Source: Escherichia phage vB_EcoM_WFH
Sequence record: NC_048194.1
Strand: one strand, 5' to 3'
Length of the DNA: 64,000 nt
Shown: positions 1 through 64,000 of the stretch, in pieces
How positions within the stretch are numbered: the stretch's first letter is position 1
Layout: every line of letters begins with the position of its first letter
Position numbers and translations under genes: made by a program
Notes under the pieces: generated by a model
What the model saw: only the letters and a program-made list of their open reading frames with translations
What the model was told of the DNA's origin: nothing
The model's database searches: none

Positions 1-726
1 CAACCAAGCCTGCGCATTATCCCCTGATCCTGTGCCACCCATGGAAGTGGGAACGATATTTTGATCAGCGACTTGTCCGAATCCAAAAGCAGATTTCATG
101 CCCTGAATGGTAGTCTGGCCTGTACCACCATTTGTGACTGGGATTACATCTTTGTCGGTGTATATTCGCACCCAATTAGACCAAGCCGATGATGCAGCGG
201 TGTATCTTCTTTGGTGCAGCGTGTTATTGGAATAAGTTGTATATCTTTGGATGCAACTTTCTGTGGCAACGCCTGTTTGTAGCACCTCAAGAACTCCCGC
301 TTGTTCCACAGGGTAGTTAAGGGGTGCCGATGCGCCAGCATTTGCTGATTGGTGATATTGACCAAACCATGAACCAGTCAACGCATTAAGGTTGATGCCT
401 GAGGGAATCTCTCCAAAGTTTCGGACAGTACCCGTCAAAGTCGCAGCAGTTGTTCGAATGGAAAGTAAATCACCAGCCGCCCATGCACGCGCTGCAGTAC
501 CTTCCTGTGCACGCTGCACGGTCAGGACGTTTCCAACCACGGCTGTTACTGTGACTATTTCAAATTGTAGGCCTGTTGCAGCGTCGACGATTGTCGCCAC
601 TACACGCTCGTTTGCGCCCAAGGTCGGAAAGTCTGACCCTGAGCGAATTGTGATTGTGGTGTCTGAAGTTGTCGTTGGTTGAGCCAGCGCGACCTCAAAG
701 TTGTTTTTGAATATTAGCCTTGGCAT
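1..726 (-). CDS. tail fibre-like protein, N-terminal portion (partial; 3' end lies beyond window start)
   Basis: Hand translation of minus strand from ATG at 726-724 is open to position 1 (242 codons): MPRLIFKNNFEVALAQPTTT...; contains GGTG motifs (VTNGGTGQTT, SMGGTGSGD) and N-terminal pattern recalled from phage tail fibres. Not in ORF track because it is truncated. Confidence 0.5.
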   Translation of the reverse strand, partial: MPRLIFKNNFEVALAQPTTTSDTTITIRSGSDFPTLGANERVVATIVDAATGLQFEIVTVTAVVGNVLTVQRAQEGTAARAWAAGDLLSIRTTAATLTGTVRNFGEIPSGINLNALTGSWFGQYHQSANAGASAPLNYPVEQAGVLEVLQTGVATESCIQRYTTYSNNTLHQRRYTAASSAWSNWVRIYTDKDVIPVTNGGTGQTTIQGMKSAFGFGQVADQNIVPTSMGGTGSGDNAQAWL

Positions 727-764
727 TTTACGGTCCTCGTTTTGTCGACAACCGTATTATAGCC

Positions 765-1106
765 TTAATTTCTTTTGAGAGGAATATGACGGTTGCTGTC
801 ATTATTTGGTTTAATAATGAGCATAAAAACGATTAGAAAGATGATGGCTGATATACTTAATTCAATCAGCGCGGCCTGAGATATGGATTGATCTTCATGA
901 TACTGCTTTTGCATTTCTGCTTTCTTCTGAGCGCAAACTTCAGGCGATATATAATCACCTTTTGAGTTGCCATAATAAATCTCGCCATTTTCAGAAATAA
1001 GTCTGCCGCAAATATCCGTATCGGCCTTTGCACTCGACATCATAATAACGGTGCCGATGATAGCAGCAATTGTCCAGATTAGCAGTTGTGATAAAGTATT
1101 GTTCAT
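765..1106 (-). CDS. small membrane protein (two predicted TM segments)
   Basis: Internal ATG of track ORF 765..1313; product MNNTLSQLLIWTIAAIIGTVIMM... with hydrophobic N- and C-terminal stretches; upstream part of track ORF reads as non-coding and holds a stem-loop. Confidence 0.35.
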   Translation of the reverse strand: MNNTLSQLLIWTIAAIIGTVIMMSSAKADTDICGRLISENGEIYYGNSKGDYISPEVCAQKKAEMQKQYHEDQSISQAALIELSISAIIFLIVFMLIIKPNNDSNRHIPLKRN

Positions 1107-1123
1107 GATAACCTCTTTAAATT

Positions 1124-1144
1124 CCCTTCCCATATCGGGAAGGG
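1124..1144 (-). terminator. intergenic stem-loop (CCCTTCCC/GGGAAGGG), terminator or attenuator-like
   Basis: Inverted repeat cccttccc-atatcg-ggaaggg between minus-strand genes; A/T-rich flank on minus strand. Confidence 0.3.
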
Positions 1145-1302
1145 CGAATGTTATTTTAAGCGAAAGAATAGGCGAGTGCCACACAGAGAGTCCCAACGGC
1201 CTTCGCCGTCCCATATCGACCCAACACCAGCGGTGATTGGGCCAGCAGAATTGGCGGCATTGGCCCAGGCGAGACGTTTTAATTTCCAACTGCACCAACG
1301 AT

Positions 1303-1554
1303 TCACAGTTCATCTCCAGACTTCAAAATTAATCCCGCATAGATTATTGCCAAAGCTAAAGGCGCACCGCCGCCAGCCTCTCTATTCTCTTTGATTTGAA
1401 GAGTATCTTTTAGGAATTGAAGCTGAACGTTGAATTCATTTTCAATTCCAAGCACTCCAGCTAATTCTTTTACAGAATCTGCATATGCCTTGTCTATCAC
1501 TTCTTTTGGCACCGTTAAGGTTAATTCATTTGCCATTTTCTTTCCACTCCACAA
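1303..1554 (-). CDS. hypothetical protein (83 aa)
   Basis: Track ORF in co-directional minus-strand array; no recognisable motif. Confidence 0.35.
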   Translation of the reverse strand: MWSGKKMANELTLTVPKEVIDKAYADSVKELAGVLGIENEFNVQLQFLKDTLQIKENREAGGGAPLALAIIYAGLILKSGDEL

Positions 1555-1747
1555 ATGTACTGCTACTTGTTTCTCTATTTAGCAGGTATCTGCCGCGCAT
1601 TCCACGAAGGCTGAACTCAACCGTCGATGGATTAGATTTTGAAAGCCACATCACTTGACCGTCGAACGGTCCGCCAACGCATGTGTATTTGGCCTTTGGC
1701 TCACTCCTTTTGGGCCTCTTTGCCCGCTCTTTGATTGATAGTCTCAT
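1526..1747 (-). CDS. hypothetical protein (73 aa, basic)
   Basis: Track ORF, overlaps neighbours by few codons as in phage operons. Confidence 0.3.
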   Translation of the reverse strand: MRLSIKERAKRPKRSEPKAKYTCVGGPFDGQVMWLSKSNPSTVEFSLRGMRGRYLLNRETSSSTFVEWKENGK

Positions 1748-1962
1748 CAGTCTTCACCTTGAGATTCAAGACAAGTAAGAACAAGCCACGTCATCGGAAG
1801 AATCAAAACCAGAGAAATAAGTGACCAAATGGACCAACACAAGATGACAGACTTGAATGTATGAACGTCGCCAAACACAGCAGTGAAACAAAATCCCATC
1901 ACGAAAGCAAGCGCGGTGGAGTGGTTGTCAATGGCTTTGATGGCACGGTCGATGAGTTTCAT
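1747..1962 (-). CDS. small membrane protein (holin-like topology, function unproven)
   Basis: 71 aa, two hydrophobic segments (ALAFVMGFCFTAVFG and ILCWSIWSLISLVLILPMTWLVL), short charged C-terminus. Confidence 0.35.
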   Translation of the reverse strand: MKLIDRAIKAIDNHSTALAFVMGFCFTAVFGDVHTFKSVILCWSIWSLISLVLILPMTWLVLTCLESQGED

Positions 1963-2043
1963 ATTACCTCCGGTTTTGAGTTAATATGATTATAACGCAG
2001 AGTTTCAGAAAGGCAAACTTTTTGTGAATTTAAATTAAAAAAA

Positions 2044-2064
2044 TGGCCAGATTATTTCTGGCCA
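2044..2064. other. stem-loop TGGCCAG-n7-CTGGCCA flanked by A-run, in divergent intergenic region
   Basis: Perfect 7-bp inverted repeat with A7 upstream on plus strand (U-tract on minus-strand reading). Confidence 0.3.
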
Positions 2065-2109
2065 AAAGATCACCCTTTATCCACTACTAAGCTGGAATCA
2101 CAATTTTAC

Positions 2110-2139
2110 TTGATATAGCTGTCGCAAGCAAACTATAAT
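2110..2139 (+). promoter_or_regulatory. sigma70-like promoter (TTGATA-18-TATAAT)
   Basis: Near-consensus -35 and -10 hexamers with 18-bp spacer; the -10 abuts the annotated ATG at 2140, so the true terminase start may be the downstream Met at 2173. Confidence 0.45.
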
Positions 2140-3600
2140 ATGAATAAAATATTAACACATAATTGGAAAGTCATGTACCAGTTGAATCCTGCTTTAAGAG
2201 AAGTCTGGAAGACGAAAGCGCGATACAAAGTCATATACGGCGGTCGTGCATCTTCCAAATCGCACGATGCCGCTGGTTTTGCTATTTATTTGGCGGCAAA
2301 CTTCAAATTAAAATTCCTTTGCGTTCGACAATTCCAGAACAAGATTTCTGAATCAGTATATACGCTATTAAAAGATAAAATAGAGATTTCTGATTTTAAA
2401 GACGAGTTCAACTTATTAAAAAACTCTATTGAACACAAAAGAACAAAATCTGAATTTTTATTTTACGGTATCGCACGCAACGTTGACGAAATCAAATCAA
2501 CAGAAGGTGTTGATGTTCTTTGGCTTGAAGAAGCGCATGCACTGACTGAAGAGCAATGGGACATTATTGAGCCGACAATTCGTAAGGAAGGGTCCGAAAT
2601 ATGGATCATATTTAACCCTGATGAAGAGGCTGATTTCGTCTACCAGAACTTTGTTATGCGACCGCCGAAAAATGCCATCGTTAAGAAGATTAACTGGCAG
2701 GACAATCCATTCTTGTCGCAAACAATGCTGGATGTTATCGCTGGCATGTATGAGCGCGACCCGAAAAAGGCAGAACACGTTTATGGCGGAGTGCCGAAGA
2801 CAGGTGGCGATAAGTCGGTCATCAACCGTGCATTCGTCAAAGCCGCGCTAAACCTCCACAAACACCCTACGCTGGGATGGAGCTTGTCAGGGTCTAACCG
2901 TATAGGCTTCGACGTGGCGGACGACGGCGACGACTTAAACGCCACAGCGTTTGTCACAGGCAACGTATTACGTGGCATCAAGACATGGGAAGGTCTGGAA
3001 GATGAATTGCTTAAGTCCGCAAGCGGAGTCTGGAAAGACGCATTGACATTCGGCGCATCAATCACCTATGACGCCATCGGTGTTGGTGCATTTGCTGGTT
3101 CAAAATTTGATGAGCTTAATGAGTATGCAATCCATGAAAATCCAACATTCCCAAGAATCGAATTTAATGCGTTCAACGCGCAAGGTGCTGTTGATGATCC
3201 TGATGACGTCTTCCTTGAGTTACCACACGTTGAAATACTCAATAAAGACCATTTCGCAAACATAAAAGCGCAAAAATGGACTGAGATTGCCGAACGATTC
3301 AGAAAGACATATGAGTATGCGACAGGGCAAGCCGTATATCCGACCGATGAGTTGATTTCCATCGACACAGACGGCATCCCAGAACTTGGTATTCCCGCTT
3401 GGTCTGCGGAAGAAATTGAGACGTTTCTTTTTGAGATGTCAGCACCGCGCAAAGACACGTCTGTACTTGGCAAGTTCAAAGTTGAATCGAAAAAGGATAT
3501 GGCAAAGCGTGGAGTCAAATCGCCTAACAAAGCGGACGCAGCAATCATGGCATTGATGAAACCAATTGTTGCAGCATCCGGCTTCTTCTCTAACCTTTAA
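2140..3600 (+). CDS. terL: terminase large subunit
   Basis: 486 aa; N-terminal ATPase Walker A-like KVIYGGRASSKSHDAAGF, Walker B-like VDVLWLEEAH, C-terminal nuclease-like region; first large gene of the morphogenesis block. Confidence 0.85.
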   Translation: MNKILTHNWKVMYQLNPALREVWKTKARYKVIYGGRASSKSHDAAGFAIYLAANFKLKFLCVRQFQNKISESVYTLLKDKIEISDFKDEFNLLKNSIEHKRTKSEFLFYGIARNVDEIKSTEGVDVLWLEEAHALTEEQWDIIEPTIRKEGSEIWIIFNPDEEADFVYQNFVMRPPKNAIVKKINWQDNPFLSQTMLDVIAGMYERDPKKAEHVYGGVPKTGGDKSVINRAFVKAALNLHKHPTLGWSLSGSNRIGFDVADDGDDLNATAFVTGNVLRGIKTWEGLEDELLKSASGVWKDALTFGASITYDAIGVGAFAGSKFDELNEYAIHENPTFPRIEFNAFNAQGAVDDPDDVFLELPHVEILNKDHFANIKAQKWTEIAERFRKTYEYATGQAVYPTDELISIDTDGIPELGIPAWSAEEIETFLFEMSAPRKDTSVLGKFKVESKKDMAKRGVKSPNKADAAIMALMKPIVAASGFFSNL

Positions 3601-3603
3601 CAA

Positions 3604-3843
3604 TTAAAGCATTCCGTGCTGAAGGTCGAGCTTTCTTGCGGCAAACGACCTGGCACGGAATCGCTTACCCGCCCTTACTGCCTGTCGAATTTTCTTTTGC
3701 AAACACTTACGGTCAAAATCGTTGCGGTCGACGGCTTCGAGTAAATCGCGACGCAGTGCACCCAGTGTCGACTTTTCGGAGACTTCAACGCCCAGCGCGG
3801 CTGCAACATCTTTCAAAACATCGAGTTCGGTTAAAGTTCTCAT
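3604..3843 (-). CDS. hypothetical protein with Rho-N/SAP-like N-terminal helix motif
   Basis: 79 aa, MRTLTELDVLKDVAAALGVEV... resembles Rho_N-type helix-extended-helix; basic C-terminus; opposite strand to flanking terL/portal. Confidence 0.4.
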   Translation of the reverse strand: MRTLTELDVLKDVAAALGVEVSEKSTLGALRRDLLEAVDRNDFDRKCLQKKIRQAVRAGKRFRARSFAARKLDLQHGML

Positions 3844-4256
3844 TTGATAATCCCCTTGATGTCTGATTCTGCCATAAAGATTGGAGTGCCGCCGCCAGGA
3901 ACAATCGAGCGCGTGACCTTGTCAAACATATCGTTTTCTTCAACTTGAATACGATAAAATTTATTTTTGGATGAAGATGGGCACAATCCCATAAATTTGC
4001 CGATGCCGCGAACGCATTCATCTTCAAAGTATACTGTTTCACCTTGAATGGAGTCGATGTCGTCTACTGGATAGACCTTGCGACCCAATAGCCACTCATC
4101 CAAAGTCGCCTGCAAGACGTTGCGCGCATCTAAAATCCACGGGTCAATAGTAGCACCTTCATATCGCGCAGCAGTGGCCTTTGCCAGTTCTTCATATTCG
4201 CATACGTTAACGACTTCGCCGTTGTGCAAGACGACAAATACAATTGTTGTGCTCAT
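3840..4256 (-). CDS. hypothetical protein (138 aa)
   Basis: Track ORF with ATG start, overlapping stop of downstream gene (operon pair); no recognised motif. Confidence 0.4.
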   Translation of the reverse strand: MSTTIVFVVLHNGEVVNVCEYEELAKATAARYEGATIDPWILDARNVLQATLDEWLLGRKVYPVDDIDSIQGETVYFEDECVRGIGKFMGLCPSSSKNKFYRIQVEENDMFDKVTRSIVPGGGTPIFMAESDIKGIIK

Positions 4257-4418
4257 TTCAATCTCCTTTCGTTTGGTTAACTAAAATATAACTCAAAATG
4301 ATACAAAAGCAAAATATTTTATGAACTATTTATGATCACCATACATATCATTTGCTTACAAACACATGAATATTTATAATATAGATTGATTCCCTTTCAC
4401 TGTCAGGTGGCGTTAACA

Positions 4419-6794
4419 ATGAAAATTCTTGGCATAAAACTCTGGGAGAAGACGCAACCAGAAGCCGAACCAGCGGAGATGCCGCCAGGCGACCCATTGG
4501 CACCGTTTGAACGCCTTGAAAGGCGCGGCAGCGGTCAACGCTGGGAAAAGACTGAAAGCAATCGACCGACCTTTAAAACGGTTGATGACTTCCCTTTATA
4601 TGAGCCTGATATTAATGGCGATGGTGTTGCAATCATAAAAGGTCGTTCAGTCGATTCCGCAACAGTATCCAAAAAGGTTATGGATAATGCCTTAAAGAAC
4701 ATCAGTTCAGAAGGGCAAGTCAACCCATACACAGTACCTATTCAACTTCAAAACTGGTATTTGTCACAGTCATTCATCGGCTATCAAGCTTGTGCCATCA
4801 TCGCACAGCATTGGCTGGTGAACAAGGCATGTTCCATGGTAGGCCGCGATGCGGTCCGTAAAGGTTGGGAAGTCAAATCCAGTTCTGAGTCAGAATTGTC
4901 AGTACAGGCAAGCGAACGCCTAAAGCAAATTGATAAAGAATTTAATATCAAAGAGCACTTAGTTGAAGCCGAACGATTCAAAAATATTTTTGGTATCCGC
5001 GTCATCATATTTGATGTGCGTAGCGATGACCCAGAATATTACAGCAAGCCTTTTAACATTGATGGCGTGACAAAGGGGTCTTATAAGGGAATCATTCAGG
5101 TTGACCCTTATTGGATGATGCCGTTTCTGACGTCTGAAAACACCGCCGACCCTGCATCACAGCACTTCTATGATCCAGAATACTGGGTGATCAGCGGACA
5201 ACGTTATCATCGCAGCCACCTAATCATCTTGCGCAATGATGAGCCAGCTGATATTCTCAAGCCAACTTATATTTACGGCGGCATTCCTCTGACTCAGCAG
5301 ATTTATGAACGCATCTATGCCGCTGAACGTACCGCTAACGAAGCGCCATTGCTGGCAATGTCCAAGCGTACAACCACGCTGCGGACAGACGTTGACAAGG
5401 CGATTGCCAATGAGCGGTCTTTTGCAGAACGTCTGATGATGTGGATCAAGTACCGCGACAACTATGCAGTCAAAGTGCTTGGCCAAAAAGAAGAGATGGA
5501 CCAGTTTGACATTAACTTGTCAGACTTCGACAGCATCATCATGAACCAGTACCAGCTTGTGGCCGCAATCGCAAAAGTTCCGTCGACCAAACTGCTTGGG
5601 ACTTCGCCAAAAGGCTTTAACGCCACTGGTGAATTCGAGATGGTCAGCTATCACGAAGAGTTGGAAACGTGCCAGCAGCATGACCTGACAAAAATTCTCG
5701 ACCGCCATTACAAAATCCTTCTCAAATCAGAAGGGGTGGATGTCGATGTTAAGGTTGCATGGGAACCAGTTGGCTCACTTACTGCTACTCAACTTGCAGA
5801 AATCAATGATAAGCGAGCCAACACTGGCAAAACTCTTATTGATGCTGGCGTCATTTCTCCTGATGAAGAGCGCGACCGCATCAAAGACGACAAAAACAGC
5901 GGCTACAACCGTCTGCCGGAAGACGCAGCAGAAGAAACCCCAGGGATGTCTCCAGAGAATATGGCATTGCTTGGCAAGTCTGCTGGTGAAGTCCTGCAAG
6001 GTAAGGCCGATATTGAACAGGCGAAAGCTGATGTCGTTAAGATGGGCGGCCAGTTCTATAGCGAAACAGGTATTATGCCAGAGGGTGCCGCGCGTGGTGA
6101 GTTGGCGGAAAACCCTGACAAAGCGCCTGTCGAAATCAACATGGACGATACCGATGATGAATCAAGCCATCAGGTTGATGTCCTAACGCAGTTGAAAGAA
6201 GGGCTGGAGGGTATTGCGGATTACTACCTGAAAGAAGGTCAGGATGTGGATTTTGACCCTCAAAAAGATTCACGGTCGGTGCAACCGTCTACCCTTCCAA
6301 GCGTTAAAGGACACGTCGTCAACTTACGCCACAACGTGGGTAAAATGGACGCAGCATCATTACCTAAGATGAAGTTGCACGGAATGATTCTTGGCATTGA
6401 GAATCCGCGAAACAGCATTCGTAGAGGAAACAGCCTTGACGGTGAATGGGCCGTGAAGATGCCGCACCACTACGGATTCATCAAGGGCACCAAGGGCGCA
6501 GACGGTGATGAAGTCGACTGCTTTGTGGGTCCAAATCTGAAGTCGCCGAAAGTCTTTATCGTGAACCAAAACGATAACTACTCTGGCGAGTTTGATGAAC
6601 ACAAGTGTATGCTTGGATTCGATTCAGCAGAAGAAGCGAAAGAAGCTTATCAAGCATCATTTGGTAACGGTTGGAACGGATTCGACTCAATCCACGAATT
6701 AGATGTGAACTCATTCAAGGAGTGGTTGAAGGGTGATTGCTCTCAAGCATACGGAGCACTCAATAATCCTACTAATTCACCGAAGCAAGGTTGA
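4419..6794 (+). CDS. putative portal protein with C-terminal inorganic-pyrophosphatase-like domain
   Basis: ATG at 4419 with RBS aggtgg (track start 4386 is TTG). Position immediately after terL and size suggest portal; C-terminal ~120 aa carry DGDEVDC (PPase signature pattern) and GFDSAEEAKEAYQASF resembling E. coli Ppa C-terminus. Confidence 0.55.
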   Translation: MKILGIKLWEKTQPEAEPAEMPPGDPLAPFERLERRGSGQRWEKTESNRPTFKTVDDFPLYEPDINGDGVAIIKGRSVDSATVSKKVMDNALKNISSEGQVNPYTVPIQLQNWYLSQSFIGYQACAIIAQHWLVNKACSMVGRDAVRKGWEVKSSSESELSVQASERLKQIDKEFNIKEHLVEAERFKNIFGIRVIIFDVRSDDPEYYSKPFNIDGVTKGSYKGIIQVDPYWMMPFLTSENTADPASQHFYDPEYWVISGQRYHRSHLIILRNDEPADILKPTYIYGGIPLTQQIYERIYAAERTANEAPLLAMSKRTTTLRTDVDKAIANERSFAERLMMWIKYRDNYAVKVLGQKEEMDQFDINLSDFDSIIMNQYQLVAAIAKVPSTKLLGTSPKGFNATGEFEMVSYHEELETCQQHDLTKILDRHYKILLKSEGVDVDVKVAWEPVGSLTATQLAEINDKRANTGKTLIDAGVISPDEERDRIKDDKNSGYNRLPEDAAEETPGMSPENMALLGKSAGEVLQGKADIEQAKADVVKMGGQFYSETGIMPEGAARGELAENPDKAPVEINMDDTDDESSHQVDVLTQLKEGLEGIADYYLKEGQDVDFDPQKDSRSVQPSTLPSVKGHVVNLRHNVGKMDAASLPKMKLHGMILGIENPRNSIRRGNSLDGEWAVKMPHHYGFIKGTKGADGDEVDCFVGPNLKSPKVFIVNQNDNYSGEFDEHKCMLGFDSAEEAKEAYQASFGNGWNGFDSIHELDVNSFKEWLKGDCSQAYGALNNPTNSPKQG

Positions 6795-6795
6795 T

Positions 6796-7647
6796 ATGGC
6801 TTTTAAAGCTTCGAAAAAACGTGAACGCCGCTCACCCGATAGAATCGGGCGCGGCAGTCCGATAATCCCATCAAACGCTATTGCGATGGCCTACCGTCGT
6901 GAGATGAAAGGTCTTTGCTATGCGATGATTGATGACTATCAGGCAGGAATTTCAGAGTGGCTTGAAAAGAAGCAGGTGCAGAAGTTCTTTGCGCAAGACT
7001 CTGCTGATTCAACATTCCAAACTCTTATGAAACGTCTGCAGCTGAAATGGGCAAAGGCGTTTGCTCGTGTTGGGTCGAAGATTGCCGCTGATTTTATCAA
7101 GTCGGTTGAAAAGGGTGCTACTTCTGCTACATTCGCCAGCCTTAAGTCCGCAGGCATAGAAGCGCCAAAGGCCACATATAACAAATTCGTTGAGAACACT
7201 CTTAGAACAAGCGAGACGTTTAACACGACTCTAGTGACTAAGGTCGGCGAGGATATTCACAACAGAGTGTACGAAGCAGTCATGCTTTCGCTGACTTCGC
7301 CCGACCCAGCCCAGCAAGGCACGTCAGGCATTCAGGCGGCGCTGCGAAACGTAAAACACTTCTCTGCAAAGAGAGTCGACTTAATCGCTAAAGACCAGAC
7401 AAGCAAATTGTATTGCGTTCTAAGCGATGAAAGGATGCGCCAGAATGGAGTTGAAGAATTTGAATGGGCGCACTCAGGAGCAGGAAAGGAGCCGCGAATC
7501 TCTCATGAACATGTCGACGGAATGAGATTCAAACTTGATGACAAGCGTCTATGGGAAGTGGGCGGAGAGTTGAAGTTCAAAAAGGGTGACATCGGTCCTC
7601 CTGGATGGGCGATACACTGCAAGTGCAGAAAAATACCAATCATTTGA
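6796..7647 (+). CDS. head morphogenesis protein (Mu gpF / SPP1 gp7-like)
   Basis: ATG at 6796 directly after portal stop (track start 6733 is an upstream GTG overlapping portal); C-terminal ...GPPGWAIHCKCRK motif typical of MuF-like family. Confidence 0.6.
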   Translation: MAFKASKKRERRSPDRIGRGSPIIPSNAIAMAYRREMKGLCYAMIDDYQAGISEWLEKKQVQKFFAQDSADSTFQTLMKRLQLKWAKAFARVGSKIAADFIKSVEKGATSATFASLKSAGIEAPKATYNKFVENTLRTSETFNTTLVTKVGEDIHNRVYEAVMLSLTSPDPAQQGTSGIQAALRNVKHFSAKRVDLIAKDQTSKLYCVLSDERMRQNGVEEFEWAHSGAGKEPRISHEHVDGMRFKLDDKRLWEVGGELKFKKGDIGPPGWAIHCKCRKIPII

Positions 7648-7654
7648 GGTCATT

Positions 7655-8575
7655 ATGACGATACCAATCAGCACGTTTCCTCTATCTGGACAAACGCCAG
7701 TATTGCCTGCTGTATATGCTAACGGTTTGGCGATTGTTTCGGAATTCACATCCGATAAAAACCTGATTGTTCCATTGAGTCCGCCATTGGCGTCTGGATA
7801 CAATTCAGTTGGCCAGTTCTTTATGATCGGTAATGATGGCGATTCTACCAGCAAGCCGAATCTGACACTTTCAGTTCCCAAAATGAACATAACAGACGTG
7901 CAGACTGGTTTAACTGCATCTACGATCACCATCGCTTTTGGAGAAGCAGTGATTATAGGCATGGAGTCTGGAGGGTCCAATAATGCTGTCGCCGTTAAGG
8001 TAGTCAAATCCAGCAGCAACCAATACACACTACCAGCGGCAACGGCTTCTATTCTCGGCGGCGTCAAAATAGGAAGTGGCATAAGCGTTGCAGGTGACGG
8101 TACAATTAGTGTGACTCAATACTCATTACCGATTGCATCAGCATCAACCTTGGGTGGCATAAAGGTAGGAACGACACTATCAATTGATGGTTCTGGCGTC
8201 CTTAATGCTGCTGCAAGTACTGTGCAGAACGCAAGCAACAGCGTAAGCAATCCTCCGACAACTCTGGTGAATCTGGCAACCTTAAACCTGCCTGCAGGGA
8301 AATGGCTTGTGACAGCAAGTCAGTTGACTGTCGCGACAGCAGGAGTTCAAGCGAATACCGGAATTACAGTCAAACTGTCAACAAGTAATTCAGATATTAC
8401 GGATGATGCATTTACAATGTCAGCTGGAATTCGGGCTGCAGGTCGTTTCGGCGGCAATATTCCAACAAAGATAATTACCCTTGCCGCGCCTGGCAACGTG
8501 TATCTAAACTATCAATGCACAGACGCATTGACATCTACCGTTTACGGACAGATCACCGCAATTAAGTTGAACTAA
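7655..8575 (+). CDS. virion structural protein with fibre-like internal repeats
   Basis: ATG at 7655 with RBS gagg; repeated ...ASILGGVKIGSGISV.. / ..ASTLGGIKVGTTLSI.. units, Ser/Thr/Gly-rich. Confidence 0.45.
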   Translation: MTIPISTFPLSGQTPVLPAVYANGLAIVSEFTSDKNLIVPLSPPLASGYNSVGQFFMIGNDGDSTSKPNLTLSVPKMNITDVQTGLTASTITIAFGEAVIIGMESGGSNNAVAVKVVKSSSNQYTLPAATASILGGVKIGSGISVAGDGTISVTQYSLPIASASTLGGIKVGTTLSIDGSGVLNAAASTVQNASNSVSNPPTTLVNLATLNLPAGKWLVTASQLTVATAGVQANTGITVKLSTSNSDITDDAFTMSAGIRAAGRFGGNIPTKIITLAAPGNVYLNYQCTDALTSTVYGQITAIKLN

Positions 8576-8585
8576 AGAGGAAGTT

Positions 8586-8723
8586 ATGCAAAAGATTATT
8601 CAGTCACGTTACGTTAAAGTGCGAAATATTAATTGCAACTCTTTGCTTTCTTGGAAATGGGCTGTTTACGACTCGATGCTGATTGGCGTTTTAGTTGCTG
8701 GAGTGCTTTTTAATATTCACTGA
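8586..8723 (+). CDS. small hydrophobic ORF (45 aa)
   Basis: Good RBS aaagaggaa upstream of ATG; product MQKIIQSRYVKVRNINCNSLLSWKWAVYDSMLIGVLVAGVLFNIH; below track size cutoff. Confidence 0.25.
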   Translation: MQKIIQSRYVKVRNINCNSLLSWKWAVYDSMLIGVLVAGVLFNIH

Positions 8724-8756
8724 ATCGCCTGGCAATGGATTGCCGCAGGATTTTAC

Positions 8757-9040
8757 GCGTATAATGACGTATCATCCGTATCAAGTAAGTAGTTGTTTTC
8801 AAAAGAATCTTACGGATGATACGGATGATACGCGTTGCCGCGATACTTTATAGGAATTCAAATAAATTAATTTAAAATTATATATCTAATTTAATTTTAT
8901 TTTTTTATAAACTCTTATATATGAAAAGTATCCGTATCATCCGTATCATCCGTAGCACACCAGTGATAGCGCGGCTTATACACCGATACGGATAAAAATA
9001 CGCCTCATTTTATCCGTATCATCCGTATCACACTAATTAA
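8757..9040. repeat. iteron module copy A: tandem/inverted 9-mers (CCGTATCAT / TTATCCGTA) flanking an AT-rich spacer
   Basis: gcgtataatgacgta..., cttacggatgatacggatgatacgcg, ~90-bp AT-rich tract, then tccgtatcatccgtatcatccgta and ttatccgtatcatccgtatca; 45-bp core nearly identical (2 mismatches) to 60229-60273. Confidence 0.7.
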
Positions 9041-9145
9041 GGCGCGACTATATCGGTTGTTATACATATTCAAACCATAATTATTGTTTGCCTAAGTTTT
9101 TTTCATTAGATATAATACACAATACTTATTTGAGGGTGGATGCGA

Positions 9146-10558
9146 ATGCAAACGGCACGCGAAATTGACAAAAATGGATTCTTGACGATTGTGGGTTGTC
9201 CCATTTCGTCATTTGGCATTTTTGATTATTCTGCAGGTCAGGTTGGACTTGATGGTGATCCGAATCGCATCGTAAAAGTTTATCGCCCAGAGTCAGCGGT
9301 GAAAGACCCCGAAGCGATAGATTCATTCAAAAATATCCCTTTCATCGACAATCACGAAATGCTTTCTGGATTCGAAGGTGATGAGGATAACACAGCACCC
9401 GAAGAGTATGGCGTTGATGGCGTTCTAACTGGCAATGTTTATTATGACAAGCCATGGATGCGCGGCGACCTTAAAGTTTTTAGCCGTCGTCTGAAGAAGG
9501 CCATCGATTCTGGAAAGGTTGACTTGTCTTTGGGCTATGACTGTGAATTCATCATACAGTCTGGAGAGTTTGACGGGCAGCCGTATGAAGTGGTACAGAC
9601 AACTCTTCGCGGCAACCACATTGCTCTCGTGGACGTTGGTCGAGTACCAGGTGCACGGGTGCTGGATGGTCGTTGCTTTGACCATCTTTGTTTGACGACT
9701 GTAACACCATCCAACGAGGATTTAGACATGCCAAAACCGTTAAAAGGTAAAGCGCGTGATAATGCTGTTGAACAGCTGAAATCACTGATCCCTGCGCTCG
9801 AACAATTTCTGAATGAAGAGAGCACCGAAGCTGCTCATCAGGACGAAGTTGAAGTGAAAGCAGAAGAGAAGGATTCAACCGAAGAACGTGAAGAAGTGAT
9901 GGTTGATCCAGAAGTCAAAGCAGAAGCTGAAGAGACTCCAGAAGGTGAAGAGAAGTTTGAAGTTGAAACTGAATCTCACGCTGGCGGCGAGCTTCCGCAA
10001 CTGATCAGCCAAATCGAAGCACTTATTGCAAAACTGAAAGGTGGCGCGGTAGGTGATGAAGAAGAAGTTGAAGCCGAAGTCAAAGACGAAGAAGTTGAAG
10101 TCAAGGCTGAAGATGTATCACCTTGCGACAAAGCTGAAGATGTGGTTAGCGGCCTGCAAAACAGCAACGTAAAGGGGGCTTCGGTCGAAAAAGATGACAA
10201 ACCGACAAAAGCGGCGAAAGCGTCGCCAGGTCCAGCAAAAGGGGAACACTCAATGGCATCTGATTCAGCAGTTGCTGCTTTCTACGCTGATTCTGCTCGT
10301 AAGAATAGCCTCTACCAGCGCCTGTCTAAAGTTGTTGGTGCCTTTGATCATGCAACTATGGACTCCAAGTCCGTAGCGAAATATGGCGCTAAAAAGTTAG
10401 GCTTGAAGTGCGTTGATGGTGCTGAGTTTGACGTGGTGGATAATTATCTGCGCGGCGTTGAACACGGTCAAAAACAGCGTGTAGTCGCAAAACAAAAGGC
10501 CGCTGCGGATTCTGCAGCAACTGACGAAGCATTTGAAGCTTGGTTGAAAGGGGAATAA
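9146..10558 (+). CDS. putative scaffolding protein (possibly protease-scaffold fusion)
   Basis: Position between MuF-like and capsid genes; long highly acidic Glu-rich central region (EEREEVMVDPEVKAEAEETPEGEEKFEVETE...); RBS gagggtgg. Confidence 0.45.
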   Translation: MQTAREIDKNGFLTIVGCPISSFGIFDYSAGQVGLDGDPNRIVKVYRPESAVKDPEAIDSFKNIPFIDNHEMLSGFEGDEDNTAPEEYGVDGVLTGNVYYDKPWMRGDLKVFSRRLKKAIDSGKVDLSLGYDCEFIIQSGEFDGQPYEVVQTTLRGNHIALVDVGRVPGARVLDGRCFDHLCLTTVTPSNEDLDMPKPLKGKARDNAVEQLKSLIPALEQFLNEESTEAAHQDEVEVKAEEKDSTEEREEVMVDPEVKAEAEETPEGEEKFEVETESHAGGELPQLISQIEALIAKLKGGAVGDEEEVEAEVKDEEVEVKAEDVSPCDKAEDVVSGLQNSNVKGASVEKDDKPTKAAKASPGPAKGEHSMASDSAVAAFYADSARKNSLYQRLSKVVGAFDHATMDSKSVAKYGAKKLGLKCVDGAEFDVVDNYLRGVEHGQKQRVVAKQKAAADSAATDEAFEAWLKGE

Positions 10559-10560
10559 AT

Positions 10561-11178
10561 ATGACTTTCCAAACTAGTGTAGGCCGTCAATATACAACTG
10601 GCTTTCCTGGCGACATCGTTCGCGACGGCCCACAGCGTGGGAAGCCAGGCCGAATTGCCAACGCTAACGAAGGCGCAAACGTAAACGCCATCAGCCGTGT
10701 GTTCGGTTTTAAGACTGACGTATCCTTAATGGGTACTGGTCAAACCAAAACTTTGGGCGCGCAGGACTTTGAAGTTGAGCTGGGCGGCACCAACTACTAC
10801 GGCATCCTCGGCAATAGCAAGCGTTACGCGCTGTATGGCAACTCTACTGGTCCTTTGGGTGCCAGCATGGTTCTGCCTCAATATAGCGAAGGCGAGTTCT
10901 ATGATATGTGCACGGGCCTCGTAGTTGAAGTATTCAACCCAAGCACCAGTCCGCAGACGCTTAACTATGGCGACCTGCTTGCTTATGTACCTAAAGGCAT
11001 TTCCAGCGGTAACAACCCGAACAACTTGCCTATTGGTGCAATTATCGCCTATACTGGCTCATTGCCAACTGGCATGGTTGCCATCCCAGGCGGTATTGTG
11101 ATTGACCCGACGACTATTGCCCTTTCCGGCCCAAGCGTCCAGTCTTCCACTTATACCATTGTACAATTGACTCGTTAA
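10561..11178 (+). CDS. head protein (decoration or minor capsid candidate)
   Basis: ATG at 10561 with RBS aaagggga (track start 10540 is TTG); sits between scaffold and major capsid as decoration genes often do; Gly/Asn/Thr-rich. Confidence 0.35.
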   Translation: MTFQTSVGRQYTTGFPGDIVRDGPQRGKPGRIANANEGANVNAISRVFGFKTDVSLMGTGQTKTLGAQDFEVELGGTNYYGILGNSKRYALYGNSTGPLGASMVLPQYSEGEFYDMCTGLVVEVFNPSTSPQTLNYGDLLAYVPKGISSGNNPNNLPIGAIIAYTGSLPTGMVAIPGGIVIDPTTIALSGPSVQSSTYTIVQLTR

Positions 11179-11192
11179 TAGGCAGGTGAATA

Positions 11193-12332
11193 ATGACTCG
11201 CATTAGCCAAACACACTCTCGCCTCCCAGCGAGCAAGGTGCGCCCTTTTGATATGCAATCCGTGACCGACGCGGCTGTTTCCCAGCTTGCGCGTATCGGT
11301 ATTGTGTTTGATTCCGCGATTGTGCGTGATCAGATTGAGCACTTAAACCGTGCAGGTGCTTTCCGCGTAGGTGACGCCGCATTTACTGCGCCGCAAACCA
11401 CGCCATCAATCCCGACCCCGCTGCAGTTCCTGCAACAGTGGCTGCCTGGCTTCGTCAAAATCATGACCGCTGCCCGTAAAATTGACGAGCTGGTTGGTAT
11501 TGACACCGTTGGTCAGTGGGAAGATGCAGAAATCGTTCAGGGCATCGTTGAACCAGCTGGCACCGCAGTTGAATATGGTGATTTCACCTCTATTCCTCTG
11601 GCAAGCTGGAACGTGAACTTTGAACGCCGTTCCATCGTTCGCGGTGAAATGGGCATGGCAGTCGGCATGCTGGAAGAAGGCCGCGCGTCTGCGATGCGTC
11701 TGAACTCTGCAGAGACCAAGCGCCAGCAGGCTGCTGTATCTCTGGAAATCATGCGTAACGCAATCGGCTTCTATGGTTGGTATAACGGGAACAACCGCAC
11801 GTTCGGCTTCCTGAATGATCCAAACCTGCCAGCGGCAATGACTTCAAACACCACTTCCGGCTGGGCTACTGCGACCTTCCAACAGGTGACTGCAGACATC
11901 CGTTTGATGGTTCGTCAAATCCGTGTCAACTCTCAGGACCAGATTGATCCAGAGAAGGTTGATATGACTCTGGCGCTGCCGACCAACTCTATTGATTGGC
12001 TGTCAAACACCACCGACTTCGGTATTTCTGTACGTGACTGGATCACCCAGACTTATCCGAAGATGAAGATCAAATCTGCACCGGAACTCAACGGCGCACT
12101 TGGCAGTGACCCGACTTTCCTGAACGTGGCATATCTGTACGCTGATCACATCGATTCCTCAATTGATGGCTCAAGCGATGATGGTTCCGTATTCAGTCAG
12201 CTGGTCCAGACTAAGTTTATGACTCTGGGCGTTGAGAAACGCGCTAAGAGCTACGTTGAAGACTACGCAAACGCAACAGCAGGCGTTCTGCTCAAGCGTC
12301 CTTTCGCAGTCGTCCGTATGACTGGTATCTAA
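11193..12332 (+). CDS. major capsid protein (putative)
   Basis: 379 aa, RBS aggtga, follows scaffold, followed by strong stem-loop; size and position typical of HK97-fold capsid proteins. Confidence 0.55.
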
Positions 12333-12357
12333 TTGCTGTGATTACACAGTAAAACAC

Positions 12358-12387
12358 ATGGGGCGTGGTCGAAAGGCTTCGCCCCAT
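12358..12387 (+). terminator. stem-loop downstream of capsid gene (ATGGGGCG...CGCCCCAT)
   Basis: 8-bp GC-rich stem, 14-nt loop; lacks a clear U-tract, so may be attenuator or RNA-stabilising hairpin. Confidence 0.4.
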
Positions 12388-12447
12388 ATCAATAGACCTC
12401 AAGGGCTGTAGGGGCTTATCTGAGGCTTATATAAATAGGACTACAAA

Positions 12448-12912
12448 ATGCCAAAATACATCGTTTCAACTATGTCTATGTCAGTCAACTACACTTTCTA
12501 TACGGAAGTGAAAGAAAACCCGAATGCAAAAGCTGGTTCAGGCGCTCTTCCAAATATTCGCAAACAGATTCTGATCAAGGGCGGTGCTGGTCTTACTTCG
12601 GCAACTTCCGGCTTTGGTGAAATGGCAAAAGGCGCTGATGGTGCACCTTTGTGGACTCCTGAAGGAATCGTCACCGTTGTAAGCGATGCTGATTTTGAAC
12701 ATTTAAAAGATCATCACGTATTCAAGCAGCACCTTGAAAAAGGTCTGGTTAAAGTGGTTAACCACGACATCGTTGGCAATCATAAAGCTGTCGCCAAAGA
12801 AGTGCGCGGCATGTCAGATGACCCGTTCGCACCTATGACGCGTGAGACGGCTGACAAGCGCATCAAGGTTAAATTGAGCGGCGAACAAGAAGATGATTTG
12901 TTCCGCGTTTAA
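12448..12912 (+). CDS. hypothetical virion protein (154 aa)
   Basis: Track ORF with ATG in structural block. Confidence 0.4.
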   Translation: MPKYIVSTMSMSVNYTFYTEVKENPNAKAGSGALPNIRKQILIKGGAGLTSATSGFGEMAKGADGAPLWTPEGIVTVVSDADFEHLKDHHVFKQHLEKGLVKVVNHDIVGNHKAVAKEVRGMSDDPFAPMTRETADKRIKVKLSGEQEDDLFRV

Positions 12913-12926
12913 ATAAGGTGAATGCC

Positions 12927-13382
12927 ATGTCATTAGATTACGAAAAGTTCAGAATAAAATTTCCACAGTTTGCTGATCAGGTAAAATTCCCTGACACAAC
13001 GCTTCAAGTATTCTATGACATGGCATGTGAATTTATTGAATCACAAGACAGTCCTTGTCGTGTTTTAAATGGCAGTAAATTGGAGCTGGCATTGGAATAT
13101 ATGACGGCTCATCTTTTATGCATAGCCACAGACCAACAGGTGTCTGTGTCTTCTGGTGACGGAGTTGAACAAGGCGGCTTCGTGACTGGTGCAACAATCG
13201 GTGACATCACCGTGAATAAGGTAGCGCCGCCTGCAAGTGATGGTTGGGAATACTGGCTTTCAAGCACTCCTTATGGCATGGCGCTTTGGGCGCTTCTGCA
13301 AGCACTGGCTGTCGGCGGCTTGTCGTTTGGCGGTCTTCCAGAGCGCGAAGGATTTCGTAAAATTGGTGGGGTATTCTGGTGA
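12927..13382 (+). CDS. head-tail connector/adaptor-like protein
   Basis: ATG at 12927 with RBS aaggtgaa (track start is GTG 12918); MSLDYEKFRIKFPQF... N-terminus recalled from DUF4054-type head-tail joining proteins. Confidence 0.4.
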   Translation: MSLDYEKFRIKFPQFADQVKFPDTTLQVFYDMACEFIESQDSPCRVLNGSKLELALEYMTAHLLCIATDQQVSVSSGDGVEQGGFVTGATIGDITVNKVAPPASDGWEYWLSSTPYGMALWALLQALAVGGLSFGGLPEREGFRKIGGVFW

Positions 13383-13738
13383 GGATTCCTGGCGTAAACT
13401 TATATCGAGTTGCGACAAAGGTCATCGGTCGCCAACCGATTCAATATTACATGTACAAGGGGCGCACTCTTGATAAAATGCGCAACTACGTTACCACTTA
13501 TGAAGAACCAATCACGCTACTTGCTTCGGTGCAGGCTGTTCTTCGAAATCAATACGTCGAGCTTGGATTGGAGCTTCAAAAGAACTATGTCAAAATCTGG
13601 GTAGACAAAGACATTGTTGACCTTGACCGCGACGCTTCCGGCGACTATTTGTGTTTGGTGGGAAAACGTATAAAATGGAAGATGAAACGACATGGTTTGA
13701 CCAAGATGGTTGGACGACTTGCCTTGCCGTGGAAATAA
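13379..13738 (+). CDS. hypothetical head-tail joining protein (119 aa)
   Basis: GTG start overlapping upstream stop; co-directional structural array. Confidence 0.35.
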   Translation: MRIPGVNLYRVATKVIGRQPIQYYMYKGRTLDKMRNYVTTYEEPITLLASVQAVLRNQYVELGLELQKNYVKIWVDKDIVDLDRDASGDYLCLVGKRIKWKMKRHGLTKMVGRLALPWK

Positions 13739-13956
13739 AACAAAGCTTTCCAGTGTCTACTTGAGGTGTATATGACAGATGTCGACCTGATTGAACATGC
13801 TGGCAACGCGAATTGAAGAAGGTCTGGCGGCGTATAGTCGTGCAGACCTTTCTGCTGTTCCGGTCCAGAAAAAGTATCAACCGACTCAACAGGGTATTCC
13901 GACTGGTGACCAAATTTGGTTTAACCTTTTATTCTCAGTTCCGTTTTGGATGGTCC

Positions 13957-14349
13957 ATGAGGAAAAGTGAATTTGTCAATGATGAGTCTCAATTTGTAAA
14001 CGGAAAATTCAGAGATATTGAAGATCAAATATACGCTACACGTTTTCAAATCAGCGGCTTATTTCCAGAAGTTCCTGGCAATCCAGAAAAGCCTACTGCT
14101 AATGACGTATTGACTTATTTGGCAAGATTCATAACTCATAAAGCGAATTTGAGGGATTGGTTCAAAAAGCATCAGGCATCAGTATATCGAATCGACATGA
14201 ATAATAATGAAAAGTTTTATGATGACATGTCGCAATTTGAATCATTCCCTTCTTTTGATTTGGTAATACTTCACAGAAACGCAATTTCAATTGATACTCC
14301 TGCTGTTGCAAGAGCTGTTAATAATGATTTGGGTGATATTCCGGTGTAA
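13957..14349 (+). CDS. hypothetical protein; start uncertain
   Basis: Downstream, natural-looking part of track ORF 13813..14349 from ATG 13957; upstream part of that ORF looks out of frame, and a separate 57-codon ORF (13797-13970) in another frame overlaps. Confidence 0.3.
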   Translation: MRKSEFVNDESQFVNGKFRDIEDQIYATRFQISGLFPEVPGNPEKPTANDVLTYLARFITHKANLRDWFKKHQASVYRIDMNNNEKFYDDMSQFESFPSFDLVILHRNAISIDTPAVARAVNNDLGDIPV

Positions 14350-14350
14350 T

Positions 14351-14500
14351 ATGACAAAATCAAAAATGATAGAAAAACAGATTAAGGCGCTTCAGTCTAT
14401 GAAGGGGCTTACTGTTGAGGCAGGATGGTTTGATTCTACCAGATACCCTTCAGAAACTGGTGGAGAAGGAAATACTGGTGTCAGAAGTCGCGCGGCTTAA
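14351..14500 (+). CDS. small ORF, possibly N-terminal piece of a virion morphogenesis gene
   Basis: ATG at 14351 (track start 14291 upstream); product MTKSKMIEKQIKALQSMKGLTVEAGWFDSTRYPSETGGEGNTGVRSRAA. Confidence 0.3.
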   Translation: MTKSKMIEKQIKALQSMKGLTVEAGWFDSTRYPSETGGEGNTGVRSRAA

Positions 14501-14556
14501 CGAGTTTGGTCACATAGCCGTTTTGAAACTTTGGACAAGGACCAGTCAGGGTAGAA

Positions 14557-14799
14557 GTGCCACCCAGACCATTCATGAGATATGCCTATGAATTATTCGT
14601 TAGTGAGCGCAGTGAAATAGAGAATAAAATTGCTAAAAAGATTTTTTCCGGTAAAATAGACGCTAGACAGGCATTGGGTCAAATTGGGCTTGCGATGGAA
14701 GCAAAGATTGTCGAATCAATTAAAAACGGACCGTGGCAACCAAATGCCAGATATACTGTACGTGTGAAGGGGATTCGACAAGCCTTTGATTCACACTAG
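14557..14799 (+). CDS. virion morphogenesis-like protein (C-terminal part)
   Basis: GTG start; product begins MPPRPFMRYAYELF..., resembling the conserved PaRPF motif recalled from Mu gpG-type virion morphogenesis proteins. Confidence 0.4.
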   Translation: MPPRPFMRYAYELFVSERSEIENKIAKKIFSGKIDARQALGQIGLAMEAKIVESIKNGPWQPNARYTVRVKGIRQAFDSH

Positions 14800-14851
14800 C
14801 CTCATGTGGCAATCTGTCAGCAGCCAAGTCATTAAATAAGAGGACACCGAC

Positions 14852-16390
14852 GTGATCAGTCAATCTCGTTATATTAAAATTGTATCAGGGGTCGGAGCAG
14901 GCGCGGCTGTTGCAGTTCGCAAACTGTCGCTTCGCGTCATGACTTCTAATACAGTTCTGCCGCCGGGCATTGTAGCAGAATTTTCAACGGCTGATGCTGT
15001 TGGATCATATTTCGGTTATTCTTCCGAAGAATATAAGCGCGCAGCATTATATTTTGGATTCATCAGCAAGCAAATTAACTCGCCTGATTCAATCAGCTTC
15101 TCGCGTATTGTTTCAACTGCGATTCCAGCAATGGTCATCGGTGATACTGAGCCTAAAGTGCTTGCTACGTTTCAAGCATTCACTGGCGCTATTTTAAGCA
15201 TCACTTATGATGGCACAGACTACCTGACTGACGCAATTAACCTTTCAGCGGCAACAAGTCTGGCGAATGTGGCTGAACTTCTGGAAACGGCAATCAATAC
15301 TAAATTTGCAGCAGAAGGGGGCACGTCGGTGCCTGCACTTGCTGATGCAGAAGTGTATTGGAACGCTAATACTCAGCAGTTCACGCTGGAAGCAGCGCCG
15401 TCGACCGCTGGCGCAGGCAATCTGTCTATCAACGTCACAGGCCAACCGACCGACCCGTCTCAAGCATTAGGTTGGACCACCACTGGCACCGTAACCGTTG
15501 CAGGCCAGGGCGTTTCAAGTCCGGTAGAAGCCATCGCGGCATCTGTGGAAATCTCCAACAACTTTGGCTCATTCCTTTTTGCTGGGGCTGACCGAACTCT
15601 GGAAGAAATTACCGCTGTGGCAGCGTGGACTCATTCGCAGAATAATATGTACATGTATTTATTCTCGACTTCGTTCGCTAATATCGGGTCATACTACACC
15701 GCTCTGAAAGGGTACTCAGGCGTTGGCATGATGATTCGCGCAACTAACCTTGCAAACGATTACATCGACCAAGCACCTGCTGAAATCCTTGCGGCGACAA
15801 ACTATAATACTGTGAATGCGACTCAAAACTACATGTATTATCAGTTTGATACTCGCAACGTGACTGTTTCAACTGACTCTCGTGCAGACACTGCTGATCA
15901 AAACCGTGCTAACTACATCGGTGCAACTCAGCAGGCCGGACAAACCTTGGCATTCTTCCAGCGCGGCGTATTGATGGGCGGGTCTACCGCAGCAGTTGAC
16001 ATGAATACTTATGCCAACGAGATGTGGCTTAAATCTGCTATCACTTCTCAGCTGTTCAGCATGTTCTTGAATCTTGGTCGCGTGCCTGCAAACGAAGAAG
16101 GTAAAGCGACTGTACAAGCCATGATTCAAGTTGCTGTTGACAATGCGAAGGTTAACGGCACCATCTCTGTTGGTAAGGCGCTGACTGAGATTCAGAAACA
16201 ATACATCACGCAAACTTCCGGTGACAACACTGCTTGGCGGCAGGTTGAAACTATCGGTTACTGGCTGACTGTAGATTTTGATACTGAAACCACTTCAGAT
16301 GGGCGCACCGAATACTATGCAACATACACGCTAATCTACTCTAAAGATGATGCTGTGCGTCGCGTTGAAGGTCGTGACGTCCTTATCTAA
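14852..16390 (+). CDS. tail sheath-like structural protein
   Basis: 512 aa, GTG start with RBS aagagga; large protein immediately upstream of two tube-like paralogues; baseplate J/V-like genes downstream imply contractile tail. Confidence 0.45.
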   Translation: MISQSRYIKIVSGVGAGAAVAVRKLSLRVMTSNTVLPPGIVAEFSTADAVGSYFGYSSEEYKRAALYFGFISKQINSPDSISFSRIVSTAIPAMVIGDTEPKVLATFQAFTGAILSITYDGTDYLTDAINLSAATSLANVAELLETAINTKFAAEGGTSVPALADAEVYWNANTQQFTLEAAPSTAGAGNLSINVTGQPTDPSQALGWTTTGTVTVAGQGVSSPVEAIAASVEISNNFGSFLFAGADRTLEEITAVAAWTHSQNNMYMYLFSTSFANIGSYYTALKGYSGVGMMIRATNLANDYIDQAPAEILAATNYNTVNATQNYMYYQFDTRNVTVSTDSRADTADQNRANYIGATQQAGQTLAFFQRGVLMGGSTAAVDMNTYANEMWLKSAITSQLFSMFLNLGRVPANEEGKATVQAMIQVAVDNAKVNGTISVGKALTEIQKQYITQTSGDNTAWRQVETIGYWLTVDFDTETTSDGRTEYYATYTLIYSKDDAVRRVEGRDVLI

Positions 16391-16396
16391 ATAATT

Positions 16397-16414
16397 GCCG
16401 CCGTAACTGGCGGC
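16397..16414 (+). other. intergenic stem-loop (GCCGCC-GTAACT-GGCGGC) between sheath and tube genes
   Basis: Perfect 6-bp GC stem; no U-tract. Confidence 0.35.
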
Positions 16415-16437
16415 CATCTCTCTGAGAGGAATCTGTA

Positions 16438-16905
16438 ATGATTAACGTTTCCGGTTTTGGCGCTTCGATTCGTTTAGTGGCATCAAACACTTTTCCAAAT
16501 GGTGTAACTCTTTCTGATTTCGCAGATGATGCTGATCCGATTGACGCGCCTGATCTTCAAATCTCTGAAGCGGCAATGGGATTGAACGGTGACTTGGTAG
16601 TCTGGAACCGTGCCAACCCTCTTGAAGTAGGCGTCAACATCATCCCTACTTCTGAAAGCGATGTAAACTTAGATGTTCTGGCAGCGGCTAACCGTGTAGG
16701 CAAGCGCAAGAACTCTGCGAAAGACGTGATCACCCTTATTCTGACCTACCCTTCTGGCATGGTCATCACACTGAACAAGGGAACTTTGACGACTGGTTCA
16801 GTGATTCCTGGCATCCAGTCTCAGGGTCGTGTAAAAACACGTCAATATCGCTTTAAGTTTGAGAACGTAGTCAAAACTGGCGTGAGCAACCAAGAGATTT
16901 TATAA
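16438..16905 (+). CDS. tail tube-like protein (paralogue 1)
   Basis: 155 aa; MINVSGFGASIRLVA... N-terminus shared with 17856..18353 (MVNISGFGTSIRIVA...). Confidence 0.45.
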   Translation: MINVSGFGASIRLVASNTFPNGVTLSDFADDADPIDAPDLQISEAAMGLNGDLVVWNRANPLEVGVNIIPTSESDVNLDVLAAANRVGKRKNSAKDVITLILTYPSGMVITLNKGTLTTGSVIPGIQSQGRVKTRQYRFKFENVVKTGVSNQEIL

Positions 16906-17234
16906 TGTATCAAATACCACTTGACAGCGTACCTAACCAGAATATCAGCTTTAACGTTGACGGTGCTTATTGGCAGCTGCACATATTCGCCGCAATTGAG
17001 CACATGTGCGCAGATGTTTACCGCAATGGCGAATTGTTGATTCAGGGGGTACGTTGTTTTGGTGGTATACCAATGGTGCCTTATAAATATCTCATGATTG
17101 GGTACGGCAACTTTATTTTTGACAGCGTACCAGATTATGAGCATTTTAACTCTGGCGGCTGTAATTTATATTACATGTCAGAATCTGAGTTGGCTGAATT
17201 CCAGAAAACTGCTGAAGCGGAGTTTGCAATTTGA
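16905..17234 (+). CDS. hypothetical tail protein (109 aa)
   Basis: ATG overlapping upstream stop; structural array. Confidence 0.35.
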   Translation: MYQIPLDSVPNQNISFNVDGAYWQLHIFAAIEHMCADVYRNGELLIQGVRCFGGIPMVPYKYLMIGYGNFIFDSVPDYEHFNSGGCNLYYMSESELAEFQKTAEAEFAI

Positions 17235-17587
17235 CAACTCTAACGATTGAAGTTAATGATAACAATGACCTGTTTCTGCCTGATGGAAGAAATTTGAATA
17301 TCCTGTCAGGAGAAAAGGCCATGGTACAAGTTATCAAGGCGGCGCATCAAATGCGACTTGGTGAAGACTTGTACGATGTTGAAAACGGAGTCGATTATTT
17401 AGGCACTGTTTTCAAATCGCCCGTTGATGAAGACGGTGCGAGAAAGTCGATTGCAGATGCTATTCTGAAGAAAGCAGACGTTGCCGGAATCGACTCATTG
17501 ACTGTCACCATCCAAAACGGTATTCTTGGATTCACCGCTGAAGTGGTGACTATTTATGGCGAACGTATAAAGGTGAGTAATCAATAA
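17231..17587 (+). CDS. hypothetical tail protein (118 aa)
   Basis: TTG start overlapping upstream stop; alternative in-frame ATG lies 30 codons in. Confidence 0.3.
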   Translation: MTTLTIEVNDNNDLFLPDGRNLNILSGEKAMVQVIKAAHQMRLGEDLYDVENGVDYLGTVFKSPVDEDGARKSIADAILKKADVAGIDSLTVTIQNGILGFTAEVVTIYGERIKVSNQ

Positions 17588-17853
17588 TGGCACAAGTAAT
17601 TCATTTTGCTAATGGCGTCATGAAATTTGGCGAAAAATTTGAAGACGCATCGGAATTATTCAAAAAGACTTCAAACCCTGTTGCGGAGAAGAAAGAACAG
17701 GTTGAAGAGAAGGCAGTAGAATCGAAAGTTGATTTCGATTCAATGAGCGTCTCTGAATTGAAGGCTTATGCAAAGGAACATGAGATTGACATTAAAGGTC
17801 TTTCTTATAAGGATGAAATTCTTGCAGCAGTTAAATCTGCATCTGCGGAGTAA
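17587..17853 (+). CDS. hypothetical protein with C-terminal SAP/HeH-like motif
   Basis: 88 aa; ...SVSELKAYAKEHEIDIKGLSYKDEILAAV resembles helix-extended-helix DNA-binding motifs. Confidence 0.35.
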   Translation: MAQVIHFANGVMKFGEKFEDASELFKKTSNPVAEKKEQVEEKAVESKVDFDSMSVSELKAYAKEHEIDIKGLSYKDEILAAVKSASAE

Positions 17854-17855
17854 AC

Positions 17856-18353
17856 ATGGTCAATATTAGTGGATTTGGCACAAGCATTAGAATTGTCGCT
17901 CTCCAATCTTTTCCTGTTGGGCTGAATATCAGTTCTTTGTCTGATGACCAGGATTCGCTAATTATTGAGGAAGTTGAATCAGTAGGCTATCAACTTACTT
18001 ATGACGGCGGCATTTGTATTTATGACAAGGCCGCCGTCGTTCGCGTATCCATTGCAGTGATCCCAAACACTGAAGACGACATAAACCTAAAGCTTTTGCT
18101 TTCCGCTCGTAAAGGCGGATTCAAGTGGCTTCCTATACAGGATGTCACATCAATGCTTATTACATATCCTGATGGCGGCAGAGTAGCATTTTCGAACGGG
18201 ACCATCATCAGCGGTCCGCTTGGCGACTCCATTGAGCAATCAGGTCGTCGCAAGACAAACAGATACACATTCGTGTTTGCCAGCTACGGCGGCGCACAGA
18301 GTACATCGCAAATTGCAAAAGGCGTGGTGCAGAGCATATTGGGGTCAATTTAA
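17856..18353 (+). CDS. tail tube-like protein (paralogue 2)
   Basis: 165 aa, paralogous to 16438..16905 over N-terminus and overall length. Confidence 0.45.
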   Translation: MVNISGFGTSIRIVALQSFPVGLNISSLSDDQDSLIIEEVESVGYQLTYDGGICIYDKAAVVRVSIAVIPNTEDDINLKLLLSARKGGFKWLPIQDVTSMLITYPDGGRVAFSNGTIISGPLGDSIEQSGRRKTNRYTFVFASYGGAQSTSQIAKGVVQSILGSI

Positions 18354-18886
18354 TGGCTATCGATTTATTGTCATATAGTCTTTCAAACAGAAGCTTCAAA
18401 ATAAGAAGCTTCAACCTTGGGGAAGTGTCAACGCTTGGTTGGGCTATTGTTAACGTAAAAATAAGACTCCAAGCAAAGATATTCAAAAACCAAAGGGAAG
18501 ACGGAAGCTATATCGTCGATGGCAGAGTCAAAATGCCTAGAATATTGACTGTGACTGTAATAGCACAGACAAAAAGCGCGTCCGACGCAATCACAAAGAT
18601 GTTGCAGAACAGGTCCACGATATACACAATAAATTCTCGTGGGCTAATCTTTGAACGTATGGTGCTGCAAAATAACAATTTCAGCCAAGATGCTGACAAT
18701 ATAACCTCACAACCCATACAACTGGTCTTCCATGAGATATTAACACAGCAGGATGTGTCTATTCAAACAGCGCAAGCAGCCGACTCCACTGTCATTGAGC
18801 GCGGCATCGCTTATATAAAAGAGACTACTGCCAGCGTCACTGGCGTTGCAACAAAGGTGATGAATGGCATCAAGGGGATGTTCTGA
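18353..18886 (+). CDS. hypothetical tail protein (177 aa)
   Basis: ATG overlapping upstream stop. Confidence 0.35.
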   Translation: MAIDLLSYSLSNRSFKIRSFNLGEVSTLGWAIVNVKIRLQAKIFKNQREDGSYIVDGRVKMPRILTVTVIAQTKSASDAITKMLQNRSTIYTINSRGLIFERMVLQNNNFSQDADNITSQPIQLVFHEILTQQDVSIQTAQAADSTVIERGIAYIKETTASVTGVATKVMNGIKGMF

Positions 18887-19446
18887 TGGACTTTGTTTCG
18901 ATTCTGCTCTCTGGTCAATCTCTGACCATAACGAATGAGTCAACAGGGATTCCTGTATGGGCAAAGCTTTCTCCAGTGTCTGCAGAAATAACATCACCAG
19001 CAGAAACTACTCAATTTCCACTTGCTGGAACGGCGATGCAGGTTGTGGAAGTATCAAGCACATCCTCAGTAAGCAATTTACAGGCGGCAAAAGTAATAAT
19101 GCCAGCGCACATGGCGCTAAACGTAATTTGCAATGACCAATCGACTATTGAAAACATAATTAATACATTCGACAATGATGAAGTTACATTTTCAATAACT
19201 TCTCGAAGCATAATTGCAAGCAAAATGTCGATGTCTGATGTCGAAATAACTCAGTCAGAAGAAAACCTGAATGGAGTCTCAATTGTAATAACATTTGAAC
19301 AGACGTCATTTAGTATTCAGGGAAGCTTTGACCCTAAACAGTCCGCAGATGAATCGTCAAATGGCGTGGCTATTAAAGAGCCAGTCAGTTTGACTACAAC
19401 TGTGAGTTCGTTATATAATAAAATAAAATCAACAGTAGGAATATAA
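18886..19446 (+). CDS. hypothetical tail protein (186 aa)
   Basis: ATG overlapping upstream stop; Ser/Thr-rich. Confidence 0.35.
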   Translation: MDFVSILLSGQSLTITNESTGIPVWAKLSPVSAEITSPAETTQFPLAGTAMQVVEVSSTSSVSNLQAAKVIMPAHMALNVICNDQSTIENIINTFDNDEVTFSITSRSIIASKMSMSDVEITQSEENLNGVSIVITFEQTSFSIQGSFDPKQSADESSNGVAIKEPVSLTTTVSSLYNKIKSTVGI

Positions 19447-19447
19447 A

Positions 19448-19864
19448 ATGAAGATCACCAATAAACAAACTGGTCGCAAAGTAGAAATTAAAATCAGCAA
19501 AATGACTGCGATGGAAGGTTGGAACATACAGCGCCGATTCATCGAATTTGCAATGTCAAAAGACCCTGCATTTCGTTCAGAATATACAATGGAAGTATTA
19601 AGCTTTGCAAAGGTTGAACTTGATGTAGGGCAAGAAATTCCTCTGAGCACTGGCGCACTTATTGACAACCATCTTGGCGACTGGGAAAACTTGAAATTGG
19701 TTTTCGAAGCGGTGTTGATGGAAAACGGAATAAACCCAGAGACTCACGCTGAACGTGAAGGATACTGGGAACAGGCTGGCGGCGAAATGGCTGCAGCATT
19801 TATTGGCGAATCGATGCGATTAATCGCGCCATTCCTCAGCGGCGAGACTCCAAACAAGGGGTAA
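19448..19864 (+). CDS. putative tail assembly chaperone
   Basis: 138 aa acidic protein immediately upstream of tape measure gene; assignment by position only. Confidence 0.3.
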   Translation: MKITNKQTGRKVEIKISKMTAMEGWNIQRRFIEFAMSKDPAFRSEYTMEVLSFAKVELDVGQEIPLSTGALIDNHLGDWENLKLVFEAVLMENGINPETHAEREGYWEQAGGEMAAAFIGESMRLIAPFLSGETPNKG

Positions 19865-19867
19865 ACT

Positions 19868-22048
19868 GTGTCTGACTCATTAGAAAAATTTGTTCTTCAA
19901 TATACGGTGGACTTGAAAGAGTCCATCAATCGTCTTGAGCAATTGCAAGATAAGGTTGATCAGACAAACAAAAAGGCAAAGTCAGCTGGCAAAGACTTCA
20001 CTGGAGCATTCAAGGATGTGTTTGGGGAGTTGAAGCCTCTCACAGCTGAACTGGGGTCTATTGACGGAATCCTTGCGCGGCTTACTTATCGCTTTGCCGC
20101 GCTCGTCCCTGTTGTCGCAGGATTGGCTGTCGTAGTCAAATCTATCGTTGATGTTCGAAAAGAATACGAAGCGCAAAGGAAGCTTGGATTTGAAGCAGGT
20201 CTTTCACCAATTGGCGTAGAGCAATTACAGCGACAATTGAATGAAAGTTCAGGCGGAGTTCTTGGTGCGCAAGGGTCAAGGGATTTAATCAGCAAGGCTT
20301 CTAATCTCGCATTCAACGCATACACCAACCCCGATGTGATGAACAAGGATAACTTGCTGCTGAACAAGATGGGGACCAGTCCTTTCAACAGTAACGGCGG
20401 CATCAAAGACACAAACCAGCTGCTTGATGAAATTGGCACAAAGCTGAGAAGTGTGAATGAGCAAACCGCTCGTGCTATTGGTGCTCTGGCAGGTTTTACC
20501 GCCGATGAAGTCCGTGCGCTTCGTGAGCGAAATCAATCAGTCAAAGAAAGCACCCGTATAAGCGACGAAGAAACGGCGAAGCTGCAAAGACAGCAGGCTG
20601 CGCTTGAAACGATACGAAACAGCATGGGCCAAATTCAAGAAGACTGGCGACGCATTGAACTGGTAATCGGTGAGAACGTGATGCCTGCATTCTCGACGCT
20701 TGTCAGCAAGACTGCCGATACAGTCGAAGGATTCCAGATGATGTTCCAAAGGATGTCTGATGGATGGTCTGAATTTGTCGACAATTTCATCGCTGATTTG
20801 AAACACCCGTTCGATAAACAGGCAGCTGTTAACGAGCGTCACGAGCGTGCCGTTGATAGATGGATCACTCAGATGGCTGACGGCGATGTGAAACGCCAGA
20901 GGAACCAGGAGCAAAACGCGGCTGAGCAACGTTCTGCTCAAGCACTTTTCACTCGCGATATAAACCTGTTTTCAAGCGCCGTTTCAACCTTTGCTGGTGT
21001 TATTGATGAGCGACAAGCGTGGGCTGCATGGGCTGGTGAGATAGGACGAAGCGCAGGCCAATCCGCAATGCCTGGCACGCCAGCACTAAGCACTGGCGCG
21101 ACCGTAGGCAACAACTTGGGGTCAGGAAATCCGACTGCATATGACTCAATCTATGAGGAAGCCTCCAAGCGTTATGGAATCCCTGTTGCGATGATGAAGG
21201 CCGTCACAGAAGTCGAATCTGGATTCAACCCTAATGCCGTAAGCGGAGCAGGCGCGACCGGATTGATGCAAATAATGCCTTCCAACTTCAAGGGACTTGG
21301 CATCACAGACGGTAACGACCCAAGACAAAACATTATGGGCGGCGCTCAACTTCTCAAGGAATATTTAACTGCTGCCAATGGCGATTGGAATCTTGCGCTG
21401 ACTATGTATCACGGCGGATATGACCGCAGCGGATGGGGAAAGAACACCCGCGCATACCCTGGCAAGGTGATGGCCGCTCTCGAACGACAGGCGAATGGAG
21501 AATACGCCACGGGAGCGCCGCAAGGTGCACCAGTTACTCCAGTGCTTAGCGGTAGCGGAGCAGAAGCGCCGAAAGGAAGCTATGCACCAGTACAAGGCCA
21601 ATCCCGCCAAACGGTGCAATACAGACAGTTGCAAGAAGCCATTGCAGGATACCTAAACGTGCCAGTTGAGCAGCTGATGCAAGGGCAAGTTAACAAAGGT
21701 GATATTGACTTTGCTCAAACTTACCTTAAACTTGGAACGCAAAGGGATTATATTAAAAACATGCAGCTGGCTTCAACTCCAGGCGTAAGACCGAACATTC
21801 AGGCCGAAGCGATGAAGAATGCTCGTCTTGCGGCATTCCAGCTTGAGGCGTTCCAGAAATACGGCGGCGACCTCTCCGCGAATAGTCGACCTGGTGGGCG
21901 TGATATTACTGTGGGTCAGAAAAACGTTGTCATCAACGTCAACGGCGCTCAAGACCCACGAAGCACGGCTATTGAGACTAAGCGCGTGCTTGAACAAGAT
22001 GATATCAACGACATAAACAACCTTACTGCTACACCTTTGAAGTGGTGA
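19868..22048 (+). CDS. tape measure protein with lytic transglycosylase (SLT) domain
   Basis: 726 aa, coiled-coil-rich N-half; C-half contains AMMKAVTEVESGFNPNAVSGAGATGLMQIMPSNF, the classic SLT catalytic-region motif (E-S ... GLMQ). Confidence 0.6.
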   Translation: MSDSLEKFVLQYTVDLKESINRLEQLQDKVDQTNKKAKSAGKDFTGAFKDVFGELKPLTAELGSIDGILARLTYRFAALVPVVAGLAVVVKSIVDVRKEYEAQRKLGFEAGLSPIGVEQLQRQLNESSGGVLGAQGSRDLISKASNLAFNAYTNPDVMNKDNLLLNKMGTSPFNSNGGIKDTNQLLDEIGTKLRSVNEQTARAIGALAGFTADEVRALRERNQSVKESTRISDEETAKLQRQQAALETIRNSMGQIQEDWRRIELVIGENVMPAFSTLVSKTADTVEGFQMMFQRMSDGWSEFVDNFIADLKHPFDKQAAVNERHERAVDRWITQMADGDVKRQRNQEQNAAEQRSAQALFTRDINLFSSAVSTFAGVIDERQAWAAWAGEIGRSAGQSAMPGTPALSTGATVGNNLGSGNPTAYDSIYEEASKRYGIPVAMMKAVTEVESGFNPNAVSGAGATGLMQIMPSNFKGLGITDGNDPRQNIMGGAQLLKEYLTAANGDWNLALTMYHGGYDRSGWGKNTRAYPGKVMAALERQANGEYATGAPQGAPVTPVLSGSGAEAPKGSYAPVQGQSRQTVQYRQLQEAIAGYLNVPVEQLMQGQVNKGDIDFAQTYLKLGTQRDYIKNMQLASTPGVRPNIQAEAMKNARLAAFQLEAFQKYGGDLSANSRPGGRDITVGQKNVVINVNGAQDPRSTAIETKRVLEQDDINDINNLTATPLKW

Positions 22049-22052
22049 TCAT

Positions 22053-22925
22053 TTGAAAAAGAGAATCCTTAAAGTCACCTTATCCATGCCGGATGGCACA
22101 AGCCAAGTGCTTGACGAAGGATTGATGCTTAGATGCCGAATCAAAAAGGCAGCACTTTCCGTTCAGAATAAGGCCACGATTGAAGTCGCAGGATTAACAG
22201 GGTACTTGAGAGAGTACCTGCTTTCCAACTTCACGGCATTCAACAAACGTCTGCGTGATCAAGGCCAGCTGGCGGCGAACTACGTCAACGTGACTATTGA
22301 AGCTGGATACAGAGAAGGGAATGTAATCAGCAGCAACTTGGTATACAAGGGACAGGTGACGACAGTTGAGATAACAGCGCCGCCGCCGAATATTGTCATC
22401 AGAATCACTTGCTACACCAACCAAATAAACAGAACTAAGTTCATCACTCAAGCTGCGCCATCCAACCCGACTTTCAAAGAGTTTGTGGAATGGTCTGCAA
22501 AACAAATGGACATCGATACTGTTATTTGTGATACGTCGATTAACAATCAGCGACTTGTGAATCCAGGAAGGACGACATATGTTGCTGCTGCGCTGCTGCT
22601 TGAGATCCAGAACTATCAACGCAACTCCATCGCGGCATACATTGATGACGATACGTTAATTGTCAAGGATAAAGACAAAATTCTAAATCCAGACCAGATT
22701 ACGGTCATTGAGGAATTTGTCGGAATACCGATGTGGAATGAGTGGGGTGCAGACTTCACTTGTATGTATAACGCAGATTTGAAGCTTGCACAAGGTGTTA
22801 AATTCAAATCAGTCTTAAACCCAAGCTTGAACGACACTACATTTGTCATCATGCAACTTGAATATGATTTAGCAAGTCGTGATGATATATTTACGGTGAC
22901 GGGCGGCGTTGCACCATCGGCATAA
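22053..22925 (+). CDS. hypothetical tail/baseplate protein (290 aa)
   Basis: TTG start (first in-frame ATG at codon 12); follows tape measure. Confidence 0.35.
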   Translation: MKKRILKVTLSMPDGTSQVLDEGLMLRCRIKKAALSVQNKATIEVAGLTGYLREYLLSNFTAFNKRLRDQGQLAANYVNVTIEAGYREGNVISSNLVYKGQVTTVEITAPPPNIVIRITCYTNQINRTKFITQAAPSNPTFKEFVEWSAKQMDIDTVICDTSINNQRLVNPGRTTYVAAALLLEIQNYQRNSIAAYIDDDTLIVKDKDKILNPDQITVIEEFVGIPMWNEWGADFTCMYNADLKLAQGVKFKSVLNPSLNDTTFVIMQLEYDLASRDDIFTVTGGVAPSA

Positions 22926-22927
22926 AT

Positions 22928-23449
22928 ATGAGAAAGAATAAAGTAATTGACTTGTTTGGCGTTACTTATGAAATTCATCAATTCAGCGCAATAGATGCAT
23001 TCGAAATGGTGGACGACATAAGCATATTAACTCCACTTGAATTATTGAGTGAATGTTATGTCATCAAATATGACGGGTCCAAAGTAAGGCTTAATTCTGA
23101 AAAAGTAATTAGTGAGGAAGTGAAAAGCATACCTAATCACTTGCCGCCTAATCTTGTGTTGAAAGTATTAATGGAAGCCGTTAAAAAGCACAACTTTGGA
23201 TTCCTTAGCGATTGGAAAGGCACCAAGATTCCAAATAGATTCTTGGCGGATGCACCGACAGTAGAGCCTAATTATCTTGAGCCAATGGTTGCAAGTCTAA
23301 TAAATAACGGCCTTGCCTCTTTAAAGGAGTTGGAAGAATACTATTCATTGCGTGATGCATTTGCCATGTTTGATGGTTTAATAGCAAAATCACTTAATGA
23401 AGCCTACTCAAACGAAGCTGCCATTAAAGAATCAAAGTCAAATCGCTAA
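22928..23449 (+). CDS. hypothetical tail/baseplate protein (173 aa)
   Basis: ATG start; structural array. Confidence 0.35.
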   Translation: MRKNKVIDLFGVTYEIHQFSAIDAFEMVDDISILTPLELLSECYVIKYDGSKVRLNSEKVISEEVKSIPNHLPPNLVLKVLMEAVKKHNFGFLSDWKGTKIPNRFLADAPTVEPNYLEPMVASLINNGLASLKELEEYYSLRDAFAMFDGLIAKSLNEAYSNEAAIKESKSNR

Positions 23450-23459
23450 AATATTGCTT

Positions 23460-23508
23460 ATAGACTCCTTATAGATTATAATTTGTTGATCAGATATAAG
23501 GAGTCTAT
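23460..23508 (+). promoter_or_regulatory. perfect 14-bp inverted repeat enclosing the RBS and start of the next gene
   Basis: ATAGACTCCTTATA (23460-23473) and TATAAGGAGTCTAT (23495-23508), loop contains TATAAT; 3' arm contains AGGAG and first bases of ATG 23507. Confidence 0.5.
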
Positions 23509-24235
23509 GATGGCAGAAAAGTTAACCCAACTTACAAGCCCCAACCAAACTGACAAATCAAGTATGTTTGCCGCGCTTCAGGGAATGCTGGACCGTGGCA
23601 AGTATACCACTGATGGCATGATTCCTGCGCAAGTAATATCTTATGACCGCAAGAAAAATTTAGCAGTCATAAAACCTGTTATTCATTTCGTAAGTCTTGA
23701 TGATAAGCCAGTGGAGCGTCAACCTTTGGTGTCAATTCCGGTACTGGCAATCGGCGGCGGCGGATTCGTGATCAACTTCCCTTTGAAGGAAGGCGACTTG
23801 GGCTGGATATTCGCTGGCGACCGCGAGTTGTCGACATTCCTTGAAGAATTGAAGCCGACCGCGCCTACCAATGGCCGTGTAAAAACTTTCGCTGATGGAC
23901 TGTTCATACCGGATGTATTCCGAAAATACACCATAAGCGGAGAGGATGCAGGGTCAATGGTAATTCAATCCCTCAGCGGCGCTGTGAGAATTGCACTAAG
24001 CGATGACTCAATAAACATAACTGCGTCTGCTGGAGTAAACGTCAAGACCCCGATAACCACTATCGATCAACAATTGATAGTAAATGGAAAGGCAACATTC
24101 AATGGTGGGATAGAAGGCAAAGAAGGAACGACGGCAACGCTTCCGACTGGCACAACGGTCGGCGGCATTGATGTATCCACTCACGGGCATATCGGTAACG
24201 GGCCTGGAAACAGAACTGGGAATATGATAGAATGA
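23507..24235 (+). CDS. baseplate spike / gpV-like protein (putative)
   Basis: ATG at 23507 after RBS aggag (track start 23483 is TTG); OB-fold-like N-region pattern and Gly-rich C-terminus recalled from baseplate assembly protein V family. Confidence 0.4.
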   Translation: MMAEKLTQLTSPNQTDKSSMFAALQGMLDRGKYTTDGMIPAQVISYDRKKNLAVIKPVIHFVSLDDKPVERQPLVSIPVLAIGGGGFVINFPLKEGDLGWIFAGDRELSTFLEELKPTAPTNGRVKTFADGLFIPDVFRKYTISGEDAGSMVIQSLSGAVRIALSDDSINITASAGVNVKTPITTIDQQLIVNGKATFNGGIEGKEGTTATLPTGTTVGGIDVSTHGHIGNGPGNRTGNMIE

Positions 24236-25503
24236 GTGCACAATATTCTTACATAGTAAGCACTGGTGTGATCACCATTGACACGGCAGATTTATTGGCT
24301 GATGTTCAAGATGAATGGATTGAGTCTTTAGGGGTCGGGCTTGATGTTGATGCTTCGACGCCGCAAGGCACGCTAATCGCAACAGAAACGTTGGCAAGAA
24401 CTTCAGTGATGAAGAACAATGCCGAATTGGGAAGTCTCATCAACCCTAACTACTCATATGGAGTATATCTTGATGCAATCGCGGCGCTTCTTGGTATCGA
24501 GCGCACAAAGAACGTAAGCACGATGTTGAAAGGTGTGACTGCAGAGGGAGTGCCGCTGCTGGAAATTCCTGCTGGAAGTCTTCTTACTGATTCAAATGGT
24601 ACATACTGGTATGTTCTGGAAGACGTTCAAATCACTTCGACTGGCAAGACAAGCAATATGACTCTTGCGTCAAAAGATTATGGATCATTCACTGTTGCGC
24701 CTGATGAAGAGTTTACAGTGGTGCAAGGTTATGATGTCATCGGATGGTCAAGAACTTATTCAACGTCGGCAACAACGACCGTGCCAGGAACACAATACAT
24801 GAGCGACGGAGCATTAAAGGCCGCTCGTGTTAAGCGTCTTTACCAGCAGGGCATTGCATCGCTTGGTGCCATTCGCGCTCGCGCCATGTCGGTCGACGGT
24901 GTAGAATCTGTGATGGTCGTTGAGAACGACACAGGAGCGCCTGGAACGGTGCGCGGCATCACCTTCTCAACGCCTAACGGTGTTTGGGTGTGCGCAAGCG
25001 GAACATTTGACAAGCAAGTGTTTGCGGAGACGATATTCAAGGCGAAGATGGGCGGTCAACCTTGGGACTTTGGCGCTGCTAATCAAGGTGATCCGGTAAA
25101 CTCGCCTGATGGAATCGAAGTGGTCGATGCAGAATCACAACTGTCTTATTTCGTCAAATTCAACACTGCAGTGATATATGATTTGTATGTTGATATAACC
25201 GTTTCAAGAGGAACGGCTACCGCTGATGCTGAGTCTATTATTGCCGCTGTACTGAATTACGGCAATGGCAATTTTAACGGTGAGCAGGGGTATACAGTAG
25301 GGCAATCTCAATCTTCTTTTGAAATTGCTTCAGCAGTATCCTGCGAATATCCAGGACTTTACATCAAAGATTGCAAAATTGCAGCAGTCAAAAGCGGACA
25401 GGCAGCGCCAACTTATCCTTCCGATTATGGCAGCGAGTGGATTGCCAATCCATGGGATAAGGCCAATACCATGCGCGGCTTCATCAACGTTAAATTTGTG
25501 TGA
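24232..25503 (+). CDS. baseplate J-like protein
   Basis: 423 aa, ATG overlapping upstream stop; N-terminal pattern recalled from baseplate_J family; position after V-like gene. Confidence 0.45.
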   Translation: MSAQYSYIVSTGVITIDTADLLADVQDEWIESLGVGLDVDASTPQGTLIATETLARTSVMKNNAELGSLINPNYSYGVYLDAIAALLGIERTKNVSTMLKGVTAEGVPLLEIPAGSLLTDSNGTYWYVLEDVQITSTGKTSNMTLASKDYGSFTVAPDEEFTVVQGYDVIGWSRTYSTSATTTVPGTQYMSDGALKAARVKRLYQQGIASLGAIRARAMSVDGVESVMVVENDTGAPGTVRGITFSTPNGVWVCASGTFDKQVFAETIFKAKMGGQPWDFGAANQGDPVNSPDGIEVVDAESQLSYFVKFNTAVIYDLYVDITVSRGTATADAESIIAAVLNYGNGNFNGEQGYTVGQSQSSFEIASAVSCEYPGLYIKDCKIAAVKSGQAAPTYPSDYGSEWIANPWDKANTMRGFINVKFV

Positions 25504-25509
25504 GGAACT

Positions 25510-28248
25510 ATGCAAAAGTTTGACACAAACCTGTTGCAAAACCTTAAGTGGATGCAGAACAACGCGCCAAACATCACATCTTTGGTTCAGAAGAAGAGCG
25601 ACTGGTATGAGCGATATCAAGATCAGTTTTGGATTGACTGGTACAAGAACATATTCAACATTGATACTTGTGATGCAATGGGCATCTATATTTGGTGTGA
25701 CATCCTATGCATACCAAGGGATTTTGTTGACTTAAGCAACTATGAGCACAACTGGGCGTTTGGACCCACACGCGACAACTTCGAAGGGCCGGACAATATC
25801 GGCGGCAACTTCTTTGGTGCTGGCGGAAAGGTTGTGAAAAACATCGAAGAAGCCCGCATCCTTCTGAAGCTTCGTTATCTGACGCTTACAAGTGATGGCC
25901 GCATAGAAAGCATCAACCGTATGCTTAAGTGGATTTTCAACCGTGGAGAAGATTGGGATTACTCTTCATCGCGCTACGCATATGTGACAGATAATACTCA
26001 AGGCGCGGTGTCTTCTTCTGAAGCCACAAACGGCTCATTCCTTCTGTACGACTGGCAGGGGTCAACTGAGATTCAGCACGATTATAAACAAGTTCTTTTG
26101 AGCCACGGCAACAACGCAGGACTTACCATAAGTGGGGTGGCAGGGACCGTTTCGCGAATGGCACACCCAGACTGGTATTCATGGGGCAATGGTTCCGGCG
26201 CTGGTATTGTCGGCGGCGATACACGACAATATGGCGGCCCTGACTATTACGGCCAACTGTGCGGTGACTACCCAGGAGAGGCCATAGAGAATTTCGCCAA
26301 CGCAGTACGGGTCATCAAGACCGCTTCCAGCGGCGAGCCTGTGTATTCTTTGGCCAATAATCCAAGCGCCCAATCTATTGCGCTTCCTTCTCAGGCTGGT
26401 GTCAACGTTTGCTATAGCTTCTACATAAAAGTGCTTTCTGAAAACGTGGCTTCTGTTTCCGTAACAGAGAACAGTGATGCATCGAGTAATGGAAAACTTT
26501 TCGACCCAGTGACTGGGCAGTTCAATCTTGACTCTTCTTTGAGTTATTTCATCACAGGCAAGTTCGACGGTGTGAGAAGGGAATCAAACCGTGGTGGCAT
26601 CAAGGCAATCGGCGGCGATTGGTACAGAATCTGGATTGTAGAGCAAACTGCAAACGCGACGGCTGGGGTGAAAACAAGCTTTTCAATTGAGTTGAAAGCA
26701 ACTGCCGCTGGATCAACCCAGACTCGCGAATTGCCTGAAGGGTCTGATGCGCTTCTTTTTGGATACTCCATTTGTGTTTGCGACCCTGTTCAAAATCCTA
26801 ATGGGCCTGAGCCTTATTTCTATGGGACTCAAAATCCTCCTGCAGATGGAACGGCAATCCTGTCTGTTACGGCAGGAACGCTCAACAACATATCTTGCGC
26901 AAACGGTCCGTTGACCACAAGGGATGGCGTGGTAGGTGAATCATTCATGCAGCCTGGTTCATCGCTTGCATACTCTGGTTCAATCGGCGGCTACCCGTAC
27001 CCAGGAAACGCAACATTGATTGCAGAGACAGATGGAATCAGACGCTCATGGAACGTTAGCCGACTGGACGGCGTACCGCCGCCGCCGACCGCTGACTATT
27101 ACATGGAATATGTCATCGGGCCTTATTTCGCCAACAACTTATCCGACAACTTTAAGACGCTAGTTGGCGACAGGAATGAAGGATTCTTGCCAGCAAATGC
27201 CGGAATACGTTGGCAGCTTTACCAAGAAGTCGCAGACTTATCTGATATTGATTTGACCGTCAGCAACATAACAGACACGCGAGTAGGATTCGAAACGGAA
27301 GGTGTCGCATGGATTAACACTGACGGCATCATCAGAGTTGGCGGCATAAACGAGTGGCCGTTAAACAACTTCAAAGGTGTTATACGACAGCTTGAATCTT
27401 TGAAAGGTGTGAACCAAGTTATCGACGGCGCACTTGTCAACGACTATTCAATCTCAAAAGCATCAAGAGATGACTTTGGTCGTGAAATCCCACGTGCTGC
27501 GATCACAAACTACTGGCGATACACACAGCCCAATGACGGCACATCTTTTGGAAATATCGTCAAGGACGGAGATAACACGGTAACGGCGACGCCAATCAGC
27601 GGTGTGCCCAACCAGTTCCCATCATTCAAGCTTTCCGCTACAATAGGGACTGTGCCAGCGTCCGGCTATGCACGTGCTGTACTTGCTACTAAATACACTG
27701 GCAACCTGACTGGTCCTTTGTCATTTATCGCAATAGTTAAAAACAACACGGTAAACGGTCAAAAACTTTTCGTAACCGTACCGGATGGTATGGGCGGCTA
27801 TATCCCTAAATTCTACAGCATAGGCGCAGGTGATTTGCAACGCATCGAAATTGACCTTGCCGCTGAGATTGTTGCAGGAACGACTTGGGATGGTTCGACA
27901 GGTGGAATCAGCATTGGTTTGATATCAGGGAAAGACTTGCCGACCGAAGTCGGTACGACTCTTGAACTTGATATTTTAAGCTTGATGCTTGTTTCTGGTA
28001 ATACGATGAATGCGCTTGCGATTTCAACAAGCGAAGACTTTGCAAAGAAAACTGCAACTTCTATATACATCAAAAACCCAGGGTCACTGGCGACTGGAGT
28101 TCAATTGATAGCTTCGAATGGGGATGTTGTAGCGACAGTAAACTTTCCAAGAAGTGCTGCTGGCGGTTATGTCTCAAGCATGAATATAACTGACTTAACT
28201 GGTGATTGGGCATCAACCCTTTTATCAAAAATTAAATACATCGTGTAG
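25510..28248 (+). CDS. large tail fibre / baseplate wedge protein
   Basis: 912 aa, Gly/Ser/Thr/Asn-rich with repetitive beta-rich character; located between baseplate J-like and distal fibre genes. Confidence 0.45.
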   Translation: MQKFDTNLLQNLKWMQNNAPNITSLVQKKSDWYERYQDQFWIDWYKNIFNIDTCDAMGIYIWCDILCIPRDFVDLSNYEHNWAFGPTRDNFEGPDNIGGNFFGAGGKVVKNIEEARILLKLRYLTLTSDGRIESINRMLKWIFNRGEDWDYSSSRYAYVTDNTQGAVSSSEATNGSFLLYDWQGSTEIQHDYKQVLLSHGNNAGLTISGVAGTVSRMAHPDWYSWGNGSGAGIVGGDTRQYGGPDYYGQLCGDYPGEAIENFANAVRVIKTASSGEPVYSLANNPSAQSIALPSQAGVNVCYSFYIKVLSENVASVSVTENSDASSNGKLFDPVTGQFNLDSSLSYFITGKFDGVRRESNRGGIKAIGGDWYRIWIVEQTANATAGVKTSFSIELKATAAGSTQTRELPEGSDALLFGYSICVCDPVQNPNGPEPYFYGTQNPPADGTAILSVTAGTLNNISCANGPLTTRDGVVGESFMQPGSSLAYSGSIGGYPYPGNATLIAETDGIRRSWNVSRLDGVPPPPTADYYMEYVIGPYFANNLSDNFKTLVGDRNEGFLPANAGIRWQLYQEVADLSDIDLTVSNITDTRVGFETEGVAWINTDGIIRVGGINEWPLNNFKGVIRQLESLKGVNQVIDGALVNDYSISKASRDDFGREIPRAAITNYWRYTQPNDGTSFGNIVKDGDNTVTATPISGVPNQFPSFKLSATIGTVPASGYARAVLATKYTGNLTGPLSFIAIVKNNTVNGQKLFVTVPDGMGGYIPKFYSIGAGDLQRIEIDLAAEIVAGTTWDGSTGGISIGLISGKDLPTEVGTTLELDILSLMLVSGNTMNALAISTSEDFAKKTATSIYIKNPGSLATGVQLIASNGDVVATVNFPRSAAGGYVSSMNITDLTGDWASTLLSKIKYIV

Positions 28249-28258
28249 AGGAACGGCA

Positions 28259-30043
28259 ATGCCAACACTTATTAACAGACCTTTCGCGCAAAGCGGTGAT
28301 GTATCCGTGGTGCCGGATGCAAGCCCAAGCGGTTATGTGAACTTCCAGCGCGGCTACACACCTGACTATGCGCTTGCCCTGGAGGCTGGAAACGTCGCCG
28401 CGAAAGCTGTTGAGCGCGAATCCATGAACTGGTTGCTGAATTTGATTACAGACAACCTTATGTTTATTCAAGATCATGGCGCTCAACAATATTTCTCTTC
28501 TGACTTGAAGCCGGATGGATACCCGAAAAACGCCATCGTAGTAAGCAACTCTGGAACGCCTTCAGCGCCTGAGTGGCGCATCTTTCAAAGCGTGGTCGAC
28601 GGCAACACAAGCGCCGTACCAGCCAACGGAGAAACGGAATCTTGGCAGGAATTAACGCTGCCCAGCGAAGCGCGAAAATACATTCCGATGCCTGCTGGCG
28701 GCGATGCGCAAAACCCGTACTTTGTTCGTGGATTGATTTCAAGTTTTGTGGACTTCGATAATATCACGACTTCCACAACTATCGTGATTCAATCCGATTC
28801 CGTCGCCGCTCTGTGCTCTAACATCCCGAATGCGGTTGGCGCAACGAAGGTTGCAGGTCGGCTGCAGGTCTGCGCTTGGCAGGTCGATGCGCAGACCTTT
28901 GCCTTGCAGCAATATACATCAATGAATGGCTATTTGTTTACTCGCTCTTATGCTTCTGGTGCTTGGAGTGCTTGGATTCAAAATGCCACTGTTCAAGACG
29001 TGCAAATTGGAACGCCGAATCTTGCATCAGGTAAAGGAGCGCAAGACATAATCCTTACCGTCCCAGCAGGTTATTCATGGCCTCCGTCAGCAGGTAGTCG
29101 CCTGACAATCGTCAATGATGTAACGACTACCGGACCTGTCACAGTGACCATTGGTGTAAACAAAGTTGCCGTTCTTGGATTCGACGGCAGCGAGTTGCCA
29201 GCTGGCGCTATCGTAGGCCTGTTGCCATTCACCATCATCTATGACGGCACTGTTTGGCGTCTTCTTCAGGCATTCGGCGCGGCGCAAATCGGCGTTGATG
29301 CTACGGAGCCGCAGCAGTTTGTTACCAAAAGGCAACTTGACGCGCTTGCCGCGAAGTTGATTACCATGGGCGACGTATTCGAAGTTGGTGAGACTCGATT
29401 CCTTACCAACGGTACTAACCCAAACACTAAACTGGGCGCTTACGGTCAGGTATGGACAAGGTTGCCTGATAACATGGTGATTCGCACGTCTGGCACGGCG
29501 CGAAACGGTCTTGATACAGGCGGTGCAGACTCTGTTACTCTTACCGCTGCAATGCTTCCACTCCACAATCACAGTGTGAACATTACCACGCGACAAAGTG
29601 GTCCATGGTCAAATACCACTGGAGACGCAGGCAACCATAACCATATAGGTGATACAAGCCAAAACGGTGCTCACTCTCACGGTATGGATGCGGCTGGCAA
29701 CCACCATCACGACAGTGGATGGGGCGAGGCGTTTGCCGACCAAGCTCGATACGGAGTTTATGATGGAACAAACAACAACATTGGAAGCAGAAAGACGGAT
29801 TATGATAACTACAAGTTCAACACTTCAACTAACGGCAACCATGTCCACAATATTCAATCTTCTGGTTCACACACCCATGGCTTGAATATTCAATTTTCCG
29901 GCAATCACAGCCACAGCTATACACTTCCCGCTCACACTCACGATGTGGTCGGTAACACTGGCGATGCAGGACAGTCCGTGCCGACGGCTGTTGCTACTTT
30001 GCCGCGATACGTTGTTTTGAATGGCTGGTACAGAAGCGCATAA
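28259..30043 (+). CDS. tail fibre protein with His-rich HxH repeat tip
   Basis: ATG at 28259 with RBS gaggaa; N-terminus MPTLINRPFAQSGD..VPD typical of fibre proteins; C-terminal region has repeated HNH/HSH/HTH/HVH triplets as in T4 gp12/gp37 metal-binding tips. Confidence 0.6.
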   Translation: MPTLINRPFAQSGDVSVVPDASPSGYVNFQRGYTPDYALALEAGNVAAKAVERESMNWLLNLITDNLMFIQDHGAQQYFSSDLKPDGYPKNAIVVSNSGTPSAPEWRIFQSVVDGNTSAVPANGETESWQELTLPSEARKYIPMPAGGDAQNPYFVRGLISSFVDFDNITTSTTIVIQSDSVAALCSNIPNAVGATKVAGRLQVCAWQVDAQTFALQQYTSMNGYLFTRSYASGAWSAWIQNATVQDVQIGTPNLASGKGAQDIILTVPAGYSWPPSAGSRLTIVNDVTTTGPVTVTIGVNKVAVLGFDGSELPAGAIVGLLPFTIIYDGTVWRLLQAFGAAQIGVDATEPQQFVTKRQLDALAAKLITMGDVFEVGETRFLTNGTNPNTKLGAYGQVWTRLPDNMVIRTSGTARNGLDTGGADSVTLTAAMLPLHNHSVNITTRQSGPWSNTTGDAGNHNHIGDTSQNGAHSHGMDAAGNHHHDSGWGEAFADQARYGVYDGTNNNIGSRKTDYDNYKFNTSTNGNHVHNIQSSGSHTHGLNIQFSGNHSHSYTLPAHTHDVVGNTGDAGQSVPTAVATLPRYVVLNGWYRSA

Positions 30044-30051
30044 GGTGATTT

Positions 30052-30696
30052 ATGATTAATGCAAACGTAATATCTAAAGGGACCGGATGCAGCATGGATG
30101 TTGCAGAGAAATGGGTGGACCATTTCAAGCAGGCTTGTGAGCACTACGGAATCAAAAGCAAGAATGCCATCGCGGCATTCCTTGCAAACGTAGGAGTAGA
30201 GACGGGCAGCTTGAAGACCTTTGTGGAAAATCTCAACTACTCTGCTCAAGGTCTTGCCAATACATGGCCTAGTCGTTACAGCGTCAACGGTCGCTCTGGA
30301 AGTGCCCCGAACTCATTGGCCCTGTCGATTGCCCGTAAACATGTGGAAATCGCCAATAATACATATGCAAACCGCATGGGCAACGGTTCAGTAGCATCTG
30401 GCGACGGTTGGAAGTACCGTGGCCGTGGTGCCATTCAGCTGACTGGAAAGGCCAACTATGCGGAATATACGCGTCAATCAGGCTATGATGCATTGAACAA
30501 TCCTGATATTCTGACTGAACCAAAATACATTGCTGACAGCGCGGCATGGTTCTTTAAGAATAGCGGCTGTATTCCTCTTGCGGATGCAGGAAATTTTGAT
30601 TCAACCGTTAAGCGGATTAACGGGGCCGCGCCGAACGCAGCAAACCACGGCGAGTTGCGAAGAAAGCGTTACAAGGATGCATTAGCAGTTATGTAA
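30052..30696 (+). CDS. endolysin, glycoside hydrolase family 19 (chitinase class I-like)
   Basis: 214 aa; motifs ...FLANVGVETG..., ...YRGRGAIQLTGKANY... match GH19 signature regions; no signal peptide. Confidence 0.8.
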   Translation: MINANVISKGTGCSMDVAEKWVDHFKQACEHYGIKSKNAIAAFLANVGVETGSLKTFVENLNYSAQGLANTWPSRYSVNGRSGSAPNSLALSIARKHVEIANNTYANRMGNGSVASGDGWKYRGRGAIQLTGKANYAEYTRQSGYDALNNPDILTEPKYIADSAAWFFKNSGCIPLADAGNFDSTVKRINGAAPNAANHGELRRKRYKDALAVM

Positions 30697-30699
30697 GAA

Positions 30700-30719
30700 A
30701 AAGGCCCATATGGGCCTTT
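30700..30719. terminator. bidirectional intrinsic terminator (perfect 20-bp palindrome AAAGGCCCATATGGGCCTTT)
   Basis: GC-rich stem flanked by A-run upstream and T-run downstream; sits where plus-strand late block and minus-strand block converge. Confidence 0.7.
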
Positions 30720-30721
30720 GT

Positions 30722-30934
30722 TTATTTTACGGCTTCAACTTGGACGGGCGGAGCGGAACTTGTATCAATGTCTGGCAAGTCGAAGTAATACCCCGCCATA
30801 CCAATTGCACCCACAATCGCGGCCCGTGCCACCTTGTTGCTAATTGACTCCCCAATAAGCTTTACCAACAGGGATAAGATTTGAGACGTCAAAGCCTTTT
30901 TCAGCCTTTTGTTTTCTTCCAAATCTTTCTGCAT
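30722..30934 (-). CDS. small single-TM protein (70 aa)
   Basis: ATG at codon 7 of track ORF with RBS gggtgg; hydrophobic segment AAIVGAIGMAGYYF. Confidence 0.3.
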   Translation of the reverse strand: MQKDLEENKRLKKALTSQILSLLVKLIGESISNKVARAAIVGAIGMAGYYFDLPDIDTSSAPPVQVEAVK

Positions 30935-30948
30935 AACTACCACCCATG

Positions 30949-31491
30949 TCAACGCACTTCCTGTGTCTTAACATTACCTGAAGCATCTCTCAAGGGCAGT
31001 GGATAGTAGGCCATTTGGTAGTCTGATACGCCTTCAATGTGATAAAACACGATTACGTCTTTGCTGTTGATGAGCATGTTAACGACATCTGATTTATCTT
31101 CTGGAGTGAGTATTAGTGCGCCGCCTGTCCTGCTGTCTACTGCAACAGGGTATGTCTTGTCGACAAGGCCGCTGTCCAATGTATTATACCTGACAACGAT
31201 TTCAGGGGCATCAACTTTTGCCATTGACATTCCGAACACAAACGACACGACCTGCCGACCGCGATCATTCATTACGCACATCTTTTCTTTGTCAAATCTT
31301 TCTTTTATTACGTCGTATTTATTCCAGCAAAACTCAAATGACTGCCCATTGTTAAAATATCTTGTCAAAACTTTTGCACTTCCATTCGGCGGCGTAAACA
31401 TATTTTCAGCCGATGCAGTCTTGGTGAAGAATATAACTGTCAGCATAGCCATGATGATGATCAAAACAATCTTTAATTTGTTCGCTTTCAT
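30949..31491 (-). CDS. secreted/periplasmic protein with N-terminal signal peptide
   Basis: 180 aa; MKANKLKIVLIIIMAMLTVIFFTKTASA-EN signal-peptide-like N-terminus. Confidence 0.45.
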   Translation of the reverse strand: MKANKLKIVLIIIMAMLTVIFFTKTASAENMFTPPNGSAKVLTRYFNNGQSFEFCWNKYDVIKERFDKEKMCVMNDRGRQVVSFVFGMSMAKVDAPEIVVRYNTLDSGLVDKTYPVAVDSRTGGALILTPEDKSDVVNMLINSKDVIVFYHIEGVSDYQMAYYPLPLRDASGNVKTQEVR

Positions 31492-31573
31492 TATAATTCA
31501 CCTTTTGATTATGAATATTAATAGTATAGGCTTAAGGTTTTGAAAGTAAATACGCCGAAAGTAAATAAAAGAA

Positions 31574-31593
31574 AAGCCGGAAATTTCCGGCTT
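31574..31593 (-). terminator. intrinsic terminator (perfect 20-bp palindrome AAGCCGGAAATTTCCGGCTT)
   Basis: On minus strand the stem is followed by TTTTCTTTTATTT; located just downstream of the ligase gene. Confidence 0.65.
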
Positions 31594-31666
31594 TATGTAT
31601 ACACTGTATATTAAATTCTAGAAAACGGCGCGATAGATTATACGCAACAATTATTTATCCAGTGTG

Positions 31667-32641
31667 TTAAAAATACTCCATATCGGTAATATCACGGAAG
31701 CACTTATACAAGGCAGAGCGCGGCACGTCAACTATGCCAAAGTTAAAGAATTTATATGTCAAATACTTGTTTCGATAATTCTCGCGATTCTCCCAAAGCA
31801 TTTTTCTCTCTGCCATAGGCATTGAACCAGCGGAGACGCGGAAGGGAATCATTTCACCTTTCTCATCAACATATTTTGGATTGACAACCACAAATGATCC
31901 AAGGTATCCTTTTGCAACTAAGCCTTCAGCCTCTTTCGAACGCTTAGTGCGACCCAACTCATCAATGAATGCTTCGTTGTTATTCTCCATCATCTCAACG
32001 AAGTCTATGATCAGTCCTTCTTCATCGGTCCACGGCTTGTCCTTCCACACATCACGTGACTTTGGCGTCGCGCGGCCATGCTTGTATTTGCCCGTCCAAG
32101 ACTTGCCATACAAGCCTTCATAGCCAAGCTGGTCTGCTTCGATTTGCATCGCCGCGTACTGTTCCATATTTTCGATGTTTCGATATTCGAGAGCGCGAAG
32201 GAATGGGCGTCGACCATGGTTGATGAGGTGCTGATTGACTTCAGCAACTCTAGCGCGATAGTTTGCATAACGCTTTTCAAAAGGCAAATCAGGGTCGCTG
32301 AAGTCATCAAACACCCACCATGTAAAGTTAGTGATTGCATCAGTGTTCATGCATGCAGTATAGGCCTGTTGCATGACGTTCTTGTCATTCGGATTACCGT
32401 CAATTAGCTCTCCATCAAGTCCGTGAATCAATTCACCCAAGAATAGGAACTCTTTTTTGATTTGAATGTTGCGCAGTGCCATGCCGGATGTGCCCATTGG
32501 CAAGTTGTCATACGCCATCGCGCGTATTCCATCGACCTTGAAGGATAATCCGCAAGGCAGCGGCACATCTTCGCCGCGCTCGATGATTTGTTTACGCTGG
32601 CAACCTTTCATTGGTTTTAATGCTTTGATTTCTCCTGCCAT
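31667..32641 (-). CDS. ATP-dependent DNA ligase
   Basis: ATG at 32641 overlapping upstream stop (track start is GTG one codon earlier); nucleotidyltransferase motif I KVDGIR near N-terminus, further DG/ELDGE-type motifs; size as T7-type ligases. Confidence 0.6.
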   Translation of the reverse strand: MAGEIKALKPMKGCQRKQIIERGEDVPLPCGLSFKVDGIRAMAYDNLPMGTSGMALRNIQIKKEFLFLGELIHGLDGELIDGNPNDKNVMQQAYTACMNTDAITNFTWWVFDDFSDPDLPFEKRYANYRARVAEVNQHLINHGRRPFLRALEYRNIENMEQYAAMQIEADQLGYEGLYGKSWTGKYKHGRATPKSRDVWKDKPWTDEEGLIIDFVEMMENNNEAFIDELGRTKRSKEAEGLVAKGYLGSFVVVNPKYVDEKGEMIPFRVSAGSMPMAERKMLWENRENYRNKYLTYKFFNFGIVDVPRSALYKCFRDITDMEYF

Positions 32642-33234
32642 CACTCAAACTCCTTATTCATCACTTGTTCCAGCGCATAGGCATAAGCCTGATCAGTCGA
32701 TTTAATAAACGTTCCGTTGTACATCACACCTTTACGGTCCTTGATGTCTTCATAGGCGGCTTGAGCGCAATCAGACAGTCGAAGTCCATAATCATGCGCT
32801 ACGCCGGAAAGATAATCGACTGCGGCCATGATAGTGACATCAATATCCATGCTTTGATTTTTAGCAATGGCGTCACCAAGCCGTCCGAGAGTCTTCGCCA
32901 AGCGAAGGATAAAGGAATGAGGGTGAGCGCCTTTGTCAGCGCAACCGCCTCCGTTGATGTCTTCGATTTTTGCACCATTTTGCGCGGCAAGAATAGTTAA
33001 CACAACAAGGCAATCACCGATGTCGTCCTTGATTGCGGCTTGCAAATCACAAATGGCCTGCTCTGTATATCCGATTTCAGGGTCAAAGAACACAAGGTCA
33101 TGGAGTTGATCCACGTGGTCGGTCAACTCCCCAAACTCGCTAATAAGCTTCGGGTATTGGTCTTTAAGGCCGCAACCTTTGATGATGTTACGGTCAGAAG
33201 CCCATTGGCGAATGTTTGCATAAATCTGGTTCAT
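32641..33234 (-). CDS. MazG-like nucleoside triphosphate pyrophosphohydrolase
   Basis: 197 aa; EFGELTDH ... DDIGDCLVVLTILAAQNGAKIED pattern matches MazG/HisE-type EExxE...D motifs. Confidence 0.5.
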   Translation of the reverse strand: MNQIYANIRQWASDRNIIKGCGLKDQYPKLISEFGELTDHVDQLHDLVFFDPEIGYTEQAICDLQAAIKDDIGDCLVVLTILAAQNGAKIEDINGGGCADKGAHPHSFILRLAKTLGRLGDAIAKNQSMDIDVTIMAAVDYLSGVAHDYGLRLSDCAQAAYEDIKDRKGVMYNGTFIKSTDQAYAYALEQVMNKEFE

Positions 33235-33749
33235 TTATTTTCCTTTGATGCGTTGAATTGGTCGATTTTAATTTTAGCCTGATTATAAGTATCAATCAAG
33301 CTATTAACTTTCTCTTTTAATCGGTTCGTTTCTGCGGCGAACTGAACAAGAAATCGGACATCCTCTTCTGATAGTCCACAGTTTCCTTCTGGGATAGAGA
33401 GGCGTCCAGTGGTCGCAGAGTAGGGCACACTCCTGAGTAATTCACGGGAACAGCTGAGTTGCTCGCGCAGCTTGATATTCCCAGACTTGTAACGAGCAAT
33501 AGTGTCATCAGCAACCAGTTGCGCTTCCTGGCGACCCTTCTCATATGCCGATGCCGATTCAACCTGTAAAGATGCAATTTGCTCTTCGAGTGCATTTATC
33601 TTGTCCTTACGCTCATTAAGCGATGTCAGATATTGATTGTCCTTGGCCAGTGATGCGTTGGTTTGCTGAAGGTCTTCAACGTATGATCCAGCGGCGAACG
33701 CGCCAACAAGGGCCAGAATCTTCAGTAGCGGTACAATTCTTTCTATCAT
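33231..33749 (-). CDS. i-spanin (Rz-like): N-terminal TM anchor plus coiled coil
   Basis: 172 aa; IVPLLKILALVGAFAAGSYV TM segment then heptad-rich region; contains an embedded out-of-frame lipoprotein ORF. Confidence 0.55.
   Translation of the reverse strand: MIERIVPLLKILALVGAFAAGSYVEDLQQTNASLAKDNQYLTSLNERKDKINALEEQIASLQVESASAYEKGRQEAQLVADDTIARYKSGNIKLREQLSCSRELLRSVPYSATTGRLSIPEGNCGLSEEDVRFLVQFAAETNRLKEKVNSLIDTYNQAKIKIDQFNASKENK
33317..33544 (-). CDS. o-spanin (Rz1-like) lipoprotein embedded in the Rz-like gene in another frame
   Basis: From internal ATG: MRRVARKRNWLLMTLLLVTSLGISSC-ASNSAVPVNYSGVCPTLRPLD...; positive n-region, hydrophobic core, lipobox ISSC, Pro-rich mature part. Confidence 0.5.
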   Translation of the reverse strand: MRRVARKRNWLLMTLLLVTSLGISSCASNSAVPVNYSGVCPTLRPLDASLSQKETVDYQKRMSDFLFSSPQKRTD

Positions 33750-33806
33750 GATGCACCAGATAAATAAAAGGCCGCCAATCGGCAGCCTTGTTGATTTGAT
33801 TGTCGA

Positions 33807-34667
33807 TTAAAACTCTTCTGCGTCGGTCGGAGTTTCATTGACAGGACCAGCGGCACCACTTGCTTCTTCCTGCTTGCTGCGGTCAATGTTAACGTTGCCG
33901 CCAACCACGTCGTTGTGGAATGCTTTGGCGACTTCGTACAGGCCTTTGTCCTGCACCAGACCTTCCAGCTCAAACTTCAGGACGGACCAGGTGTTGCCGT
34001 CTTTGGACTGAGACGCAGTACCCATGCGAACGATGTTCATGAAGGTCGGCGGCGTTTTCAGGCCCTGCGGAGTCTGAACTTTCTTCTGCTGCAGAGCGGT
34101 CATCAGCATGCGAGACGGCTTGATCATGGAAGAAGTCAGAGACAGCATTGCACTACCAAATTCACCAGTTTCTTCGTTCAACAGAATCACGAAGTGGTTA
34201 CGTGTATCTGCGTAGTAAGGTGATTTCTTCTCGTGCACCTTGCCGTTTTCGTCTGGCACAAACACCTTACCGTTGATCTCAACAGCGCGGCCTGCCGCGA
34301 CTTCTGCATCAACGTGCTCTTTGGTGAATTCACCTTTAAAGCCTTTATCGTCGGACTCGCGACCGCCCCAAAGGATGAAGGTGCGTTTGAATGCGCAAGG
34401 GATGATCTGCACGCCCTTCTTGCCGTCATACAATTCACCAGTAACGGTGTTGTACAGCATACCAGCTTTTGCGCCAGGAACGTGTTTTGGATCATCTTCG
34501 TCGACCATCGGAGACATCTTTTGCAGTACGACGATAAAAGGAATGGCATAAGCGTCGGCATCGGCACCTTCAAAACCAGCGCCAAAATCGGTCATATCGA
34601 CAAAATCAGCCATAGCGGACATCTGGGTGTTTTTTGCTGCAACTTCGGTAGTTTCTTTCTTAGACAT
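33807..34667 (-). CDS. single-stranded DNA-binding protein (T7 gp2.5-like)
   Basis: 286 aa; acidic C-terminal tail ending ...ETPTDAEEF (acidic tail with terminal Phe as in gp2.5-type SSBs); position in replication block. Confidence 0.45.
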   Translation of the reverse strand: MSKKETTEVAAKNTQMSAMADFVDMTDFGAGFEGADADAYAIPFIVVLQKMSPMVDEDDPKHVPGAKAGMLYNTVTGELYDGKKGVQIIPCAFKRTFILWGGRESDDKGFKGEFTKEHVDAEVAAGRAVEINGKVFVPDENGKVHEKKSPYYADTRNHFVILLNEETGEFGSAMLSLTSSMIKPSRMLMTALQQKKVQTPQGLKTPPTFMNIVRMGTASQSKDGNTWSVLKFELEGLVQDKGLYEVAKAFHNDVVGGNVNIDRSKQEEASGAAGPVNETPTDAEEF

Positions 34668-34726
34668 TTGGTGTTTTCCTATAGTATCAAGTTTCGTGGC
34701 AACCTGATTTCAAGATAAAGGTTAAA

Positions 34727-35284
34727 TTACTTTTTGCTTTTAGGCAAGGTTATTTTAGCTTCTTTATACTCAAAAACGCTAATATCTTCACTAACTGGAT
34801 TACCCGCTTCCAGCTGTTCTTTAACAAATGACTTCAGTGTAGCAGAATGAACGCCTTGTTTCAACGTGGCTTCAACACCGTCTTCACGCAGCGCGGCAAC
34901 AATCTCTTGCGCTTGCTCGATTTCTTCGCGACCGAACTCAGCCGTGACGCTGGACTTGATCAAGCCGCCGTAACCGTTGTTGACGAGCCAATCGAATACC
35001 TTCAATTCATTTTCTTTCTTGATTGAAGCATTTACTTTTGACTCGACCTTGATTTTGGTCTTGTCTTCAAGCTTGATTTCGGACACGCCAAGCTCATCCA
35101 TGACGCCAGGAAGCAGAACAGTTTTGATTTCACTGATGCGCTGCTTTTGCATATCAGCTTCATCTTCAAGCTCTGTCAAAGCTTCTTGGCGTTCTGCCAA
35201 TTCCGATACTAAGCGCGCAAGGCGCTCTTGAATGCTCTCAGGAGCGACCTGCGGCAAATCATCTTCCCAATTAATATTGCTCAT
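34727..35284 (-). CDS. hypothetical protein (185 aa, acidic, coiled-coil N-region)
   Basis: ATG overlapping upstream stop; no recognised motif. Confidence 0.4.
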   Translation of the reverse strand: MSNINWEDDLPQVAPESIQERLARLVSELAERQEALTELEDEADMQKQRISEIKTVLLPGVMDELGVSEIKLEDKTKIKVESKVNASIKKENELKVFDWLVNNGYGGLIKSSVTAEFGREEIEQAQEIVAALREDGVEATLKQGVHSATLKSFVKEQLEAGNPVSEDISVFEYKEAKITLPKSKK

Positions 35285-35544
35285 ATTTTACCTTCTTGCA
35301 TTAGCCCTTCAACACGGGTCATTTGATAACGTTCAGGTTTCCAAGCCGCCAAAGCCTTCTCAGCGCCTTTTAAAGTCTTATATGCCTTGATGCCAGGCAT
35401 AATTACGGTATTCACCCCAGCACCGTTGCCATAATCAAACTCTTTTACAACGCGGAACATGCCGTCAATTTCTTTGACCAAAAGACGTTTGAACGCGATT
35501 GCGCCAGTAGCTTCATTTTTGTAACGTTCAAGGATGCGTACCAT
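35281..35544 (-). CDS. hypothetical protein (87 aa)
   Basis: ATG start, operon context. Confidence 0.35.
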   Translation of the reverse strand: MVRILERYKNEATGAIAFKRLLVKEIDGMFRVVKEFDYGNGAGVNTVIMPGIKAYKTLKGAEKALAAWKPERYQMTRVEGLMQEGKI

Positions 35545-35618
35545 TTTGTATTCCTCTATTTCGTTTCGATGAAGTAATTATGACTCATCTTCCGTGACAA
35601 GTCAAATTATTTTTGATA

Positions 35619-37142
35619 TTAATTCATCTTTTTGCCGTCGAGGATGTGATCAGCAAGCATTGACTTCATACTGAGTGAACGCTGAATTTCTTCGTCGATG
35701 GTATCAACACCAATAAAATCAACATACAACACGCTTGATTTGGTGCCGATGCGGTGATTTCGGTCTTCGGATTGTTTGCGCAGCTCGTTGTCGTAGTTGC
35801 AAGAATAATAAATTGCCAAGTCAGCGGCGGTAAGCGTGATGCCGATGCCTGCCGCTGCAGCGTGGCAAACCAATACCTGTGTTCCACCATTCGCGACTGT
35901 GTTCTTCTGGAAGTCATCAATTAAGAACTCGCGCTGCTCTTTGGACGTTTCACCGTTGTATACACCAGTGACCACGCCTTCAGACTCAAGCCAGTCCTTA
36001 ATCTGGTTCATCTCTTCCTTAAAGATGGCCCAAACGATGAATTTGCGCTCTGGGTCGTCTTCCAGCACCCCTTCCACATAATCCTTAAAGGCCGTGAATC
36101 GTGGGTTGTCTTCCATGTAGACCATCTCATCATACACCTTAACAAAACCGGATGTCACCTGCTTCATCTTAGTGCGCGACGCGATCATCTCAAACTTGAC
36201 GTTTTCTTCTTCGCCCTTGTATTCCATCAAATAGTTGTACTCATTCTTGAGTTCATCGTAAACATCGCGTTGTTTAGGCGACAACTCGAAGTCAATAAAC
36301 TTGTACACCTTCTCTGGAAGGTCAGGCAAGTATTCTGCTTTTGTTGCACGAAAATAGTGCGGTTCCATCAGCCGGATAAGCTTGTCAAGGTTCTTGTACA
36401 TCGGTCGGCCAAACTGGTCTTTGCGCGGCACTTGCGGAATCCCATAGCCATTGCCGCCGATTTTCTTGAGGATGGCTTGCATCTCTGGGTCGTGCGCTTC
36501 AAGCAGCACAGTGAATTCAGAGTTAAAGGCACGGAATGATTTGGTGCCGAGCAATCCTGCTTCAAGGAAGTGGTATTGCATGTAAATATCCGCAGGCGAG
36601 CGCGGCAACGGCGTGCCAGAAAGGATTCGACGGGCCTTTGCCAGCCGTCCCAATTCCACAACCTTGATGGAGCGTTTGGCTGTGTTATTCTTGATGCGCG
36701 TTGATTCGTCGATGATCATCAGGCAGCGGTACTTCTTCAAGACCGACTCGATGTGTTGATAACCGACTGGTGTGTTGACAGTATCGATGTTGAATGAGAA
36801 GATGCGCGCAGGCACTTCGCCTTCGGGGTAGTGATCAGCAAACATCTTCTCCCAAAGCGCCTTGCCCTTTTTAGTTTTCATCTTGTCGTTGCCGCGCCAG
36901 TAGTGCCCAATCCACTTGATGGAAAGGTGCTCTGGCGCTTCACGACGAATCCAGTTTGAGTGGACACCGTTTGGAGCGATGACTACCATGGCATCGAACG
37001 CGCCAGCGTTGAAGTGCTTTTCAAACTCTGCCAAAGCGGTCCAAGTTTTACCAAGACCCTGTTCCATGAAATAGGCAAAGTATTTTCTGCGGCCTGCTTT
37101 ATCAAGCGCCAGAAGCTGGTGGCGCATCCCTTGTGTTTTCAT
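35619..37142 (-). CDS. SNF2-family (SF2) DNA helicase
   Basis: 507 aa; N-terminal ATPase region with GLGKT-type P-loop context (FMEQGLGKTWTAL), DEAH-like box (IIDESTRIKN), SNF2 motif ILSGTPL, C-terminal helicase domain. Confidence 0.75.
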   Translation of the reverse strand: MKTQGMRHQLLALDKAGRRKYFAYFMEQGLGKTWTALAEFEKHFNAGAFDAMVVIAPNGVHSNWIRREAPEHLSIKWIGHYWRGNDKMKTKKGKALWEKMFADHYPEGEVPARIFSFNIDTVNTPVGYQHIESVLKKYRCLMIIDESTRIKNNTAKRSIKVVELGRLAKARRILSGTPLPRSPADIYMQYHFLEAGLLGTKSFRAFNSEFTVLLEAHDPEMQAILKKIGGNGYGIPQVPRKDQFGRPMYKNLDKLIRLMEPHYFRATKAEYLPDLPEKVYKFIDFELSPKQRDVYDELKNEYNYLMEYKGEEENVKFEMIASRTKMKQVTSGFVKVYDEMVYMEDNPRFTAFKDYVEGVLEDDPERKFIVWAIFKEEMNQIKDWLESEGVVTGVYNGETSKEQREFLIDDFQKNTVANGGTQVLVCHAAAAGIGITLTAADLAIYYSCNYDNELRKQSEDRNHRIGTKSSVLYVDFIGVDTIDEEIQRSLSMKSMLADHILDGKKMN

Positions 37143-37561
37143 GACAATTCCTCTAAATACTTGATGATGTGATGAATAGTGCCCTTCACGATTATCTCAC
37201 GTTGAACGTCTGCAATATTATAACGCTTTAATTCAATCGAAGGGTGGACTAAATAAAACATCTTCTCAGAATCGACTTTAAGCAAAACAAATGATGGGTA
37301 TTTCCAATCATTCCACGAAGAAAGAAAGCTGCACTGACCTTTCTCAAATGCATTTCTGAAAGGTGCAGTGGTGGCCCTTGCAGGCCACGATTCAAAGAAC
37401 TTCATTTCAAGCCAAAAGCCGCGCCCTTTCCGGTTGGTGCCGATTACGTCCGGCACACCATCACCCGTCATTGATTCGATTCTTTGAAGCTTCAAGATTG
37501 ATTCTGAATGCTTCTTCAAAGGCACGAATATGTATTTCTGTTCACGGTTATTTGTTGCCAT
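37139..37561 (-). CDS. VRR-NUC domain nuclease
   Basis: 140 aa; GVPDVIG...GRGFWLEMK core resembles the VRR-NUC PD-(D/E)xK pattern; gene immediately precedes and overlaps the SNF2 helicase gene, a common pairing. Confidence 0.5.
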   Translation of the reverse strand: MATNNREQKYIFVPLKKHSESILKLQRIESMTGDGVPDVIGTNRKGRGFWLEMKFFESWPARATTAPFRNAFEKGQCSFLSSWNDWKYPSFVLLKVDSEKMFYLVHPSIELKRYNIADVQREIIVKGTIHHIIKYLEELS

Positions 37562-40445
37562 CTGGATACACCTGTTTGATCACGTCGACGATAAACATGT
37601 CAATACCTTCAAGCTTGCGGCCTTTCATCAGAAAGAATGCGCCGTTCCCGACGTTCTCTGCAATGTACTTACCGTATTTCTGGAACTTCTCTGGGCGAAT
37701 CCTGAAGCGCATTGGCGAGTCGGTCGAATCGTCCTTGCACATAAGGTCAATGAACTGAGTCTCAAGCTTGTTTCCATACTGGTCAAACTCTGCGTAGCGG
37801 CCATCAGCTTGAAGACCCTTTTTAAGTTTGCCGTGCTTTGTATAAATGCCGCGCTCAAGACGTTTACGGATGCGTGTCGCTTCGTTCTCGTCAGCCAGCA
37901 CTTTCTTGGTCAACTTGCCGATTACTATTGCACGCTCGTCATCGCCGACTTCCTTCATCTGGCGTATTGAAGCACCGGAAGTAACGCCAATCAGATAGGG
38001 GTCATTATACGCCCAGCCAAACTTGGTGTGCATCTCTGTAAGGTCGCCGTATTTGACTTCAGCATTGGCCAATGCATCCTTTTGTTTTTGCGTTAAGGTT
38101 CCGGCTTCACGCGCTTCGATGTACTTCATCGCCTTCACCATTCCGTACCCTTTGGCGTTCATTATGCCGCCGATTAGCTTTCCGTTAGCGATGGTCCAGT
38201 TCATTGAAGAGTGATCAGGGTCGATTGGCACATAATCCACGCCTTCCTTTGCAAGTTCACGTAATATCGCAATCGTCTGGTCTTCGTCCTTAGCAGCGCG
38301 TAAGCAAGCAGCGGCAAATTCCAACGGGTAGTGTCGTTTAAGCCACAAGGTCCAGTAAGTCACGACCGCGTATGACACGGAGTGTGACTTGTTAAAGCCC
38401 CATGACCCGAACGTCGCCATCGCCTGCCAAAGCTTTCTTGCATCCGCTTCCGGTACGCCGTTATTTATTGCGCCTGCAACGAAGTCTTCGCCAAGCTTGT
38501 TAAAGTATTCCTCACCCTTACGACCTGACATCGCCTTACGCACAGCTGACGTTTTCGCCCAGTCGAATGAACCAATCTCTTTAACCACGGCCATGATTTG
38601 CTCTTGGTAAAGAAACACGCCATAAGTCTCTTTTAAGTACGGCTCAAGCTGCGGCACGTCGTACTCAATCGGCGCACGTCCTGCCGCGCGTTCAATGTAT
38701 TTCTGGGCCATACCGGACGACAACGGGCCAGGTCGGCCAAGTGCTGTCAGGTTATCGATTTTGTTAAAGTTATCAACGTGCACAAAGTTGGTCACTGAGC
38801 GTACAGCGTCGCCTTCAAACTGGAAGATGCCTGACATCTTGTTTTCGTTAAGGATGTCAAGGACGCTTTGGTCATCAAGCTTGATTCCGTACAGCGTTTC
38901 AGCATCTATCACGCCAGTATCAGAAATGATTCCGAGGGTGCGAAGACCCAATGCATCAAGCTTCAAAAGGTTAAGGTATTCGCTGTCAGGCTTATCAATT
39001 TGTGCAATCCCTTCCGCCGTTACCGTACAGTAATCAGAGATTGGGTCATTACAAACGATGATTCCCGCTGCGTGAACGCCAGTGTGGGAAGGGTGAATCT
39101 CAAGGTCACCCATGCATCGCGCGGCATCGGGATATTTAGCCACAAACTCTTGGCCCGTGGTCGTTGTTGCAAAGGTGTCCTCCAGGCCGTGGCCATAACG
39201 GGCGTCACCGGATGAGTATTCAAGCAATGCGTTTTTAATGTTGGCCGTTTCGTGATATCCAATGTTGAATTTCTTACCAACCTGAGCCATTACTGAGTTG
39301 GCCTTAAGCGTGTTGATGTTGCCAAGTTTTGCAACGTTCATTTCGCCGTATTTTTCTTTAAGGTAATCAAAAACCATATAGCGTTTGGTATCCTCAAAGT
39401 CAATATCAATATCAGGAAGGTCTGCGCGGCTTACGTCAATGAATCGGGCAAACAGTAGCTTATACGGGATTGGGTCAACCTCCGTGATGCCGAGGCAATA
39501 ACAAACCAGTGAACCAGCCGATGAGCCGCGAGCGGGTCCGACGAGCATTTTTGTTTTTGCGAATCGTACAAGGTCCGCTACCACCAGAAAGTATGAGTCG
39601 AAATCTTTCAGCTGAATCTGGTGAATCTCTTCGTTGAATCGGTCCTCATATTCCTGAGTCCATTCTTTGATGTGACCTGCCTTAAGGCGGTACTCCATCC
39701 CCTCACGAGCAAGCTTTACCATGTCACCAGCAAGGTGGATAATCGGTGCCTTGCGCAGCTTCAGGTCAAGCCCAACGATTCCATTTGCAATATCAACCGC
39801 ATTGGCCGTTGCTTGATTCAACTCGTCTTCGGTCAGGATTCCTTTAAGCTGTTTGCGCAAGTCTTCCGCGTCAACGATGCAGTGCGGCTTAACCGTGTCT
39901 CGAACTTCCCATGCATAAGCAAAGTCAACGTGCTCAGGTGAAGGCATGTGGTTGTATCCGGTTAAAACCAGCGGCCTTCCGTTGCTGCGGTGAGCCAATA
40001 CCTGGCGCTTGGCCAAAAGGAACGATGATGGGTTGACGTCTATATAATCATAGTCCTCTGGCCGCAGCAGCTCCACGGCCCCGCCACAGAATTTAACGAC
40101 GCCATCGAGCGCCCCGAACTCTGCACGGGTCAGTCCGCCGCGCTGTGTTGCAAGCGTGGTCGCGTTGTAAAAGGATTTCAGGTCAAGCGCCAATATCCAA
40201 GCCTTCGGTTTGAATCCCTTTTTCGGGTCCGCATCAGGGTCAATGATTGGAATCTCCATACCGAACATAGGCTTGATATCATTCTTCTGACATTCCTTTT
40301 CCCATCGAACGTGACCCCATGTATTGTTATCAACTAATGCCGCGACTTCGCAGCCCAACTCTTTGAGCCGTGCTATAATTTCAGGATGCCGTCCATATAC
40401 TTCTTTGAACGTGTAACCGCTGCGAACTCTCAATTGTGGAAACAT
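37548..40445 (-). CDS. dnaE: DNA polymerase III alpha subunit (DnaE-type replicative polymerase)
   Basis: 965 aa; N-terminal PHP-domain pattern; hallmark motif GFNKSHSVSYAVVTYWTLWLKRHYPLEFAAACL matching DnaE palm region. Confidence 0.9.
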   Translation of the reverse strand: MFPQLRVRSGYTFKEVYGRHPEIIARLKELGCEVAALVDNNTWGHVRWEKECQKNDIKPMFGMEIPIIDPDADPKKGFKPKAWILALDLKSFYNATTLATQRGGLTRAEFGALDGVVKFCGGAVELLRPEDYDYIDVNPSSFLLAKRQVLAHRSNGRPLVLTGYNHMPSPEHVDFAYAWEVRDTVKPHCIVDAEDLRKQLKGILTEDELNQATANAVDIANGIVGLDLKLRKAPIIHLAGDMVKLAREGMEYRLKAGHIKEWTQEYEDRFNEEIHQIQLKDFDSYFLVVADLVRFAKTKMLVGPARGSSAGSLVCYCLGITEVDPIPYKLLFARFIDVSRADLPDIDIDFEDTKRYMVFDYLKEKYGEMNVAKLGNINTLKANSVMAQVGKKFNIGYHETANIKNALLEYSSGDARYGHGLEDTFATTTTGQEFVAKYPDAARCMGDLEIHPSHTGVHAAGIIVCNDPISDYCTVTAEGIAQIDKPDSEYLNLLKLDALGLRTLGIISDTGVIDAETLYGIKLDDQSVLDILNENKMSGIFQFEGDAVRSVTNFVHVDNFNKIDNLTALGRPGPLSSGMAQKYIERAAGRAPIEYDVPQLEPYLKETYGVFLYQEQIMAVVKEIGSFDWAKTSAVRKAMSGRKGEEYFNKLGEDFVAGAINNGVPEADARKLWQAMATFGSWGFNKSHSVSYAVVTYWTLWLKRHYPLEFAAACLRAAKDEDQTIAILRELAKEGVDYVPIDPDHSSMNWTIANGKLIGGIMNAKGYGMVKAMKYIEAREAGTLTQKQKDALANAEVKYGDLTEMHTKFGWAYNDPYLIGVTSGASIRQMKEVGDDERAIVIGKLTKKVLADENEATRIRKRLERGIYTKHGKLKKGLQADGRYAEFDQYGNKLETQFIDLMCKDDSTDSPMRFRIRPEKFQKYGKYIAENVGNGAFFLMKGRKLEGIDMFIVDVIKQVYPDGNK

Positions 40446-40987
40446 TATTTACTCCAGATGTCATATACGCCAATTTGTTGGCAGACTTTGTGCAGTAATA
40501 TTACGTCGTCTAATGCACGGTGTTTCTGTTCATATTTTCCGAAATATAATTCATACAGCTCTTGAAGCTTAACTCTTCGGCCAAAAATAGGCAAGGTTTG
40601 CTCGACTGTACAAATGTTTATTTCTGGAAAATTAACATCACCAAGTGTAAGACCTTCGCGCTGTAGTGCATAATCAAGAATGTTCTTATCGAACGCATGG
40701 TTGTGCGCGATAGTTGCATCAGTCTTCTTGAAGATTTCTTTTAGCTGCGGAACGAAATTGATGAATGGTGGATTGCACTCAAGGTCTTCATTTGTTAATC
40801 CGGTAATCTTTGTGATGATTTCTTCAATCACAATTTCAGGATTAATTATGAACTCGAAAGTTTCAAGAATCTCTTTTCCATCCGTCAACAGGCCTGCAAA
40901 TTCAATAGGGCGCGGCTGCATCCCAAGCGGCGCTTTCGGGTGCACGGTTAATCCGGTTGTTTCGAAGTCATAAGGGAGAAATAACAC
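40445..40987 (-). CDS. DnaQ-like 3'-5' exonuclease (DEDD family)
   Basis: 180 aa, GTG start with RBS aggagg; Exo I motif YDFETTGL; gene directly upstream of dnaE. Confidence 0.75.
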   Translation of the reverse strand: MLFLPYDFETTGLTVHPKAPLGMQPRPIEFAGLLTDGKEILETFEFIINPEIVIEEIITKITGLTNEDLECNPPFINFVPQLKEIFKKTDATIAHNHAFDKNILDYALQREGLTLGDVNFPEINICTVEQTLPIFGRRVKLQELYELYFGKYEQKHRALDDVILLHKVCQQIGVYDIWSK

Positions 40988-40998
40988 ATTAGCCTCCT

Positions 40999-41025
40999 AC
41001 AAAAAGGCCGCCCATTAGGACGGCC
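40999..41025 (-). terminator. intrinsic terminator downstream of the enzyme cassette
   Basis: GGCCG..CGGCC stem; on minus strand followed by TTTTTGT. Confidence 0.45.
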
Positions 41026-41041
41026 ACAGATTCACGATTCG

Positions 41042-41593
41042 TTATACAGTGTACGGAGTACCGTCTTGATTCAACCGCACGATGAACTTAAGGTCGACAC
41101 CAATGATTTCACGCGTATCAAAGATCACATAGTTGTAACGACGCTGACCAGCAATGTTTGGGTTGGTGTGAGAGTCGGTCACAACTTCCTGCGCAACCTG
41201 AATGCCTTCTTCTTTAAAGAACTTGCGCCATTCAGCAAGTTCAGCGGCAGTCACGTGCATACCAAGATGGCTAACCTGATTGTCGTGCGCATCGATGTAT
41301 TCGATGTTTTCGTGAATCCAGTTGCAACCTTTTGTATAGTCAAGAATTTCAAGCTCAAGAGGCTTACCAGCTCCGCCATCGGTGCCGTTGCCAGCCTGAT
41401 AGTTGAAGCGCAAGTCAGCTTCGTTGGTGCAATCGCCGCGCTGACCCTTAAAGACATCAGCTTCAAATACGCGACCAGTAGCAACAACGTGATCATGGAA
41501 CCATTCTGTCAGGCCGATTTTAGCCAGGAAATTCTGTGCGCGCTGAGCACCTGGAATTGACAGGGCGATTTGTTCAATTTTAAAATGTGGCAT
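41042..41593 (-). CDS. VOC (glyoxalase/bleomycin-resistance-like) family protein, putative
   Basis: 183 aa; two-module hydrophobic beta-alpha-beta pattern (KIEQIALSIP...FLAKIGL and VSHLGMHVT...EEGIQV) suggestive of VOC fold; weak. Confidence 0.3.
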   Translation of the reverse strand: MPHFKIEQIALSIPGAQRAQNFLAKIGLTEWFHDHVVATGRVFEADVFKGQRGDCTNEADLRFNYQAGNGTDGGAGKPLELEILDYTKGCNWIHENIEYIDAHDNQVSHLGMHVTAAELAEWRKFFKEEGIQVAQEVVTDSHTNPNIAGQRRYNYVIFDTREIIGVDLKFIVRLNQDGTPYTV

Positions 41594-41683
41594 TTTGTTT
41601 CCTTAATTAAATATTATTGATTAATTACTGTGTTGTCTTCGTCCTGTTTTTCAGGAGCAGCGACAACTTCAAATGTTCTTGAT

Positions 41684-42367
41684 TTATTTACCAAATGGAA
41701 TATCAGTACCAGACATAAAGCGCCATGCGCCCGTAATTAAGATATGGCGAATGAAGTCAGCAATTACTTGCGGCTCAGTCTCCAATCCATTCATCAGCGC
41801 CTTTTTCTGGTATTCAGCAGCATACTCAGGAGTCCAGCCGCGAGTCGCGCAAACAGCATCTTCAATCTGTTTGGACATGCCAGTACCACGTAGCTTGTTA
41901 GGACTAATAGAGAATACCGTGATCCCGTATTTAGGCGTAAGCTCGTGAGCCATCTGCTTGCTAATCATGAGCGCAGCAGCCTTGGAAGCATTATAACACA
42001 AGCTGGACGTCATAGGAATATGCGCAGCGTTGGAAACGATGTTGATCACAAAACCTTTGTTGTCAATAAGACTTTTCAGCGCGGCCTGAGTCGTGTTGAC
42101 GAAAGAGAAGGCGTTGGTGTGCATAACGCGATTGAACTCTTCGTAGTTAACATCTTCGAACCAGTTGTTGGAGTTGACGCCAGCGCAGTTGATCAAGCCT
42201 TCTACGTCGTATTGAGAGAGAAGCTCTTTCATCTGTTTCGCGTTACGGATGTCATAGCCGTTCTCCAAATCAATACCGACAACTTCATGACCGTAAGCGC
42301 CAAGGGTGTCAAAAATGGATTTACCAAGACCGGAATTGCAGCCAGTTACAACAATTACTTTTTTCAT
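41684..42367 (-). CDS. short-chain dehydrogenase/reductase (classical SDR)
   Basis: 227 aa; Rossmann motif VTGCNSGLG, NCAG, catalytic Y-x3-K (YNASKAA). Confidence 0.85.
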   Translation of the reverse strand: MKKVIVVTGCNSGLGKSIFDTLGAYGHEVVGIDLENGYDIRNAKQMKELLSQYDVEGLINCAGVNSNNWFEDVNYEEFNRVMHTNAFSFVNTTQAALKSLIDNKGFVINIVSNAAHIPMTSSLCYNASKAAALMISKQMAHELTPKYGITVFSISPNKLRGTGMSKQIEDAVCATRGWTPEYAAEYQKKALMNGLETEPQVIADFIRHILITGAWRFMSGTDIPFGK

Positions 42368-42432
42368 TTATTTATCCTTTTTGGACTTCGTTTCGATGAG
42401 ATAAATATAACTCATCGAAACGCACAAGTAAA

Positions 42433-43305
42433 CTATTTATTGAAATTAATATTATGGGTGTTGACAAGACGTTCACACATGGCGCTGTAAACACCATCAT
42501 CGTGTATTGAGTCTTCGTGCTTCAGGCCGCTGATTGCGAAGCGTGTAAGCTTGACAATCTTAAGCTCGAACAGATGCCACATGTGGTAGTCTTCCGGCGT
42601 TTTCAACGTCACGCCATTAGGGAAAAGCACCTGCATAACCTGACCTACCATCACAGCGTTATCGCCATAGACAGCGTTGCGCTCACGGAAGGTTGCTGCC
42701 ATCGCATCAAGAATATCGGCGGCAGTTGCCGGAGATTGTTCAACTTCCACAGCCTTAGTCTCTTCTTGCCCTGTTGCACTTGGATCAATTGCTAATTGTT
42801 GCACCACTTCACCTGCCTTGCAAAGATTAAATGTAAAAGCGATTTTATTTTGAGCAACGGAATTATAATACAATGCTTCATCTTGCATCCGCGCGAGTAC
42901 GTCTTGTCGGTCGTCGAATACATTGATGATTCGATAATCGCCGTGCCGCAATGCGTGCGACAGCCATGCAGATTTCATAATAGTTGATGGACGTTTGTCG
43001 CCATAGTCTCTCATCTTGATTGTAAATTCATCAAAAGGGAAAACATTGTCCAGACGTTCAAAAGTCACTTGTCTGTATTTTTCTGGCCTTGCAGTCCAAT
43101 ATTCAACCGCCTCACCGCGAAGAGATGCCGACTCTACTGCTGATGCAATGTGAGGATAGAACTGATCATAACCAATACCGCTGTGATAATCATCATAGTC
43201 TGACAACGGACCTGCCACCTTGATGCGGTCTAAGCGCCAACGGTCATCAAACAGCGTTCCGTCAAGGTCGAATACGTTTAAGATTTCGCTGTTTTTAATG
43301 CTCAT
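42433..43305 (-). CDS. HAD-superfamily phosphatase fused to a C-terminal domain of unknown function
   Basis: 290 aa; HAD motif I FDLDGTLFDD at N-terminus; C-terminal ~120 aa unrelated. Confidence 0.55.
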   Translation of the reverse strand: MSIKNSEILNVFDLDGTLFDDRWRLDRIKVAGPLSDYDDYHSGIGYDQFYPHIASAVESASLRGEAVEYWTARPEKYRQVTFERLDNVFPFDEFTIKMRDYGDKRPSTIMKSAWLSHALRHGDYRIINVFDDRQDVLARMQDEALYYNSVAQNKIAFTFNLCKAGEVVQQLAIDPSATGQEETKAVEVEQSPATAADILDAMAATFRERNAVYGDNAVMVGQVMQVLFPNGVTLKTPEDYHMWHLFELKIVKLTRFAISGLKHEDSIHDDGVYSAMCERLVNTHNINFNK

Positions 43306-44105
43306 CCTTTTGATACTCCATCTTTAGCAACTGGATTGTTGGTGATTGGCATCGCACTCCAAAACTGGATGCGCAACTCTTCTTGCTGTGCCGTGGTATC
43401 CATCCAATCACGATACCAAGGGCAATGGGCTTTACCGTGACGAGGAAATGCGCACTTACCCATACCAATGCATTGCGGCTGCAGTAATGGATTCGCCCAA
43501 GGGTGCACCTTGAGGACTTCCGCAACCATTGCGCGGAATACTTCTTGATACTCTCCTTGCGTGCGCGTGCACAAGCGGTTTGACGCCATCTGCTGCAGCG
43601 TGCGCAAGTTGAACTTTGCCATGATATGCGTTTGCATATTAGAAGGCAACACGGCACGTGCATCTTGAATCTCTGCGCCAGCCGCGCGAAGCTCTTGATA
43701 CAAAGCGTCGATAGTCGCCATCGCATCATCCCACTTCTCTGCCAGTTCAGCTGCCTTCTCGTCATGGCGAGTCCATCCCTTTGGATCATCCTCTGGGTAA
43801 GTGAATTTAGCAGGACGAATCGCATCAAATGCAGACGACTCCTGAGCGCGGCTGGTGCGTTCTTGATATGCGCCTGTGCGTGTGCGTACCATCTGATGGG
43901 TCATGTTCTTTGATACAGCTGTGATATCAAAGATATAGTCCACAAAGTCAAAAGGCGACTTGATTGTATCAAGCATGTAGCGCCAATGCTCTTGCTTCTC
44001 TGATTCCGTCATCTCAGAGACAGGCTTACCAGTCATGCGCGTGTTCTTTGTTTCCAGCAAAAGGTCAAGTGCATCTTGGGTGTATCGAATTAATTCAACT
44101 TTCAT
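43302..44105 (-). CDS. ThyX-like (flavin-dependent thymidylate synthase family) protein with non-canonical motif
   Basis: 267 aa; segment QMVRTRTGAYQERTSR aligns to ThyX RHR-x7-S signature but with Thr in place of His; Cys/His cluster near C-terminus (CIGMGKCAFPRHGKAHCPWY). Confidence 0.5.
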   Translation of the reverse strand: MKVELIRYTQDALDLLLETKNTRMTGKPVSEMTESEKQEHWRYMLDTIKSPFDFVDYIFDITAVSKNMTHQMVRTRTGAYQERTSRAQESSAFDAIRPAKFTYPEDDPKGWTRHDEKAAELAEKWDDAMATIDALYQELRAAGAEIQDARAVLPSNMQTHIMAKFNLRTLQQMASNRLCTRTQGEYQEVFRAMVAEVLKVHPWANPLLQPQCIGMGKCAFPRHGKAHCPWYRDWMDTTAQQEELRIQFWSAMPITNNPVAKDGVSKG

Positions 44106-44118
44106 TTTAATTGTCCTA

Positions 44119-44565
44119 TTAACGGTAATTCACTAGTTGCTGATCACCAGAGAAGGTGCAATGATAAACGAATTGTGCGTTATAAAGCAACTGAAAACTT
44201 TTCTTTGGTTCATTATTAGAACTCATTGATGTAAAGATTTCTGCACCAGAACGGTTTTCACCAATCAGATTGATAAAGCCGCCAGTTGAACGAGGTTGAA
44301 CGAAAGTGAAACGTTGCATCCACGGAGTCCGGTTGACACCTTTTCCGGTGAATCCTTGAATCTGAATATTCAGACCTTCTTGCTCATTCACACCGATGTA
44401 AGTGGTAATCTTCGCACCAGTCGTTGCTGCGGTCTTACCGTCCATCGCTTCGCAATCGTAAACAGCGATTGAATCGGAAGTACGGATGGCGGCTTCAGTC
44501 GCTTCCATATACATGGTGCCGAGAATAGCAGTTGCGGCAAGCGCGATTCCAGTGATTCGTTTCAT
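44119..44565 (-). CDS. secreted protein with signal peptide (148 aa)
   Basis: MKRITGIALAATAILGTMYMEA... N-terminal signal-peptide-like sequence. Confidence 0.45.
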   Translation of the reverse strand: MKRITGIALAATAILGTMYMEATEAAIRTSDSIAVYDCEAMDGKTAATTGAKITTYIGVNEQEGLNIQIQGFTGKGVNRTPWMQRFTFVQPRSTGGFINLIGENRSGAEIFTSMSSNNEPKKSFQLLYNAQFVYHCTFSGDQQLVNYR

Positions 44566-44585
44566 TTTCGTTTCCTCTATGAGTT

Positions 44586-44622
44586 CTGCTTCAATGATTA
44601 AAGTATACGCCCATTGAAGCAG
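44586..44622 (-). other. intergenic stem-loop (11-bp inverted repeat CTGCTTCAATG / CATTGAAGCAG)
   Basis: Between FAD-oxidoreductase stop and next gene's RBS; possible processing or regulatory hairpin. Confidence 0.35.
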
Positions 44623-44630
44623 AAAGCAAA

Positions 44631-45626
44631 TTATTTATTAGCAATATAAGCAAATTTTTGATAGTTATTTGCTTTGATGAGTTTTTCGACTTCAACAAGG
44701 TCATGAGCGACGTCATCAAGCAAGATATTGCGCCAGGTCGCGAATCGACCGACACTAAACACGTTTAAATCCATAGTCAGCTGCAGGAGTAGGGCGTGTC
44801 GCAAGTCTTTCGGAATGTCGACAATCTTGCCATATTTCTGGTCGACCTTTTCAACTTCTTCAAGAGCAATGTCACTCCATGAAAGGCCAAAGGCCGTCAA
44901 CACTTCGTCGACTTCTGCGCGCAGCTTCATGTCACGGTAACGAGTGATGCCGCCTGCGGCTTCAACTGCAGCTTCACTCACGCTGACCAAAGGAATTGTT
45001 TCAATGATAAGCGTGTCACCAGTAATTGATGCGCGGTAAGTTCTGACGGAGTAGTCAGGGAAGTAAATTGTCTGATACAAATCACACTTACGTTTAATCT
45101 TAAAGCGGTAAACGCGAATGTTTGCTTTATCAAATGAGAAATCAAGCTTTTGATCAATTCCAGCAAGCTTCATCATGACTGGCAGCGGCGACGTGTTGAT
45201 GATTGGCGTCTCGCTATAGCCGCAAAGAGTATCAACCGGAGTATTAAAGAATATGCGGTCACCCAGTTTGTCGACAAGCTGATCATAAAAGTCATCAGGC
45301 GCAATATAACGCGTTGCAGTCTTAAGCTTCATGATTGAACGGCTGCCAAATTGATTGGTGACCTTCATGGAATACATATTGGCAAGGTTGATTGGGCAAT
45401 GGTCGTGATAGTAGTTGCCGCGAAAATACACAGCCTTGTCAACTGTCACGGCCTTAAAAGGGATTCCGGTAATACGGCTTACTTCTTCGCCGCGAAAGCG
45501 TAGCAGCGCCTTGTGCTGTTGCGCTCGTTCCCCTGCTTCGTACACAATAGAGTTCGGGAAGTGACACGCGGTGATAAGTCCTGCCAATCCGCCGCCGATA
45601 ATCATTACAGGTTGTTTCATGTTCAT
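44631..45626 (-). CDS. FAD/NAD(P)-binding oxidoreductase
   Basis: 331 aa; N-terminal dinucleotide-binding fold MIIGGGLAGLITA; C-terminal GRFATWRN...DD reminiscent of flavoenzymes such as UDP-galactopyranose mutase or amine oxidases. Confidence 0.55.
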   Translation of the reverse strand: MNMKQPVMIIGGGLAGLITACHFPNSIVYEAGERAQQHKALLRFRGEEVSRITGIPFKAVTVDKAVYFRGNYYHDHCPINLANMYSMKVTNQFGSRSIMKLKTATRYIAPDDFYDQLVDKLGDRIFFNTPVDTLCGYSETPIINTSPLPVMMKLAGIDQKLDFSFDKANIRVYRFKIKRKCDLYQTIYFPDYSVRTYRASITGDTLIIETIPLVSVSEAAVEAAGGITRYRDMKLRAEVDEVLTAFGLSWSDIALEEVEKVDQKYGKIVDIPKDLRHALLLQLTMDLNVFSVGRFATWRNILLDDVAHDLVEVEKLIKANNYQKFAYIANK

Positions 45627-45711
45627 TTGTCCTTTGTGGGTGATATGAGAAGTATAATAGCTAAATTATTTTACAGCAACAAGTCATTTTATTTAGTACA
45701 GATGAAAAAAA

Positions 45712-45732
45712 GACCCACAACAAGTGTGGGTC
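45712..45732 (-). terminator. intrinsic terminator (GACCCACA-n5-TGTGGGTC)
   Basis: On minus strand the 8-bp stem is followed by TTTTTTTCATC; directly downstream of the K/A/E-rich gene. Confidence 0.65.
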
Positions 45733-45759
45733 AATTACCGCTGCATAACCGTCCTAAGG

Positions 45760-46599
45760 TTATTCCGCTTGATCACCGTCTTCGGCATCTTCGTTGGGTT
45801 CAACATCGACAAACTCGATGTGGCCCATCTCTTCCAGCTTGCTCAGGTAGGAGCGAACGGAAGCGCCAAACAGTTGATCTTTAACTTTTTCGCCCAGCTC
45901 ATCGATAGACTGCGCCACGCCAACTTCGCCTTCTTTGATCGCCGCCAGAACGCGTCCACGGGTGGAATGCTCTTGCGGCTGGCTCAGGCCATTGCCAGTG
46001 TAGATGAAGTGAGTAGCTTTTGCACGACGTTGACCGTTTGCCTTTTTAGCGGCCTTACGTTCTGCGATGGCTTTGCGACGTTCTTCAGCTTCTTTCTTAC
46101 GCTGTTCTTTCTGTTGTTCTGCAGCTTCTTTCGCCGCAATCTTAGCAGCTTCACGCTCTGCCTTGCGTTTCGCTTTAGCTTCTTCTTTGGCCTTCTCTTT
46201 TTCGGCCTTCGCTGCAGCACGGGCTTGATCACGCTCTGCTTTCTTAGCAGCAGCTTGTTCAGCTTTCAGGCGCTTGGCTTCTTCTTTAGCCTTTGCCTTT
46301 TCGATTTCTTTTGCTGCTTTAGCGGCTTCACGCTCTGCTTTCTTAGCAGCAGCCTTTTCTGCACGCTCTTTAGCTTTCTTAGCTGCTTCTTCAGCACGCT
46401 TCTGAGCCTTCTCATCAGCAGCCTGCTTGCGTTTCAGGGCAGCTTCTTCACGCTTGGCTTGTTTTTCCTGCTCACGCTTCTGGCGTTTTTCTTCGGCTTC
46501 TTTCTTTTTAGCCAGACGTTTTTCTTCAGCCACGCGACGGCGTTCTGCTGCAGCTGCTTGCTTTTCTTCTTTAGATAATACTTTGATTGCTTCGGCCAT
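45760..46599 (-). CDS. K/A/E/R-rich coiled-coil protein with C-terminal globular domain
   Basis: ATG at 46599 (track start is GTG two codons earlier); ~200 aa of low-complexity charged helix (AEEKRQKREQEKQAKREEAALKRK...), then ~80-aa domain (..GRVLAAIKEGEVGVAQSIDELGEKVKDQLFGASVRSYLSKLEEMGHIEF..). Confidence 0.6.
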   Translation of the reverse strand: MAEAIKVLSKEEKQAAAAERRRVAEEKRLAKKKEAEEKRQKREQEKQAKREEAALKRKQAADEKAQKRAEEAAKKAKERAEKAAAKKAEREAAKAAKEIEKAKAKEEAKRLKAEQAAAKKAERDQARAAAKAEKEKAKEEAKAKRKAEREAAKIAAKEAAEQQKEQRKKEAEERRKAIAERKAAKKANGQRRAKATHFIYTGNGLSQPQEHSTRGRVLAAIKEGEVGVAQSIDELGEKVKDQLFGASVRSYLSKLEEMGHIEFVDVEPNEDAEDGDQAE

Positions 46600-46758
46600 A
46601 TTCACAGTCCTTAAATAAATTAGTTTATTTTATATTCCCCTTTTGGGATAACTTAATTATGCCTTCAGTCGCCGCCAGTAGCAACTAAAAACTCTGGCGG
46701 CAATGCCACTTTAATTAAACTGATTTTCAGTTTTATTTTTCGTAAATTTACGTCAACA

Positions 46759-47943
46759 TTAACGCGCTTTCAAATCACGGTACACGGTCAGATTCTTCTT
46801 AGCGCGGGTGATGGCTGTGTACATCATCTTGGCATACGGAACGCCGCGCAAGATTTCTTCTAGCACGCACACATTGTCCCACTCGCTGCCTTGCGATTTG
46901 TGCACCGTTATGACATAGCCATAGTCCATGCCTCCAACAGCGCGTTGAGCCTCTTTGCGCACTTCCTGATCAGTAGAGAAGGAAAGAGGATTTATCTTCA
47001 CCTTTATATCTTTGCCATCGGTAAGCGAGCGCAAATTGACATACATGATTTCATTAGACTCGTCTTCATCCCTTTCAAAGTCCGGTACTGGCTCATAACT
47101 AATAACAATCCCTTGCTCGCCATTACAGAATCCTGGACCGTGTTGATTGAATGTGCAAATAACTTTCTCGCCGATTCCTGGCATTGGCGTTATACGTCCG
47201 CTCACTTGGCGCAATAATGAATTCCATTTATCTTTGGTGCTATTATAAGAGCAAATAATTTGATCATCTTCGCCCATGAATTTCTTCAGTGCGGTAACGC
47301 GCGGCGATTCAGCCAACACCTTTACGTCATCGTATTCACGCGGAGGAAGTCGGTTGCCCTGTCGCACGAAGAAGGAAGCGCGGATTATGTTTGACTCTTT
47401 CCCCTGCCGCATGATTTCGGTTAACAGTACGTCAACGGCATCTTCAGTGAAGTAGGCGGCGGCTTTTACCGGAGGGACTTGTCCAATGTCGCCTAATGCC
47501 AGGACAGGGATGCGGTGATCAAGAAGGCGCTCTGTGTCCCACTCACCGACCATTGAAGCTTCATCAAGGACGACAAGGTGCGGCCTTTCATCAAGCGTTG
47601 ACTTTCTTGCGAAGATTGGTTCATTGTCATCGTTAACGCCGCGCACGTTATAGATGAACTGGTGAAGGGTCTTAGCGCCACGACAACCTTTTTGCTTTAA
47701 TCGGCTGGCGGCCTTTCCGGTCGGCGCAATATAAATGGCACCGTACTCACCGACACAACGGCGCACAATCTCACGCGCAATAGAGGTTTTACCTGTTCCT
47801 GCATAGCCAGCGATGAAAAACACGCGCTTCGTCGTTTTACCGTCCTGCAATCGCTTGTACCATGCAACGGCCTTTTCGATGGCATCAATCTGTTGCGCGT
47901 TGAACTGAATCACTGGCTCATTATTAAATTCTGGAATGTTCAT
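46759..47943 (-). CDS. Dda/RecD-like SF1 DNA helicase
   Basis: 394 aa; Walker A GYAGTGKTS, Walker B VVLDEASMV, C-terminal TVHKSQGSEWDNV motif. Confidence 0.75.
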   Translation of the reverse strand: MNIPEFNNEPVIQFNAQQIDAIEKAVAWYKRLQDGKTTKRVFFIAGYAGTGKTSIAREIVRRCVGEYGAIYIAPTGKAASRLKQKGCRGAKTLHQFIYNVRGVNDDNEPIFARKSTLDERPHLVVLDEASMVGEWDTERLLDHRIPVLALGDIGQVPPVKAAAYFTEDAVDVLLTEIMRQGKESNIIRASFFVRQGNRLPPREYDDVKVLAESPRVTALKKFMGEDDQIICSYNSTKDKWNSLLRQVSGRITPMPGIGEKVICTFNQHGPGFCNGEQGIVISYEPVPDFERDEDESNEIMYVNLRSLTDGKDIKVKINPLSFSTDQEVRKEAQRAVGGMDYGYVITVHKSQGSEWDNVCVLEEILRGVPYAKMMYTAITRAKKNLTVYRDLKAR

Positions 47944-48269
47944 TATAACTCCACTACGCTTTCAAGGTCCAGATATACTGGAATAAAATGGCAATCTTCT
48001 TTTCGTTCAAACATCTCACCGTCAACGTGACTGAAGAAAACAGTCGTGTTTGGTATCTTCCACCCTTTCTCGTCGCGCACCAGGTACGCCATGGATTCAA
48101 CAGGGATGTAAAGCGATACCGGATTTGCGGCAAAGATGAATTTGATTCTGTCTGGTTGACCCAGGAATCGCATAATTGTAAGACTTGAATTCAGTCTTGT
48201 ATTAAGAAAGGACTCAACGATTCCGACGTGTGTCGCACGTTCGCGTTGCTTCGTATCTTTTTCGTTCAT
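47943..48269 (-). CDS. hypothetical protein (108 aa)
   Basis: ATG start; first gene of the minus-strand block next to divergent promoter region. Confidence 0.4.
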   Translation of the reverse strand: MNEKDTKQRERATHVGIVESFLNTRLNSSLTIMRFLGQPDRIKFIFAANPVSLYIPVESMAYLVRDEKGWKIPNTTVFFSHVDGEMFERKEDCHFIPVYLDLESVVEL

Positions 48270-48372
48270 TTCAGGCGACCTTTGTTAGTGCGGAAATATT
48301 TTCTGATAGTATAATTGCAGATATAGTATAAAGCAAAGTAAATCGAAATTGTGAACTAAATGGTAAATATTG

Positions 48373-48400
48373 TTGACTTTGTATCACTCAATATTATACT
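48373..48400 (+). promoter_or_regulatory. sigma70-like promoter (TTGACT-16-TATACT)
   Basis: In AT-rich divergent intergenic region about 30 bp upstream of primase-polymerase ATG. Confidence 0.45.
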
Positions 48401-48429
48401 GCAGGTATTGATCACCGAAGGAAAGAAAG

Positions 48430-49512
48430 ATGGCTAGTTTAAGAGAAGAAGCAAAAATAATCGAAGAGTTTTTGACGGAACTCCAAAGAGGCATTCCAGA
48501 AGATGAACGCGTCATGACCGTGTTTGCTCCTGAAGCAACAGTGCAGACTGACGAGCGCGGCAAAAAGATTAACAGCAGCTTCTGGCCTAAGCCTTGGAAG
48601 CTTGGCAAGCCGCTGATGCAACATCAGAACGGTTACGCCTGCATAAGTTCAATGCGTAAGTCTCCCAACCCAAAGACAGGCGAGATGCGATACTGGCGCA
48701 CGGAATCGGCTTTCGGTCATGGCATGGCGATGATGGTCGACGACATCGGACACGGTAAAGGGTCCAAAGGCGATTTGGATTTGGAGTTCTTTTTCGAGCG
48801 CCTAAAACCAACCGTCATTGTCGAGACTTCGCCGAACAACCACCAGCTGTGGTACTTCTTTAAAGACCCGATTGACCATCTTATCCAGTTCAAGGCATTT
48901 CTTGGGTCTTTCGTAAACATGGTACTCAAGAAGGGCGGCGACAACACGATTAAAGATGTGACGCGCGTTGGCCGTGTTCCTGGGTGTATCAACAACAAAC
49001 GTGTGACTCACGACGGACCTTACAAATATGTCGATGAGAACGGCGACCCGTTCCGCTGCCGACTTGTTCATGCAGACTACTCTTTGCGCTACACAATCGA
49101 AGAGATTTGCCAAGCCTTCGGTTTCCACGTCGTTATGCCGCAAAAGCGTGAAATTCAAATCGACGTTGACGAATACAAATATGACGCTGTTTGGTATAAG
49201 ATAGCCCAGCAAATCCTTGCGCGCAATAAGATGGGCGAAGGGTCCGATGGCGATGTGGTTGAAAACATGTCAGGTAAATGCCGCATCATCTGTCCTTGGG
49301 GTGAAGAGCACACCAACGGCGACCCATACGGCGCTTATTTTCGCGGCCCAATCCCTGGCGCTGAACATGAATTCGTTTTCGGTTGCGCTCACGACTGCCA
49401 CCGGAAAGGGGAAGGCAAGAAAGGATGGACCGCTTTTGTTGAAGCAGTAGTTATGCCTTATATTGAGAATCAACTTGATATGATAAATCGTCGCGCAGGT
49501 GGCATAAAATAG
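48430..49512 (+). CDS. primase-polymerase (archaeo-eukaryotic primase superfamily) with C-terminal zinc-binding region
   Basis: 360 aa; AEP-like motifs MVDDIGHG (DxD), ETSPNNHQLWYFF (His motif), TRVGRVPGCINNKR (motif III-like); C-terminal CRIICPWGEEH...FGCAHDCH cysteine/histidine cluster. Confidence 0.55.
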   Translation: MASLREEAKIIEEFLTELQRGIPEDERVMTVFAPEATVQTDERGKKINSSFWPKPWKLGKPLMQHQNGYACISSMRKSPNPKTGEMRYWRTESAFGHGMAMMVDDIGHGKGSKGDLDLEFFFERLKPTVIVETSPNNHQLWYFFKDPIDHLIQFKAFLGSFVNMVLKKGGDNTIKDVTRVGRVPGCINNKRVTHDGPYKYVDENGDPFRCRLVHADYSLRYTIEEICQAFGFHVVMPQKREIQIDVDEYKYDAVWYKIAQQILARNKMGEGSDGDVVENMSGKCRIICPWGEEHTNGDPYGAYFRGPIPGAEHEFVFGCAHDCHRKGEGKKGWTAFVEAVVMPYIENQLDMINRRAGGIK

Positions 49513-49570
49513 TTTGCTTTTATTTTTCTAGCAACTATAATCATTTTATGAACTGAAGCAGAGGTGATTT

Positions 49571-49716
49571 ATGCAAAGCGAAGAATTGAACATCGAGCTT
49601 GAAGGTCTGTTAAATTCGTTAGAACCTAAGCACGTAGAGCTTCCCACCCTTGAAGGTGTCATGGCTCACCACCAATCGGCTGCGGCCAAACACTACTCTG
49701 AATTTGTTAAGGAATA
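49571..49716 (+). CDS. small ORF (48 aa)
   Basis: ATG with RBS gaggtga; below track cutoff. Confidence 0.3.
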
Positions 49717-49718
49717 AA

Positions 49719-50009
49719 ATGAACGAACCAAAAATGATGACCACTGAAGAAGCACAAAAACTTCGCGTGGAGAACGAGCTGAAGCTTGTCAATGAAATTC
49801 TTCCTCTGTTTAAAGGCTATGCGGTTGAAGAAGTCGTTGGCGCAATCCTTAATGTGTCGACTCACGTGGCGATGAATCTGAATGCAGAGCGTTTCAATAC
49901 TTTGCTGACGATCAACAACTTTACTGTCAGTGCGACATTTACCGTTGAGCCAGTCAATTTTGAAGAGGCTGCAGCCGCGATTCAACAACAGAGAAATCAA
50001 GAGGTGTAG
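49719..50009 (+). CDS. hypothetical protein (96 aa)
   Basis: ATG at 49719 with RBS aaggaa (track start 49650 upstream in frame). Confidence 0.4.
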   Translation: MNEPKMMTTEEAQKLRVENELKLVNEILPLFKGYAVEEVVGAILNVSTHVAMNLNAERFNTLLTINNFTVSATFTVEPVNFEEAAAAIQQQRNQEV

Positions 50010-50274
50010 CATTGGCGCTTTCCGCAACGAGTTCATTTGGAACGTTACAAGCAGTCTTTCGACTTGTCCTAACTGTACGAGCGATGTTATCAAGGTGCGG
50101 CAGCATCGCAATGCAGAGGAAGGTGCCTGGGAGGACGGCGACCTTGTAGAGTGCCAGTGCTGCTCTCACGAAGGCGTGGTGGAGCTTTACGCCGGAGAAG
50201 GTTGCCCACCAGCAGACCGTTCAGCACGCGTTGAATGGGATGCGACAGACTCCATCGGTGATACTCAACAGTAA
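49930..50274 (+). CDS. cysteine-rich (zinc-ribbon-like) protein; start uncertain
   Basis: C-terminal part CPNC...CQCCSHEG suggests a Zn ribbon; annotated start overlaps the preceding gene by about 80 nt. Confidence 0.3.
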   Translation: MRHLPLSQSILKRLQPRFNNREIKRCSIGAFRNEFIWNVTSSLSTCPNCTSDVIKVRQHRNAEEGAWEDGDLVECQCCSHEGVVELYAGEGCPPADRSARVEWDATDSIGDTQQ

Positions 50275-50292
50275 ATTTAGGTATAGATACAT

Positions 50293-50397
50293 ATGAAAGC
50301 CGTAAAGAAATACACATTAATCATTTCCCTTGTAATCATCCTGGGGCTATTATATGTATTGGATATGGCATATTATTTGGCAGGGGTGAGTAAATGA
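50293..50397 (+). CDS. small hydrophobic peptide ORF (34 aa)
   Basis: MKAVKKYTLIISLVIILGLLYVLDMAYYLAGVSK; stop overlaps next ATG (ATGA). Confidence 0.25.
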   Translation: MKAVKKYTLIISLVIILGLLYVLDMAYYLAGVSK

Positions 50398-50684
50398 ATA
50401 TTGTAATTCTTTATGGTGAGAATATCAGCGATGACGACATCGAAGTTGCCGTTGATGTTTACGGTATCGATGAGGTGAAACGTGTTGAAGAAATTAATGG
50501 CTCAAATCTTAATGAGATTGCCAAAGAAGCTGGTTGCCCTTCTGAAGAGATTCTGGTGGTTACTAACGATGACCTGTCTTCTATGGATTGTTTGCGCCGC
50601 ATCTTCACCGATTGCCAATACCTTCATTCTGTTCAGTCAGTAAACAAATTGAGAAAGGCATACGCTGACCAATTTCCTTGCTGA
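50394..50684 (+). CDS. hypothetical protein (96 aa, acidic)
   Basis: ATG with RBS gggtgag. Confidence 0.4.
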   Translation: MNIVILYGENISDDDIEVAVDVYGIDEVKRVEEINGSNLNEIAKEAGCPSEEILVVTNDDLSSMDCLRRIFTDCQYLHSVQSVNKLRKAYADQFPC

Positions 50685-50820
50685 TAGTTCACCAGTTATA
50701 TTGCTTTAAACTGAGTTTTACTATATTAATATACAACGCCAGATTTCTGGCGTTTATTTACCGCACCCTGAAAGGATATATCCATGCAACAATATAACAA
50801 AGCCGTATCAGGAGGATTAA

Positions 50821-52491
50821 ATGTCAATTGAACATGACAATCTTCCAGAGGATACAGGTGATGAATTTGGTGCAATCTTTGACGAAATTCAAGACGCTGG
50901 TGTTTCAGAAGAAATGCAAGCGGCAGAGCAGCAAGGCACCAGAGCTAAAATCAGCCTACAGCACAAGGCTGTTGAGAAAGATGCAGAGCGCATGGAATGC
51001 TACGGTGAAGAAGACTTGGTTGAAAGAGCACGTTTGCTCGCCTCACTTCAGGTAATCAAGTTCCCTCATTATAAACCGACGAAAGATGATTTTGTTCTTC
51101 AGGCGGACCGGACGAGTGACATGAACCGTTATGCGGTTTTCGACGCGTTGTTTGATAAGGGAAGCGGCATCGTCCCATTCCCTCACAAAGATACTTTTCG
51201 TGGACGCTTAGTCGACCATCGCGGCGAAACATTCACCGACCGGACGTTGGAAGTCACAGAGATAGTTGCCGCTGTCGATGCAGCAGGCCTGTCCAACCCA
51301 AACTCACGTCAGGTCGCTCAATCCTATAAGGAATGGGCCATGCGTTATCAGCGCGACGACCTGATGGACTTCTTCTACAAGAAGCTTCCTGAATGGGACG
51401 GTACTGCGCGCATTGAGAAATACCTTATCGAGCTATTCCGACCGTTCGATACAGAGTTAAACCGACAAATCGGTGTGTATTTTTGGCTATCGCTCTATAA
51501 CCGCCTGACCAACCCTGGCTGTCAAGCGCCAATCTCCATCGCGCTCATCGGCGGCCAGAACGCAGGGAAGAGTTATTTTAGTAAGCTGCTTTGCGAAGCT
51601 ATTATGAACGACCGCCACGCAACACCGATTCCGTTGAACTTGGCCGCGCAGAACTTCAACCCGTTCTTGCGAGCTATTACGGGTCGCTCAATTATCGCGA
51701 ACGTTGGCGAGATGACGGGCTTTAAAAAGGCCGACATCGAAAACATGAAGGCATTCCTGACTAAGACGGAAGATGACCTGGACTTCAAATTTGAAGACAC
51801 GCAGGTCAAACCACGCCAGTGGATTGCTATCATGGACGGCAACGAATACGCAGGCATGCAGCGTGACGATACGGGCAACCGTCGTGTGTATCCTATCTTT
51901 GTTGGCCAACTCGCCGACAAGGACGGGCAACCGAACTGGTCAAAAGACTTCCAAGCTGACCTTTCCACTTTGAAAGAAGACGTTTGGCAACTGATGGCTG
52001 AGTGTGCTGCGTGGATGGAGAAGCACGGCGAAGCAGGTTACAACGCGTTTGTCGGTGAAACGTCTCGCATGCTTACTGAGTTCAGTAAGAACGAAATGGA
52101 ACGCGCTCGCGGCGTTATCCGTGATGAGATGGTCGACAACGACCTTGTTGAAGTCGTCATTACCGCGCCTTATGACCGACATCACAGCGGACGCTGGCAC
52201 ATCACCAGTGGTGCAATCGCTATGGGATTCAGAGCTAAGTGCGGCAAGTCGCCTTTCTCACGTACCCTTGCGCCGCACATGTCGAAGCTTGGATTTGAGC
52301 CTGCAACCTATCGCAACCAGCGCGGCTACTTTACGCCGCTGATTAAGAATGAAGCAGGGGAATACATTTCTGACTTGATGACTATCTTAGCGTATCTTAT
52401 TCGCGACGAGTCTGACCCTGAAGATATTGAATTCTTGAAGAAGGTTATTGAACGCAAACGTTCTTTAGGAAGAGATAAGGATGAATTCTGA
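50821..52491 (+). CDS. P-loop NTPase, primase-associated helicase-like (D5/VirE-type)
   Basis: 556 aa; Walker A IALIGGQNAGKSYFSKLL in central region with upstream primase-C-terminal-like segment; RBS ggagga. Confidence 0.45.
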   Translation: MSIEHDNLPEDTGDEFGAIFDEIQDAGVSEEMQAAEQQGTRAKISLQHKAVEKDAERMECYGEEDLVERARLLASLQVIKFPHYKPTKDDFVLQADRTSDMNRYAVFDALFDKGSGIVPFPHKDTFRGRLVDHRGETFTDRTLEVTEIVAAVDAAGLSNPNSRQVAQSYKEWAMRYQRDDLMDFFYKKLPEWDGTARIEKYLIELFRPFDTELNRQIGVYFWLSLYNRLTNPGCQAPISIALIGGQNAGKSYFSKLLCEAIMNDRHATPIPLNLAAQNFNPFLRAITGRSIIANVGEMTGFKKADIENMKAFLTKTEDDLDFKFEDTQVKPRQWIAIMDGNEYAGMQRDDTGNRRVYPIFVGQLADKDGQPNWSKDFQADLSTLKEDVWQLMAECAAWMEKHGEAGYNAFVGETSRMLTEFSKNEMERARGVIRDEMVDNDLVEVVITAPYDRHHSGRWHITSGAIAMGFRAKCGKSPFSRTLAPHMSKLGFEPATYRNQRGYFTPLIKNEAGEYISDLMTILAYLIRDESDPEDIEFLKKVIERKRSLGRDKDEF

Positions 52492-53138
52492 TGAATAAAG
52501 CAATCAACATCGCTAAATTCTTTCAACATCTCGGTGAACTGAACAAAGAGAGTGACGTTCACGGAGAAGAAATGAACCGGATGATTTCAACCGTGTTGCG
52601 TGGTTTTGGTTACGATAAGGACTCAATCACCTGTAAGCGCACGAAGCTTGTCGATGAGACATACCTTTACTACGTTGAATTGCGCGTAGGCAAAGATTTG
52701 ATGATCATCGACCCTAAATTGGAAGGGGCGCACTGTTTTGGCGCTCACCCTCGTGCGAGTGAATTCAAGGGTCGCGGTCGCAACCGACTCCAGAAGCTTG
52801 ATGATGCAGGCGACCTGAACATCTCGATGTTCCTCAAAGAGTTCCTTGCTCTGCCGAAGGTTGCATCTTCAACGGGCCGTGATGACCTGTGCAAGATTGG
52901 ATTCAGAACTAAAGATTTGCGCAATGCGCTACGCAAGAAGGGATTTGTGCCTTCTTATGATAACGTCGCCGCGCTGATGGCTTCCATGGAGGAAGCTGAA
53001 GCAATGGACAAGGTGCGCGGCTATTTCCTGAATACAGGCTACACAATGTATGAGTGGCACACCAAAGGATTGACGGTCGCCGACTTCATCTATTCATTAG
53101 AGCAGAAGTATGTACGCAATATGCAGGCCACAGGATAA
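52491..53138 (+). CDS. hypothetical protein (215 aa)
   Basis: ATG overlapping upstream stop. Confidence 0.4.
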   Translation: MNKAINIAKFFQHLGELNKESDVHGEEMNRMISTVLRGFGYDKDSITCKRTKLVDETYLYYVELRVGKDLMIIDPKLEGAHCFGAHPRASEFKGRGRNRLQKLDDAGDLNISMFLKEFLALPKVASSTGRDDLCKIGFRTKDLRNALRKKGFVPSYDNVAALMASMEEAEAMDKVRGYFLNTGYTMYEWHTKGLTVADFIYSLEQKYVRNMQATG

Positions 53139-53177
53139 TTATCATCAAAATATTTGCTTTTCTGACGAGGTGATATT

Positions 53178-53402
53178 ATGATTAATTTAGACAGGATTGA
53201 GTTAGCACTTAGTACCTTAATCAAATATTACCAGTTTGCTTTTAAGGCTAGTTTATTTGGCTTGTTCAATCCTCATCAAGCAGCAAAGGCGCGAAGCAAT
53301 GCCAACCGCCTGCGCTGCACTGGTATAGTCATCCACGACCGGATATTGACAGAGGGTAGATTCAGCCATGAATACACAAGGGAGAATAACAAAGCAACGT
53401 AG
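53178..53402 (+). CDS. hypothetical protein (74 aa)
   Basis: ATG with RBS gaggtga. Confidence 0.35.
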   Translation: MINLDRIELALSTLIKYYQFAFKASLFGLFNPHQAAKARSNANRLRCTGIVIHDRILTEGRFSHEYTRENNKAT

Positions 53403-53577
53403 GGCTTTACAAGTCCTCACCCACTACCTGACACGCCTTTATCCTACGGCGCACGAGCAGAATCCATCAACTGGTCACCTGTTTAAGCGCCGTAACCTTT
53501 CGTTGAAAACATTCGCTTTAATCCAATACGACCGATACCTGGACGGGCGCTACTGCGGCCCGAAGGACTCACTATGA
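53368..53577 (+). CDS. hypothetical protein (69 aa)
   Basis: Track ORF overlapping neighbours; basic. Confidence 0.3.
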   Translation: MNTQGRITKQRRALQVLTHYLTRLYPTAHEQNPSTGHLFKRRNLSLKTFALIQYDRYLDGRYCGPKDSL

Positions 53578-53852
53578 TTTCTACATACAAAGTGTTCTTT
53601 GTCAAGTGCACGTCATCGATTGATGACCAGTTTACTGCTGGAAAGAATTATCCCGTGATTTCTGAGTCAAGACTAGATATAATCTTGAACGATCATGAAA
53701 TCTATGAGCCGATGCCGGCAACTGCGTTTGATGTTATCGGTCACGTTCGGATTAAGACGAATGTTGGAACGATGCATGACCCGTTGTTCAAGAAGCAAAT
53801 TAAGAATGCCATGCAAGACTTTTGCTCGGCTATGTTTAAATACTATAAGTGA
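53574..53852 (+). CDS. hypothetical protein (92 aa)
   Basis: ATGA overlap with upstream gene. Confidence 0.4.
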   Translation: MISTYKVFFVKCTSSIDDQFTAGKNYPVISESRLDIILNDHEIYEPMPATAFDVIGHVRIKTNVGTMHDPLFKKQIKNAMQDFCSAMFKYYK

Positions 53853-53859
53853 GTTGAAG

Positions 53860-54081
53860 ATGAGAAAGAAAACTCTTAAGGCTGGGGACCGCATCCGTTG
53901 GATGTCAGGACAGAATATGCGAGCAGGCACCATCCTTGAGCTGGATCAATACCTTACTGATTCGCGTGGTCGCAATCACTATCGCGTTCGAATCGATACG
54001 GTAAAAGAAGATGACAAGTCACTGGTTGGTGAAGTGGTCATCGTTACTCCACGTCAAATTAAGGCGGCTTGTGAAGCATGA
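53860..54081 (+). CDS. hypothetical protein (73 aa)
   Basis: ATG at 53860 (track ORF 53695 starts upstream in frame). Confidence 0.4.
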   Translation: MRKKTLKAGDRIRWMSGQNMRAGTILELDQYLTDSRGRNHYRVRIDTVKEDDKSLVGEVVIVTPRQIKAACEA

Positions 54082-54233
54082 ATAAATTTCAGTTTAACGA
54101 TAACAAAATCAATAAGGCAGATGCAATCAAGCAGCTTCGGCGCGTACTTGAAGCCAGCGGCCACACGAAAGAGCGTGCACGCGTCTTAGCCAAAGAACAT
54201 TATAAACGTTTTGTGTCACAAATCAGAGGTTGA
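54078..54233 (+). CDS. small ORF (51 aa)
   Basis: ATGA overlap with upstream gene; MNKFQFNDNKINKADAIKQLRRVLEASGHTKERARVLAKEHYKRFVSQIRG. Confidence 0.3.
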   Translation: MNKFQFNDNKINKADAIKQLRRVLEASGHTKERARVLAKEHYKRFVSQIRG

Positions 54234-54235
54234 CC

Positions 54236-54583
54236 ATGGCTCATGTTAAAGACGAAGTGTTGTTTGGCGCAGAGATTAAGAAGCGTGTCAGAGAAATGGC
54301 AGGAGAAGAAAGAATGAAACCGCTGCGAAAAGGTTTTGATCACATCAATGGCGTATCCGGCACGAAGGAGATGGGCGTGTTGGTAAAAGACATTCGCATT
54401 GGGGATGTCATGGTCATCGACCGACAAGCGCGAGTTGTTATCCAGGTGCAACCGAACGATGATGAAGGATGTGTCCTATTGAAGCTGAAGAAGCTTTCAT
54501 CCAGCCCAGCAAAGGCCGTCATTAAGAAGGTCTGGCCCGAAGGATTACGCAAACTCATTCGTCGACCCGTGGAGAATGTATGA
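54236..54583 (+). CDS. hypothetical protein (115 aa)
   Basis: ATG at 54236 (track start 54230 is TTG). Confidence 0.4.
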   Translation: MAHVKDEVLFGAEIKKRVREMAGEERMKPLRKGFDHINGVSGTKEMGVLVKDIRIGDVMVIDRQARVVIQVQPNDDEGCVLLKLKKLSSSPAKAVIKKVWPEGLRKLIRRPVENV

Positions 54584-54819
54584 TGGAAGATTATATCAAC
54601 GCAATGTACATGGCATTCTATGTCGTACAACTTCCCAATGGCGCGGTATTTTATGGCGAGTATACCTTTGACGTTCAATATGACGTCTCAGAGCGTACAG
54701 TGTTAACAAGGGAGTTGATTGCGGACCTTAAGGACGACATCAAGCGCGTCGCGCGGCAGCAGTTCAATTTGGATGACACCGTCATCGTTCGAATTACCGG
54801 AATAACAGAGGTGCAGTGA
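54580..54819 (+). CDS. hypothetical protein (79 aa)
   Basis: ATGA overlap. Confidence 0.4.
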   Translation: MMEDYINAMYMAFYVVQLPNGAVFYGEYTFDVQYDVSERTVLTRELIADLKDDIKRVARQQFNLDDTVIVRITGITEVQ

Positions 54820-55148
54820 TGACCCGTGATCAGATACTCGCCGCGCATGAGCGTGGGTTGATAAAGGAAGTGTGGAAGAAGGCCAATGCCTTTGCTGATT
54901 CTTATTACTTCTTAAAGAAGTGCATCAAGCAAAACGCAAAGATGGATAACACTGTATTGACATTCAACCTTTTGTCTAACGGAGCGAAGCTTGATGCAAT
55001 ATGCGGTTGCAGAATTGCCAGTGTGATGTTTGAACGAGGTGCTCACAAAGACTCTTTCTTCTATCAATTCTCTCACCGGACGGGTGATACAAAGATAACA
55101 AGGACGCGTGAAGAGCTGGAGATTGACCTACTCCACTATGTAAAATGA
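54816..55148 (+). CDS. hypothetical protein (110 aa)
   Basis: GTG/ATG start overlapping upstream stop. Confidence 0.4.
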   Translation: MMTRDQILAAHERGLIKEVWKKANAFADSYYFLKKCIKQNAKMDNTVLTFNLLSNGAKLDAICGCRIASVMFERGAHKDSFFYQFSHRTGDTKITRTREELEIDLLHYVK

Positions 55149-55153
55149 ATATC

Positions 55154-55185
55154 AAAAAGGTGAGCTAAATGCTTGCCTTTTCTTT
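55154..55185 (+). terminator. intrinsic terminator, copy 1 of a duplicated element (AAAAAGGTGAGC-TAAAT-GCTTGCCTTTT)
   Basis: Hairpin with G:U-tolerant stem followed by TTTTCTTTT; near-identical copy at 56692-56725. Confidence 0.55.
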
Positions 55186-55233
55186 TATCAATACTTATAC
55201 TCTTTTCATCAAGACTAACAAGTGAGGTGAATT

Positions 55234-55551
55234 ATGATTTACTTAGGCATCGACAAGGAACAAGACGAGCGGTTAGGAAGCGTGTTAAACGTAGACTTGA
55301 ACACAGCTGTACATATCAAGCCTTGGCCAGATGGCCACCCCGACGTAGTTGTACCCGTTGCACCTTGGACGCGTTACGTGGCCATTGACGATGATGGCCT
55401 TGTCCATTGTTATTCAGAAAGGCCAACGTATTTCGAGCTTCACCGCGAATGGCTGATGACTGGATGGGCAAAGGTGCGCTGTTGCGGCGAAGTCGGTCTG
55501 GAATGCTGGGGATTCAAGGCTAGTGAATCGTGTGTCGAGGTGCAATTATGA
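55234..55551 (+). CDS. hypothetical protein (105 aa)
   Basis: ATG with RBS gaggtga after terminator-promoter spacer. Confidence 0.4.
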   Translation: MIYLGIDKEQDERLGSVLNVDLNTAVHIKPWPDGHPDVVVPVAPWTRYVAIDDDGLVHCYSERPTYFELHREWLMTGWAKVRCCGEVGLECWGFKASESCVEVQL

Positions 55552-55766
55552 ATGCCGCGCTGGGTAAGCTGTCTTTCAACAAGCGCAATGAGCTGCGCAT
55601 GGTGTCGCGCTTTCAACAAACGTATTCATCACTAATAAAGATTGCAAATAAGGCCGACTCTAGAGCTTGCCATAAAGAAGAATGGGAAGCATTGAACGAG
55701 CGTCGTAAACAATTACAACATGCTGCATTCAAGCTGCAGCAATATGCTATGGAGTATGCAAAATGA
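55548..55766 (+). CDS. hypothetical protein (72 aa)
   Basis: ATGA overlap (track start 55530 upstream). Confidence 0.35.
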   Translation: MNAALGKLSFNKRNELRMVSRFQQTYSSLIKIANKADSRACHKEEWEALNERRKQLQHAAFKLQQYAMEYAK

Positions 55767-56047
55767 AGGTGCAACGCTGCCCACATTGCTTGTCAACTAT
55801 GCGACTTCCTGTTGAAGAATATTTACATCACGTTAACGTTTGTGAAGCTAATCCTGAAAATTCGACGCGTTACTATTATCACTATCACGCAGAAGCGGAA
55901 GATGGATCAGGCGCAACAGGAATCGTTACCACGAAAGAAATGGTGATCACCAAAAAGGCGTATGAAAGCCTGCTGGATACAATAAAGGAAGTATCTGGAA
56001 AAGAAATAATCTGCATTAAATCTTTGTCTTTCTTACACGAGGTGTAA
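55763..56047 (+). CDS. zinc-finger-like small protein (paralogue 1)
   Basis: MKVQRCPHCLSTMRLPVEEYLHHVNVCEANPEN; C-x2-C...H-x3-C pattern; paralogous to next gene. Confidence 0.45.
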   Translation: MKVQRCPHCLSTMRLPVEEYLHHVNVCEANPENSTRYYYHYHAEAEDGSGATGIVTTKEMVITKKAYESLLDTIKEVSGKEIICIKSLSFLHEV

Positions 56048-56048
56048 A

Positions 56049-56432
56049 ATGAGAATGAAACGTTGTCCGTATTGCCACGATGTGATGCATCTTCCACATG
56101 AAGAGTTTGTGCAGCACATGACTAACTGTGATAAGAATCCTAATAGCGAAAGCCAACTTGAAGAAAGAATGTTCTTGGTGTCATTCAAAGCTTCTGCTTA
56201 TGAAGTGCAACGTTCTTACGGCGCACCAAGTACGATTTACTGTCCAACGACATTGAGAAGCGACATCGACTCAATTCAGCTTGCGGCCTGGATTAACGTT
56301 AAGGAAGGAATCACGCCGCACTTTATCGCGCGCATCCAATCCCAGATTCTACAAATCAAGCGCGAATACAACCGTGACATCACTGAAGTGAAGGTGTTGT
56401 CTATCACACCGATGAATAAGGAGTTGCCGTGA
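56049..56432 (+). CDS. zinc-finger-like small protein (paralogue 2)
   Basis: MRMKRCPYCHDVMHLPHEEFVQHMTNCDKNPNS; same motif as 55763..56047, with extra C-terminal region. Confidence 0.45.
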   Translation: MRMKRCPYCHDVMHLPHEEFVQHMTNCDKNPNSESQLEERMFLVSFKASAYEVQRSYGAPSTIYCPTTLRSDIDSIQLAAWINVKEGITPHFIARIQSQILQIKREYNRDITEVKVLSITPMNKELP

Positions 56433-56689
56433 ACAAGGGTCCGATGACTAAGTTAGCCGTTGCCGCGCGGAAGCTTCGACAAGCCGTTAATGGGTCGCGG
56501 CCCGTGGTGTTAACACTCGACGATGCAAAGGCACTGGTAGAGCTACTCGACGAGCACAACCGACGCAAGAATCTGGAGAACACATTACGCTGGCGCGTTA
56601 CTCCGAAAGGGCGGGAGAGCGAGAAGAAAGCTTACTTGCGACGCAAACTAAGGTCAGTCGGCCTCCACGAAGAGGCGAAGAATATTTAA
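56429..56689 (+). CDS. hypothetical protein (86 aa, basic)
   Basis: GTG start overlapping upstream stop. Confidence 0.35.
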   Translation: MNKGPMTKLAVAARKLRQAVNGSRPVVLTLDDAKALVELLDEHNRRKNLENTLRWRVTPKGRESEKKAYLRRKLRSVGLHEEAKNI

Positions 56690-56691
56690 TT

Positions 56692-56725
56692 CAAAAAGGT
56701 GAGCTAAATGCTTGCCTTTTTATTT
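56692..56725 (+). terminator. intrinsic terminator, copy 2 of duplicated element
   Basis: caaaaaggtgagctaaatgcttgccttttt followed by T-rich tract; near-identical to 55154-55185. Confidence 0.55.
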
Positions 56726-56766
56726 GCCTGTATTATACTTAGTTCATCAAGCAAAGGAGAATGATT

Positions 56767-57069
56767 ATGAGTTACGACGAAAGGTTTGGCAGAAGCGGAT
56801 TATTTCATGACGCTGTACACAAAGACAGCAAAGATGTTGTCTGCGCATTCAAGGTTGATTCTTACGGTACACTGAAACCTTTTAAGGTCGGCGAAACATA
56901 CAAGCTGTTTCACGGCTGGTTGACGCGTCGCAACAACTTGCCTGACATGGAAGTCTGGTGGATAGAATACAAGGGTCAGGCTCATCGTTGCAAGGTTGTA
57001 GAGGTGCGCGGCGTGGAATACTATCAATCTGTTATCAGCGGCTTTGTTTTTAAAGAGGGTGAGCTATGA
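56767..57069 (+). CDS. hypothetical protein (100 aa)
   Basis: Second ATG chosen for RBS spacing (aaaggaga); track start 56761. Confidence 0.4.
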   Translation: MSYDERFGRSGLFHDAVHKDSKDVVCAFKVDSYGTLKPFKVGETYKLFHGWLTRRNNLPDMEVWWIEYKGQAHRCKVVEVRGVEYYQSVISGFVFKEGEL

Positions 57070-57371
57070 GTACAGAAGCGATGAAGAAAAAGATTTTGAA
57101 CGCTTTGCAAGAAGCCGTGAACTGTGGTGCAATTAAAACCTTTACTGAAAGGCAAGTCGGTGAGGTGACGGTGCACGGATTCAATAATAACAAAAACGGA
57201 ATTGCTGCCATAATGCTGTTGAAGAACAGCGATGACACATTCATCCTTTACGTCGGCGGATATGAGCTTATCGTTGATGATTTGTTCATCACTTGCGCTG
57301 ACGGCCTTAACCCAATGTTAACGTTCGAGCGGCGCGGCATCCGTGTTGCAACGTTTGGAGGGAAGTTATGA
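57066..57371 (+). CDS. hypothetical protein (101 aa)
   Basis: ATGA overlap. Confidence 0.4.
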   Translation: MSTEAMKKKILNALQEAVNCGAIKTFTERQVGEVTVHGFNNNKNGIAAIMLLKNSDDTFILYVGGYELIVDDLFITCADGLNPMLTFERRGIRVATFGGKL

Positions 57372-57532
57372 CATCAAATCTTAAAGCCCGTTTATTATTC
57401 ATCAAGCCGCATGTGCCGTATAAGATTAGTAAGCGCACCTGGCTTAACATTTACAACCGCAGCGGCGACCGTTGCTTGTACAAGGCAAAGCGACGAAAGA
57501 AGGTTTATTCTTACACGGCATCCATCAAATAA
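57368..57532 (+). CDS. small basic ORF (54 aa)
   Basis: ATGA overlap; MTSNLKARLLFIKPHVPYKISKRTWLNIYNRSGDRCLYKAKRRKKVYSYTASIK. Confidence 0.3.
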   Translation: MTSNLKARLLFIKPHVPYKISKRTWLNIYNRSGDRCLYKAKRRKKVYSYTASIK

Positions 57533-57550
57533 GATTAGGAGAAGACTAAA

Positions 57551-58054
57551 ATGAAAATTGAACAACTCGAAGCAGTATTGGAAATGGCCGTAAAGGCAGG
57601 CGCAATCAAAAGCTATCGTCGCGAGAAGTCAGACGATGATGCGAACTTTTGCCGCAACTTCTATATCGTCGGCAACCTTAACGACCACTACACCATCGAG
57701 TGGTATATCAATATCATGACACTTAAGTCGCGCACAATGGAGCTTTGGTGCGATGACATCTGCTTATCTAACACCCATCCATCCTACGACGTTGCGTTGG
57801 CATTCTATTACGGAAGCCGTCAACCTGTCGCCCACATCGGAGAGAAGCATGAGCACCTTAAGGCACGACCAGAGGAATCAATGGAAGGCTGGATTGAATG
57901 GGCTGGAGGAAAGAATCCGGTGCCTGGTAAGAAGGTCATGTTGATGTGGAGGAATGAAGAAAAGTCGTCGTATTCGTCCAATTCGGAGGGATGGCTATGG
58001 CACCACAACGGAAGCGTTTATGACATCATCGCTTATCGCGTCGTGGAGGAATAA
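57551..58054 (+). CDS. hypothetical protein with C-terminal GGxNPVPGK module (paralogue 1)
   Basis: 167 aa; C-terminal WIEWAGGKNPVPGKKVMLMWRNEEKSSYSSNSEGWLWHHNGSVYDIIAYRVVEE shared with 58938..59369. Confidence 0.45.
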   Translation: MKIEQLEAVLEMAVKAGAIKSYRREKSDDDANFCRNFYIVGNLNDHYTIEWYINIMTLKSRTMELWCDDICLSNTHPSYDVALAFYYGSRQPVAHIGEKHEHLKARPEESMEGWIEWAGGKNPVPGKKVMLMWRNEEKSSYSSNSEGWLWHHNGSVYDIIAYRVVEE

Positions 58055-58395
58055 TGGAAGAGCAAGAAGGCCGTGAGCTAAAGTTCGACGAGCAAATGAA
58101 AGAGCTTCAGCGCACATCGCCGCTGCGCGGTAAGGTTGTTGACATCGAGGCGAGCGATTCCAATCTCACCCAGTGGCGGCTCAAGTGCACCAGCACAAGC
58201 AAGGACATGTTAAGCTTCAAAGTCGGTCAGACTTATTTGCTTTATGAGGCAAAAGGACTTATTATTGATGGAAGGCAAATTGTCTTCACCGTCGTCAACG
58301 GCATGCGTTGGTTTGTGAAGCGTGATGTCGAGGGTCGTGACATGTTTGTCGCAGGCTTTCCAGAAACAAGATTCGAATTGGAGAAGGTTAAATGA
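58054..58395 (+). CDS. hypothetical protein (113 aa)
   Basis: ATG overlapping upstream stop. Confidence 0.4.
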   Translation: MEEQEGRELKFDEQMKELQRTSPLRGKVVDIEASDSNLTQWRLKCTSTSKDMLSFKVGQTYLLYEAKGLIIDGRQIVFTVVNGMRWFVKRDVEGRDMFVAGFPETRFELEKVK

Positions 58396-58724
58396 AATTG
58401 AAATGGTACGTGGACCCTGAGCCAACAGGCCAATACAGGTCATTCCAACGTCGCGGCTGGCCGACTTGTTACAGCGGCAATCCCGATAAAGAAGATTGCG
58501 AGCTGCTTGCCGCTATCGTAAGCCTCGACCATCACGGCTATGAAGGCCACTACGCGAGAGCGACCAACCTTCGGCTCAAGGTGCGCATCCATTTCAAGGT
58601 CGCAGGCGAGGACCGCACCGGACTCTCCAAGGAAGAGTTCAGCAGCATTGCCGACGCAAAGGCATGGCTCAAGGCATTCTATAAGAACAACCCTAAATTC
58701 TATCCAACTAAGGATGCATCATGA
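58392..58724 (+). CDS. hypothetical protein (110 aa)
   Basis: ATGA overlap. Confidence 0.4.
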   Translation: MKLKWYVDPEPTGQYRSFQRRGWPTCYSGNPDKEDCELLAAIVSLDHHGYEGHYARATNLRLKVRIHFKVAGEDRTGLSKEEFSSIADAKAWLKAFYKNNPKFYPTKDAS

Positions 58725-58954
58725 CTGATAAACAATACGCAGTCGGACAACGTGACATCGAGCAACTCGACGAAGGCGGCTATTATACGCGCCACATCCA
58801 TGCCATGACGCATGAAGGACTTTACAGCAAGTCAGACATCGCCGCTGAACTGGCCCACCGTGACTTGCAAATTGACATGTTGCATCTTGCTCTTGAGAAG
58901 CAAACGCAAATCGCTATTGAAATTTTGGAGAAGTTAAATGATACAACGTTATGA
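58721..58954 (+). CDS. hypothetical protein (77 aa)
   Basis: ATGA overlap. Confidence 0.4.
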   Translation: MTDKQYAVGQRDIEQLDEGGYYTRHIHAMTHEGLYSKSDIAAELAHRDLQIDMLHLALEKQTQIAIEILEKLNDTTL

Positions 58955-59369
58955 TTTGACATACGATGTGGCGACAGAAGATTTCGACATCACTCCTGTT
59001 CCAGAAAGTCACGAAGGACGTTTTGTTGCATATGAGGACTACGCCGCGCTGGAAGCGAAATATAGTGAAGCGCAACGCGAGTTGGTTGCATTACGCTCAC
59101 AGGTCCGTGATGCGTCTGCGCTCGTTAAGCAGTTGCATGACGTCGTTGCTACTATAGGCGTGGATGCTGATGCGCCGAAGGAGGAAGCGTGGACCGTGTG
59201 GCATGGTGGAGAGAATCCGGTGCCTGGTAAGATGGTGGTGTTTGAATTGCGTTTCGGATATAAATCTAAATCGCCTGCTCTTTCAGATGATTTGAGATGG
59301 AAACGTAAGATGATTGATTGCCCTTCTGCATCAGACATCATAAAGTATCGCGTTGTTAAGGAGGGGTGA
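58938..59369 (+). CDS. hypothetical protein with C-terminal GGxNPVPGK module (paralogue 2)
   Basis: 143 aa; C-terminal WTVWHGGENPVPGKMVVFELRFGYKSKSPALSDDLRWKRKMIDCPSASDIIKYRVVKEG. Confidence 0.45.
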   Translation: MIQRYDLTYDVATEDFDITPVPESHEGRFVAYEDYAALEAKYSEAQRELVALRSQVRDASALVKQLHDVVATIGVDADAPKEEAWTVWHGGENPVPGKMVVFELRFGYKSKSPALSDDLRWKRKMIDCPSASDIIKYRVVKEG

Positions 59370-59818
59370 TGGGTAAACGCCTTATCGCCGCTGGTTGGGC
59401 CATACCGAAGTGGGGTCATCGTGCGCATTACTTTGACGAAGGAGAAGTGCAAAGCCTTTGTGGTCGCGCAACGTATTTCGGTGATGAGCGCGTCAGCGGT
59501 GATTATATCGACTCGCTTTTAGGTAAAGGTGATTGCAAGAAGTGTCAGAATATATTAAGAGATATTCTTACGCAAAAAGGATTGCTTGAGCTTGATGAAT
59601 CGGAAGAAGTAATTGAACTTAAGCTGGAAGCAAATTACCTTATTTATACGTTCAAGAACTATTACGCAACTAATATGCGCTCAAAAATGAGCGAGGAAGT
59701 AATAGAAAATGTGTTCACCTACAATCCGCTAAGGATGAATAAAACCAAATTGAAGAAGTTTAATATAATGTTAAGGAAAGAATTTAAAAGGCTAGGAGTG
59801 AAGAATTTTATATTTTAA
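59369..59818 (+). CDS. hypothetical protein with CxxC...CxxC pairs and Lys-rich C-terminus
   Basis: ATG at 59369 with RBS aggaggggtg (track GTG 59366); ...SLCGRATYF...GDCKKCQNIL...; last gene before strong terminator. Confidence 0.4.
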   Translation: MGKRLIAAGWAIPKWGHRAHYFDEGEVQSLCGRATYFGDERVSGDYIDSLLGKGDCKKCQNILRDILTQKGLLELDESEEVIELKLEANYLIYTFKNYYATNMRSKMSEEVIENVFTYNPLRMNKTKLKKFNIMLRKEFKRLGVKNFIF

Positions 59819-59834
59819 TAGTGATTAATGTTAA

Positions 59835-59859
59835 GAGGGCCGATTGGCCCTTTTTGTTT
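59835..59859 (+). terminator. intrinsic terminator (AGGGCC-GATT-GGCCCT + TTTTTGTTTG)
   Basis: GC-rich hairpin followed by U-tract, ends the long plus-strand small-gene array. Confidence 0.7.
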
Positions 59860-60115
59860 GTCCATGTGGTGTGAGTCTTTATTATCGGATAAAGCGATTG
59901 ATTTGTGTAAATCTATTAGAGGATTGTGGGAAGTGAGTATTGTGACGTGAATTTTGTGCCTTGGATATGTGTGCGAATTTGGAAGAATATTGTACTGTGG
60001 TGTTGTGGGATTGGAGAGGGAATCACTAGGTTTTGGGGCGTGTACCGTGGTGTGTGGGCCTGTAGGCTGCGCCGTCTCTGGGATTGCCGCTTGAAATTAA
60101 AAAGGAGATATAGTT
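59860..60115 (+). other. strand-asymmetric G+T-rich non-coding tract
   Basis: About 250 bp dominated by GTG/TGG/GGG runs on plus strand (C-rich, G-poor on minus strand); the only ORF is a Cys/Trp-rich artefact. Confidence 0.5.
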
Positions 60116-60143
60116 AGCTGGCTAACCTTACGCATAGAATTTA

Positions 60144-60440
60144 AGCGTATAATGACGTAAGATTTGGACCTATCCGTAGTTCACTCCACACACTTCTATG
60201 GTGCGCCGCGACTGGGTTCAGTGGTACATCTTACGGATGATACGGATGATACGCGTCGCCGCTATACTTTATACAACTTTGAAAAAAACAATTAACTCCA
60301 TTTTGAATTAATTTAAATTAATTTTTTTCTACATCCTCATACTTATACTAAACTTATATTTATACGTATTATCCGTAAGATATAAGTAAAAACAAAGACT
60401 TGCGGCAATACGGATGATACGTCATGATACGCTTCAACCA
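60144..60440. repeat. iteron module copy B (homologous to 8757-9040)
   Basis: gcgtataatgacgta...; tcttacggatgatacggatgatacgcgtcgccgctatactttata (45-bp core, 2 mismatches vs copy A); AT-rich spacer; ttatccgtaag and caatacggatgatacgtcatgatacgc. Confidence 0.7.
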
Positions 60441-60578
60441 GCCAGCAGCGGCTAAGTCATTGATTTGCATAACAAGCGGCGAAAGGGATGGATTTCTTTT
60501 ATGCGTATCAAACAGTACACCACGCACCACGGTCCGATATTCATTCAGCACTATGATTTATGTACTTTTACAGCCAAT

Positions 60579-60605
60579 TTGAACATCAATCTGCACTTGA
60601 ATATA
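60579..60605 (+). promoter_or_regulatory. promoter-like element (TTGAAC ... TGnAATAAT) upstream of TerS-like gene
   Basis: -35-like TTGAAC and extended -10-like TGAATAAT about 50 bp upstream of ATG 60658, followed by two tandem ATTTGCACTATG repeats. Confidence 0.35.
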
Positions 60606-60657
60606 ATGTTCAATCATTGTATAATTCACACTATTAATTTGCACTATGGGATTTGCA

Positions 60658-61133
60658 CTATGAGTCAAGATTATGTAGCAATGCCTGAAGACTTTGAAGA
60701 CCCGCGATTTGCAGAGCATAATCAGGCATTATTCGATGAGTTCATTGACCTTGTTATTCAGGGCCATGACATGCGCGCAGCTTTTGCACTAGTATTTGGC
60801 ATGGAGGTTGCGACCGATAACTACACTGGCCAGCGAATCCTGTGCACTCAGCGCAACCCGTACTACAAGATGCGCTACAAAAAGCGCATGGAAGAAATGC
60901 CATTGAAGGAATTGTGGAGCGTAAAAAGTTCCATCCACAATTTAGTGAAGCTTGTGCGTGATCCAGAAGTCGCGGCGTCAGCCAAGCTTAATGCCATTCG
61001 TGAACTGAATATCATCTACGGCATCACGATGATTGATGAAAATGGCAATAGTAAAATGGGCCGTTCCATGGACGATTTCTACAAGGATTTTGGAGAGGCA
61101 GCCAAAGAGGGTGAGCAATTCTCCCGCCACTAG
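60658..61133 (+). CDS. terminase small subunit-like DNA-binding protein (tentative)
   Basis: ATG at 60658 (track ORF 60465 starts upstream in AT-rich non-coding DNA); 158 aa; ...NQALFDEFIDLVIQGHDMRAAFALVFG...RILCTQRNPYYKMRYKK... resembles TerS N-terminal HTH pattern; start codon overlaps a repeat copy. Confidence 0.3.
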
Positions 61134-61150
61134 CCAATTTGCACTATAAA

Positions 61151-61188
61151 ACGGCCCTAGAACACATTTTCTCCACTTCTAGGGCCGT
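61151..61188 (+). terminator. stem-loop (ACGGCCCTAGAA-n14-TTCTAGGGCCGT) downstream of TerS-like gene
   Basis: 12-bp stem; no strong U-tract. Confidence 0.45.
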
Positions 61189-61561
61189 TGGTAATACGAC
61201 GGGGAAGGCTGCAACCATGAACGCGTTAGAAAGTGTATTATTATAAGTCATCTTTTAGTCACTTTACGTAACAATTTACGACCTTCCGCCGTCCAGTCGA
61301 ACGACTCCACCAGCAGATTTGCACTATAACCTAAGACGATGCGCCCCTTCTCGTTATCGACCCGCCAACAAGTCTCGAATAGCATTCGATTTGCACTATT
61401 AACTATCGCCGCAACGCGCGTTGGGTAAGCGCAATTTGCACTATGGTCGTAAAGGGATAAGGTGCGACCACTGCCGATGGACAACGTAGCGATGAGAATA
61501 AGCGTATTCATAAGCCACCAATTTGCACTATGAAAAGCGACCCCGAAGGGCCGCCATTCGA

Positions 61562-62188
61562 TTAGATAATCTGGAAGGTGTAGGACTTGTTGCCGAACTC
61601 GAAGTTCAAGCGCCCAGCTTCCTTAAGCTTCATGCGGAAGCGAATATGTTTGCTATCCGGTAAGCCCAGCGCGGCGAACGCTACGCGGACCGATTTGAAC
61701 TCGCCTACACCCTCGACCATAACGGCGTTACGGGTGAGACGCTTTTGCGCCACTTCCTTGTTATCCCAACTTTTTGCAATACCTTCGCTATTAGAACGGC
61801 GATGGGAAGGAGTTCCATTTTGCACTACGCAATTTGCACTATCGTTTAGGCCGCTCTTAACGAAGGCTTCATACTCTTCGTCGGTCATCGCGTCGAGTTC
61901 TTCCTGAGTCGGCTCGGCCTTTTTAACGACCGCACGCGCCTTATGCGTTTTTACATCGCTGGACACTTCCTCGCGCGGCTTCGCGTCGGGGATGGGCAAT
62001 TCGTTGGACGGCTCATCGAGCGCGTTTAAGGACTCGATTAACGCGATGACGCGAGTCTCAGCGGTGCGACGGTCCACAAACTTCTTAATCGGTTTTGAGC
62101 CGGAGTTGGCATTATAGAATGCAACGAGGTCGGCGGTCTTAGTTGCGATAACGTCGCCGCTAGTAGAAAAGCGATTTAAGCTAACCAT
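61562..62188 (-). CDS. hypothetical protein (208 aa)
   Basis: Track ORF in CpG-rich block; contains two ATTTGCACTAT-type motifs within its coding sequence (61817-61842); no recognised domain. Confidence 0.4.
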   Translation of the reverse strand: MVSLNRFSTSGDVIATKTADLVAFYNANSGSKPIKKFVDRRTAETRVIALIESLNALDEPSNELPIPDAKPREEVSSDVKTHKARAVVKKAEPTQEELDAMTDEEYEAFVKSGLNDSANCVVQNGTPSHRRSNSEGIAKSWDNKEVAQKRLTRNAVMVEGVGEFKSVRVAFAALGLPDSKHIRFRMKLKEAGRLNFEFGNKSYTFQII

Positions 62189-62268
62189 AATAAACTCCTA
62201 TTTGTTAGGGCGCTAGGCGCGAAAGAATTTTATTAAAGCGCCGCGCACGACGCTCTAAAAATCCTCTC

Positions 62269-62583
62269 TTACTCTTCGTCGTCTTCGATTAATTCGAAGG
62301 CGAAGGCATAAGCTTTGCTATCGTAATTAACTAAAACGGCGAGTTCGAACTCGTTAATAAACGCCGTTTTACCGCATAAATTTAATTCCGCATCGACTTC
62401 GAAGAATCCGTTTTCGTCGCGCTCTAAGCGAGAAGCAGCGAGTTGCTCGATTACCGTCGCGTCGTTAATTTCTTCGCCTAAGCGAACGCCGGAGAATTTC
62501 GCGAGAATTTCGCCGTAAGTAAGCGTAACACCCTGGACTTCGGCGGTTGCGTTTTCGAGGGTGAAGCGGGTAACGATAGCCAT
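62269..62583 (-). CDS. small acidic protein, paralogue C (104 aa)
   Basis: RBS aggag; very acidic (ends ...FELIEDDEE); similar size and charge to 62808..63110 and 63217..63507; driven by minus-strand copy of shared promoter module. Confidence 0.45.
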   Translation of the reverse strand: MAIVTRFTLENATAEVQGVTLTYGEILAKFSGVRLGEEINDATVIEQLAASRLERDENGFFEVDAELNLCGKTAFINEFELAVLVNYDSKAYAFAFELIEDDEE

Positions 62584-62651
62584 TTTAAACTCCTAGTTGG
62601 GAGAGGCGTTAACGACCTATTCGTTAACTCATCCCGTCCCGATATGAGTAC

Positions 62652-62679
62652 ATTATAATATAGTGTAGAAAAAAGTAAA
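62652..62679 (-). promoter_or_regulatory. sigma70-like promoter, minus-strand copy of shared module (TTTACT-16-TATAAT)
   Basis: Reverse complement of 62634-62686 reads AAAGTGCTTTACT...TTATAAT...ATATCGGGACGGG, matching the two plus-strand copies. Confidence 0.45.
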
Positions 62680-62723
62680 GCACTTTTTCGATAAAAATGC
62701 GATAAATTATTTTATCTTTTTTC

Positions 62724-62751
62724 TTTACTTCTTCGTACACTCGCGTATACT
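62724..62751 (+). promoter_or_regulatory. sigma70-like promoter, plus-strand copy 1 (TTTACT-16-TATACT)
   Basis: CTTTACTTCTTCGTACACT core shared with 63121-63149; followed by ATATCGAGACGGG. Confidence 0.45.
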
Positions 62752-62807
62752 TGTTTATATCGAGACGGGCGATGGCCCTTTCTTCTACTAGCATCGGGAG
62801 CTTTATT

Positions 62808-63110
62808 ATGACTACTTTAATCTCTTCCATCCTTACTTACGACGAAGACCGCTTAACCGTTCGCTCTCTTATCGCCGCCGTTAACGCGGAACTAGAATCT
62901 AGCGCCATCAAGGTCCGTGCCGTTGCCTTCGTCGGCCTTTCCTTCGACGATATTAAGTATGCAGAGTATAGCGCCATTCGCGTTGTTACTACCGACGATA
63001 ACGCCGTTACCCTTATCGAGACGGTTACGCCGCGCGGCGAAGCGTTAATTATCGTCGAGTATATCGACGTAGAAGGCGATAAAGCTTATAAATATTTTAT
63101 CGCAGAATAA
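62808..63110 (+). CDS. small acidic protein, paralogue A (100 aa)
   Basis: ATG at 62808 with RBS gggag (track start 62751 upstream); MTTLISSILTYDEDRLTVRSL... Confidence 0.45.
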   Translation: MTTLISSILTYDEDRLTVRSLIAAVNAELESSAIKVRAVAFVGLSFDDIKYAEYSAIRVVTTDDNAVTLIETVTPRGEALIIVEYIDVEGDKAYKYFIAE

Positions 63111-63120
63111 CGAAAAGTGC

Positions 63121-63149
63121 TTTACTTCTTCGTACACTAAGACTATAAT
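63121..63149 (+). promoter_or_regulatory. sigma70-like promoter, plus-strand copy 2 (TTTACT-17-TATAAT)
   Basis: AAAGTGCTTTACTTCTTCGTACACT...TATAAT...ATATCGAGAGGGG. Confidence 0.5.
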
Positions 63150-63216
63150 GTTTTATATCGAGAGGGGATGAGGTAGCGAATAGGTCGCTACCCTCCCGAC
63201 TAACTAGGAGAATATT

Positions 63217-63507
63217 ATGATTACTTTAGCCGCTATCCGTTCCGCTCGCGTCGAAACTTCCGAAAACTCTAACGTATTTGGCGAAAAACTTAAAAACGTT
63301 TATCTCTTTAACGTAGATGCGACTATCGAAGAGCTTCATAGTCCTATCGATTTTAGCGAATTTACGGAACTCGAAGAGGAAGATATTACTACCTTCCGCG
63401 TTACTATCGAAGGTAAGGTTTATTTTGCTACGGAGTTCGGCGGCGAATATCTCGCGGTATCCGAAGGCGAAGGCCGTTACTCTTTCTTTAAAATCGTCTC
63501 CTTATAA
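63217..63507 (+). CDS. small acidic protein, paralogue B (96 aa)
   Basis: ATG with RBS aggag; MITLAAIRSARVETSENSNVFGEKLKNVYLFNVDATIEELHSPIDFSEFTELEEEDITTF... Confidence 0.45.
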   Translation: MITLAAIRSARVETSENSNVFGEKLKNVYLFNVDATIEELHSPIDFSEFTELEEEDITTFRVTIEGKVYFATEFGGEYLAVSEGEGRYSFFKIVSL

Positions 63508-63527
63508 TACCCTTCCGTTACTAATAG

Positions 63528-63553
63528 GCCGCGCTTAGTCGCGGCTTTTCTTC
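63528..63553 (+). terminator. intrinsic terminator (GCCGCG-CTTAGT-CGCGGC + TTTTCTTCG)
   Basis: GC stem plus U-tract directly after paralogue B. Confidence 0.6.
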
Positions 63554-63960
63554 GTCCCTATCTCGATGCGCTTCTCCGCGAAAACTCCTTTATCCTTCCC
63601 TTCGTCGTCGCATAATCTTCGTCGAGATGCGCCTTAGTTCGCATAACAGGTATTACGTTAAATGGAGAACATCGCGTAAGTCCTTGTTTTATATAGACAC
63701 CTATATCGGACCGTTAGGGAGGGTCGCGCAAGTCGTTGTTTTATAAAGGCGCAAAACTTTCCCTTCGTTCCGAACTAAAACGAGAAATATGCCGACCCTT
63801 CGCCCGAAAATAGTACGCATGCGAAATTACATGTATCTAGAATAATCCCCACCGATATTATCCTACACGCAATCATTAGCTTTCGAATCATTATGCTTCA
63901 TACTATTATGCGTCGAATCATTCGCTTTCTAATTGTAACGCTGGAAACTGTAACGGCGAT
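63554..63960. repeat. ORF-free tract rich in short direct repeats at window end
   Basis: No ORF of 60 aa or more; recurring short motifs (AATCATT x3, TTCGAATCATT x2, TTGTTTTATA x2, GATGCGC x2, CGCATAA x2, TGTAACG x2); window ends inside it. Confidence 0.4.
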
Positions 63961-64000
63961 TGATTATTGCGTTCGTGTGGTTTTTAGGGCATGGGTCTTT

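What the first reader, a model, noticed from the sequence alone, without database searches (positions are those of the whole stretch)
60144..60440. Iteron module B: second copy of the same element 51 kb away, upstream of the TerS-like gene
Same organisation as copy A: gcgTATAATgacgta, the 45-bp core tcttacggatgatacggatgatacgcgtcgccgctatactttata (2 mismatches to copy A), AT-rich spacer with aattaatttaaattaattttttt, then ttatccgtaag and caATACGGATGATACGtcATGATACGc. Flanking sequences are unrelated, so this is a dispersed duplicated regulatory module, not a large duplication or concatemer junction. Two copies suggest either two origins or a shared control element for the head-assembly and packaging operons.
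Basis: seen in the sequence. Interest (0 to 1): 0.6.

Follow-up and report, generated by a model that had tools for sequence, protein, structure and literature searches.

The report
Phage packaging-start site with distant twin
The repeat-rich element upstream of the small terminase gene is where this E. coli phage's DNA is cut to start packaging, and related phages in five genera keep a co-evolving second copy of it upstream of their head protease gene, for a purpose still unknown.

Summary
The 45-bp core (60229-60273) recurs at 8808-8852 with 2 mismatches, and all ten hits to the repeat 14-mer in the window lie in the two modules.

The window is a Wifcevirus (PB1-like E. coli myophage). The downstream ORF (60660-61133) is a small terminase: it matches PDB 7UXE at E=9e-33. 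The left end of the ~3.7-kb direct terminal repeat maps to 60299|60300, inside module B's AT-rich spacer. This rests on four end-defined relative records, including a PhageTerm call, and the window itself ends at the right repeat boundary.

The two-copy layout (terS-upstream plus the gap upstream of the head maturation protease gene) recurs in Myosmarvirus, Pbunavirus, a Salmonella phage and Bcepfunavirus. Each genus has its own private repeat word (E 4e-19 to 4e-34). In Pbunavirus the experimentally supported pac site lies inside module B.

Best reading: terminase recognition repeats flank the cut, and copy A is an uncut second binding module. An origin or a shared promoter is less supported. 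My searches found no description of copy A, and its role is unknown. This is a new variant of a known kind.

The parts
60137..60437 (.). Module B as a whole: the stretch similar to module A, containing the genome's left physical end
60145..60159 (+). GCGTATAATGACGTA box. It is a variant of the repeat unit with TACG spaced 10 bp, not a convincing promoter. Present only in the window/FEC19-type left arm
   Evidence: (I3)
60231..60253 (+). Left repeat array TTACGGATGATACGGATGATACG: 2.5 units of the 9-bp TACGGATGA repeat, ending 46 bp left of the cut
   Evidence: Kept in all three otherwise unrelated left-arm sequence types in the genus
60254..60273 (+). GC box plus TATA-like tail of the 45-bp core (CGTCGCCGCTATACTTTATA)
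   Evidence: Not repeated elsewhere in the window
60274..60361 (.). AT-rich spacer that contains the cut
60290..60304 (+). Invariant junction AATTAACTCC|ATTTT. The DTR left end (genome left end) lies between 60299 and 60300
   Evidence: WFC record position 1. Mansfield PhageTerm DTR 1-3673 and record end. terS at 360/361 in four end-defined records (WFC, Ro157lw, SP13, Mansfield) and the TerS tblastn match at 361 in unannotated ECP_WGS_SA1. Invariant in 10 genomes. Unique in the window
60362..60378 (-). Right-arm repeat in inverted orientation (ATACGTATTATCCGTAAG), starting 62 bp right of the cut
   Evidence: (I2, I8)
60408..60432 (+). Right-arm repeats ATACGGATGATACGTCATGATACGC. Includes the reverse complement of the 60145 box with 1 mismatch at 60418-60432
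60300..64000 (.). Direct terminal repeat, right-hand copy in the source record (3,701 bp). The window ends exactly at the right boundary
   Evidence: the window's last bases equal Mansfield's PhageTerm right boundary. (PQ604604 offset 7283 + 64000 = its record length of 71,283)
60579..60625 (+). Overlapping sigma-70-like promoters for terS, outside the shared module
60660..61133 (+). terS, small terminase subunit (157 aa)
   Evidence: 7UXE E217 TerS, E=9e-33. (Mansfield annotation). Pfam and PHROGs give no function
59833..59854 (+). Intrinsic terminator closing the upstream operon
8749..9030 (.). Module A, the paralogous copy. Sub-elements: box 8757-8771; inverted units 8768-8783; + array 8810-8832; core tail 8833-8852; AT spacer 8853-8929; - array 8930-8957; + unit 8985-8997; - array 9008-9030
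9088..9116 (+). Sigma-70-like promoter of the head maturation protease operon, outside the shared module
9140..10558 (+). Head maturation protease gene (DUF2213; phrog_3778)

Best explanation
Module B is the packaging-initiation region of a Wifcevirus genome.

Shown: terminase products have their left end at 60299|60300, in the AT-rich spacer, 360 bp upstream of the terS gene. This is the left edge of a 3.7-kb direct terminal repeat. The spacer is flanked by arrays of a 9-bp unit (TACGGATGA, with TACG every 9-10 bp, so on one face of the helix) in opposite orientations.

Inferred: these units are the recognition sites that position the packaging machinery. The most likely binder is the ring-shaped small terminase encoded next door. 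TerL would then cut at the invariant AATTAACTCC|ATTTT, and packaging would proceed rightward through terS.

Module A carries the same units in the same layout but lacks the junction sequence. I infer that it is a second, uncut binding site for the same factor. Its role is not established. The most economical idea is a partner site that the factor bridges to B (twin-ring synapsis as proposed for T4 TerS), or one that couples terminase occupancy to the head protease/scaffold/capsid operon.
For: 1. Terminus. WFC record position 1 aligns to window 60300, and its two repeat copies (3,784 bp) are identical. Mansfield was opened at a PhageTerm DTR boundary at the same base. terS starts at 360/361 in four end-defined records (WFC, Ro157lw, SP13, Mansfield), and the TerS tblastn match begins at 361 in the unannotated ECP_WGS_SA1 record. 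The window ends at the right boundary.
2. terS identity: E=9e-33 to PDB 7UXE.
3. Footprint. Left of the cut the genus has three unrelated sequence types, yet all keep the repeat units 50-70 bp from the cut. The junction is invariant. Bas101 has lost exactly one 9-bp unit in A.
4. Other genera. Serratia MTx has a PhageTerm DTR left end inside its own A/B-homologous module, with TerS 377 bp away. In Pbunavirus, the JG024 pac site at 59,376 (restriction pac fragment, PMC10913387) is the same nucleotide as the Ab27 fixed read end (PMC4482731), and it lies inside the Pbunavirus module B, 601 bp upstream of terS.
5. The A/B pairing recurs with private repeat words in MTx (2e-30), Ab27 (4e-34), PCSE1 (1e-21) and BcepF1 (4e-19). 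In each case A is the only hit in the other DNA held for that genome.
6. A is not a record terminus in any of 27 Wifcevirus records and lacks the junction sequence.
Against: No protein has been shown to bind the repeats. The homologous E217 TerS showed no appreciable DNA binding in vitro (review PMC9611059). Classical pac and cos sites are single-copy, so the second copy is not explained by the packaging model alone. Inverted repeat arrays around an AT-rich spacer are also the textbook look of a replication origin, and in MTx, Ab27 and PCSE1 the gene just upstream of B is the DNA primase. One paper remarks that the AT-rich Pbunavirus pac region 'could be a replication origin' (PMC6521218). The termini come from relatives' records, not from reads of this genome. 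Xanthomonas phage FoX7 has the TerS homolog but no second copy, so A is dispensable in at least one lineage.
Confidence: 0.55

Rival explanations
1. Two replication origins, or one bipartite origin. The 9-bp units would be iterons for a phage initiator, such as the primase-helicase. The AT-rich spacer would be the unwinding element. The genome end would form in B because replication or end duplication starts there. This resembles P4 ori plus crr, or the T7 replication promoters near the ends.
For: Inverted repeat arrays flank an 80-100 bp AT-rich spacer. B follows the DNA primase gene directly in MTx, Ab27, PCSE1 and BcepF1. Rightward initiation at the left DTR boundary would neatly duplicate the repeat. 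PMC6521218 raises the origin idea for the AT-rich Pbunavirus pac region.
Against: No DnaA boxes in either module. In this genome about 4 kb of small ORFs separate the replication genes from B. Cumulative GC skew turns at about 28 and 47 kb, not at A or B, and Pbunavirus skew minima fall in the DNA polymerase region (PMC12390725). The one adjacency conserved in all five genera is B to terS, and the only measured property of B is a packaging end.
Confidence: 0.2
2. A shared transcriptional control module. One phage regulator would bind the repeats upstream of both terS and the head protease/scaffold/capsid operon to co-regulate packaging and head assembly. The terminus lying in B would be incidental.
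For: Both copies lie 60-150 bp upstream of the sigma-70-like promoters of terS and of the protease operon. The position upstream of the protease gene is conserved in five genera. LMA2 annotates a predicted sigma-70 promoter inside the Pbunavirus module A. Phage 14-1 has phage-specific promoters that need extra factors (PMC10914365).
Against: No part of the module recurs at other late operons. A 200-370 bp module with an internal AT-rich spacer is far larger than an operator. Ends mapped by independent groups in three genera fall in the middle of B, which is hard to call incidental.
Confidence: 0.15
3. Copy A is itself a second, weaker packaging start site that is cut by terminase.
For: It has the same repeat layout as B. 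The Pbunavirus E215 record opens inside module A, 13 nt from the position homologous to the B cut. Random expectation is about 0.1 among about 300 records.
Against: None of the 27 Wifcevirus records opens in A. PhageTerm gave a single DTR for Mansfield and MTx. A lacks the invariant junction sequence. No method is stated for the E215 ends, and it is a single case. A cut 16 kb into a fixed-end genome would give defective particles.
Confidence: 0.08
4. A neutral relic of a duplication, kept alike by gene conversion and without function.
For: Direct repeats can be homogenised by the intense recombination that occurs in phage infections.
Against: The pair persists at the same two syntenic positions in five genera whose TerS proteins are only 31-39% identical, while the sequence itself has been replaced in each lineage. 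Within Wifcevirus, A is 95-99% conserved, as well as coding DNA. Non-functional 200-370 bp direct repeats flanking essential genes should be lost.
Confidence: 0.02

Closest known systems
SPP1 pac (pacL-pacC-pacR) and P1 pac (hexamer repeats on both sides of the cut); from my own knowledge, not tested here
   Same: Short repeated recognition elements lie on both sides of the cleavage region. The site sits at or just upstream of the terS gene. The cut starts packaging toward terS.
   Different: Those sites are single-copy per genome and start headful series. Here the same module marks a fixed left end of a 3.7-kb terminal repeat (it is a headful pac in the Pbunavirus relatives), and there is a second, co-evolving copy 16-21 kb away.
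T4 TerS (gp16) twin-ring pac synapsis model (PMC10893049)
   Same: Two dispersed homologous TerS target sequences in one genome are proposed to be brought together by stacked TerS rings to license packaging. E217 TerS, the solved homolog, has a C-terminal helix proposed to promote higher-order ring assemblies (PMC9611059).
   Different: The T4 sites are short sequences inside coding genes a few kb apart, inferred from gene-amplification genetics. Here the sites are 200-370 bp noncoding modules, conserved as a pair across genera. No binding or synapsis has been shown.
Lambda cos (cosQ-cosN-cosB with R sites for gpNu1); from my own knowledge
   Same: The nicking site is flanked by repeated TerS-binding elements immediately upstream of the terS gene.
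   Different: Lambda R sites lie on one side only, the ends are cohesive rather than a long terminal repeat, and there is no distant second copy.
Satellite phage P4 ori plus crr; from my own knowledge
   Same: Two dispersed modules share the same short repeats, both are required in cis and bound by one protein, and one lies next to the primase-helicase gene.
   Different: P4's are replication elements bound by gp-alpha. Here the only measured property is a packaging end, and terS adjacency is what is conserved.
Annotated Wifcevirus/Pbunavirus termini (Mansfield DTR, PMC6753283; JG024 pac site, PMC10913387; SCUT-S1 pac in AT-rich region, PMC6521218)
   Same: The same genomic position. Module B is the region those papers place the end or pac site in.
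   Different: None of these describes the repeat arrays. None of the papers I could search mentions the second copy upstream of the protease gene or its conservation.

Membership tests
Terminase recognition/cleavage region (pac- or DTR-end-type) | A physical end of virion DNA maps inside it | tested here: met
   By homology to relatives with defined ends: WFC, Mansfield PhageTerm, Ro157lw and SP13. The window ends at the other DTR boundary. The same holds for MTx and Pbunavirus.
Terminase recognition/cleavage region (pac- or DTR-end-type) | Lies in or next to the small terminase gene | tested here: met
   terS at 60660-61133, 360 bp from the cut. Adjacency is conserved in five genera.
Terminase recognition/cleavage region (pac- or DTR-end-type) | Repeated recognition elements flank the cut | tested here: met
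Terminase recognition/cleavage region (pac- or DTR-end-type) | TerS (or holoterminase) binds the repeats specifically | not testable with these tools
   No binding data. E217 TerS showed no appreciable DNA binding in vitro (PMC9611059), although TerS specificity is often not reproduced in vitro (PMC7672466).
Terminase recognition/cleavage region (pac- or DTR-end-type) | One site per genome unit | tested here: not met
   A second homologous module lies at 8749-9030. This is the unusual feature.
Iteron-type replication origin | Arrays of a short repeat next to an AT-rich unwinding region | tested here: met
   The units are 9 bp and in inverted arrays, and the binding protein is unknown.
Iteron-type replication origin | DnaA boxes and/or an adjacent initiator gene | tested here: not met
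   No DnaA box with up to 1 mismatch in either module. The neighbours are terS and small ORFs. The primase gene is adjacent only in other genera.
Iteron-type replication origin | Compositional-skew inflection at the site | tested here: not met
   Cumulative GC-skew extremes at about 28 and 47 kb. This is weak evidence, because skew in phages mostly follows transcription direction.
Iteron-type replication origin | Replication initiates there | not testable with these tools
   Needs marker-frequency or 2D-gel data.
Sigma-70 promoter/operator module | -35/-10 hexamers with 16-18 bp spacing at the quoted TATAAT | tested here: not met
   The scans find promoters only at 60579-60625 and 9088-9116, outside the shared module. 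The box is absent from B in WFC-type and Bas98-type genomes.
Sigma-70 promoter/operator module | The motif recurs at other co-regulated operons | tested here: not met
   only the two modules.
T4-type twin pac synapsis | Two dispersed homologous terminase target sequences in one genome | tested here: inconclusive
   Two homologous modules exist and co-vary. That both are terminase targets is inferred.
T4-type twin pac synapsis | TerS double rings bridging the two sites | not testable with these tools
   Only a literature hint for E217 TerS ring stacking (PMC9611059).
Known structured RNA (Rfam) | Match to a curated covariance model | tested here: not met
   No hit near the gathering score in 59700-60750.

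The most novel reading that the evidence does not exclude
PB1-like phages (Wifcevirus, Myosmarvirus, Pbunavirus, Bcepfunavirus and relatives) use a two-site packaging signal. Small-terminase rings bound at the cut site (B) must pair with a second, uncut site (A) 16-21 kb away, upstream of the head protease/scaffold/capsid operon. The pairing would either license the initiating cut or tie packaging to head production. This would be a natural, conserved instance of the twin-ring pac synapsis idea that has so far rested on T4 genetics and imaging.
Probability: 0.2. Interest if true: 0.8.

Novelty: new variant of a known kind. Interest (0 to 1): 0.62.

Why it matters
How small terminases find their site is still poorly understood, and in vitro specificity is often missing, including for E217 TerS, the solved homolog of this protein. 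This finding gives a defined candidate recognition code: 9-bp units on one helical face, on both sides of a mapped cut. It also gives four natural re-codings of that signal in sister genera, which is ideal material for swap experiments.

The conserved second copy is unexplained by standard pac, cos or DTR models. It makes the T4 two-site synapsis hypothesis directly testable in phages that are used therapeutically (Pbunavirus) or that replicate unusually fast (Wifcevirus).

There is also a practical point. Genome rebooting and engineering of these phages should avoid disrupting either module. The same module serves as a fixed DTR end in two genera and as a headful pac site in a third.

Tried and rejected
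- Pfam and PHROGs gave no function for the ORF downstream of B. The PDB sequence search settled it as TerS.
- Rfam found nothing.
- The sigma-70 promoter reading of GCGTATAAT was rejected: there is no -35 partner, the box is not conserved in B across the genus, and it resembles the repeat unit.
- I looked for a third copy of the repeats at the right DTR boundary and found none.
- I looked for DnaA boxes and found none.
- GC skew gave no signal at A or B.
- An IMG/VR scan with the 16-mer returned only the known Wifcevirus genomes, one metagenomic relative and unrelated single hits, so it added little diversity.
- The E217 TerS paper (PMC10026623) and the 14-1 TSS tables were not available, so I could not check TerS DNA-binding details or start sites inside the Pbunavirus modules.
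- No method was found for the E215 record ends.
- FoX7 was checked as a sixth genus and lacks the second copy.
- A conserved CAGCGGC-type box seen by eye to the right of the cut in Wifcevirus and MTx was not tested statistically, and I make no claim from it.

Full report
OBSERVATION

The sequence is as described. The 45-bp core at 60229-60273 has one other match in the window, at 8808-8852, with 2 mismatches and none expected by chance. The 14-mer ATACGGATGATACG (up to 2 mismatches) occurs 10 times, all inside the two modules, against 0.27 expected. 14 of the 20 TACGGAT words in the 64-kb window lie in about 700 bp. An unbiased repeat search ranks the A/B pair as the longest dispersed direct repeat in the window (D2). 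Similarity covers about 190-210 bp and the flanks are unrelated.

ANATOMY

Both modules share one layout. Arrays of a 9-bp unit (TACGGATGA, with TACG recurring every 9-10 bp) sit in opposite orientations on the two sides of an 80-100 bp AT-rich spacer.

- Module B: + array 60231-60253, spacer 60274-60361, - unit 60362-60378, + units 60408-60432.
- Module A: - units 8768-8783, + array 8810-8832, spacer 8853-8929, - array 8930-8957, + unit 8985-8997, - array 9008-9030.

It has no usable -35. The genes downstream have their own sigma-70-like promoters outside the shared part: 60579-60625 for the ORF at 60660, and 9088-9116 for the head maturation protease gene at 9140. A terminator at 59833-59854 ends the upstream operon. 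No Rfam family matches.

WHAT GENOME, WHAT GENE

The window is a Wifcevirus, a PB1-like E. coli myophage. 27 records carry both modules at the same two positions. The ORF at 60660-61133 has no Pfam or named PHROG hit. It matches the solved small terminase of Pseudomonas phage E217 (PDB 7UXE) at E=9e-33 over residues 3-147, and Mansfield annotates it as TerS.

THE KEY RESULT: MODULE B CONTAINS THE GENOME'S PHYSICAL LEFT END

Korf et al. report ~3.7-kb terminal repeats for WFC and WFH (PMC6563267).

- In the WFC record the two repeat copies are 3,784 bp with 0 mismatches. Record position 1 aligns to window 60300, just after ...CAATTAACTCC.
[quoted passage not shown] Its record ends at the equivalent of window 60299.
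- terS starts at 360/361 in four end-defined records: WFC, Ro157lw, SP13 and Mansfield. In the unannotated ECP_WGS_SA1 record the TerS tblastn match begins at 361.
- The window's own last bases (...GGGCATGGGTCTTT at 64000) are exactly Mansfield's right DTR boundary. The offset to the 71,283-bp record PQ604604 puts that record's end at the same base.

In this genome the terminal repeat is therefore 60300-64000 (3,701 bp), and module B straddles its left edge.

FOOTPRINTING WITHIN THE GENUS

- Left of the cut, outside the repeat, genomes fall into three unrelated sequence types: window/FEC19/ECML-117/Bas101, WFC/F13/TH32, and Bas98. Every type keeps GATACGGAT-family units 50-70 bp from the cut.
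- The junction AATTAACTCC|ATTTT is invariant in all ten genomes and unique in the window.
- Right of the cut everything is conserved.
- Module A is 95-99% identical across the genus. Bas101 has lost exactly one 9-bp unit.
- A has nothing like the junction at the homologous position 8878|8879, and no Wifcevirus record opens there.

OTHER GENERA

TerS homologs (31-39% identity) occur in Pbunavirus, Myosmarvirus, a Salmonella phage, Bcepfunavirus, Carpasinavirus and others. I BLASTed each terS-upstream region against all other DNA held for the same genome. The only significant hit was always the noncoding gap upstream of the head maturation protease gene:

- window: 9e-22
- Serratia MTx: 2e-30
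- Pbunavirus Ab27: 4e-34
- Salmonella PCSE1: 1e-21
- Burkholderia BcepF1: 4e-19

Each genus has its own private repeat words: CGAAAAG/ACTTTTC, TAATTTGG plus CCGCGAGG, AATATCGG/CGTTATA, and AACTAAG/TAGTTA. So the two-site arrangement is old, and the two copies co-evolve within each lineage. Xanthomonas FoX7 lacks both the gap and the second copy.

In MTx the PhageTerm DTR left end lies in the middle of the A/B-homologous stretch, 377 bp from its TerS gene. [quoted passage not shown] It lies inside the Pbunavirus module B, 601 bp upstream of terS. Module B is thus where packaging cuts are made in three genera, whether the product is a fixed terminal repeat or a permuted headful.

MECHANISM

Shown: the position of the end; the identity and adjacency of terS; the repeat architecture; conservation of the repeats against a changing background; and a co-varying second copy.

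Inferred: the repeats are recognition sites for the packaging machinery, most likely the TerS ring. Units at helical pitch on both sides of a cut recall SPP1 pacL/pacR and P1 pac (my own knowledge). TerL would cut at the invariant junction. A would bind the same factor without being cut.

What A is for is open. The T4 twin-ring pac synapsis model (PMC10893049) is the closest precedent for two dispersed TerS targets, and E217 TerS has features proposed to stack rings (PMC9611059). Against the binding inference, E217 TerS showed no appreciable DNA binding in vitro (PMC9611059), although this is common for TerS proteins (PMC7672466).

RIVALS

- Origin or bipartite origin. It has the right look, and B follows the primase gene in four of the five genera (not in this one). 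But there are no DnaA boxes, no skew signal, and no measured replication property. I give it about 0.2.
- Shared promoter or operator. The positions fit, but the module is too large, its sub-elements do not recur at other operons, and the mapped ends fall in its middle. About 0.15.
- Second cut site at A. The only hint is that the E215 record opens 13 nt from the homologous position. No method is stated for its ends. About 0.08.
- Neutral relic. Effectively excluded by five-genus conservation.

NOVELTY

The location of the terminus or pac site is already in database records and papers. My searches found no description of the repeat arrays, or of the conserved, co-evolving second copy upstream of the protease gene. 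The literature accessible here is incomplete. I class it as a new variant of a known kind, with moderate to high interest because it offers a concrete, swappable recognition code and a testable two-site packaging hypothesis.

Noticed in passing
window 60633-60663, 61127-61149, 61307-61329, 61822-61844: A motif TTTGCACTAT(A/G)A occurs five times inside the terminal repeat. Two copies lie immediately before the terS start codon. It may be an early-region operator or a promoter-associated element.
   Followed up: no
window 63870-63955: A different repeat set lies just inside the right DTR end: AATCATTAnGC about four times, and TGTAACG twice. There are no GATACGGAT units there, so the right end may use a different signal.
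   Followed up: partly
window 64000; L002 3784; L006 3673: The right DTR boundary is called about 110 bp apart in WFC (assembly) and in Mansfield, PQ604604 and this window, although both candidate sequences are present in both phages. The right end is therefore either phage-specific or less well defined than the left end.
   Followed up: partly
window 55152-55186 and 56691-56725: A 35-nt direct repeat at 94% identity lies between small ORFs of the accessory region.
   Followed up: no
window 57883-57942 and 59183-59242: A 60-nt repeat at 78% identity lies inside two small ORFs (57551-58054 and 58938-59369), which suggests paralogous accessory genes upstream of module B.
   Followed up: no
window 46046-46395: A cluster of imperfect 23-35 nt repeats (TTAGCAGC.TCACGCTCTGC...), probably a repetitive coding segment on the minus strand.
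   Followed up: no
L015/L060 (Pseudomonas phage E215, NC_042080, record start and end): The E215 record is opened inside the Pbunavirus module A (...aacgttc|caatagaa...), 13 nt from the position homologous to the pac cut in module B. The record ends do not overlap, and no method is given for how the ends were defined.
   Followed up: partly
L056 20082-20486 (BcepF1, EF153632): The TerS homolog on the minus strand is not annotated. The stretch is covered by three small plus-strand ORFs (BcepF1.058-.060) that are probably miscalls.
   Followed up: no
L061 606-1187 (JG024 gp77, record 59205-59786): A 582-bp ORF is annotated straight across the pac site and the repeat module, and is probably spurious. 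In the window, small ORFs over module B (for example 60424-60582, annotated in Mansfield) deserve the same doubt.
   Followed up: no
L057/L058 (Xanthomonas phage FoX7, MT161387): It has the TerS homolog but no noncoding gap upstream of the protease-like gene and no second copy of the terS-upstream DNA. The twin site is therefore not universal among phages with this TerS family.
   Followed up: yes

What the first reader, a model, noticed from the sequence alone, without database searches (positions are those of the whole stretch)
60636..61842. Nine same-orientation copies of ATTTGCACTAT around and downstream of a TerS-like gene, including an ORF-poor tract
The 11-mer ATTTGCACTAT (one variant ATTTTGCACTAC) occurs nine times in 1.2 kb, always on the same strand: two tandem pairs 14 bp apart (60636/60650, overlapping the start codon of the TerS-like gene, and 61817/61832 inside a minus-strand gene) and five dispersed copies, four of them in the 61190-61560 tract that lacks a convincing ORF. 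The motif contains TG and CA in a region otherwise depleted of them, which argues for functional constraint. Same-orientation short repeats clustered at a small-terminase gene fit a pac-type packaging recognition site (TerS binding repeats). Alternatives are iterons of a replication origin, operators of a phage regulator, or promoters for a dedicated RNA polymerase or sigma factor (CACTAT core resembles the CACTATAG core of T7/SP6 promoters, but the conserved length is only about 12 bp and no RNAP gene is in this window).
Basis: seen in the sequence. Interest (0 to 1): 0.7.

Follow-up and report, generated by a model that had tools for sequence, protein, structure and literature searches.

The report
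One-way DNA repeats beside small terminase
A 12-base DNA word is repeated about ten times, always pointing the same way, only in the repeated end-piece of this E. coli phage genome around its small-terminase gene; related phage genera keep it, so it is probably where the DNA-packaging protein grips the genome, though this is untested.

Summary
ATTTGCACTAT occurs 8 times exactly, plus 2 close variants, all on the + strand, between 60637 and 61842 and nowhere else in the genome. The window is the last 64 kb of a WFH-type Wifcevirus. Bases 60300-64000 are its 3.7-kb direct terminal repeat (DTR), so the array starts 337 bp inside a physical genome end.

The adjacent gene (60660-61133) is a true small terminase, homologous to the solved E217 TerS decamer (E=9e-33).

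The motif (consensus RATYYGCACTAY) is conserved, DTR-only and single-orientation in seven genomes of the Wifcevirus-Kylevirus clade (75 of 75 sites), although TerS falls to 40% identity. Selection acts on the DNA: intergenic copies are far more conserved than their flanks (p=2e-5). Copies inside genes use only stop-free frames and change position between orthologs.

More distant TerS relatives (Pbunavirus, MTx and others) lack the array. In kyleviruses it is interleaved with co-oriented Chi sites.

Best reading (about 0.4): a polar array of TerS-binding sites marking the packaging-initiation end of the DTR, which also autoregulates terS. The phage is a fixed-end DTR packager, not a pac/headful one. 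The promoter, iteron, host Chi-like and peptide-repeat readings are disfavoured. Binding itself could not be tested.

The parts
60300..64000 (.). Right-hand copy of the ~3.7-kb direct terminal repeat (DTR); 60300 corresponds to the left physical genome end
   Evidence: Window 60300-64000 aligns to bases 1-3701 of the near-identical record PQ604604. Mansfield's PhageTerm DTR is 1-3673, with terS at 361. Korf 2019 reports a ~3.7 kb repeat for WFC/WFH.
60579..60625 (+). Two overlapping sigma-70-type promoters of terS (TTGAAC-17-TATAAT and TTGAAT-17-TATAAT)
   Evidence: Consensus scan, 10 of 12 matches each. This is a consensus match only.
60626..60634 (+). Degenerate motif copy TCACACTAT directly after the -10 box
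   Evidence: Read from the sequence. In L048 and L049 the equivalent position holds TATAAT-CT-GCACTAT.
60637..60647 (+). Motif copy 1 (exact), in the terS 5' leader
60651..60661 (+). Motif copy 2 (exact), overlapping the terS RBS spacer and ATG
60660..61133 (+). terS, small terminase, 157 aa
   Evidence: phmmer hit to PDB 7UXE (E217 TerS decamer), E=9e-33. phrog_4783. AF2 model with Foldseek top hit 7UXE.
60782..60792 (+). Variant copy TTTTGCACTAG inside terS
   Evidence: The position is conserved in L048 (+126), Kyle and PA1.
61137..61147 (+). Motif copy 3 (exact), 3 bp after the terS stop and abutting a minus-strand terminator
61150..61189 (-). Intrinsic terminator hairpin of the minus-strand early operon
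   Evidence: Fold -22.5 kcal/mol, z=-3.5, followed by a U-run. Annotated as a terminator in the WFC record.
61248..61511 (-). Conserved 87-aa gene (signal-peptide-like N-terminus, conserved Cys) that carries copies 4-6
   Evidence: Ortholog alignment across 7 genomes.
61307..61314 (+). Single Chi complement (CCACCAGC), 2 bp before motif copy 4
61317..61327 (+). Motif copy 4 (exact)
61389..61399 (+). Motif copy 5 (exact); the most position-conserved copy (encodes N-S-A-N)
61434..61444 (+). Motif copy 6 (exact)
61521..61531 (+). Motif copy 7 (exact), abutting the terminator of the 208-aa gene
   Evidence: The position is conserved in L048-L050.
61532..61559 (-). Intrinsic terminator hairpin after the 208-aa gene
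   Evidence: Fold -18 kcal/mol, z=-3.1.
61562..62188 (-). 208-aa early DTR protein (phrog_4730), family-wide, with an HTH-like C-terminus; carries copies 8-9
61817..61828 (+). Variant copy ATTTTGCACTAC
   Evidence: Lost in Eco4M-7 and ECML-117.
61832..61842 (+). Motif copy 9 (exact)
   Evidence: Lost in Eco4M-7 and ECML-117.

Best explanation
The repeats are a polar array of protein-binding sites (consensus RATYYGCACTAY, about 12 bp, asymmetric) in the left third of the direct terminal repeat.

Most likely each site is read by the helix-turn-helix domain of one subunit of the ring-shaped small terminase (TerS) encoded in the middle of the array. Several TerS rings, or several subunits of one ring, would load on the array. 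This would mark that end of the DTR as the place and direction from which terminase starts packaging: rightward, through terS.

The copies between the terS promoter -10 box and the start codon would also let TerS repress its own gene.

Shown: the array's existence, uniqueness, polarity, conservation and DNA-level selection; the TerS identity; and the position relative to the genome end.
For: (1) The array exists only in the DTR, 337-1543 bp from the physical left end. The same holds in the full Kyle genome: 12 copies per DTR and 0 in 66 kb of unique sequence.

(2) It always spans terS. Seven genomes with TerS identity of 40-100% carry 7-14 copies each, and 75 of 75 are on the terS strand.

(3) Selection is at the DNA level. 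Intergenic motif columns are variable in 1 of 42 cases against 194 of 654 for other intergenic columns (p=2e-5). Inside minus-strand genes the copies use only the two stop-free frames (x-S-A-N or I/L-V-Q) and sit at different places in orthologs.

(4) The gene is a bona fide TerS of the E217 type, with a confidently modelled helical N-domain (pLDDT 83-90).

(5) terS keeps a fixed distance of 357-377 bp from the genome end in three genera, although terL is about 9 kb away. That argues for cis linkage of terS to its site.

(6) In Pbunavirus JG024, packaging initiation was mapped about 600 bp upstream of terS, at a TTCTACA element that is also present just inside the Wifcevirus and Kyle DTR ends (PMC10913387).

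(7) All motif-bearing phages have [Q/K/R]-R65 at the end of helix 56-65, where all motif-less relatives have E-[S/A/F]. The latter group includes E217 TerS, which showed no DNA binding in vitro (PMC9611059).

(8) No protein specific to the motif-bearing clade has a recognisable DNA-binding domain. The HTH-like C-terminus of the other DTR candidate (208 aa) is nearly invariant even in motif-less genera.
Against: - No binding data exist, and the only characterised member of this TerS family (E217) did not bind DNA in vitro.
- The array is absent from MTx, PCSE1, Pbunavirus, tabernarius, FoX7, BcepF1 and 12 metagenomic relatives. These share the TerS, the terS position and, in MTx, the long DTR. 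The array therefore cannot be the family's essential packaging signal.
- It spans 1.2 kb with irregular, unphased spacing, much larger than known pac or cosB sites.
- It begins 337 bp from the cut.
- The motif does not change while TerS diverges to 40% identity, so there is no covariation to tie it to TerS.
- The basic-patch correlation is confounded by phylogeny.
- The pair inside the 208-aa gene is dispensable.
- Interleaving with co-oriented Chi sites in kyleviruses is equally compatible with a role in end processing or recombination.
Confidence: 0.4

Rival explanations
1. The sites are operators for another phage DNA-binding protein, such as an early/late switch regulator. It would coat the left part of the DTR and shut off the early minus-strand operon and the terS promoter. 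The link to terS would then be positional only.
For: - One to three copies sit between the -10 box and the ATG of terS in Wifcevirus, L048 and L049.
- Copies lie within and at the ends of the early minus-strand operon, directly after both of its terminators.
- The DTR carries sigma-70-type early promoters.
- Several small uncharacterised proteins are shared only by the motif-bearing clade.
Against: - No candidate regulator with a DNA-binding domain was found.
- Kyle and PA1 have no copy between the terS -10 box and the ATG.
- Strict single orientation regardless of gene direction, with many copies deep inside coding sequence, is unusual for operators.
- The motif is absent from every other promoter region of the genome.
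Confidence: 0.2
2. The motif is a polar signal read by an enzyme that travels along the DNA from the genome end. This would be a Chi-like control sequence for a host or phage helicase-nuclease, or for the terminase motor, governing end resection, recombination of the DTRs or packaging termination.
For: - The motif behaves like Chi: strict orientation relative to the end, many redundant copies, free positional turnover, and tolerance of any context.
- In Kyle, PA1, L049 and L050 it is interleaved, and sometimes fused, with 5-10 Chi complements. All are oriented for RecBCD entering at the left end (TTGCACTAcCCACCAGC).
- Terminal, co-oriented Chi clusters are a documented phage strategy (P1, LLS; PMC12315714).
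Against: - The sequence is unrelated to Chi (GCTGGTGG).
- In 200 kb of one E. coli K-12 replichore, YYGCACTA is neither over-represented nor significantly skewed (10 vs 4, expected about 10 and 11). The Chi control gives 45 vs 21 against an expected 4 and 3.
- Wifcevirus and L048 keep the array with only one Chi or none, so the two motifs are separable.
- No translocase with such specificity is known in Enterobacterales.
Confidence: 0.1
3. The sites are iterons or priming sites of a replication origin. They would be bound by the phage primase-helicase (window 50821-52491) or read as template signals by a phage primase, as with P4 alpha and its ori/crr repeats.
For: - The repeats are short and same-orientation.
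- The phage encodes an AEP-type primase-helicase and a DnaG-like primase a few kb upstream in conserved synteny.
- The minus-strand form of the motif contains GTG. (That some AEP primases use GTG is from my own knowledge of pRN1 primase and is a lead only.)
Against: - Spacing is irregular and unphased.
- Most copies lie in coding sequence.
- There is no AT-rich unwinding element within the array.
- The primase-helicase is conserved in motif-less relatives.
- A more origin-like structure (9-mer arrays plus AT-rich tracts) lies elsewhere, at 8757-9040 and 60141-60430.
Confidence: 0.1
4. The motif acts in RNA. A read-through terS transcript would carry about 10 copies of AUUUGCACUAU, antisense to the early genes, and would serve as a protein-binding or antisense regulator.
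For: - All copies lie on the terS-sense strand downstream of a strong promoter.
- The two hairpins downstream of terS are terminators only for the opposite strand.
Against: - No structure or known RNA-binding motif is involved.
- In Kyle and L049-L051 some copies lie upstream of the terS promoter.
- There are no transcript data.
Confidence: 0.05
5. The copies are promoters for a phage RNA polymerase or sigma factor, given the CACTAT core as in T7/SP6.
Against: - No RNA polymerase gene is annotated in Bas101, Mansfield, Kyle or MTx.
- Only about 12 bp are conserved.
- 7 of 10 copies point antisense into minus-strand genes with no co-oriented gene downstream.
- The motif is absent from all structural and replication operons.
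Confidence: 0.03
6. The pattern arises by chance or as a by-product of a repeated peptide in the genes.
For: Three copies in the 87-aa gene all encode S-A-N in one frame.
Against: - 0 of 100 shuffles reach the observed count.
- Copies occur in intergenic DNA, in plus-strand coding and in two different minus-strand frames.
- 75 of 75 sites share one strand across seven genomes.
Confidence: 0.02

Closest known systems
Lambda cosB (R1-R3 sites for gpNu1) and SPP1 pacL/pacR boxes for G1P
   Same: Short repeated sites for the TerS HTH. They lie next to or overlap the start of the terS gene, beside the DNA end where packaging starts, and they give the complex its polarity.
   Different: Those sites number 3-7 within about 100-250 bp, and some are inverted. 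Here there are about 10 copies, all co-oriented, spread over 1.2 kb and mostly inside genes on both strands. The phage makes long exact DTRs rather than cos ends or headful cuts. Binding is unproven.
Phage P1 pac (hexamer repeats inside pacA) with a Chi-rich terminal redundancy
   Same: The recognition repeats lie inside or around the small-terminase gene. In Kylevirus relatives the same terminal region is packed with co-oriented Chi sites (PMC12315714).
   Different: P1 is a headful packager and its repeats are Dam sites flanking the cut (from my own knowledge of P1). In Wifcevirus itself only one Chi remains.
E217 / Pbunavirus small terminase (PDB 7UXE)
   Same: Homologous protein (39% identity, E=9e-33). 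In both, terS is separated from terL, and packaging starts a few hundred bp upstream of terS (JG024).
   Different: Pbunaviruses are reported as circularly permuted headful packagers. They lack the RATYYGCACTAY array and have Glu where the Wifcevirus clade has Arg/Lys. E217 TerS did not bind DNA in vitro.
Chi (GCTGGTGG) clusters at phage genome ends
   Same: Strict orientation relative to the end, redundancy and positional turnover. The two motifs co-occur physically in kyleviruses.
   Different: The sequence is different. It is not enriched or skewed in the host chromosome sample, and no reader enzyme is known.

Membership tests
TerS recognition site (pac / cosB-type repeats) | Located next to the terS gene and to the DNA end or cut where packaging starts | tested here: met
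   The array spans terS and starts 337 bp from the DTR left end. The family-level packaging start was mapped upstream of terS in JG024.
TerS recognition site (pac / cosB-type repeats) | Unique in the genome | tested here: met
   Found only in the DTR in Wifcevirus and in Kyle.
TerS recognition site (pac / cosB-type repeats) | Bound sequence-specifically by TerS | not testable with these tools
   Needs EMSA, footprinting or ChIP. The only biochemical datum in the family is negative (E217; PMC9611059).
TerS recognition site (pac / cosB-type repeats) | Required for packaging, so expected in relatives that use the homologous terminase and terminus | tested here: not met
   Absent from MTx (same DTR layout), PCSE1, Pbunavirus, tabernarius, FoX7, BcepF1 and IMG/VR relatives.
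TerS recognition site (pac / cosB-type repeats) | Compact (about 100-250 bp) | tested here: not met
   The array spans 1.2 kb with gaps of 14-486 bp.
Small terminase, E217 type (the protein at 60660-61133) | Sequence and fold homology to a solved TerS | tested here: met
   7UXE at E=9e-33, or 6.8e-69 with a profile. Foldseek top hit 7UXE, probability 1.00.
Long direct terminal repeat genome | The same sequence at both physical ends, with ends mapped by read termini | tested here: met
   Window 60300-64000 equals bases 1-3701 of PQ604604. PhageTerm DTR in Mansfield and MTx. Korf 2019. No read data were re-analysed here.
Replication-origin iterons | Regularly spaced or phased repeats next to an AT-rich unwinding region and an initiator gene | tested here: not met
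   No phasing. Most copies lie in coding sequence. There is no AT-rich tract inside the array.
T7/SP6-type phage promoters | A phage RNA polymerase gene; about 19-23 bp conserved; a co-oriented gene downstream of each copy | tested here: not met
   No RNAP is annotated in relatives. About 12 bp are conserved. 7 of 10 copies are antisense to genes.
Chi-like host polar motif | Over-represented and strand-skewed with replication in the host chromosome | tested here: not met
   In 200 kb of the K-12 sample: 10 vs 4 (expected 9.6 and 11.3). Chi control: 45 vs 21 (expected 4.1 and 2.7). The sample is small and covers one strain only.
Chi-like host polar motif | Single orientation relative to a DNA end, with redundant copies | tested here: met
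   75 of 75 sites on one strand; 7-14 copies per DTR.

The most novel reading that the evidence does not exclude
The array is a previously unknown kind of polar 'end signal'. It would be a Chi-like word read by a host or phage enzyme travelling in from the genome end, not a static binding site. It would control resection, recombination or duplication of the long terminal repeat. That would explain its strict orientation, its redundancy, the free turnover of copies, and its interleaving with true Chi sites in kyleviruses.
Probability: 0.1. Interest if true: 0.85.

Novelty: new variant of a known kind. Interest (0 to 1): 0.55.

Why it matters
How phages with long exact terminal repeats recognise and cut their ends is poorly understood. 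The DNA target of the E217-type small terminase is unknown, and the solved protein did not bind DNA in vitro.

This array gives a concrete, conserved 12-bp candidate site, a natural set of motif-bearing and motif-lacking relatives, and a specific residue swap (R64/R65 versus E-S) to test. Wifcevirus and its Pbunavirus relatives are being developed for therapy and for synthetic rebooting, where knowledge of the ends and packaging signals is directly useful.

If the array is not a terminase site, then a strictly polar, end-proximal signal that co-occurs with Chi would be a new element of phage end biology.

Tried and rejected
- **DnaA box:** 7 of 9 matches to TTWTNCACA, but Kyle variants change the critical T. 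Rejected by inspection.
- **Sigma-54 -24/-12 element:** the tandem-pair spacing is wrong (N8, not N5).
- **EcoKI site (GCAC-N6-GTT):** no copy fits.
- **-35 or -10 element of a sigma-70 promoter:** no partner hexamer lies at a fixed distance.
- **Helical phasing:** Rayleigh tests at 9-13 bp were not significant in the window, Kyle or PA1.
- **Codon-phase coincidence:** 6 of 8 copies share the same phase (p about 0.06). This is explained by the TAG stop in the third frame.
no Pfam or PDB relatives even with a profile. Its HTH-like C-terminus is invariant in motif-less genera. The search for homologous proteins returned only near-identical sequences, so I made no structure prediction for it.
- **Own repeat clusters downstream of terS in distant relatives:** none comparable. 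MTx has a different 21-bp repeat in 3 copies. Several relatives have arrays upstream instead.
- **Covariation between TerS and the motif:** impossible to assess, because the motif is invariant across the clade.
- **Phylogenetic profile for clade-specific DNA-binding proteins:** seven candidates, none with a recognised domain.
- **Pseudomonas Chi-like (GCTGGCGC) cluster near the Pbunavirus terS:** none found.
- **Literature search for the motif string:** only unrelated primers.
- **E217 terminase paper (PMC10026623):** not held.
Full report
**1. Observation**

ATTTGCACTAT occurs exactly at 60637, 60651, 61137, 61317, 61389, 61434, 61521 and 61832, always on the + strand. With one mismatch allowed, the only other hit in 64 kb is at 39783, and none of 100 dinucleotide-preserving shuffles reaches 9 hits.

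The variant ATTTTGCACTAC is at 61817-61828. A second variant, TTTTGCACTAG, is at 60782-60792 inside the gene. Degenerate copies lie just upstream; one example is TCACACTAT at 60626-60634, directly after a -10 box.

**2. Where this is**

The window is 99% identical to a 71,283-bp Wifcevirus record and represents its last 64 kb. That length is the one published for phage WFH, described with a terminal repeat of 'about 3.7 kb' (PMC6563267).

Window 60300-64000 aligns to bases 1-3701 of the record. Phage Mansfield was opened at a PhageTerm-predicted 3,673-bp direct terminal repeat whose base 1 corresponds to window 60300 (PMC6753283).

The array therefore lies 337-1543 bp inside a physical genome end, in both DTR copies. 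It occurs nowhere else: not in the rest of the window and not in Mansfield 1-10,200 outside the array. Mansfield covers the part of the genome missing from the window. The PQ604604 record has a run of 1738 N there, so I did not rely on it.

**3. The neighbouring gene**

The 157-aa product of 60660-61133 has no Pfam hit. It does match the solved decameric small terminase of Pseudomonas phage E217 (PDB 7UXE) at E=9e-33, or 6.8e-69 with a family profile. An AlphaFold model has mean pLDDT 72.7, rising to 83-90 in the N-terminal helical domain, and its best Foldseek match is 7UXE.

TerL lies about 9 kb away, at window 2140-3600. [quoted passage not shown]

terS starts 357-377 bp from the genome end in Wifcevirus, in Kylevirus Kyle and in Myosmarvirus MTx.

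**4. Local anatomy**

- Two overlapping sigma-70-type promoters (60579-60625) precede terS, and the tandem copies lie between the -10 box and the ATG.
- The 61190-61560 tract is not ORF-poor. It holds a conserved 87-aa minus-strand gene with a signal-peptide-like N-terminus and conserved cysteines.
- Two minus-strand intrinsic terminators (61150-61189 at -22.5 kcal/mol; 61532-61559 at -18 kcal/mol) are each followed immediately by a motif copy. One of them is annotated in the WFC record.
- A single Chi complement (61307-61314) sits 2 bp before copy 4.

**5. Conservation**

All ten wifceviruses compared carry the copies at the same positions. In their alignment, intergenic motif columns vary in 1 of 42 cases, against 194 of 654 for other intergenic columns (Fisher p=2e-5). 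The pair inside the 208-aa gene is lost in two genomes.

The motif is also present in:
- the Pantoea kyleviruses Kyle and PA1 (TerS 40-44% identical);
- four assembled contigs whose TerS is 70%, 53%, 50% and 45% identical.

In every case there are 7-14 copies, all on the terS strand, from about -110 to +1170 relative to the terS start.

Pooling 75 sites gives the consensus R-A-T-Y-Y-G-C-A-C-T-A-Y. In the complete Kyle genome the DTR is 3603 bp and holds 12 copies, while the 66 kb of unique sequence holds none.

Inside minus-strand genes the copies use only the two frames that avoid the TAG stop (x-S-A-N or I/L-V-Q). They sit at different positions in different orthologs. This is DNA-level selection with turnover of individual copies, not a peptide repeat.

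**6. Limits of the distribution**

Other phages with this TerS family lack the array: Pbunavirus (E217, JG024), MTx, PCSE1, tabernarius, FoX7, BcepF1 and twelve IMG/VR contigs. Yet MTx has the same long DTR and the same terS position.

In JG024, long-read starts and a pac fragment place packaging initiation at 59,376 (PMC10913387). That is about 600 bp upstream of its terS (59977-60546) and 8-15 bp after a TTCTACAG element. The same element lies 27-34 bp inside the Wifcevirus DTR end and at 39-45 in Kyle.

So the family's packaging start is upstream of terS, and the 12-mer array is a clade-specific addition to that region.

**7. Who reads it?**

Both TerS and the 208-aa DTR protein are conserved across the whole family. 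However, the HTH-like C-terminus of the 208-aa protein is nearly invariant even in motif-less genera, and it has no known relatives.

TerS shows a charge reversal that tracks the motif. All motif-bearing phages have [Q/K/R]-R65-N-P-Y at the end of modelled helix 56-65. All motif-less relatives, including the non-binding E217 protein, have E-[S/A/F]. This is suggestive but confounded by phylogeny.

A phylogenetic profile (present in Wifcevirus and Kyle, absent from MTx and E217) yielded seven small proteins, none with a recognisable DNA-binding domain.

**8. Chi**

In Kyle, PA1, L049, L050 and MTx, the same region carries 4-10 copies of CCACCAGC, the complement of E. coli Chi. All are oriented to be recognised by RecBCD entering at the left end, and some are fused to the 12-mer (TTGCACTAcCCACCAGC).

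Terminal, co-oriented Chi clusters are documented for P1 and LLS (PMC12315714).

Wifcevirus and L048 keep the 12-mer array with only one Chi or none, so the two motifs are separable.

In 200 kb of one E. coli K-12 replichore the 12-mer core is neither enriched nor significantly skewed (10 vs 4; expected 9.6 and 11.3). The Chi control is both enriched and skewed (45 vs 21; expected 4.1 and 2.7). This argues against a host-wide polar motif.

**9. Interpretation**

The best-supported reading, at a confidence of about 0.4, is a polar array of sites for the TerS HTH. It would mark the packaging-initiation end of the DTR, with the promoter-proximal copies autoregulating terS.

This works like lambda cosB or the SPP1 and P1 pac boxes, but it differs from them in several ways:
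- it is dispersed over 1.2 kb;
- it is strictly co-oriented;
- it is largely embedded in genes;
- it belongs to a long-DTR phage;
- it is absent from close functional relatives.

Rivals, in order: operators of another phage regulator (0.2), a translocase-read end signal (0.1), origin or priming sites (0.1), an RNA-level role (0.05), phage-specific promoters (0.03), and chance or a coding artefact (0.02).

No searchable paper mentions the motif.

**10. Verdict**

The feature is real, conserved and undescribed. Its function is not established. It is a new variant of a known kind, the terminase or end-proximal recognition repeat, and it is directly testable.

Noticed in passing
window 61850-63800 (right two-thirds of the DTR): Extreme depletion of TG and CA (odds 0.33/0.35; 41 and 40 observed against about 126 and 116 expected), with CG enriched (2.05) and TA raised (1.20, against 0.65 elsewhere). 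The same is seen at the same DTR coordinates in Mansfield, MTx, L048 and Kyle, but not in Pbunavirus E217. Unexplained; restriction-site or NTG start-codon avoidance are guesses.
   Followed up: partly
window 8757-9040 and 60141-60430: A second repeat family: the 9-mer TACGGATGA in direct and inverted arrays next to very AT-rich tracts, plus a shared GCGTATAATGACGTA. One set flanks the DTR left boundary. The other lies upstream of the head protease-scaffold-capsid operon. The equivalent two regions also share many 9-20-mers in Kyle, MTx and E217, so this is a family-wide duplicated module, probably a shared late promoter or regulatory region.
   Followed up: partly
L011 (Kyle) 255-1972; L012 (PA1); L049; L050; L005 (MTx) 179-1276: Clusters of 4-10 Chi complements (CCACCAGC) in the left part of the DTR. 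All are oriented for RecBCD entering at the left end, and there are almost none elsewhere in those genomes. Wifcevirus retains only one, at window 61307.
   Followed up: partly
L003 3726-3739 and 3823-3836 (just beyond the DTR right boundary; outside the window): Two copies of AAATTTGCAGTACACT, 97 bp apart, conserved in wifceviruses. The sequence resembles the 12-mer with a 3-bp insertion. A nearby CACTAACTTTTC also matches the first bases of the MTx genome.
   Followed up: no
window 60327-60333 (TTCTACA) and 60401-60407 (TGCGGCA): Two single-copy elements between the genome end and terS are conserved across genera. TTCTACA lies next to the mapped JG024 pac start. TGCGGCA lies 120-260 bp upstream of terS in nine lineages. 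They are candidates for the family's core packaging signal.
   Followed up: partly
window 61248-61511 (minus strand): An 87-aa gene specific to the Wifcevirus-Kylevirus clade, with a signal-peptide-like N-terminus, two conserved Cys and a CWR...E-FDW pattern. It is probably a small secreted or membrane early protein.
   Followed up: partly
window 61562-62188 (minus strand): A 208-aa DTR protein (phrog_4730) conserved in every genus of the family. Its C-terminus is nearly invariant (EF-S-RAAF-ALGLPDSKHIRFRMKLK) and looks like an HTH. No Pfam or PDB relative was found.
   Followed up: partly
window 57551-58054 and 58938-59369: Two neighbouring proteins share a C-terminal segment (W-x-W-x-GG-x-NPVPGK-x-V...DIIxYRVV), suggesting paralogous domains.
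   Followed up: no
L051 (3983 bp), L050, L049 and the 3755-bp contig of SRR14005100: Short public assemblies of 3.7-4.0 kb that begin 350-520 bp before terS look like DTRs assembled on their own because of doubled coverage. This offers a cheap way to find DTR boundaries in metagenomes.
   Followed up: no
L005 (MTx) 965-1090: MTx has three copies of a different 21-bp repeat (AAAAAATAAGCATGCTTTGTA, with a palindromic core). They lie in the intergenic region just downstream of its terS, interspersed with Chi complements.
   Followed up: no

Follow-up and report, generated by a model that had tools for sequence, protein, structure and literature searches.

The right-hand end of the sequence analysed here (the window, 64,000 nt of Escherichia phage vB_EcoM_WFH, a Wifcevirus, which is an E. 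coli myovirus related to Pbunavirus) carries a 2.8-kb block from which most TG and CA dinucleotides are missing. We give a probability of about 50% to the reading that this block is the pre-early host-takeover module of Wifcevirus, similar to that of T5, carried within the direct terminal repeat (DTR) and purged of TG/CA under selection. Five things are established by observation and form the basis of this reading: where the block lies (the DTR), the three copies of the promoter module, the purge with its edges, its survival in different alleles and lineages, and how restriction sites are distributed.

With the module placed in the DTR, whichever genome end enters first would bring a copy of it. 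Host RNA polymerase would transcribe it from three strong sigma-70 promoter modules, and the products would be a conserved 208-aa protein and a handful of small proteins that are highly acidic, evolve fast, and can be exchanged. Two of the messages, the leftward one and that of the second rightward module, would be stabilised by a 5′-terminal hairpin. By analogy with T5-like phages, the small proteins are proposed to have an anti-defence function; they would neutralise host nucleases or defences, and the remaining genome would thereby be protected. The DNA of the block itself would be exposed ahead of any protection, and we propose that the TG/CA step was purged from it for this reason. Selection, presumably through some agent acting on TG/CA, would have exchanged TG/CA for CG or TA even where this restricted the use of Met, Trp, Cys, His, and Gln.

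Genome Setting and Gene Content

The last base of the window is the final base of the genome. Base 1 of phage Mansfield aligned with window position 60300, and its position 3673, the DTR end predicted by PhageTerm, aligned with position 64000. The DTR region is present twice in WFC, and a terminal repeat of ~3.7 kb was reported by Korf 2019 (PMC6563267). The block occupies the right-hand 2.8 kb of this 3.7-kb repeat, which contains about six genes (Table 1).

Table 1. Features of the right-hand DTR copy (window coordinates)
Feature	Position	Strand	Basis
DTR, right-hand copy, ~3.7 kb	60300..64000		Alignment to Mansfield; repeat in WFC
Ten TTTGCACTA(T) motifs, single orientation	60638..61841	+	10 matches in window vs 0.66 expected
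Small terminase subunit (TerS) gene, 157 aa, normal composition	60660..61133	+	Mansfield ortholog is TerS by HHpred
Perfect 13-bp hairpin after TerS, likely terminator; left edge of purged block	61150..61189	+	Inverted repeat I15, 100% complementary
CpG- and TpA-rich, TG/CA-purged block	61190..64000		Dinucleotide table
87-aa ORF with three TTTGCACTA motifs	61248..61511	-	Annotated in WFC, Mansfield, and Bas98
208-aa core protein (phrog_4730), last long gene of predicted leftward early transcript	61562..62188	-	PHROG match, E 3.8e-87
104-aa acidic orphan protein, net charge -15, variable cassette slot	62269..62583	-	ORF list
Leftward promoter module: CTTTACT, 16 nt, TATAAT; 5′UTR with 8-bp hairpin and TAGGAG	62584..62680	-	Motif match, sigma-70 scan
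Rightward promoter module 1: CTTTACT, 16 nt, TATACT; shorter, different leader	62723..62807	+	Motif match, sigma-70 scan
100-aa acidic orphan protein, net charge -8	62808..63110	+	Present in 27/27 Wifcevirus records
Rightward promoter module 2: CTTTACT, 17 nt, TATAAT	63120..63216	+	Inverted duplicate of leftward module
96-aa acidic orphan protein, net charge -10	63217..63507	+	Two allele types, ~65% identical
Intrinsic terminator closing rightward unit	63526..63547	+	Annotated in WFC and Mansfield
Non-coding right arm of DTR, TG/CA-poor	63548..64000		25-nt direct repeat at 63672 and 63724 (family D3)

The TerS gene product matched phrog_4783 and, weakly, a TerS PHROG; the terminator behind it is also annotated in WFC. 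All matches to TTTGCACTA in the window were on the plus strand within one 1.2-kb stretch, where they also appeared as repeat families D1, D2, D4, and D7, and copies were present in the sister lineage L007. The array is a candidate for terminase recognition (pac) sites or iterons. An 86-aa ORF of L007 lies at the place matching the 87-aa ORF. Homologs of the 208-aa protein were found in 354 phage records, mostly of Pbunavirus but also of Erwinia, Serratia, Xanthomonas, and Pantoea phages, and the gene is common to Pbunavirus, Myosmarvirus, and the Xanthomonas phages. Farther right, the sequence of the intrinsic terminator is kept in L007, and the right arm ends in CTGTAACGGCGATTGATTATTGCGTT.GTGTGGTTTTT, an end sequence common to Mansfield and L007. 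No mobility genes were found in the block, and no tRNAs are reported in these genomes.

Loss of TG and CA in the Block

Dinucleotide counts and observed/expected ratios (o/e) were computed in 1-kb bins of the window, and they confirmed the rise in CpG and the drop in TG/CA that the sequence-only reading had described. Bin 62001–63000 contained 109 CG, 24 TG, and 24 CA, and bin 63001–64000 contained 97, 25, and 20, respectively; the other 60 full 1-kb bins had 38–84 CG, 56–96 TG, and 32–98 CA. The o/e values at 62–64 kb (CG 2.07, TG 0.37–0.40, CA 0.33–0.41, and TA 1.16–1.24) fell outside the range of every other 1-kb bin, values elsewhere in the window being roughly 1.1, 1.2, 1.2, and 0.65 in the same order. 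The G+C content of the purged bins was unchanged relative to the rest of the window. Avoidance of CTAG was relaxed tenfold in the block.

Bin 61001–62000 was intermediate (CG 1.41, TG 0.77, CA 0.89), and bin 60001–61000, with TerS, was ordinary (CG 1.10, TG 1.15, CA 1.22); the left 0.9 kb of the DTR, also with TerS, showed no purge. The left edge is read as lying at about 61190, directly after the hairpin. The right edge coincides exactly with the DTR boundary: in Mansfield and L007, where the sequence continues beyond it, TG/CA-rich DNA returns within about 30 bp of the DTR end. The purge is symmetric across both strands and includes non-coding DNA. It is also visible in the proteins, since Met, Trp, Cys, His, and Gln make up 4 of the 297 non-initiator residues in the three acidic proteins vs about 14% in TerS (hand counts).

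The purge was kept in a 94-aa cassette and in a divergent allele of the 96-aa gene. It was also kept in L007, whose proteins are 70% (TerS), 62% (208-aa core gene), and 39–44% (104-aa homolog) identical to those of the window; the L007 gene for the 104-aa homolog has 40 CG, 6 TG, and 4 CA in 318 nt (hand count). Within the vertically inherited 208-aa core gene, the N-terminal half was purged and the conserved C-terminal half less so. The purge was absent in Myosmarvirus and in the distant metagenomic relatives compared. Because it spans non-coding DNA, cassettes, divergent alleles, half of a core gene, a sister lineage, and even amino-acid usage, the purge argues for ongoing selection on double-stranded DNA and not for recent transfer. 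The sequence-only reading had left the choice between recent horizontal acquisition and selection against a TG/CA-containing target. The evidence from alleles, cassettes, the sister lineage, and non-coding DNA favours the latter, and acquisition in the recent past is disfavoured by the purge in half of the core gene, in alternative cassettes, and in the sister lineage, and by its stop exactly at the DTR boundary.

A recently acquired genomic island was considered as a class for the block and rejected: the composition is atypical, but a core gene lies inside, mobility genes and tRNA are lacking, and the signature is undecayed in L007. As a separate observation, one dinucleotide step has been removed in one segment, with protein composition reshaped, and this state has been kept across lineages; in the literature searched, we found no description of such a constraint on phage DNA.

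Promoter Modules and Acidic Proteins

The pattern CTTTACT-N15-18-TAWAMT had three matches in 64 kb, one on the minus and two on the plus strand, all in the block, vs 0.03 expected. A sigma-70 scan detected all three (scores 9–10 of 12), in agreement with the earlier proposal of a triplicated promoter module. In each module, the -35 element is CTTTACT and the -10 element TATAAT or TATACT, with A/T-rich DNA upstream; the copies align over -35, -10, and a common ATATCG(A/G)GA(C/G)GGG start region and are arranged divergently. The leftward module and rightward module 2 form a 65-nt inverted duplication (I1, I2) that includes the 5′UTR, ribosome-binding site, and start codon, and they have in common a 5′UTR hairpin (-17.1 kcal/mol in the former; -21.3 kcal/mol, z -2.9, in the latter) and a TAGGAG Shine-Dalgarno sequence. 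The GAAUAGG loop is constant, and the stem shows compensatory changes (covariation).

The three acidic ORFs of about 100 aa noted before were present at the coordinates in Table 1, with net charges that are hand counts on the translations and with hydrophobic N-termini (MAIVTRFTL in the 104-aa, MTTLISSIL in the 100-aa, and MITLAAIRS in the 96-aa protein). That small acidic proteins stand behind strong host-type promoters also held, and the block sits in the DTR, a place where a phage has its first-expressed genes. The block genes are predicted to be early.

Paralogy of the three proteins, which the sequence-only reading had claimed, did not hold: BLASTP among them gave no significant pair, and profile–profile comparison gave probabilities of only 0.2–2.7%. 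Judged by their sequences, the 96-aa protein and the 94-aa cassette are true paralogs (33% identity over 89 aa, E 1e-7). The leftward slot is variable and holds the 104-aa gene in only 9 of 27 Wifcevirus records, the 94-aa cassette in 12 others, or other cassettes. In an exhaustive search, the 104-aa protein had only five matches, one of them a 105-aa protein of L007 (39–44% identity), which in that lineage lies behind a rightward promoter instead. The alleles of the 96-aa gene, ~65% identical, are embedded in DNA that is roughly 93% identical. The 100-aa and 96-aa proteins are restricted to the genus; no relatives of these two or of the 104-aa protein were found in related genera, and in protein collections of 5.8 billion and 1.84 billion entries the orphans were found only on Wifcevirus-like contigs of 68–72 kb. 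Genus-confined proteins, divergent 96-aa alleles, an exchangeable leftward slot, and the moved homolog in L007 are possible signs of an arms race.

None of the three proteins had a match in Pfam, PHROG, PADLOC, or PDB sequence searches, and no sequence or profile match placed them in the Ocr or ArdA family. AlphaFold models had pLDDT values of 47.4 and 52.8 (47 for the 100-aa protein), too low to use; at this low confidence they were mixed alpha/beta, unlike the helical Ocr/ArdA type, and Foldseek of these models against PDB returned nothing with E below 1.

Alternative Explanations of the Purge

Evasion by the pre-early module does not explain why TG/CA was chosen, because a single-dinucleotide purge would eliminate only about half of the possible recognition sites and, no nuclease or binding protein is known to discriminate at the level of TG/CA. 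Another point against the pre-early reading is the TerS part of the DTR (its left 0.9 kb), which enters together with the block and is not purged. A rather unlikely extension is that the purge is the footprint of a dinucleotide-specific agent active in the first minutes of infection, either a pre-early effector of the phage or a host factor. A phage effector could disable all ordinary DNA and spare its own "stealth" early module; a host factor could be a protein that reads TG/CA steps. If such an agent is real, it would represent a new self/non-self discrimination, written in DNA composition rather than in base modification. Knowing the cause of the purge could lead to a previously undescribed activity of the host or the phage, and engineers of therapeutic phages could gain from it a design rule for "stealth" leading regions.

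An unlikely explanation is self-immunity, in which a pre-early phage factor (a nuclease, or a blocker of transcription or replication) contacts TG/CA and the early segment lacks its target, while the remaining genome enters or is used later or has other protection. A symmetric purge at the dinucleotide level, bounded by the early module, suits an effector of low specificity better than restriction sites of 4–8 bp, but we know of no effector of such low specificity, the TG/CA-rich remainder of the genome would require separate protection, and no nuclease or DNA-binding domain was detectable in any DTR protein (Pfam, PHROG, and further family and PDB searches). T5 is reported to degrade host DNA during first-step transfer, and its own repeat DNA survives (bioRxiv 10.64898/2026.04.02.716235). 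Phage development is very rapid, being complete within about 10 min (PMC7048862), which implies an aggressive host shut-off. It is improbable that the block was acquired from an unsampled phage lineage with this signature genome-wide, the left junction being inside the 208-aa gene. Neither E. coli nor the remainder of the phage genome has this signature, CTAG avoidance is relaxed, the three orphans lack relatives in related genera, and Myosmarvirus and the distant metagenomic relatives show no purge. However, the confinement of the orphans to Wifcevirus-like contigs, a signature undecayed between lineages at 39–62% protein identity, and a right edge identical with the DTR end all oppose this origin, and we are aware of no organism in which CG o/e is near 2, TA exceeds 1, and TG/CA is near 0.4.

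Explanations free of selection on DNA fit less well. The DTR of such phages is duplicated and recombined in every cycle, and the block lies inside it; a mutation or repair bias limited to this region, arising for example when terminal repeats are regenerated by special synthesis or recombination, would need no selection. However, composition is normal in the left 0.9 kb of this DTR, CG and TA both rise with G+C unchanged, which no single directional change can explain, and the reshaped amino-acid usage needs more than synonymous drift. We regard such a bias as very improbable. Least weight is given to selection on early messages at the RNA or translation level, with avoidance of NTG starts and TGA on both strands, of toxin RNases specific for ACA or UG, or of codons of tRNAs cleaved in defence. 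Loss of TG does eliminate ATG, GTG, and TTG in every reading frame, the proteins have hardly any Met, His, Gln, Cys, or Trp, and messages without ACA are known to resist MazF. Against this, the sense strand is depleted of TG and CA to the same degree whichever way the gene is oriented (for example, 5 and 6 in 62808–63110), the 450-bp non-coding arm beyond the terminator is purged too, and a single double-stranded target would be more economical than two independent RNA targets.

Comparison with Known Systems and Restriction Sites

The preferred pre-early reading likens the block to the DTR of T5-like phages (Tequintavirus: T5, BF23), which also combines a long repeat, host-type promoters, and small proteins. 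These phages have unmodified DNA, as do Wifceviruses, and yet resist type I and type II restriction-modification (RM) in vivo, and their vulnerability tracks sites in the repeat; in Wifcevirus, only AGACC, the site of the one effective system, sits in the DTR. The T5-like repeat is larger (about 10 kb with about 17 genes vs 3.7 kb with about six genes), and PHROG, Pfam, and PDB searches of the DTR proteins found no homologs of T5 A1, A2, dmp, or other known pre-early or anti-restriction proteins. Wifcevirus also differs in being a myovirus related to Pbunavirus, and two-step injection would be hypothetical for it; the repeat-bearing non-coding arm at 63548–64000 does not count as evidence for an injection stop signal. 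To our knowledge, no purge at the dinucleotide level is reported for T5.

The early region of T7 (A1–A3, gene 0.3 Ocr), like the block, has several strong host promoters at the leading end; the first protein made there is small and very acidic and counteracts restriction, and its leading DNA is free of relevant sites. The Wifcevirus module, by contrast, has divergent promoters and is present at both ends of the genome, its proteins have no sequence similarity to Ocr and have low-confidence models of alpha/beta type, and Ocr would not account for resistance to type II enzymes. In size, net charge (-8 to -15 per ~100 aa), and putative early expression, the block proteins resemble the DNA mimics Ocr, ArdA, Arn, and gp5.9, but they lack a family match or confident structure, and many early phage proteins with other targets are acidic too. 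Restriction-site avoidance is likewise a selective loss of short DNA words. It normally hits specific words of 4–8 bp and leaves amino-acid usage alone, whereas here a whole dinucleotide step is lost, in one 2.8-kb segment only, and the make-up of the proteins has changed with it.

Although their DNA is unmodified and no protection gene or mechanism is known for them, Wifceviruses withstand restriction of types I, II, and III; of the restriction systems tested on those of the BASEL collection, only EcoP1_I was effective (PMC11990801). Our search for base-modification protection found no modification enzymes, the only candidate genes being ThyX, a PNKP-type phosphatase, and a short-chain dehydrogenase. 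Against T5-like phages, type I and type II RM is effective only when the terminal repeat has sites (PMC10644984; bioRxiv 10.1101/866236), and the factor behind this resistance has yet to be named (PMC10644984). In Autographiviridae, type I sensitivity is set by the first-injected region (PMC12455610). The analogy with T5 is imperfect, because Tequintaviruses resist EcoPI even when the repeat has sites (PMC10644984), whereas Wifceviruses are sensitive to EcoP1_I. The Wifcevirus phenotypes are compatible with an early anti-restriction function of the block, and its TG/CA-stripped DNA may be the reason why most restriction enzymes are resisted. The candidate region for this resistance spans just 3.7 kb and some six genes, and the phages now grow on E. 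coli K-12 derivatives; the question is therefore directly testable.

The DTR contains no EcoRI, EcoRV, EcoKI, or EcoA-type sites and four AGACC sites, in both orientations. Among the five tested systems with a known site sequence, AGACC is the sole site located in the DTR. About 1 EcoRI, 0.3 EcoRV, 0.25 EcoKI, and 0.25 EcoA sites are expected in 3.7 kb, and their absence alone is not significant; restriction acting only via sites in the repeat would fit the pattern of the five systems, at these low expected counts. The Bas98 DTR has the same pattern for EcoRI, EcoRV, and AGACC. Genome-wide, EcoRI and EcoRV sites occur at about half of expectation, CTAG occurs 31 times vs 132 expected, and CCGCGG 0 times vs 11.4 expected.

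Genome Setting and Composition of the Terminal Block

The flagged DNA was found at 92–99% identity in 27 Wifcevirus genomes (including WFC, WFH, ECML-117, Mansfield, and Bas98–101 of the BASEL collection), which are myoviruses of E. coli and Shigella. In WFC, the region was present in two copies, one at each genome end. In Mansfield, the annotation gives bases 1–3673 as a PhageTerm-predicted direct terminal repeat (DTR), and a terminal repeat of ~3.7 kb was reported by Korf et al. (PMC6563267). Because the 60300–64000 interval aligned end to end with Mansfield bases 1–3673, it represents the right-hand DTR copy, and by this alignment the window and the genome end on the same base. The coordinates of the features are collected in the table.

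Features of the terminal repeat and neighboring DNA (window coordinates unless a genome is named)
Feature	Position	Strand	Remark
281-aa protein gene	45760–46605	-	Lys/Ala/Glu-rich, low complexity
DTR, right-hand copy	60300–64000
TTTGCACTA(T), ten copies	60638–61841	+	flank and follow TerS gene
TerS gene	60660–61133	+	small terminase subunit
Perfect hairpin	61150–61189		3' of TerS gene
Purged block	~61190–64000		TG/CA-depleted, CG- and TA-rich
EcoR124II site	61337–61350	-
208-aa core protein gene	61562–62188	-	phrog_4730
104-aa acidic protein gene	62269–62583	-
68-aa ORF	62624–62830	-	spans divergent promoter region and start of 100-aa gene
EcoR124I site	62770–62782	-
100-aa acidic protein gene	62808–63110	+
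96-aa acidic protein gene	63217–63507	+
25-nt direct repeat	63672–63696; 63724–63748		non-coding DTR right arm
Conserved DTR end	63944–64000		L007 7131–7175; Mansfield 3620–3673
AAATTTGCAGTACACT and CCCACGA repeats	Mansfield 3697–3880		just past DTR boundary

The sequence-only reading had placed a change in composition near 61.2 kb, and dinucleotide statistics in 1-kb bins confirmed a shift that was extreme. Between 62 and 64 kb, the observed/expected ratios were 2.07 for CpG, 1.16–1.24 for TpA, and 0.33–0.41 for TpG and CpA. The counts per kb there were 97–109 CG, 24–25 TG, and 20–24 CA, and all other full bins fell outside these ranges. The G+C content was the same as elsewhere. The 61–62 kb bin was intermediate, and boundaries finer than the bins were taken from reading the sequence. 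On the left, the purge began after the hairpin downstream of TerS. The right edge was visible only in genomes with sequence beyond the DTR end: in Mansfield and in L007 (Logan SRR26188688, a 72.5-kb contig from an unclassified sister lineage of Wifcevirus), the DNA became TG/CA-rich within ~30 bp of that end. The purged block is genuine, with sharp edges, and it is conserved.

The final ~55 bp of the DTR, CTGTAACGGCGATTGATTATTGCGTT(C/A)GTGTGGTTTTT..., were conserved across otherwise diverged lineages and may be a signal for terminase cleavage or end recognition. Just past the boundary, Mansfield carried two copies of AAATTTGCAGTACACT, which was similar to the TTTGCACTA motif, and a tandem repeat of five CCCACGA units. 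The motif TTTGCACTA(T) was confined to the ten copies around TerS in the 64 kb (0.66 expected). It was also present in L007, and its copies are likely iterons or sites recognized by terminase (pac). Within two minus-strand ORFs, copies translated as Ser-Ala-Asn or Val-Gln, and the pair within the 208-aa gene was lacking in the L007 homolog. A 25-nt direct repeat, TCGCG(T/C)AAGTC(C/G)TTGTTTTATA(T/A)AG, occurred in the right arm; in T5, a comparable non-coding repeat region contains the injection stop signal. An Rfam scan of the DTR found no known RNAs.

Promoters and Acidic Proteins

The pattern CTTTACT-N15–18-TAWAMT was found exactly three times in 64 kb, always in the flagged block (0.03 expected), and the copies aligned across the -35, the -10, and a common start region, ATATCG(A/G)GA(C/G)GGG. 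The triplicated promoter module described earlier was thus verified. The leftward module and the second rightward one were a 65-nt inverted duplication, with the start codon, TAGGAG, and 5'UTR also duplicated. The duplicated 5'UTR formed a hairpin of 8 bp, read as a 5' stabilizer; its GAAUAGG loop was conserved, and stem differences between the copies were compensatory. The 68-aa ORF, which Bas98 annotates as a 56-aa gene (Bas98_0101), is probably not a gene.

The three ORFs were confirmed, and their products were small and strongly acidic as claimed, with net charges of -15, -8, and -10 (hand count). Their proposed paralogy could not be demonstrated: BLASTP among the three yielded no significant pair, and profile comparisons among them gave probabilities of 0.2–2.7%. 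A bridging profile, built from the 96-aa family, a 94-aa cassette protein, and a 97-aa protein of L007, was tried against the 104-aa family and covered only the first 26 residues (probability 2.7%). That the proteins belong to no recognizable family was borne out by searches of Pfam, PHROGs, PADLOC, and PDB sequences, none of which returned a match for any of them. Word-indexed and exhaustive phmmer searches of billions of proteins found relatives on Wifcevirus-like contigs only. The AlphaFold models were unusable, with a pLDDT of 47 for the 100-aa family (21 sequences) and 53 for the 104-aa family (5 sequences), and the better one, at a pLDDT too low for use, had no Foldseek match in the PDB.

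The 104-aa gene was present in only nine of the 27 Wifcevirus records, and in 12 records its slot was occupied by the 94-aa gene, whose product is clearly paralogous to the 96-aa protein (33% identity, E 1e-7). The leftward slot is modular across the genus. The 96-aa protein occurred as two alleles ~65% identical, within DNA otherwise ~93% identical. L007 shared the DTR architecture and the purge, its early cassettes differed in set and order, and a rightward promoter preceded its 104-aa homolog. In Pbunavirus, Myosmarvirus, Xanthomonas, and other phages, homologs of the 208-aa protein are encoded beside the terminase genes, and the protein was therefore considered vertically inherited.

Origin of the Purge

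Recent horizontal acquisition and selection against a TG/CA-containing target had both been suggested. TG and CA were equally scarce on the sense strand of genes in either orientation, and also in the 450-bp non-coding arm. Met, Trp, Cys, His, and Gln, the amino acids whose codons require TG or CA, made up 4 of the 297 non-initiator residues of the acidic proteins combined, and ~14% of TerS, which is encoded in the same repeat. In the core 208-aa gene, the purge extended into the N-terminal half, which is the less conserved one; it was lacking in Erwinia phage TropicalSun and in a distant relative from metagenomic data, both with TG/CA-rich 208-aa homologs. It was of equal strength in the 94-aa cassette, in the divergent 96-aa allele, and in L007, which shared 70% identity with the window in TerS, 62% in the 208-aa protein, and 39–44% in the 104-aa protein (the last gene, 318 nt, contained 40 CG, 6 TG, and 4 CA). 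This span of strands, non-coding DNA, core gene, alternative cassettes, and sister lineage disfavored recent acquisition. Its symmetry, its reach to the protein level, and its retention in L007 favored selection, and the purge looks selected rather than inherited.

CG and TA both rose at constant G+C, and therefore TG/CA was lost by either transition and not by one directional mutation. The normal composition of the left 0.9 kb of the DTR argued against a repeat-wide mutational process. TG/CA as a hypermodification context was dropped, the neighboring "thymidylate synthase/kinase" genes being ThyX and a PNKP-type phosphatase. Such a modification was also disfavored because it would leave EcoRI and EcoRV sites uncovered, and no DNA-modification genes were found. 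We know of no agent that acts on a bare TG/CA step.

Restriction Sites and Proposed Function

All sites in the window for EcoRI (15), EcoRV (6), EcoKI (4), and EcoA-type (4) lay outside the DTR, and AGACC, the site of EcoP1_I, occurred four times within it, in both orientations. In the Bas98 DTR, where three sites were checked, EcoRI and EcoRV were absent and AGACC occurred five times, also in both orientations; the whole Bas98 genome had 36 EcoRI and 82 EcoP1_I sites. These absences from the DTR were individually non-significant, with at most ~1 site expected per enzyme. Among the BASEL Wifceviruses, EcoP1_I was the exception to restriction resistance (PMC11990801). In T5-like phages, type I and II systems restrict only if their sites lie in the first-entering terminal repeat (PMC10644984; bioRxiv 10.1101/866236), and Autographiviridae follow a related rule (PMC12455610).

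Because the DTR site pattern and the resistance phenotypes are consistent with the T5-like rule, we proposed that the block may be a T5-like pre-early module: host polymerase would transcribe from the three promoters, the acidic proteins would shield the genome as it enters, and selection would act on the exposed segment itself to make it invisible. However, T5-like phages are resistant to EcoPI, whereas Wifceviruses are not. A live alternative is a phage effector, with the early module immune to the phage's own weapon. As a putative pre-early module, the block has a setting (terminal repeat, early promoters, and variable acidic orphans) that is, by analogy, a known leading-region strategy in new form, and the dinucleotide purge itself is the part for which no prior description was found in the literature searched.

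The DTR block contained one site each for EcoR124I and EcoR124II, which are absent from the BASEL panel (PMC11990801). Over the whole window, CTAG (31 vs. 132 expected), CCGCGG (0 vs. 11.4), GAATTC (15 vs. 25.5), and GATATC (6 vs. 13.3) were avoided. CTAG avoidance was relaxed tenfold in the block, where 10 of the 31 sites fell within 4% of the window, probably as a by-product, e.g., of CTA and TTA used in place of CTG. GGTAAG, recognized by the BREX system of E. coli HS, was over-represented (26 vs. 15.8 expected), and three of its copies fell in the DTR block. Assignment of EcoCFT_II to CAGAG, a StyLTI-like site, was rejected, as Bas98 has 96 CAGAG sites vs. the 93 EcoCFT_II sites given in the BASEL table. 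The odd composition of the 46–47 kb bin (GC dinucleotide observed/expected 2.02, strong AT skew) was due to the gene for the 281-aa protein, which probably forms a long charged helix.
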